Positions 1 to 20,000 of a stretch of 20,000 nt of DNA are shown in pieces (positions within the stretch are counted from its first letter, which is position 1; every line of letters begins with the position of its first letter). The notes under the pieces are model-generated. The model was given only the letters and a program-made list of their open reading frames with translations, was not told the DNA's origin and did not search any database. Location: contig CP142735.1 of the NCBI GenBank assembly GCA_036630325.1, forward strand, positions 1,049,814 to 1,069,813, written 5' to 3'. The position numbers were made by a program, and so were the translations under genes. The stretch is from Vairimorpha necatrix (taxonomy: Eukaryota).

Positions 1-35
1 TACTCTAAAACCTCATATTTCGGCTAACGTCAACA
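1..35 (+). repeat. 3' part of the 5' LTR of element A
   Basis: TACTCTAAAACCTCATATTTCGGCTAACGTCAACA matches 3855-3889 at 35/35 and ends in CA. Confidence 0.95.
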
Positions 36-3000
36 CTGGCGACAACGCAAACCAATCTGTTGAGAAGGACAGATTAAGTACTTTACTAGAAGCAGTGGGC
101 TTCAGGAAGGATGGCATAAGACCATTCAGTGGTAAAGGAGGCATGGAAGTTGAGCTATGGCTGGAACAATTCTCGTATTTAGAAGGGGAATGGAAAGGCG
201 AAAAACTTCTATCCTATATGAAACCCTATGTCGTGGGAAGAGCGAAAAAATGGATGATAGCGATGGAAGACATCGAATATACTGACTTCATCAGTTTTAA
301 ACAAGCTCTTATAACTAAATTTGGTGTAAATAAACAAACGACAAGAAATGAAATCAAAGAGTTATACAGAATATTAATATCTGGTCCTAACGAAAGTGGC
401 CTGGAAGATTTCATAATGGAGGTTATAACCCAGAATAGGAAAGCCAAATTAGAGTTTAATACAGTCAAAATGGAACTGATCGAGTTTTTCCCAACTGTTC
501 TTCACGACAAAGTAAAAGAGTCGATGGACTGGAAGAGCATCATCAAAATCTTAAATGATAACGAAGATTTTATTAAAAGATTAGGTAAATATAATAAAAT
601 TACACCAGAAATAAAGTCTAAAAACTCATCTTTAATAACAAAACAGAGAAAAGATACTAAAGCAGAAATTTCATGTTTTAACTGCGGAGGGCAACATTAT
701 GCGAGTAGATGTCCGAGCAAAAACCAAAATCTGAAGAAAGAAAAAGCGGCTTATTCAAGTTCTAGAAGGGCTCAAATTATTTCTAAAGACACTAAAAAAC
801 TCAACGAAGTCAATGAAAATAAAACTGATTTAGTTTATTTAAAAGTCAAAATTTATAATAAAACTGTTAATGCCTTACTAGATACAGGAGCATCGCATTC
901 GTTTATAGATAAAAGTCTCATACAAGAATGTAAGTTAGAAAACATGAGAAGAGAACGCATAACAACTGCCACTGGTATAGTTTCTAGTTATGGTAGCATT
1001 AATGGAGTCCTAGAGATTGAAGGAAAGAGGTACAAAATCCCCCTCCAGGTGATGTGTCCATTAAGCGAAGATGTAATATTAGGAAGAGATTTCTTGGAAA
1101 TAAACAAAGGAGCGATTGATTTCCATAACAAAAGAATTACTCTTGGGAAAAATATATTAAAAACCGGAAATATAAAAAAAAATATGGATTGTCTGGAGTT
1201 AAGACATATATCTAAAGAGACATCACGACAGCCAAGTGTTCACAGCACATGTAACACAACGTTGGAATTAGTCAAAGACTACTTTGAAAGGCTGAAAGGA
1301 CGTGAAGAAGGTCTCAGCAATACGTTGGGAATAGCCCATAAAATTGATTTACGCCCCAACGTGACAATAGCTAATATGAGAAGTTATACTATGGACGGTA
1401 AAAAGAAGGAGTTCATAATTAACGAATGCCTAGAGTTGGCTAAAAATGGAATCATAACAGAAAGCGTGAGTAGGTGGAATGCACCTATAGTAGTGGTTAA
1501 AAAACGCACGGGAGGACACAGGATGTGTATAGATTATCGAGAATTAAATAATCGAACGGTAAAAGAAGTTTGCCAGCCTCCAACTATTGAGGAGTGCCTT
1601 AATTCATTGAGTGGAGCCAGATATTTCACACAATTAGATCTAGAAAAGGGGTATCATCAAGTGCCCATGGATCCAGAGTCACAAGAGTTGACAGCCTTTA
1701 TGTCACCAGTAGGTAAGTTTCAATATAGAATGATGCCTTTCGGCTTAACTAATGCCCCGGCAACATTCCAGAGACTAATGTATGGAGTTTTCAGAAATTT
1801 AATAAATTCCAAAGTCGTAGTTTATATGGACGACATTACCATATATAGTAAAACGCATGAAGAACACCACAGAGATGTAAGAGAGGTCCTTCAAGTCTTG
1901 TTAGCAAACGGACTTAAAATAAGTACTGAGAAAAGCGTTTTCTGCACGAAGAGGGTGGATTTATTAGGTCATTCAGTAATGGATGGAAAGGTATTCCCAG
2001 ATGAAAAGAGACTAGGTCCTTTTAAAGATAAGCTAAAGATAGAAACTATTAAACAGTTACACTCATTTGTTGGCGGAATAGGCTACTTCAGAAACTATTT
2101 TAAGAATTTTTCTAGTAAAACATTTATATTAAACGAAATAATCAATAGGAAAAGAGAATTTTCAAAAATTGAAGTTGAGAAAACTGTAAATGACTTACGA
2201 CTAGAATTAATAAATTCGGCGTTTTTAGAACTCTCAAATATGGAAGAGATGTTCATAATAGAAGCAGATGCATCAGATTATTGTATAGGCGGTGTTCTCA
2301 AACAGAAAAAGAATCAGAAGGATGTGGTCATCAGATTCTGTAGCAGAAATCTAATGCCTGCTGAGAGGAACTATCCTACACTTGAAAAGGAAACTCTTGC
2401 AATAATTTATGCGGTGAAGACTTTTAAAAACTATTTACATAAAAAATTTGTCATAAGAACAGATCACAAATCTCTTGTATGGCTTTATAAAGTCAAGAAT
2501 CCACAAGGAAGGATTGCTAGATGGTTGATGTTCCTGGCAGACATGGAATTTGTGATTGAATATAAGAAAGGGAAAGATAATGTAGTAGCAGACTGCCTTT
2601 CAAGAGTCCAATTAAAATCAATAACCAAGGAAGATGGCGATGGGGCGTCTACGAAATTAATCTTAGAAGCTCATTCCTTAACTGGACATAGTTGTGCCAA
2701 TAACACGTACAATTTTTTGAAGATACATCATGCGGGATCAGGAATATCTCGAGATAGAGTGAAAGATATATTGAGAACATGTGGAACATGTTTAAAATTT
2801 AAAAGGAATAGACCGTTCAAACAATATCCAACAAATGTAGAAGGAACATTCATGGAAATTGGGATCGACTGCATCGGTCCACTGCCAAAGTCGAAATCAG
2901 GACACAAATTCATTGTTCTCGCAACCGACTACTTTACTAAATGGGTTGAGGGTAAAGTTCTAAAAAAGAAATCGGCAGAAGAGATAGCAAGATTTCTAGT

Positions 3001-3175
3001 GGAAGACGTATTCTCAAGACATGGGACGGTCAAAACGATCAGGAGTGATCAGGGATTAGAGTTCACAAATAAACTAGTGAACTCAGTGCATCGTTATGGG
3101 GAAGTAGATTTAAACATTCATCTCCATACCACCCACAAGCTAATGGTCTTGCAGAGAGAACAAACAAGACCATGA
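2..3175 (+). CDS. Gag-Pol polyprotein of element A (Gag, zinc knuckle, aspartic protease, RT, RNase H, N-terminal integrase); frameshifted near 3087
   Basis: The frame of the 95..3175 ORF is open back to base 2. Motifs: CFNCGGQHYASRC (674-712), LLDTGA (DTG at 881-889), MPFGLTNAPATFQR, YMDD (1823-1834), EADASDY...TDHKSL...ADCLSR (RNase H), HSLTGH...CGTC (HHCC), GIDCIGP and RSDQG (integrase D, D). Confidence 0.93.
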   Translation, partial: TLKPHISANVNTGDNANQSVEKDRLSTLLEAVGFRKDGIRPFSGKGGMEVELWLEQFSYLEGEWKGEKLLSYMKPYVVGRAKKWMIAMEDIEYTDFISFKQALITKFGVNKQTTRNEIKELYRILISGPNESGLEDFIMEVITQNRKAKLEFNTVKMELIEFFPTVLHDKVKESMDWKSIIKILNDNEDFIKRLGKYNKITPEIKSKNSSLITKQRKDTKAEISCFNCGGQHYASRCPSKNQNLKKEKAAYSSSRRAQIISKDTKKLNEVNENKTDLVYLKVKIYNKTVNALLDTGASHSFIDKSLIQECKLENMRRERITTATGIVSSYGSINGVLEIEGKRYKIPLQVMCPLSEDVILGRDFLEINKGAIDFHNKRITLGKNILKTGNIKKNMDCLELRHISKETSRQPSVHSTCNTTLELVKDYFERLKGREEGLSNTLGIAHKIDLRPNVTIANMRSYTMDGKKKEFIINECLELAKNGIITESVSRWNAPIVVVKKRTGGHRMCIDYRELNNRTVKEVCQPPTIEECLNSLSGARYFTQLDLEKGYHQVPMDPESQELTAFMSPVGKFQYRMMPFGLTNAPATFQRLMYGVFRNLINSKVVVYMDDITIYSKTHEEHHRDVREVLQVLLANGLKISTEKSVFCTKRVDLLGHSVMDGKVFPDEKRLGPFKDKLKIETIKQLHSFVGGIGYFRNYFKNFSSKTFILNEIINRKREFSKIEVEKTVNDLRLELINSAFLELSNMEEMFIIEADASDYCIGGVLKQKKNQKDVVIRFCSRNLMPAERNYPTLEKETLAIIYAVKTFKNYLHKKFVIRTDHKSLVWLYKVKNPQGRIARWLMFLADMEFVIEYKKGKDNVVADCLSRVQLKSITKEDGDGASTKLILEAHSLTGHSCANNTYNFLKIHHAGSGISRDRVKDILRTCGTCLKFKRNRPFKQYPTNVEGTFMEIGIDCIGPLPKSKSGHKFIVLATDYFTKWVEGKVLKKKSAEEIARFLVEDVFSRHGTVKTIRSDQGLEFTNKLVNSVHRYGEVDLNIHLHTTHKLMVLQREQTRP
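37..46 (+). promoter_or_regulatory. Primer-binding site of element A (TGGCGACAAC, possibly tRNA-Ser)
   Basis: TGG begins 1 nt after the LTR's CA end. It is complementary to a tRNA ending ...GUUGUCGCCA, which resembles fungal tRNA-Ser 3' ends (recalled; not checked against host tRNAs). Confidence 0.75.
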
Positions 3176-3771
3176 TAGAAAAAATATCAAAAGCCATGGT
3201 AGATCATGAACAGAACTGGGATAGAGTATTCCCGTATGTGTTAATGCAATATAGGATTGGTATAGTGGAACGCTTTAATGCGTCACCCTTTATGTTACTA
3301 TACGGCAGAGAGCCTTTAGTTCCAAGCAATTTAATTGAGATACCATCAGACTTTGATTTATATTTTGTTGATCCAATTGAATATGTAAGACAGAAAAGAG
3401 AGAAAATAAATATTATTAAAGAAAGAATAATGGAAGTAGAAGATAAGAAAAAGGCTAAGTCTAACGAACGAAACTTATATAAAGCAGACCCCAATGACTT
3501 AGACATAGGAGATACAGTTCTTTTAAAGAAACACGCACTATTGAAGAGAAAATTCGAATCACCATACGAAGATGAAGAGTTCGAAATTATCACTAAGAAA
3601 GGCAAAGGTGCTTATCAAATAAGAAGTTGTAATGGAGGGAAAACATTTGATATTAATCGAAAAGATTTAGTTGCTGTAACCGAAACTGAAAAGACGATAT
3701 CTTATTTGATGAAGGGGAGAGTGTGGACGGCGGATAGTCCGGACCAATCAGATTGTCTTCTTGACATCTGA
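3088..3771 (+). CDS. C-terminal half of element A integrase (continuation after the frameshift)
   Basis: This frame reads ASLWGSRFKHSSPYHPQANGLAERTNKTMIEK..., then SPFMLLYGREP and a GPY/F-like region (KFESPY). The stop at 3769-3771 lies inside the 3' LTR. Confidence 0.9.
   Translation, partial: ASLWGSRFKHSSPYHPQANGLAERTNKTMIEKISKAMVDHEQNWDRVFPYVLMQYRIGIVERFNASPFMLLYGREPLVPSNLIEIPSDFDLYFVDPIEYVRQKREKINIIKERIMEVEDKKKAKSNERNLYKADPNDLDIGDTVLLKKHALLKRKFESPYEDEEFEIITKKGKGAYQIRSCNGGKTFDINRKDLVAVTETEKTISYLMKGRVWTADSPDQSDCLLDI
3711..3721 (+). promoter_or_regulatory. Polypurine tract of element A
   Basis: GAAGGGGAGAG lies immediately before the TG that starts the 3' LTR. Confidence 0.9.
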
Positions 3772-3889
3772 AACATGATAATTCTGAAACAACGTTTCAG
3801 AATTAAATATAAATACATCCTCGAATTTATGAGGATGGGCAATAATAAAAAGAATACTCTAAAACCTCATATTTCGGCTAACGTCAACA
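3722..3889 (+). repeat. 3' LTR of element A (168 bp)
   Basis: Ends are TGTGGACG...CGTCAACA (7/8 terminal inverted repeat). It follows the PPT, its last 35 nt equal bases 1-35, and it has a TATAAAT at 3808-3814. Confidence 0.92.
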
Positions 3890-4337
3890 ATTTAGAAAAA
3901 ACATGTTGGCCATGTAAAAGAAGGTGTGTAGTAATTTGGTAGTCCGTAATGAATTTTGCTTTTTTTTAATGATAAAGATAATTAAAACAACGGATTATAT
4001 TACAATAAATACTAAATGAAGGATAAATCATCAGATCAAGCCTTGTAGAATTCTAATATTTTTTTATCGATGCTAGGTTCCTATTAATCTTGTCAATTAT
4101 ATTTAATGAAACTAATTTTTTTGTAATATTTAATTTATATATTTTGGGATCTAAAATTATCTTCATTTAAGGAAAAAATTTTAAATATATTATAATTAAA
4201 CAAAAATGATATATAAAAAAGTAAATAAGAAAGTTGTTAGAGTATAATAAAAAAGATACATATATATTAAAATTAAAATATAATATTATATTAATATTGT
4301 TGTGTTATATAAAATAAAAAATAGGTTTAACTATCAA

Positions 4338-4421
4338 ATGCTCAAGAAAGTAGAAGCGTAATCAAGATGATTAACAGAGAAGACAAACGAAATTATTCCA
4401 ATAGACTACCGAAGAAGAATG
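4338..4421 (+). pseudogene. Possible highly decayed C-terminal relic of an RLE-type non-LTR retrotransposon ORF
   Basis: Reads KVEA*SR*LTEKTNEIIPIDYRRRM, loosely like the EAYIQS..LKKTLESIS..YRR tail of the family matched at 6816-7013. The match is weak and made by eye. Confidence 0.25.
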
Positions 4422-4876
4422 AAGGTTCCGATTTGAAAAAAATTAAGAGCTGAGAAGCTGCACACAAACAGGAGACTCTAACGCGGAACCTATACAAAAA
4501 ATACTAGAAATATTAAACATTGTTAGCATATCCTGACATAATTCATTTTTTATAATAAAAAAAAAGTAATTTTTTTGGATTTATTTGTAAAGAATGTATA
4601 TATAATTATAACAATGAAATTTATTATGTTATTTTCTGAAACAAACTATATTGTTTCCAAATTTAGATATGAATTAAATAAATAAAAAAGAAATAAATAT
4701 ATGACAATTTAATATTTTTTTTTCTTTATGGAGTATCTACACATCTTATGATCCGGCATGTAGCCTGAACCGAAGTAGGAGAGGGTGAGTCTAAACTAAC
4801 ATATTGTTTTATATGTTTTTCTACTCATCGGAATTGTGGGTCAGCGGTAAATTTCGTTTAAATAGTCAATTAGATT

Positions 4877-5032
4877 TACTGTCAAACTCTATGAGATGTA
4901 AACAAACAAAAAAGAAACTAAACTTTACTAAATACGTAGTACTTCGTGTGACATGCCTTTTTCTTACTTTTAGTTTGTGAATGTCAAACATGTCTAATGT
5001 TTGTTTACAATACTTGGTGATGTTTGACAGTA
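4877..5032. repeat. Fold-back / MITE-like element with nested inverted repeats
   Basis: TACTGTCAAAC (4877-4887) pairs with GTTTGACAGTA (5022-5032). TGTAAACAAACA (4897-4908) pairs with TGTTTGTTTACA (4998-5009). AAACTAAA (4915-4922) pairs with TTTAGTTT (4969-4976). Confidence 0.6.
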
Positions 5033-6815
5033 CCAATAATCATTGTTTAATTATAAGCAAGTATCGTCAGTGCAGGTCTGCAGCCTCACACATCTGAATA
5101 AATAATAATGTTGTTATTTCAAAAAATTATTTCTTGCACAATTTAGTACATTTTTTTAGAGGTACCAACGTATGTATCTGTATAAATAATATTTTAAGAA
5201 ATTTAGATTTATTTGTCTTTTCGTGTGAGTACGTAAGTATATAATTTGCTGTATATAAAATAATTATGAAACGCATTATGTGCAGAATCGACATAAAAAT
5301 AAAAAATTGAAGTAAAGTTAAACATATTAATTCGGCTTTGGACAAATACGTTAATTAAACATTATATTTATTCCTTTTTGAAAGATAAAAACATATTTTA
5401 TAAACAAGTAAATTAGATTCTTTCAAAAAAAAAATAAAAAACAATCATTGAGTGATTTAATTACAAGAAATGTCTGATACTATATATCAACTATTTAAGA
5501 CACATAATTTAGCATAACAATATATTTGTTGAAAAAATTAGGATATATTATATACAAGAAATAAGATTATAAATCTATCTAAAATAATTTAGGCAGAGGC
5601 ATTAGAGTATTTTAATAAATGTTAAAAAACCAAAACTTGTATACTAAATACAAAGGTTTCATGGAAGTGTGTATTAACGATTACATCATAAGGACAGTTG
5701 TCAAAGTTTACATCAAATATTCACCAACCACGTTCCAACACATTAATAATACAACAAAAAATAAAAAATTAACAATATGTTTATCCATGCAAAAAAATTA
5801 ACCTTTAACTTACGTGGCTAAAAAATTATTACAATAAAAGAAAAAATTTAAAGAAAGAGTTTGTATATGAAGGGCAAGGAATATCTATGAAGCAAGTACA
5901 CAATCATAAAGTTACTAATGGCAAAAATTTTTTAGCCTTCTATTTAGAAGTAGCAAAGTTTTATTTATGAAGAACAGGGAAATAAATAAAAAATAAGAAG
6001 GAGCATATTGGTTATAAGAAAAAATATTTTTAAAACGAACTCTACAATCTATCTAAATTTACAACGTAGGTAATAACAAGATAATTTAAATTTGATTTTT
6101 TCTTTTTTCATTTGGTATAAGTACGAAAGAAAAAAAATGGAATTAATTTTACGATCAAAAATATGACTGTTTTTAAAGTTGATACAAATAATATTCATTT
6201 ATTAAAACTAGATAGTATTGGATTTTAAAGAAAAGGTATACAAATGATTCATACATATTGCGTTGCACTATAAATACATAAGATTTCAAAATAAGATATA
6301 CAATCAAGATATTAGATGAAATACAATTTTCTTTTAGATTAAAATCTACGCTAAGATGAACAAAAATAAATCCCAAAATTGCATATAGTATTATTTAAGT
6401 ACAATTAACACAAGAAATTAAGTTTTTTAATTATAGAAACATATCAGATGATTTTATAAATGAAAATTATACTAAAAAATCAACGATATTATATTTATAT
6501 ATGTCTAATATGTACACTTTATTAAGTTTAATTATTAATAATGGTAAAAAAACGAAAACAAATATTATATAAAAATTTTTAACGGATTTCGATTAACCTC
6601 GTATATTACATTTTTTTGGTTTATAGAATTCTAAAGAAGTTTCAATTATAAAACATTGTAGACTTTTGAAATCGAAGTTGGTAAAAAACTAATGTCACAA
6701 ATATTAATTTGTTGTTTACAATCATATTGACCACACAAAATTAGAAATTATGACCAAAAAATTCTAAAAAGTTTAATCATTAATACTTTAATCATATTTA
6801 TAAAAATATATTAAT

Positions 6816-7013
6816 TTATTATTAATTTATGTGATGACGTGGGATGGAATAGTAACTAATTTTCACCGTACGCATATCAAAGTGCTCAGATTAGAACCCA
6901 GAACGAAAGCATATATACAGTCAAGATTTCTTAAAATGACTTTAGAAAGCCTAACTATGCAGCCTGATATGGGCTTGTTACAGATCAAGAAGGGGTCTTC
7001 GAGACCCCAATAA
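6816..7013 (+). pseudogene. 3' fragment of a non-LTR retrotransposon with a restriction-like endonuclease (R4/Dong-like) C-terminus
   Basis: Reads YVMTWDGIVTNFHRTHIKVLRLEPRTKAYIQSRFLKMTLESL. This resembles the PYVMTWDGIVT...AYIQS.VLKKTLES tail I recall from microsporidian RLE-type retroelement proteins. It is a local GC island with no upstream RT. Confidence 0.55.
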
Positions 7014-10000
7014 GTGAATCTCAGAAAAAAGTTCTGTAACTACCAGATGAGACTGCAAGCGTATCGTGTGAAAAGTAAAAAATAAGCCGAATATTATACC
7101 CAAATGAATTATATAATTTTATTAGTAATTTCAAATAAATAAGAACAAATTCAATTAAAAAATCTTTCAGTTAAATATCTAAGAATTGCTCTTTTGTTAT
7201 ATATAATACTTTCTAAATCCGTTAAGTATAATATTTTTATATAATAATTAGATTAAAATGTAAGTATGAAAATCGAAATATTATAAAAAGAGGTCATTTA
7301 CGAAAGAAAAAAAAATCCAAATTCATTAACAATATCGTAAAATTATATATTTTTAAGAAAATCTCTTATTTAATGTATAATTAGAAGAATTGAAAAACTT
7401 ATTTAAATTAACAGTATAAAATAAGACCTATTCATTGTAAAATCGTTCTGTAATTATAAAAAGAATTTTACTTAGAAATAACATTTATGTTATTGATATC
7501 AAAAAATCCTAAGGAAAACCTACTTGAAAATATTTTTTTCTATTATAATATAATAAGAAATAATAAGTAAATTTTTAATTATGAATAATTAAAAAAACAA
7601 TAACACATACAATTTAATACAAGGTTATTTTGAATAAAACGATTTTGTGATTTTGAAAAAGGTTCGCATATTCAAAAAATTAAAACCAAAAAATGGGGGG
7701 GGGAATATAAATGCATATAAATCCAATACAGTTAATAACAATAATGAAATTAATTATGAAATCTAATTTTAAAAAACCTTAAATACCATAGTTACACGCA
7801 AAAGGAATATATATTTCAAAATTTATTTATTTAAGAAGAAAATAATTTTAATAAATATAAAGAGTATTAAAAAAAATAAACATGATTAATATTAGCCTAA
7901 TTAATATTAAAAAACCCCACTAAAAATATGTTAATACACGACAAATATTTTTCAATAATAATACTATATAATATTTCACCTGGACGTTTTCAAAATATTT
8001 ACAAAAAAATAAAAGAAAAGTTTAAAAGCTAGAATTTGATATATTAAATTTTAACAAAATGGTAATACTTCAAGAATCCAAATGAAAATCTATAAAACGA
8101 AAACACCTAAATTATGTTGCTATATCGTTAGTCTGAAAAATCTAAAAGTATTCTTAAGAAATTAAATTTTTAGAATATATAAGAATTCATTTACACATAT
8201 TTAAATAAAAAAATAAAAATTTTTATTATTTAGCATAAAAATGAAATATTATTAGTTAAAAGACGAAACTTAAAAATTCCTCTTATAAAATAAAAAATTT
8301 CGTTCTTTGTCTTTAATTATCAGATATTTAAATTTTTTGAATCAAAAATTTTATATAACTGTTATAGTCAATATTTTTGAAAAAAAATTGAAATTAAATT
8401 ATGATATTATATATTGTCTATAGTTCAATAAAATGCGTTAGATTAAATTTAAGTATGAAAAGGTCAAGAAAATTTTTTACTTCAATATAAATTTTATAAC
8501 ACAAAAATTTATCTACAAGTAAAATAAACATAATGCTATAAAAATCTTTTAAAAAACTAATATATTTCGAAATGCATTTTCAATAAAGATAATTGAGGTT
8601 AATATTACAAAAATAATTTTTAAAAGAAAATATATTTTAATTAGTAGGATAACTTTTTTTTAAAAAAAAAACATATTGGACTAAAACTCGTTTTGAAAAT
8701 AAATATTTTCTTTTAGAATAGTTAATAAAAACATTCAAACTAAACATTCAAATAATTTTCGATAAGTAAAAAGAAGAAACTTTTCATACAATTAAATTTT
8801 TACGACTAATTAAGCTAGAAGTCTCAACCACTTAAACGAAAAATATATTTTTTGAATATTAAATTGAATTTTTCATTTTCAAATTTCGCTCATAATAATA
8901 CACATACGACTTTTAGAATAAGTAATAGTTTTAGAACATATAACGACGTAATCTTTTTTAAAAATAATATATCAATCGAAAATTAACAATGCAATATATT
9001 ACACCTACATTATAAACATGATGATATATTCAACCTACACGAGAAACAAATGATTCACTAACGAAAAATTTATAAAAATATTAAAAATAATTTATTGTAA
9101 TTTTTTAAATTTGTATTTCAAAAGAAACCATATCACGGAGGGTTTTAGAAAATTGTAATTAAAGTTATTAAAAAACTATCAATATTTCAAAAAGTTTTAA
9201 AAATGATTTAAATTATTCTTATGGTAAAACATTAAATACTATTTATCGCAAGGAAGCATTGGAGAGTTTTTCATATCTAAAAACTCATTTTTTTATGCTT
9301 AACTTATTTTTTTTCAATTATTATAAAAACGTAGCATATATAAACCAAATAATATAAGAAAATTCATAAATAAAAATTTAAAGTCGCAAATAAACATAAA
9401 GACATACGACGAAAATAAAATATAAACATCTATAGAGGAACACAAAGAAAGACATTTCATTCTGTTATCATTTATTACAACTGTGTTTTGAAATTTCTGG
9501 TTATAATCTGTAAAAATATTATAAAATAAAATACAAAAAATTATTATAAAAGAAAAAATGATAAATATCTAAGAAATAAATCTAATAATGATCAGAAAAC
9601 ATATTAAATACAAATTAAAGATAATATAATCAATATTCATACAAATTGTAAATTTATACACAAAACTGAGCTGGAAATGAATTTTGTATCTTCATGTGAA
9701 GTTTCTAGTAAATATCATATATTCCACGGATTTATTTTTAATACTATAATTATGATGGGAATAAAATCAAAATAAATACAGAATTAGTAAATTTATTGAA
9801 AAATATCTTACACTAACCGAAGAATTAAAAATTTAAATCAATAAGAGCTAAGAAGGGATAATAAAAAGTATAAATAACCCCAATGCAGCTAATATATAGA
9901 TATTTATATAAATTTAAAAGTAATATAATGTAAGAGCATATAATTTAAAAAAAAATCTTATCTTTAATAATGACAGAAAATAGTTTAAATAAAATATTTT

Positions 10001-11198
10001 AATGCAAAAACCCAATTACATATATAACATAGATGCGGTTGACGATTTCTAATAATTATAAAATTTTATTATTTTAAATATTAATTGATAAAAAAATATA
10101 ATAAAAATTTGATAAATTAAATTTTAAATATTTTAATAAAAAAATCTTTATGAATTTTTTGGAATAAACATTTTGATTTTCGTAGAATAAAATCAATCTA
10201 ATGATTTTATTAAAAATTAAAATTTTTTATAACCCCTGAATTGGTTTTATCATAAAAAATTACATTTTAACATAACACATTGTGTAAAACATTTTCATAG
10301 AAATTGTTAAGTTACTTTCAACTATCCGCAATTTTTTACGCAATAATTTTGAATATACAACATATCTGAATCGAAAAAATTTATCAATATTAACTGATTA
10401 TCAAATATTAAAACTGGTTCTCTTCATAATTAAAATTATATGATGATCAAGCAAGAAGTACATCGAAAGTTGTAGAAGAAAATATAAAACATAACTAGGA
10501 GATTATGATCATATAATCAAATATTTTTCTTATAGAATGTATTTTTTTATTATCCAATATTTTCACTCCCTCTTATTTTAAAAATATTATATTTACTCCA
10601 TAAAAAATTGAATCCCAAAGAGAACATAAAAAATAGACAAAATATCATTTGTAATTTTAAAAGACTTCCTGAACAGTTGGGCAAATACATAGATAAATAA
10701 GATTGTACATTAGAAAAAGCCGCATCCCTATGCAGAGCCAAGAAGATATAAATATTCAATAAAAAAATCAAAAAATAAATTTTTCTAAAATTTTTTATTC
10801 TATAAATATAAATTAAATCATATTACTTTAGATATATCAAAATTTTTTTCATTGGTCTATTTTTATATCACATAATTTTATAATGAAATATTTAAATTTA
10901 ATTAGTTATTCGTATTGTATTTTCACACAAACGCTGAAATCTAGTCCTTAATGTTTCCAAATTCTTACGTCCTTTTACTTTCTTTAAATAATGATTCAAT
11001 TTTATTATTCAAAGTGGTTATCATGAGCTTTCCTAAAATGTATAAGCTCTTTGTCTGTATATATGCGTTAGTACAGCATTCGAGATTTAAGTTATTTGTA
11101 TAATATCGCTAAATATTATTTTTTTTAGTATAATTCGAATATTTCCAGTATAAAATATGTTAAAACACAAAAATGACCGGGTTTACAATAATATATAT

Positions 11199-11247
11199 TG
11201 TTATAATCAGTTATAATATTAAACCCTAATTATGTTAAGCACTTATA
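11199..11247 (+). repeat. 5' LTR of element B (49 bp)
   Basis: TGTTATAATCAGTTATAATATTAAACCCTAATTATGTTAAGCACTTATA, repeated at 14291-14339. The 3' boundary is uncertain by 2 nt because of the TA run. Confidence 0.9.
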
Positions 11248-13418
11248 TGGGGGCGATACCTAAAGAAGAGTTCACAAGAGAGGACTGTGGCCAAGTGGTC
11301 AGAAAGATGTTACAGGAGTTAGAGCGTATATTGTATGAATTGGATTTGAGAGATGTGGAGAGAGAGAAATGGAAGAGTGAGCTGTTCAAGTTGGCTTCGA
11401 TGGATTTAAAAGATTTTATTGTGAGAAATATCAAAAAAGAAGAAAATATTGAAGGAATAAGGAAGAAGCTATTGTTAAGGATTAAGGAAGTAGAGGAGGA
11501 AGAAAAGATATATGAGGAAATGAGAAAAATTATTTCTAGGACTATAAATGAAGAAATTAGTAGAGAACAACCAATACAAAAATCGAGAGTACCGAGATGC
11601 TTCTATTGTGATAGACAAGGGCATAGGGTGTTTGAATGCAGACTGAAGATTAATAGAGATAATTATTATAAAAAGAATAACAAGGATAACAGTTGCAAAA
11701 TGGAAGTAGGTAGTGAATCAGAGTCAAGTCAGGAGCGAGATTTTAGAAGATCAAAAAGAGGACTTAGAGTCAAATATGAGAAAAATCAAAAAGAATATGC
11801 CGTTAAAGAGGAGAGTAAGAGAATCAGATTAAATTTAGATAAGTATGCTAAGAGTTTTGGAGAGGTTTTTAAGTTAGGAAAAGAGGAGATAAAATATTGT
11901 AAACTGGAAAAATGTAAAATTAATACTGAAGCGGGTATGAAGGTATTTAAAAAGGGACAAATGGTTCCGCAGGCGTTGATAAAAGATACAGAGCTACATC
12001 TAGAAGATTTATTAAAAAGGAAAGTGATAAGAGAGTTAAATTCAAGTTGGAGGAATCCTATAAGGTCAATCAGAAAGCCAAATGGTGAGATAAGACTGGT
12101 TAGTAATTTGATGGCATTGAACGATATTGTAGAAAAGGACGAGTATAGATTGTCTAACATAAGAGATGTTGTAAGAGCTACACAAGGTGCAAAATATATG
12201 ACGGTTTTCGACTTAAAAGAGGCCTTCTATAGTATTGAGATAGAGGAGGAGGATAAACATAAGACGGCGTTTGATTTTAATGGCAAGGTTTATGAATGGA
12301 ACTCTATGGTTATGGGATATAAGAATAGCCCGCAGATATTGCAGAGAATTATGGATAGGATTTTTAGAGATATGAAAGGCAAAGGAGTAGAGGTGTATAT
12401 GGACGATATTGTGTTGTACAGCCGAACGATAGGAGAACACGAGCAATTAGTGAAAAGGGTATTAAATAGACTGAAGGAAAACAATATGAAGCTGAATGCA
12501 AATAAAGTTCAGTTTTGTCAACGTGAAGTTAAATTATTGGGAGTCACTTTAAATGGAGAAGATATAATACCGTCAGAGATAAAGAAAAATGAAGCCCTAG
12601 AGTTTCCGATACCAACATGCGTGTCAGATGTACGAAGATTTTTAGGAATGACGGGTTGGTTCAGAGATTTTATTAAGAATTACGCTGGATTGACAGTTAG
12701 GTTGACAGATAGTTTAAAAGGGAAGAATGATAATTGGAAGTGGACGGATGATATGAAAAACGAGTTTAATAATTTAAAAGAAGTATTGAAAGGCCTAGGA
12801 AAGCTGCGAATAGCAGACTATGATAAAGAATTTTTGTTGAGGACTGACGCTAGTAATGTAGGCATGGGCGCAGTACTGTTACAGAAAAATAATCAAGGAG
12901 AATGGGTGCCAGTACAGTGGGCGTCTAAGAAGTTTACCGTTACGGAAGTTAATTATGGTATATCAGAAAAAGAAATGTACGCAGTTTTTTGGGGCGTTAA
13001 AAAGTTTGAATATGAATTAAGAGGTAGGAAATTTAGAATAGAAACTGATCATAAAGCGTTGGGCGAAATAAGAAACAAGCCCGACTTTAAGAATGCTAGA
13101 ATTAATAGATGGGTCGAGAAGATTCAGGAATTTGATTTCGTGATAGAATATAGAACTCCAGAAAATATGGTCGTAGCCGATGCGCTAAGTAGGGTATATA
13201 CAAAAGAAAAAGATGCAAAGAAAAAGAGAAATGAAATACGCCGTGATAGACAAAAAGAAGGGAAAAGAAATAAGCATGTAAAAATTGTAGAAGGTAAAGA
13301 ATACTGGGTATTTGATAGTGGTAGAGAAGGCGAGATGCCTTTGGAACAAGACAGAGAGATTAATAATGGATTGTCATGTCAATTTGAGCCACAGAAGCAG
13401 AACAACGGTATATTATGA
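11232..13418 (+). CDS. Gag-RT-RNase H polyprotein of element B (no protease); frameshifts into integrase near 13355
   Basis: Motifs: CFYCDRQGHRVFEC (11598-11639), FDLKEAFYSI, YEWNSMVMGYKNSPQILQR, YMDD (12396-12407), RTDASNVGMGAVL...TDHKAL...ADALSR. Confidence 0.92.
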   Translation: MLSTYMGAIPKEEFTREDCGQVVRKMLQELERILYELDLRDVEREKWKSELFKLASMDLKDFIVRNIKKEENIEGIRKKLLLRIKEVEEEEKIYEEMRKIISRTINEEISREQPIQKSRVPRCFYCDRQGHRVFECRLKINRDNYYKKNNKDNSCKMEVGSESESSQERDFRRSKRGLRVKYEKNQKEYAVKEESKRIRLNLDKYAKSFGEVFKLGKEEIKYCKLEKCKINTEAGMKVFKKGQMVPQALIKDTELHLEDLLKRKVIRELNSSWRNPIRSIRKPNGEIRLVSNLMALNDIVEKDEYRLSNIRDVVRATQGAKYMTVFDLKEAFYSIEIEEEDKHKTAFDFNGKVYEWNSMVMGYKNSPQILQRIMDRIFRDMKGKGVEVYMDDIVLYSRTIGEHEQLVKRVLNRLKENNMKLNANKVQFCQREVKLLGVTLNGEDIIPSEIKKNEALEFPIPTCVSDVRRFLGMTGWFRDFIKNYAGLTVRLTDSLKGKNDNWKWTDDMKNEFNNLKEVLKGLGKLRIADYDKEFLLRTDASNVGMGAVLLQKNNQGEWVPVQWASKKFTVTEVNYGISEKEMYAVFWGVKKFEYELRGRKFRIETDHKALGEIRNKPDFKNARINRWVEKIQEFDFVIEYRTPENMVVADALSRVYTKEKDAKKKRNEIRRDRQKEGKRNKHVKIVEGKEYWVFDSGREGEMPLEQDREINNGLSCQFEPQKQNNGIL
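11248..11256 (+). promoter_or_regulatory. Primer-binding site of element B (TGGGGGCGA, tRNA-Pro-like)
   Basis: It directly abuts the 5' LTR. TGGGGGC is the classic start of tRNA-Pro PBSs; the host tRNA was not checked. Confidence 0.75.
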
Positions 13419-14274
13419 GTTGAGGAAACAGTATTATTGGCCAGGAATTAAGGATCAGATCGAAAAGGTCCTTAAGAATTGCGAGACTTGTCAGATTTTT
13501 AATAGAAAAACGAGTGGCGGTACTGATTTAGTGAACACGACAAGATATTTAGAGAAGGTTGGCTTAGATTTAATAGAATTTAGGGATGAGAAAGCGTTTA
13601 TTGTTTTGGCAGTTGATTACTTTACAAGGAGATTATGGGGCAGAGTATTGAAGAGCAAGCACGCATATGGAATTGCCGAATTTATCAAGGATTTGTGTAA
13701 ACAGGGTAGAAAACCAGAGGAAATCATTACGGATAATGGTAAAGAGTTTTGCAACGAAAAAGTTACCGAGCTATGTAGAAATTTGGATATTAGTCATAGA
13801 AAGGTCAGCGTTGAGTCGCACAGAAGTAATGGAAGAGTAGAAAGAGTTATTAGAACTGTAAGAGATAGTATTTTAAAGAGCCAAAAAGAGAAATTCGAGA
13901 ACAAGGTTTATGAAGCTATTGAGAAATATAATTTAAGTTTTCATGCTGGTATTAAGTGCACGCCAGTAGAAGCTTTAACCGATAATACAGAAAATGTTAG
14001 TATGAAGAATAGTCCAGAGGGAAAGTATGCCCAACAGTTCAAAAGTTGGTTTAGAGAAAAGTTCAAAAGGAACCAGATAGTTAGGGTTGCCAAGAATGAG
14101 AATTTAAAGGGATGTAGTAAGTATAGTAAGGGTCGATTTTTAGACATGGGAAGAGTGATTGAGCTATGTCCAGGGGATTCATATATAGTGAGATTAGAGA
14201 ATGGAAGGTTGGTGAAAAAAAGGCATTATGATCTTAAAGGTGTAGTGGATTTAAAGTATGTTGAAGGAGGCTAA
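13312..14274 (+). CDS. Integrase of element B (homology starts ~13351, after the frameshift)
   Basis: HVNLSH...CETC zinc finger; GLDLI, ITDNG and RVERV with exactly 35 residues between the second D and the E (DD35E); stop at 14272-14274 just before the PPT. Confidence 0.92.
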   Translation: MIVVEKARCLWNKTERLIMDCHVNLSHRSRTTVYYELRKQYYWPGIKDQIEKVLKNCETCQIFNRKTSGGTDLVNTTRYLEKVGLDLIEFRDEKAFIVLAVDYFTRRLWGRVLKSKHAYGIAEFIKDLCKQGRKPEEIITDNGKEFCNEKVTELCRNLDISHRKVSVESHRSNGRVERVIRTVRDSILKSQKEKFENKVYEAIEKYNLSFHAGIKCTPVEALTDNTENVSMKNSPEGKYAQQFKSWFREKFKRNQIVRVAKNENLKGCSKYSKGRFLDMGRVIELCPGDSYIVRLENGRLVKKRHYDLKGVVDLKYVEGG

Positions 14275-14280
14275 CCGTCT

Positions 14281-14290
14281 GGAGGGGGGA
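14281..14290 (+). promoter_or_regulatory. Polypurine tract of element B
   Basis: GGAGGGGGGA immediately precedes the 3' LTR and is identical to the PPT of element C. Confidence 0.9.
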
Positions 14291-14339
14291 TTTTATAATC
14301 AGTTATAATATTAAACCCTAATTATGTTAAGCACTTATA
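14291..14339 (+). repeat. 3' LTR of element B (49 bp)
   Basis: 48/49 identical to the 5' LTR (TT instead of TG at the start); followed by the TATAT TSD. Confidence 0.9.
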
Positions 14340-14441
14340 TATATAACAAATTAAAGAAGTAATTTCATACTTTTACAATATAATATTACATAAATTAAAT
14401 TCGCAGAATTACACCAAAAATACTTTGTGTTTTAATTATAA

Positions 14442-14479
14442 TGTTATAGTTTAACCTCCTATTAAATAAATGTATAACA
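14442..14479 (+). repeat. 5' LTR of element C (38 bp)
   Basis: TGTTATAGTTTAACCTCCTATTAAATAAATGTATAACA has a perfect 7-bp terminal inverted repeat (TGTTATA/TATAACA) and is followed directly by TGGCAAACAC. Confidence 0.87.
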
Positions 14480-17400
14480 TGGCAAACACAAAAGACTAAA
14501 GGGTAACAAGTGATACCTGTGTTTAAGAGAAGAGAAATTACTAAAAGAAGCTCAGAGAGTAGAAGCAATCATCAGAATGCAGAATGATGTAAAAGATGTA
14601 AAAGATGTGACAACGAAGCAGTCGATAAAACAAGAATTCTGAACTTCAGGATTTTATTATTGATAAAAATTTAATTAGTATGATAAATTGGAATGATATT
14701 ATTGATGAAATTGATAAATTAGTTGTGAAGAGAAGAAGAATAAGAACAAGGAAAAAATAGGAGTAAAGAACTAGAAGATATGGTAGAGGTTATGAAAGTA
14801 AAATTAAAAAGAAGATTAAATGATAACTGACTCAGACTGTAGCAGTGCCAGGAAGAAACTTTCAATATCAAAGACGAGAAGAAAAACATTGTTTTATATG
14901 TGGAAGAATTATACATATAGCTAGAGGTTGTATGGTGCGTAAAAAAAGAAAGGAAGAGGATAATGAAAATAAAAGTGATAAATATTTTGGCATTTGTGAT
15001 AATAGTAAAATGAAAATATTAAAAAAAAAAATATTTTAAATTAAGACTACCAGTGGAGGTAGAAAGATAGAACTCAAACAACGTTTTTATGTGGAAAAAA
15101 ACTGCAATAAAAAGAGAAAAATATTAATAAATATAAAGAATTTGAAGGAAAATTTTTTGAGGTATTAGGAAAATACGATGGGAAAATAAAATACTTAACA
15201 GGATGAAAATGTTCTATCAAAACAAAACAAGGAGTGAAAGTAGTTATAAAAAGACAAAATAGTTCTTAAAATTCGAGAAAAGTTAAAAAAGTATATTAAT
15301 TTTTTAGAAAGTAGAGGTATTATCAGAAGGACAAAGAGCGAATGAAGAAGCCTAATAAAGCACATAGAAAAACCAAATTTTAATGTACAATTGAAAAGCA
15401 ATTTGATGAATTTAAATGAACTGGTTTAAAAAGATCCTATGAATTGCCATTATTTAGAGACATTATTAACGCAACGCAAGGTTCTAAAGTATTTATGGTT
15501 ATAGACCTAAACGAAGGATCCTATCATATAGAAATTGAGAAAGCTCAAAAGCAAAAGACAGCTTTTGAGATAAATGTTAGAGTTTACGAATGGAATAGCA
15601 TGGTAATGAGATTTAAAAATCTTCATATATTATGTAAAAAGTGATGAACGGAGTTTTAGATAAGTTTAGAGGCAAGGTGTTGAGGTGTACATGAATGATA
15701 ATATTATTTATGCAAGAGATAGTAATATACACGAAAATTTTTTAAAACAAGTAATTCAAAAAATTAATTAATGTGGATTAATAGAAACAGAAAAAAGATA
15801 CAGTATAAAGGAGAAGTATCACTACTATGAGTAACAATTAACGGAAAAGACATTGAACTTAACGAAATTAAATTGCAAGAAACATTAGATTTAGAAGGCC
15901 TAACAAAATGAAAGAGCTTAAGAGATTTTGGGGGTGGCAGGCTGGTTTAGAGATTTATTCCCAATTATGCTTATCGGGCAGCACGTCTTACAGAAGCACT
16001 AAAAAAAATAGTAAATGGGATTGTCCTGAAGAATGAAAGGCTTTATGGAAATCAAAATGGGTTTGAAGATTATGAAAAAATTAAAAATAGTAGATAGTAA
16101 AAAAATGTATAGAGTATGAACGGATCCATGCGATACGGTAATTGGAGCCATACTTATGCAAGAGACAAGAAAGGTTGATTCCGAAACAATGAGCATCAAA
16201 AATGTTAAAACCAACAGATAAAAAGTATACGATTAGTGAAAAAGAGATGTTGGCAGCGTTATTTGGAATAAAGTAATTCGAGTCAGATTTGGGGGAAGCA
16301 AATTTCAATAATGATAAATCATAAAGGACTAACCGAGATTAAAAACAAACCGTTTTTCAATAATTACATAATTAATAGAAAGAATAAAAAATACAAGAGT
16401 ATGATTTTACTATTGAATATGTAAAAGGTGAATGGATGCCGTATGTGGATGCTCTTAGTAGACATTTTAAACTAACGAAGTGAAAGAAAGCAGCGAAAGT
16501 AGAAACGGGCTAAAAATAAATGAAAAGAAAAGAAAAAAAGCACATGGTTAAAAGAGAAGGCAAAAACTATTGGAAGTTCACAACAGGAGAAATTAATAAG
16601 TACTACTCAAAGAAATAAGAGAGACAGAAATTTGTAGAGTTCATGAGGAATTAAATCATCGAATAGTGAAAAAACTTATTATAAGGAAAAACAAAGATTG
16701 TACTGGCCAGGTATTGGACCAGATAACCACAACGCTAAAAAATTGTGAAGTATGTCGCAATAATAACAGAAAAACGACCGGAGGTTTCAATTTTGTTTCA
16801 ATATTTAAGAAATTTATAAAAGTAGCTAACGTATTGAATATTGGGCAAGTAGAAAGATACGTGCTATTAGGGATGGACTACTTTGAACAGGATATGTGAC
16901 GCAAAGATAGAAAATAATGATAGTGAAATTAGTCTAAAACTTTATAAAATGGATATTTGAAACAGATACCTCGATGAATAGATTACGGAAAACATAAGGA
17001 ATTTTTAGTAAGAATTTTGTAACTTGGTGTATTGAAAACGAAATTATGCAATGGAAAGTAGGTTCAGAAGCTCATAGGAGTAATTGAAGAATATTACAAT
17101 GTATAAGAACAATAAGGGAATCGATGATCAATCAAAAAGAAAGAAACCCAGAGGAAAAACTAGAACAAGCTGTAAGAACCTATAATAACACTCTACACAG
17201 CGATATAAAATACACTCATGGAAGCATGGAAAGAACAAAAAAAAGAAGTCTTAATTGAAAACGATACAAACGGTGTGTATGCAAGTAAGTTTAAACAAAG
17301 GCATAGAGAATAATTTGAAGTAGATCAGGCTGTGAGAATCGCAAGATAAAAAACTTGTGTAAGAAGATGAAAAGTATGAAAGGAAGATTTACAAATGTTT

Positions 17401-17524
17401 GTAAAATAATGGGAAAGTGTAGGAATGATTCTTATATTATAAGGACTGATAGCGGAAGATACATTAAGAAACGTAATATGACCTAAAAGATTTTAAAATG
17501 GAAAATTAGAAGCTTGTAACGTGA
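14470..17524 (+). pseudogene. Degraded gag-RT-RNase H-integrase of element C (many stops and frameshifts)
   Basis: Relics in order: CFICGRIIHIARGC (14890-14931), IDLNEGSYHIEI, YEWNSMVM, YMND (15688-15699), YTISEKEMLA, LKNCEVCRNNNRKTTGG, SEAHRSN. All are collinear with element B. Confidence 0.9.
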
Positions 17525-17536
17525 GACTACCCGTTT

Positions 17537-17546
17537 GGAGGGGGGA
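17537..17546 (+). promoter_or_regulatory. Polypurine tract of element C
   Basis: GGAGGGGGGA immediately before the 3' LTR. Confidence 0.88.
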
Positions 17547-17584
17547 TATTAAGGTGAACTTTCCTATTAAATAAATGTATAACA
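17547..17584 (+). repeat. 3' LTR of element C (38 bp)
   Basis: TATTAAGGTGAACTTTCCTATTAAATAAATGTATAACA ends in CA and is followed by the TATAA TSD. Confidence 0.87.
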
Positions 17585-17744
17585 TATAATCATTAATCTG
17601 AAAAAAAATAATTGAATTAAAAAGATAGTTAGATAAATTTTATCTAAAAATTTTCATTTTTTATTTATTTTAGTTACATATTGATGTAACTGAATTTTTT
17701 TAAACAAAAGATTCAGGAAGTTCTAAGGGCTAAAATCTAACGTG

Positions 17745-20000
17745 TTAGGTTAGGTAGGTTAGGTAAGTTAGGTAGGTAGGTTAGGTAGGTAGGTTAGGTA
17801 GGTGGTAGGTAGGTAGGTTAGGTAGGTAGGTAGGTAGGTGGTAGGGTGGTAGGTAGGGTAGGTAGGTAGGTAGGTAGGTAGGTTAGGTAGGTTAGGTAGA
17901 TAGGTAGGTTAGGTAGGTAGGTTAGGTAGGTAGGTTAGGTAGGTTAGGTTAGGTAGGTAGGTTAGGTAGGTTAGGTAGGTTAGGTAGGTTAGGTAGTAGG
18001 TTAGGTTAGGTTAGGTAGGTAGGTTAGGTAGGTTAGGTAGGTTAGGTTAGGTTAGGTAGGTTAGGTAGGTAGGTTAGGTTAGGTAGGTTAGGTAGGTAGG
18101 TTAGGTAGGTAGGTTAGGTTAGGTAGGTTAGGTTAGGTAGGTTAGGTAGGTTAGGTAGGTTAGGTTAGGTAGGTTAGGTAGGTTAGGTAGGTTAGGTAGG
18201 TTAGTAGGTTAGGTTAGGTTAGGTAGGTTAGGTAGGTAGGTAGGTTAGGTAGGTTAGGTTAGGTTTAGGTTGGTGGTAGGTGGTTAGGTAGGTAGGTTAG
18301 GTAGGTTAGGTAGGTTGGTGGTGGTAGGTTAGGTAGGTTAGGTTGGTTAGGTTAGGTAGGTTGGTAGGTTAGGTAGGTTAGGTAGGTTAGGTAGGTTAGG
18401 TAGGTAGGTAGGTTAGGTAGGTTAGGTTAGGTAGGTAGGTAGGTAGGTAGGTTAGGTAGGTAGGTAGGTAGGTAGGTTAGGTAGGTTAGGTTAGGTAGGT
18501 AGGTAGGTAGGTTAGGTAGGTAGGTAGGTAGGTTAGGTTAGGTAGGTAGGTAGGTTAGGTAGGTAGGTTAGGTAGGTAGGTAGGTAGGTTAGGTAGGTTA
18601 GGTAGGTTAGGTAGGTTAGGTAGGTAGGTAGGTTAGGTAGGTTAGGTAGGTTAGGTAGGTTAGGTAGGTAGGTAGGTAGGTAGGTTAGGTAGGTTAGGTT
18701 AGGTAGGTAGGTTAGGTAGGTAGGTTAGGTAGGTTAGGTAGGTTAGGTTAGGTAGGTTAGGTAGGTTAGGTAGGTAGGTAGGTTAGGTAGGTAGGTTAGG
18801 TAGGTAGGTTAGGTAGGTAGGTAGGTAGGTAGGTAGGTTAGGTAGGTAGGTTAGGTAGGTAGGTTAGGTAGGTTAGGTAGGTAGGTAGGTAGGTTAGGTA
18901 GGTAGGTAGGTAGGTTAGGTAGGTTAGGTAGGTAGGTTAGGTAGGTAGGTTAGGTAGGTAGGTAGGTAGGTAGGTTAGGTAGGTAGGTTAGGTTAGGTAG
19001 GTTAGGTTAGGTAGGTTAGGTAGGTTAGGTAGGTAGGTAGGTTAGGTAGGTAGGTTAGGTAGGTAGGTTAGGTAGGTAGGTTAGGTAGGTAGGTAGGTTA
19101 GGTTAGGTTAGGTAGGTTAGGTAGGTAGGTAGGTTAGGTTAGGTAGGTTAGGTAGGTAGGTAGGTAGGTAGGTAGGTTAGGTAGGTTAGGTAGGTAGGTA
19201 GGTAGGTAGGTAGGTTAGGTTAGGTAGGTTAGGTTAGGTAGGTAGGTAGGTTAGGTTAGGTAGGTAGGTTAGGTTAGGTAGGTTAGGTTAGGTTAGGTAG
19301 GTAGGTTAGGTAGGTTAGGTAGGTAGGTAGGTAGGTAGGTAGGTTAGGTAGGTAGGTAGGTAGGTAGGTAGGTTAGGTAGGTTAGGTTAGGTAGGTTAGG
19401 TAGGTTAGGTAGGTTAGGTAGGTAGGTAGGTTAGGTAGGTAGGTTAGGTAGGTAGGTTAGGTTAGGTAGGTTAGGTAGGTTAGGTTAGGTAGGTTAGGTA
19501 GGTAGGTAGGTAGGTTAGGTAGGTTAGGTAGGTAGGTAGGTAGGTTAGGTAGGTTAGGTAGGTAGGTTAGGTAGGTAGGTTAGGTAGGTAGGTAGGTAGG
19601 TAGGTTAGGTAGGTTAGGTAGGTTAGGTAGGTAGGTAGGTAGGTAGGTTAGGTAGGTAGGTAGGTAGGTAGGTTAGGTAGGTAGGTAGGTTAGGTAGGTA
19701 GGTAGGTTAGGTAGGTAGGTAGGTAGGTAGGTTAGGTAGGTTAGGTAGGTAGGTAGGTAGGTAGGTTAGGTAGGTTAGGTAGGTTAGGTAGGTTAGGTAG
19801 GTAGGTAGGTAGGTTAGGTAGGTAGGTTAGGTAGGTAGGTAGGTAGGTTAGGTAGGTAGGTTAGGTAGGTTAGGTAGGTAGGTAGGTTAGGTAGGTTAGG
19901 TAGGTAGGTAGGTAGGTAGGTAGGTAGGTAGGTAGGTAGGTTAGGTAGGTTAGGTAGGTAGGTAGGTAGGTAGGTTAGGTAGGTAGGTAGGTTAGGTAGG
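17745..20000 (+). repeat. Telomeric repeat array T(1-2)AGG: irregular mix of TTAGG and TAGG, at least 2.25 kb
   Basis: An uninterrupted G-rich strand runs 5'->3' to the window end, the orientation expected of a right chromosome end. Variant units (TGG, TAGGG, TAAG, TAGA, TTGG, TTTAGG) are confined to the proximal ~620 bp. Confidence 0.92.

Follow-up and report, generated by a model that had tools for sequence, protein, structure and literature searches.

Two protease-less Ty3/gypsy-like insertions in Vairimorpha necatrix and the compact, mostly microsporidian clade to which they probably belong

The window analyzed here, a 20,000-nucleotide stretch of Vairimorpha necatrix contig CP142735.1, contains two LTR elements, B and C, of 3141 bp and 3143 bp, in addition to a protease-bearing element, A (Table 1). 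As a sequence-only reading of the same DNA had recognized, B and C are strongly diverged from each other and each has its own LTR pair and target-site duplication (TSD). Their nucleotide identity is 62%. The two 3.1-kb elements adjoin a chromosome end. The LTRs of B are 48/49 identical and have TG..TA ends, position 14292 being a T in the window and a G in two sequencing runs (X1 and X2), and the LTR pair of C has 9 mismatches within the first 15 nt. TGG-initiated stretches lie directly 3′ of the 5′ LTR, and GGAGGGGGGA or AAGGCGGGGA tracts directly precede the 3′ LTR; no tRNA gene was found within the window, and the primer-binding site (PBS) is putative. The start codon of B (ATG, 11247-11249), which lies 21 nt downstream of an AAACCC motif inside the 5′ LTR, straddles the LTR/PBS junction, and this layout is repeated in C and in an independent element (L003) that has 40-nt TG..CA LTRs and a polypurine tract (PPT). 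The TSD is 5 bp throughout (TATAT in B, TATAA in C and TTATA in L003); as the sequence is AT-rich, each of these is weak evidence when taken alone. LTRs of only 38-49 nt, far below the usual length, and a start codon placed across the LTR/PBS junction are newly recognized traits of this family.

Table 1. Positions of the features of elements A, B and C in the window.
Feature	Position	Strand	Basis or remark
Element A, protease-bearing	1..3891	+	5′ end cut by window
A DTG	881-889	+	
A LTR end 1-36, repeated at 3857-3891	3′ LTR about 3723-3891	+	
Element B, complete protease-less Ty3/gypsy-like, 3141 bp	11199..14339	+	LTR pair, boundaries, TSD
B TSD TATAT	5′ copy 11194..11198, 3′ copy 14340-14344	.	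sequence reading
B 5′ LTR, 49 nt (TGTTATAA...CACTTATA)	11199..11247	+	LTR pair
B putative PBS TGGGGGCGATACC, inside coding region	11248..11260	+	sequence reading
B gag-like N-terminal helical domain, four helices, residues 12-107 from ATG 11247	11280..11567	+	AF2
B CCHC zinc knuckle, CX2CX4HX4C	11598..11639	+	A1 alignment and Pfam zf-CCHC
B spacer, 85 aa, at the protease's expected place	11640..11894	+	charged, indel-rich, predicted disordered
B reverse transcriptase and RNase H	11895..13133	+	Pfam
B RVT_1; RT_RNaseH; YMDD	12069-12551; 12816-13133; 12396	+	Pfam
B (AG)n run, window copy short by 2 nt	13345..13352	+	contigs of runs X1, X2
B integrase	13351..14274	+	Pfam
B Integrase_H2C2; rve core; C-terminal region	13351-13506; 13564-13800; to stop 14272-14274	+	Pfam
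B PPT GGAGGGGGGA, directly 5′ of 3′ LTR	14281..14290	+	sequence reading
B 3′ LTR, 49 nt	14291..14339	+	LTR pair
Element C, old decayed member, same design, 3143 bp	14442..17584	+	
C LTRs, 38 nt, TG..CA ends	14442-14479 and 17547-17584	+	LTR comparison
C TSD TATAA	14437-14441 and 17585-17589		
C PPT	17537-17546	+	
C knuckle; Y-M-N-D	14890; 15688	+	

In element A, the knuckle CFNCGGQHYASRC is found at aa 225, ALLDTGASH at aa 294 and YMDD at aa 608, with a Pfam match to RVP_2 (E 4.5e-12) covering residues 271-383, and the knuckle-to-YMDD distance is 383 codons, or 1149 nt. The knuckle of B starts with TGC at 11598 and the Y codon of its YMDD at 12396, and the knuckle of C starts at 14890 and the Y codon of its Y-M-N-D at 15688, a distance of 798 nt in both elements; the coordinates from which the sequence-only reading had drawn this comparison all hold. 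Residues 122-557 of the protein P0001 align to 14890-16173 of C, leaving no room for a protease. The further claim that B has no D-[ST]-G before the reverse transcriptase (RT) was borne out by a motif scan and by Pfam (E ≤ 0.1): no D[ST]G was present N-terminal of the RT, and B ORF1 matched RVT_1, RT_RNaseH and zf-CCHC and no retropepsin family. The interval had been described as a charged, low-complexity spacer of about 65 residues, and its character was as described, but its length was not, as 85 aa separate the end of the knuckle from the first RT block conserved in the family; the last ~25 aa of this spacer are a conserved RT lead motif and ~60 aa are truly low complexity.

Across an alignment of 16 family members (A1), Pfam at E ≤ 1 found retropepsin families in 0/16, in the spacer or elsewhere, RVT_1 and RNase H in 16/16 and integrase in 15/16, with the order RT - RNase H - integrase in 15/16; zf-CCHC was matched in 12/16, and the C/C/H/C residues are invariant across A1. 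Two A1 members had a match to Peptidase_A17; the one that was placed, in P0025, lies inside RNase H (529-588), and a match in P0117, an additional protease-less representative, likewise falls within RNase H (506-615). Among 41 members, the spacer is 45-189 aa long and consists of 15% E, 14% K and 9% R. A D[ST]G N-terminal of the RT occurred in 1/37 members, in a low-complexity context, and NPGP in 0/37. AF2 modeling of B residues 1-250 placed four helices, predicted at pLDDT >90, ahead of a spacer (143-224) that scored pLDDT 40-60 and contained no beta domain; in the control, the protease-bearing sister P0170, 8 strands were predicted at 137-224, between knuckle and RT, in a fold that used only 7 sequences. 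In addition, a profile alignment (hhalign) between the family and 7 protease-bearing sisters showed RT, RNase H and integrase to be colinear and homologous over 771 profile columns, beginning exactly after the sisters' protease.

These measurements bear on whether a cryptic or novel protease could reside within the N-terminal domain or the spacer. Profile detection of retropepsins is hard, with low detection rates given in passages of Muszewska 2011 (PMC3248453), and the helical domain has no assigned fold. The four-helix domain yielded no significant or specific fold match, a weak match to the Arc C-lobe (4x3x; E 2.2, TM 0.50 over 65 columns) being a lead only. However, the AF2 prediction has only helices in its confidently folded part and disorder in the spacer, ~25 aa of the shortest spacer belong to the RT, the sole invariant N-terminal residue in A1 besides the knuckle is one glutamate near the start, and the same tools pick up weak proteases in outgroups, all of which makes a hidden protease highly improbable.

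Both window copies are defective. The coding region of B is broken in two (11247..13418 in frame 0 and 13291..14274 in frame +1) because of a 2-nt deletion that is absent from the two sequencing runs: contigs of both X1 and X2 have AG inserted behind 13352, which by arithmetic gives one 1009-aa ORF, and the relatives of B are single ORFs. As the window copy is broken and also departs from the version in the runs through 6 synonymous and 11 non-synonymous changes, this copy is decaying. Contigs of run X2 enter two different, unlike flanks at 11193/11199, and short X1 contigs join the 5′ flank straight to the 3′ flank with a single TATAT; the latter read as empty-site-like, supporting the TSD of B. 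B is a young insertion, with intact versions in two runs. C, with 82-103 stops per frame, is an old insertion and a dead copy.

Among the best 47 matches listed, 19 were ORFs of 985-1188 aa at 44-70% identity, most of them on contigs of ~3.0-3.4 kb and a few on much longer ones of up to 26 kb. Each relative consists of one ORF of ~1000 aa, on a contig of ~3.1 kb, and those with a named source come from Nosema granulosis, Vairimorpha necatrix, V. apis, Enteropsectra breve and Nematocida sp., placing the clade in at least five named host species. Members share one ~1000-aa ORF in which a gag-like domain of four helices and a CCHC knuckle are followed by a charged, disordered spacer and then by RT, RNase H and a DDE integrase, and a polypurine tract is found at the stop codon. 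Among solved structures, the family profile matched Ty3 Gag-Pol best (7q5b, E 3e-99), and Ty3 RT/RNase H (4ol8) and PFV integrase matched the profile at E 2e-83 and E 1e-19, respectively.

In a 63-row tree, the 36 family rows formed one clade (SH-aLRT 100). In a 48-row RT-RNase H tree, 25/25 protease-less rows fell in one clade (UFboot 95 / SH-aLRT 72), which sits within a 37-row clade (95/84) whose remaining 12 rows are protease-bearing. Protease state needs 1 change on this tree, as it does in 96% of 200 bootstrap trees, with the qualification that some of the sister protease labels are weak Pfam matches (P0176 E 0.048, P0207 E 0.0083, P0126 E 0.0058). Close full-length relatives of B and C are also without a protease, and the protease-bearing relatives lie outside the single protease-less clade. 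As the spacer holds no protease and the close relatives lack one as well, this is therefore an old, repeatedly transposing lineage and not a one-off deletion, just as had been proposed from the window alone. The frameshift of B and the many stops of C would also fit a view of both as dead elements derived by deletion from protease-bearing ones, without a separate lineage, but this account must contend with at least 19 intact ORFs of ~1000 aa at 44-70% identity, with a single deep clade of protease-less rows, with an intact version of B in two runs, with several insertion sites, and with a chance of roughly e^-96 (an estimate) for a 1009-codon open frame at the base composition of B; its probability is close to negligible, the lowest of any reading weighed here. 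Judged by sequence comparison, the protease was evidently lost once, from compact protease-bearing ancestors that carried it between knuckle and RT, and the clade appears to have since diversified under selection for an intact ORF, with transposition continuing. We consider it probable that B and C are insertions of a monophyletic, mostly microsporidian, hyper-compact Ty3/gypsy clade that goes back to a single protease loss, and the mechanism given below is one that we infer.

The nearest neighbors in the tree are the protease-bearing sisters (P0170, P0115, P0126/P0242, P0181, P0160, P0185 and P0157; contigs 3.45-3.73 kb), which share with the family a single ORF and a short four-helix gag-like N-terminus with a CCHC knuckle. 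Unlike the family, they encode about 90-100 aa of D[ST]G retropepsin in the interval from knuckle to RT, their contigs are ~0.35-0.5 kb longer, and their N-terminal domains show no profile-level alignment to those of the family. Ty3 of Saccharomyces cerevisiae (Metaviridae) has the same RT-RNase H-IN order and, like the family, a TSD of 5 bp; it is about 5.4 kb long, is divided into GAG3 and POL3 frames, and has LTRs of about 340 bp, a protease and a capsid with two lobes, whereas the family has 3.1 kb, 38-49-nt LTRs, one ORF and no protease. DIRS and Ngaro retrotransposons also have no aspartic protease, but they have a tyrosine recombinase and unusual repeats, unlike the DDE integrase (Pfam rve, Integrase_H2C2), ordinary LTRs and TSD of the family. 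Membership in DIRS/Ngaro was rejected on the basis of this integrase, and membership among non-autonomous LARD, TRIM or TR-GAG elements was rejected because the family has coding capacity for RT, RNase H and integrase.

Nbr elements of Nosema bombycis were reportedly treated by Xu et al. in 2006. According to passages of Williams 2008 (PMC2474625), nearly every N. bombycis element has genes for Gag, protease, RT, RNase H and integrase. Three Ty3/gypsy groups of microsporidia, those of Parisot et al. 2014 (PMC4202319), resemble the family in host phylum and in their single gag-pol ORF; that paper emphasizes that a single polyprotein takes the place of separate gag and pol, and its main text never uses the word “protease”. 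The literature searched held no description of the protease-less design, which may have been depicted earlier in Xu 2006 or in figure 1 or the supplements of Parisot. Very short TG..CA LTRs with a 5-bp TSD are also seen in FRetro129 and FRetro64 of rice relatives, for which sections of Gao et al. 2012 (PMC3281118) give LTRs of 76-90 bp and, for the autonomous, copia-type FRetro64, 5234 bp, compared to LTRs of 38-49 nt and a coding-competent element of 3.1 kb in the family.

The reading that we favor, at slightly less than an even chance, is that the polyprotein functions uncleaved. The knuckle and helical domain would bind the element's RNA, a tRNA would prime at the in-frame PBS, and the RT/RNase H and integrase of the same protein would finish cDNA synthesis and insertion, without a matured capsid. 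Textbook LTR retroelements and retroviruses require their own protease to mature Gag-Pol; to our knowledge, all LTR retroelements studied so far require it for transposition, and we know of no 1:1 Gag:Pol fusion that assembles. The element was absent from the RNA runs. The hepadnavirus P protein is a multi-domain reverse transcriptase that is active uncleaved, in which the N-terminal domain that engages nucleic acid is connected through a disordered spacer to RT and RNase H; the comparison is no more than an analogy, as P has no integrase and uses protein priming, and the capsid protein is made separately.

As the window also contains the protease-bearing element A (RVP_2, DTG motif), at a distance of ~7 kb, assistance in trans is possible in this setting, and the family could be a semi-autonomous parasite with its own RT, RNase H and integrase whose polyprotein is cut by an A-type retropepsin. 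The clade's nearest relatives are protease-bearing elements of the same compact layout, and other LTR elements deficient in some functions depend on supply in trans. Nevertheless, A is only distantly related to the family (38% RT-RNase H identity to the nearest row, P0050), the clade persists across its named hosts, including Nematocida, no conserved cleavage-site-like motif is present in the spacer, and the gag-like parts that fail to align with those of the protease-bearing sisters make co-assembly with helper particles less likely. We regard this dependence as unlikely. Comparably doubtful is the replacement of retropepsin by a host protease that cleaves within the disordered spacer and perhaps also where RNase H meets integrase. 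In 41/41 members examined, the spacer has sufficient length, is charged and is predicted to be disordered, and is thus accessible to cutting, and 32/41 spacers contain K[KR]x[KR] basic patches, yet such patches are expected by chance at 23% K+R and equally fit a nuclear-localization signal, and no site is conserved in the A1 spacers.

Returning to the uncleaved polyprotein, the design suggests a compact RT-integrase machine with an estimated mass of about 117 kDa. More tentatively, the clade may be the smallest coding-competent, probably autonomous LTR retroelement, a 3.1-kb, capsid-maturation-free “one-protein retrovirus” with compressed 38-49-nt LTRs, a reading that we hold as possible rather than probable. 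The uncleaved NC-RT-RNase H-IN polyprotein would then carry out packaging, tRNA-primed reverse transcription and integration, and the short LTRs would compress the promoter, the poly(A) signal, the strand-transfer repeat and both integrase attachment sites; U3, R and U5 would all have to fit into 38-49 nt, which counts against the reading.

The protease-less lineage is widespread in microsporidia and is among the most stripped-down self-copying retroelements seen. Common LTR finders have a default minimum LTR length of about 100 bp, so with LTRs of 38-49 nt the family would probably be missed, and the annotation of microsporidian genomes and of contaminated metagenome bins may therefore understate their transposable element content. 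With a protease-less clade that is deep, diversified and recently mobile, the question of what constitutes the minimal retrovirus-like replication module becomes directly testable. If the one-protein reading is true, neither a protease nor a conventional LTR would be essential to the life cycle of an LTR retrotransposon.

Elements B and C encode no aspartic protease; Pfam, motif, AlphaFold2 and profile-profile results establish that this absence is real and that it is located where a protease would sit. The sequence-only reading had measured 798 nt from the start of the CCHC knuckle to the Y codon of YMDD in both B (11598 to 12396) and C (14890 to 15688), and 1149 nt in the protease-bearing element A, and these coordinates proved exact. 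The knuckle of A lies at aa 225, ALLDTGASH at aa 294 and YMDD at aa 608, and its residues 271-383 match RVP_2 (E 4.5e-12) and four further retropepsin families in Pfam. For B, the claimed lack of a protease held up, as Pfam at E<=0.1 gave strong matches to RT, RNase H and integrase and none to a retropepsin family. When B ORF1 and 15 full-length relatives were aligned and all 16 members were checked at E<=1, retropepsin families were found in 0/16, compared with RVT_1 in 16/16, RNase H in 16/16, integrase in 15/16 and zf-CCHC in 12/16. Peptidase_A17 matched weakly in two of these members; the one of the two matches that was placed (P0025, 529-588) falls within RNase H, as does that of another relative, P0117 (506-615).

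In this alignment the spacer that separates the invariant CX2CX4HX4C knuckle from the first conserved RT block is indel-rich and charged, and its sole conserved feature is a basic patch. Among the 41 members with both landmarks the spacer measures 45-189 aa (15% E, 14% K, 9% R), and its final ~25 residues form a conserved motif leading into RT. A D[ST]G motif N-terminal of RT occurs in 1/37 members, in the context DSISDSGSENE, and a 2A-like NPGP skipping motif in 0/37. AlphaFold2 modeling of B residues 1-250 (21-sequence alignment) predicted four helices (12-34, 39-49, 52-61 and 68-107) with pLDDT >90, a knuckle with pLDDT 76-90, and virtually no secondary structure in the spacer (143-224; pLDDT 40-60). 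As a positive control, we modeled P0170, one of the sisters, the nearest protease-bearing single-ORF relatives; with seven sequences, eight beta strands were predicted at 137-224 before RT (pLDDT ~56-83). P0170 resembles B in its short helical N-terminus and knuckle, whereas the beta-strand region is predicted only in P0170. A profile-profile comparison between the family and seven sisters aligned 771 columns with probability 100; the aligned part started exactly behind the sisters' protease, with the N-terminal parts left unaligned. For the N-terminal 250 residues, Foldseek yielded 0 matches in the PDB at E<=0.001, and the best hits of the VIA wide fold search (Z 6.3) were generic helical bundles, which speak neither for nor against a capsid, protease or other fold. 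A cryptic protease within the element, as the explanation for its apparent absence, is contradicted by the Pfam, motif, AlphaFold2 and profile-profile data alike and is very improbable.

A word-based protein search with B ORF1 yielded 93 proteins, and among the best 47 of these no precomputed retropepsin family was found. Nineteen of the 47 are 985-1188 aa long, on contigs mostly of ~3.0-3.4 kb with a few much longer, up to 26 kb; named sources include Nosema granulosis, Vairimorpha necatrix, Vairimorpha apis and Enteropsectra breve. Further protease-less members came from an exhaustive profile search of 1.84 billion representatives: P0095, P0100, P0112 (annotated as a hypothetical protein, from Nematocida sp. 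AWRm77), P0117, P0163 and P0128. The search also recovered protease-bearing single-ORF relatives with the order knuckle-protease-RT (P0181, P0185, P0189, P0201, P0115, P0126, P0157, P0160, P0170, P0207 and P0204, with P0176 marginal). The protease-bearing sisters lie on contigs of 3.45-3.73 kb, which exceed those of the protease-less members by about the length of one protease. No relative was found on viral contigs. Some family members reside on contigs filed as bacterial metagenome bins (Clostridium sp., Turicibacter sp. and Bacteroidales; loci L006-L009, proteins P0032 and P0039), and as these are eukaryotic retroelement proteins under bacterial names, they point to microsporidian contamination of the bins. 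Among five metagenome loci a clear LTR pair was present in L003 only, and none was found in L006, L008 or L009, the three of the four bin loci that were scanned.

By the sequences of RT, RNase H and integrase, the family is Ty3/gypsy, and the best solved relative of its profile is Ty3. It departs from the Ty3/gypsy definition in the missing protease, and its LTR length stretches that definition. The accessible portion of Parisot 2014 describes single-polyprotein Ty3/gypsy groups specific to Microsporidia and does not contain the word protease, and that of Williams 2008 attributes a protease to nearly all N. bombycis elements. Full-text literature searches gave no account of an LTR lineage in Microsporidia that bears an integrase and lacks a protease, although an earlier annotation may exist (Xu 2006, figures, supplements or Repbase).

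An HMM derived from the 16-member alignment was used to extract the RT-RNase H segments for two trees. In the first (LG+G4, quick search; 63/95 sequences, 32 having been dropped for incomplete coverage), 36 family rows formed one clade with SH-aLRT 100, and P0048, which has weak retropepsin matches at residues 48-144, fell outside. The second, from a careful search, held 48 rows: 20/36 family rows (a subset chosen for run time), five new protease-less representatives, 12 protease-bearing relatives, several of the sister labels resting on sub-threshold Pfam matches, and 11 more distant sequences. All 25 protease-less rows, two of them (P0007 and P0012) labeled from precomputed Pfam lists, formed one clade (UFboot 95, SH-aLRT 72) within a larger clade of 37 rows (95/84), in which the other 12 are all protease-bearing. 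A single change of protease state suffices in this tree and in 96% of 200 bootstrap trees. Our reading of these sequence trees is that the protease was lost once, from an ancestor that already had the compact order gag-knuckle-protease-RT-RNase H-integrase; deep diversification across Microsporidia would have followed, via descent, transfer, or both.

Three LTR elements, all on the plus strand, lie in the window, and a telomere-like array occupies its end. B and C stand head to tail beside this array, with 102 nt between B and C and 161 nt between the end of C and the array; from this arrangement, the chromosome end took repeated insertions of the same family. The ~7 kb at 3900-11190 are AT-rich (17-24% GC) and hold no ORF of at least 100 aa, no Rfam family and no tRNA; scans of the whole window yielded 0 Rfam matches and 0 tRNA genes. 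Between 11000 and 17700, B and C are strongly purine-rich on their coding strand (A+G ~65%, GC skew 0.32-0.45), with cytosine at only 9.5%. Element A has an LTR of ~169 nt, with its 3' copy at ~3723-3891 preceded by the tract GAAGGGGAGAG and with 1-36 repeated at 3857-3891, and its full length would be ~4.0 kb. Its integrase is divided between ORFs 2..3175 and 3172..3771, and this copy is probably frameshifted too.

LTR elements and terminal array in the window
Feature	Position	Strand	Remarks
Element A	1-3891	+	5' end cut by window
Element B	11199-14339	+	3141 bp
Element C	14442-17584	+	3143 bp
Telomere-like array	17746-20000		mixed TAGG/TTAGG units, at least 2255 nt, runs off window end, GC skew 1.0

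As the sequence-only reading had noted, B and C each have a separate LTR pair and target-site duplication and are strongly diverged; their nucleotide identity is 62%. The two 49-nt LTRs of B differ at one base and are flanked by TATAT; those of C (38 nt) are mismatched at 9 of the first 15 bases, with the duplication TATAA. C carries 82-103 stop codons per forward frame and matches its relatives in all three frames, and is thus long dead. Relative to B, element C shows 228 G>A and 118 A>G substitutions; G-to-A hypermutation or editing was rejected as an explanation, as per-base rates of 0.28 for G>A and 0.20 for C>T look like ordinary GC-to-AT decay.

The B frame of the window is interrupted in an (AG)n run. 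In two public sequencing runs of separate studies, X1 and X2, the contigs have two additional nucleotides behind 13352, with which 11247..13418 and 13291..14274 join by frame arithmetic into one 1009-codon ORF like those of the relatives. Both runs also have G at 14292; with this base the two LTRs of B are identical and TG-initiated. In X2, contigs arrive at 11193/11199 from two different, unlike flanks, indicating other insertion sites. Short contigs of X1 fuse a B-like 5' flank (11175-11198) to the 3' flank (14340-14396) with a single TATAT, and at 82-98 nt of AT-rich sequence they hint at an empty site, either allelic or paralogous, so that B may be an insertion polymorphism or may be lacking at a paralogous chromosome end. 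Window B shows 17 coding differences shared against both runs, six synonymous and 11 non-synonymous, as would be expected if this copy is decaying. The search of public sequencing runs listed no RNA run holding the element. That B and C are merely dead derivatives is hardly credible, contradicted as it is by the family, the tree and the B-copy data.

The independent metagenome element L003 has the layout of B and C, with 40-nt LTRs ending in TG..CA, a TTATA duplication, a PBS-like TGG directly behind the LTR, and a polypurine tract adjoining the 3' LTR. Family LTRs thus span 38-49 nt (B 11199-11247, C 14442-14479, L003 540-579), whereas the elements in the accessible text of Gao 2012 (PMC3281118) have LTRs of 76-90 bp and are described as exceptionally small; there, an element with 85-bp LTRs is called the smallest LTR retrotransposon, and its autonomous partner measures 5234 bp with 76/90-bp LTRs. 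In B, C and L003 the putative start ATG consists of the last LTR base and the first two PBS bases. An M-[AG] start, at residue 1 or behind a short upstream extension, is present in 16/19 full-length proteins, which fits a predicted ATG-G at the LTR/PBS junction family-wide. The 5' LTR of B also contains an in-frame ATG at 11232, five codons upstream of the junction ATG, and several relatives are annotated from ATGs at such upstream positions (N-termini like MNINVH-MA...), which makes the junction ATG a provisional start. An AACCC motif lies 15-21 nt before the ATG in the LTRs of B and L003, with AACCTCC there in C, and AATAAA-like words occur in the LTRs of C and L003. In microsporidia, according to the accessible part of Peyretaillade 2009 (PMC2803860), start codons are preceded at short distance by a CCC-like motif, 5' UTRs measure <7 nt and AAUAAA signals occur. 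Tf1-like self-priming was set aside, as the reverse complement of the PBS was absent from the LTR when B and L003 were inspected by eye.

A single frame codes for the helical domain, knuckle, RT, RNase H and DDE integrase; a protease is lacking, and no space is left for a further domain. Many diverged lineages have preserved this as an open frame, and copies have inserted recently. Tentatively, we favor a polyprotein that stays uncleaved and would work on its own RNA as a ribonucleoprotein. A two-lobed capsid would not fit into the small gag-like part, the basic patch that is the only spacer feature would also suit nuclear import, and there is no conserved cleavage site. Cleavage of the polyprotein by a host protease is rather unlikely, and about as doubtful is the alternative that protease-bearing elements such as A cleave it in trans. 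We infer that these elements can dispense with maturation by a protease of their own.
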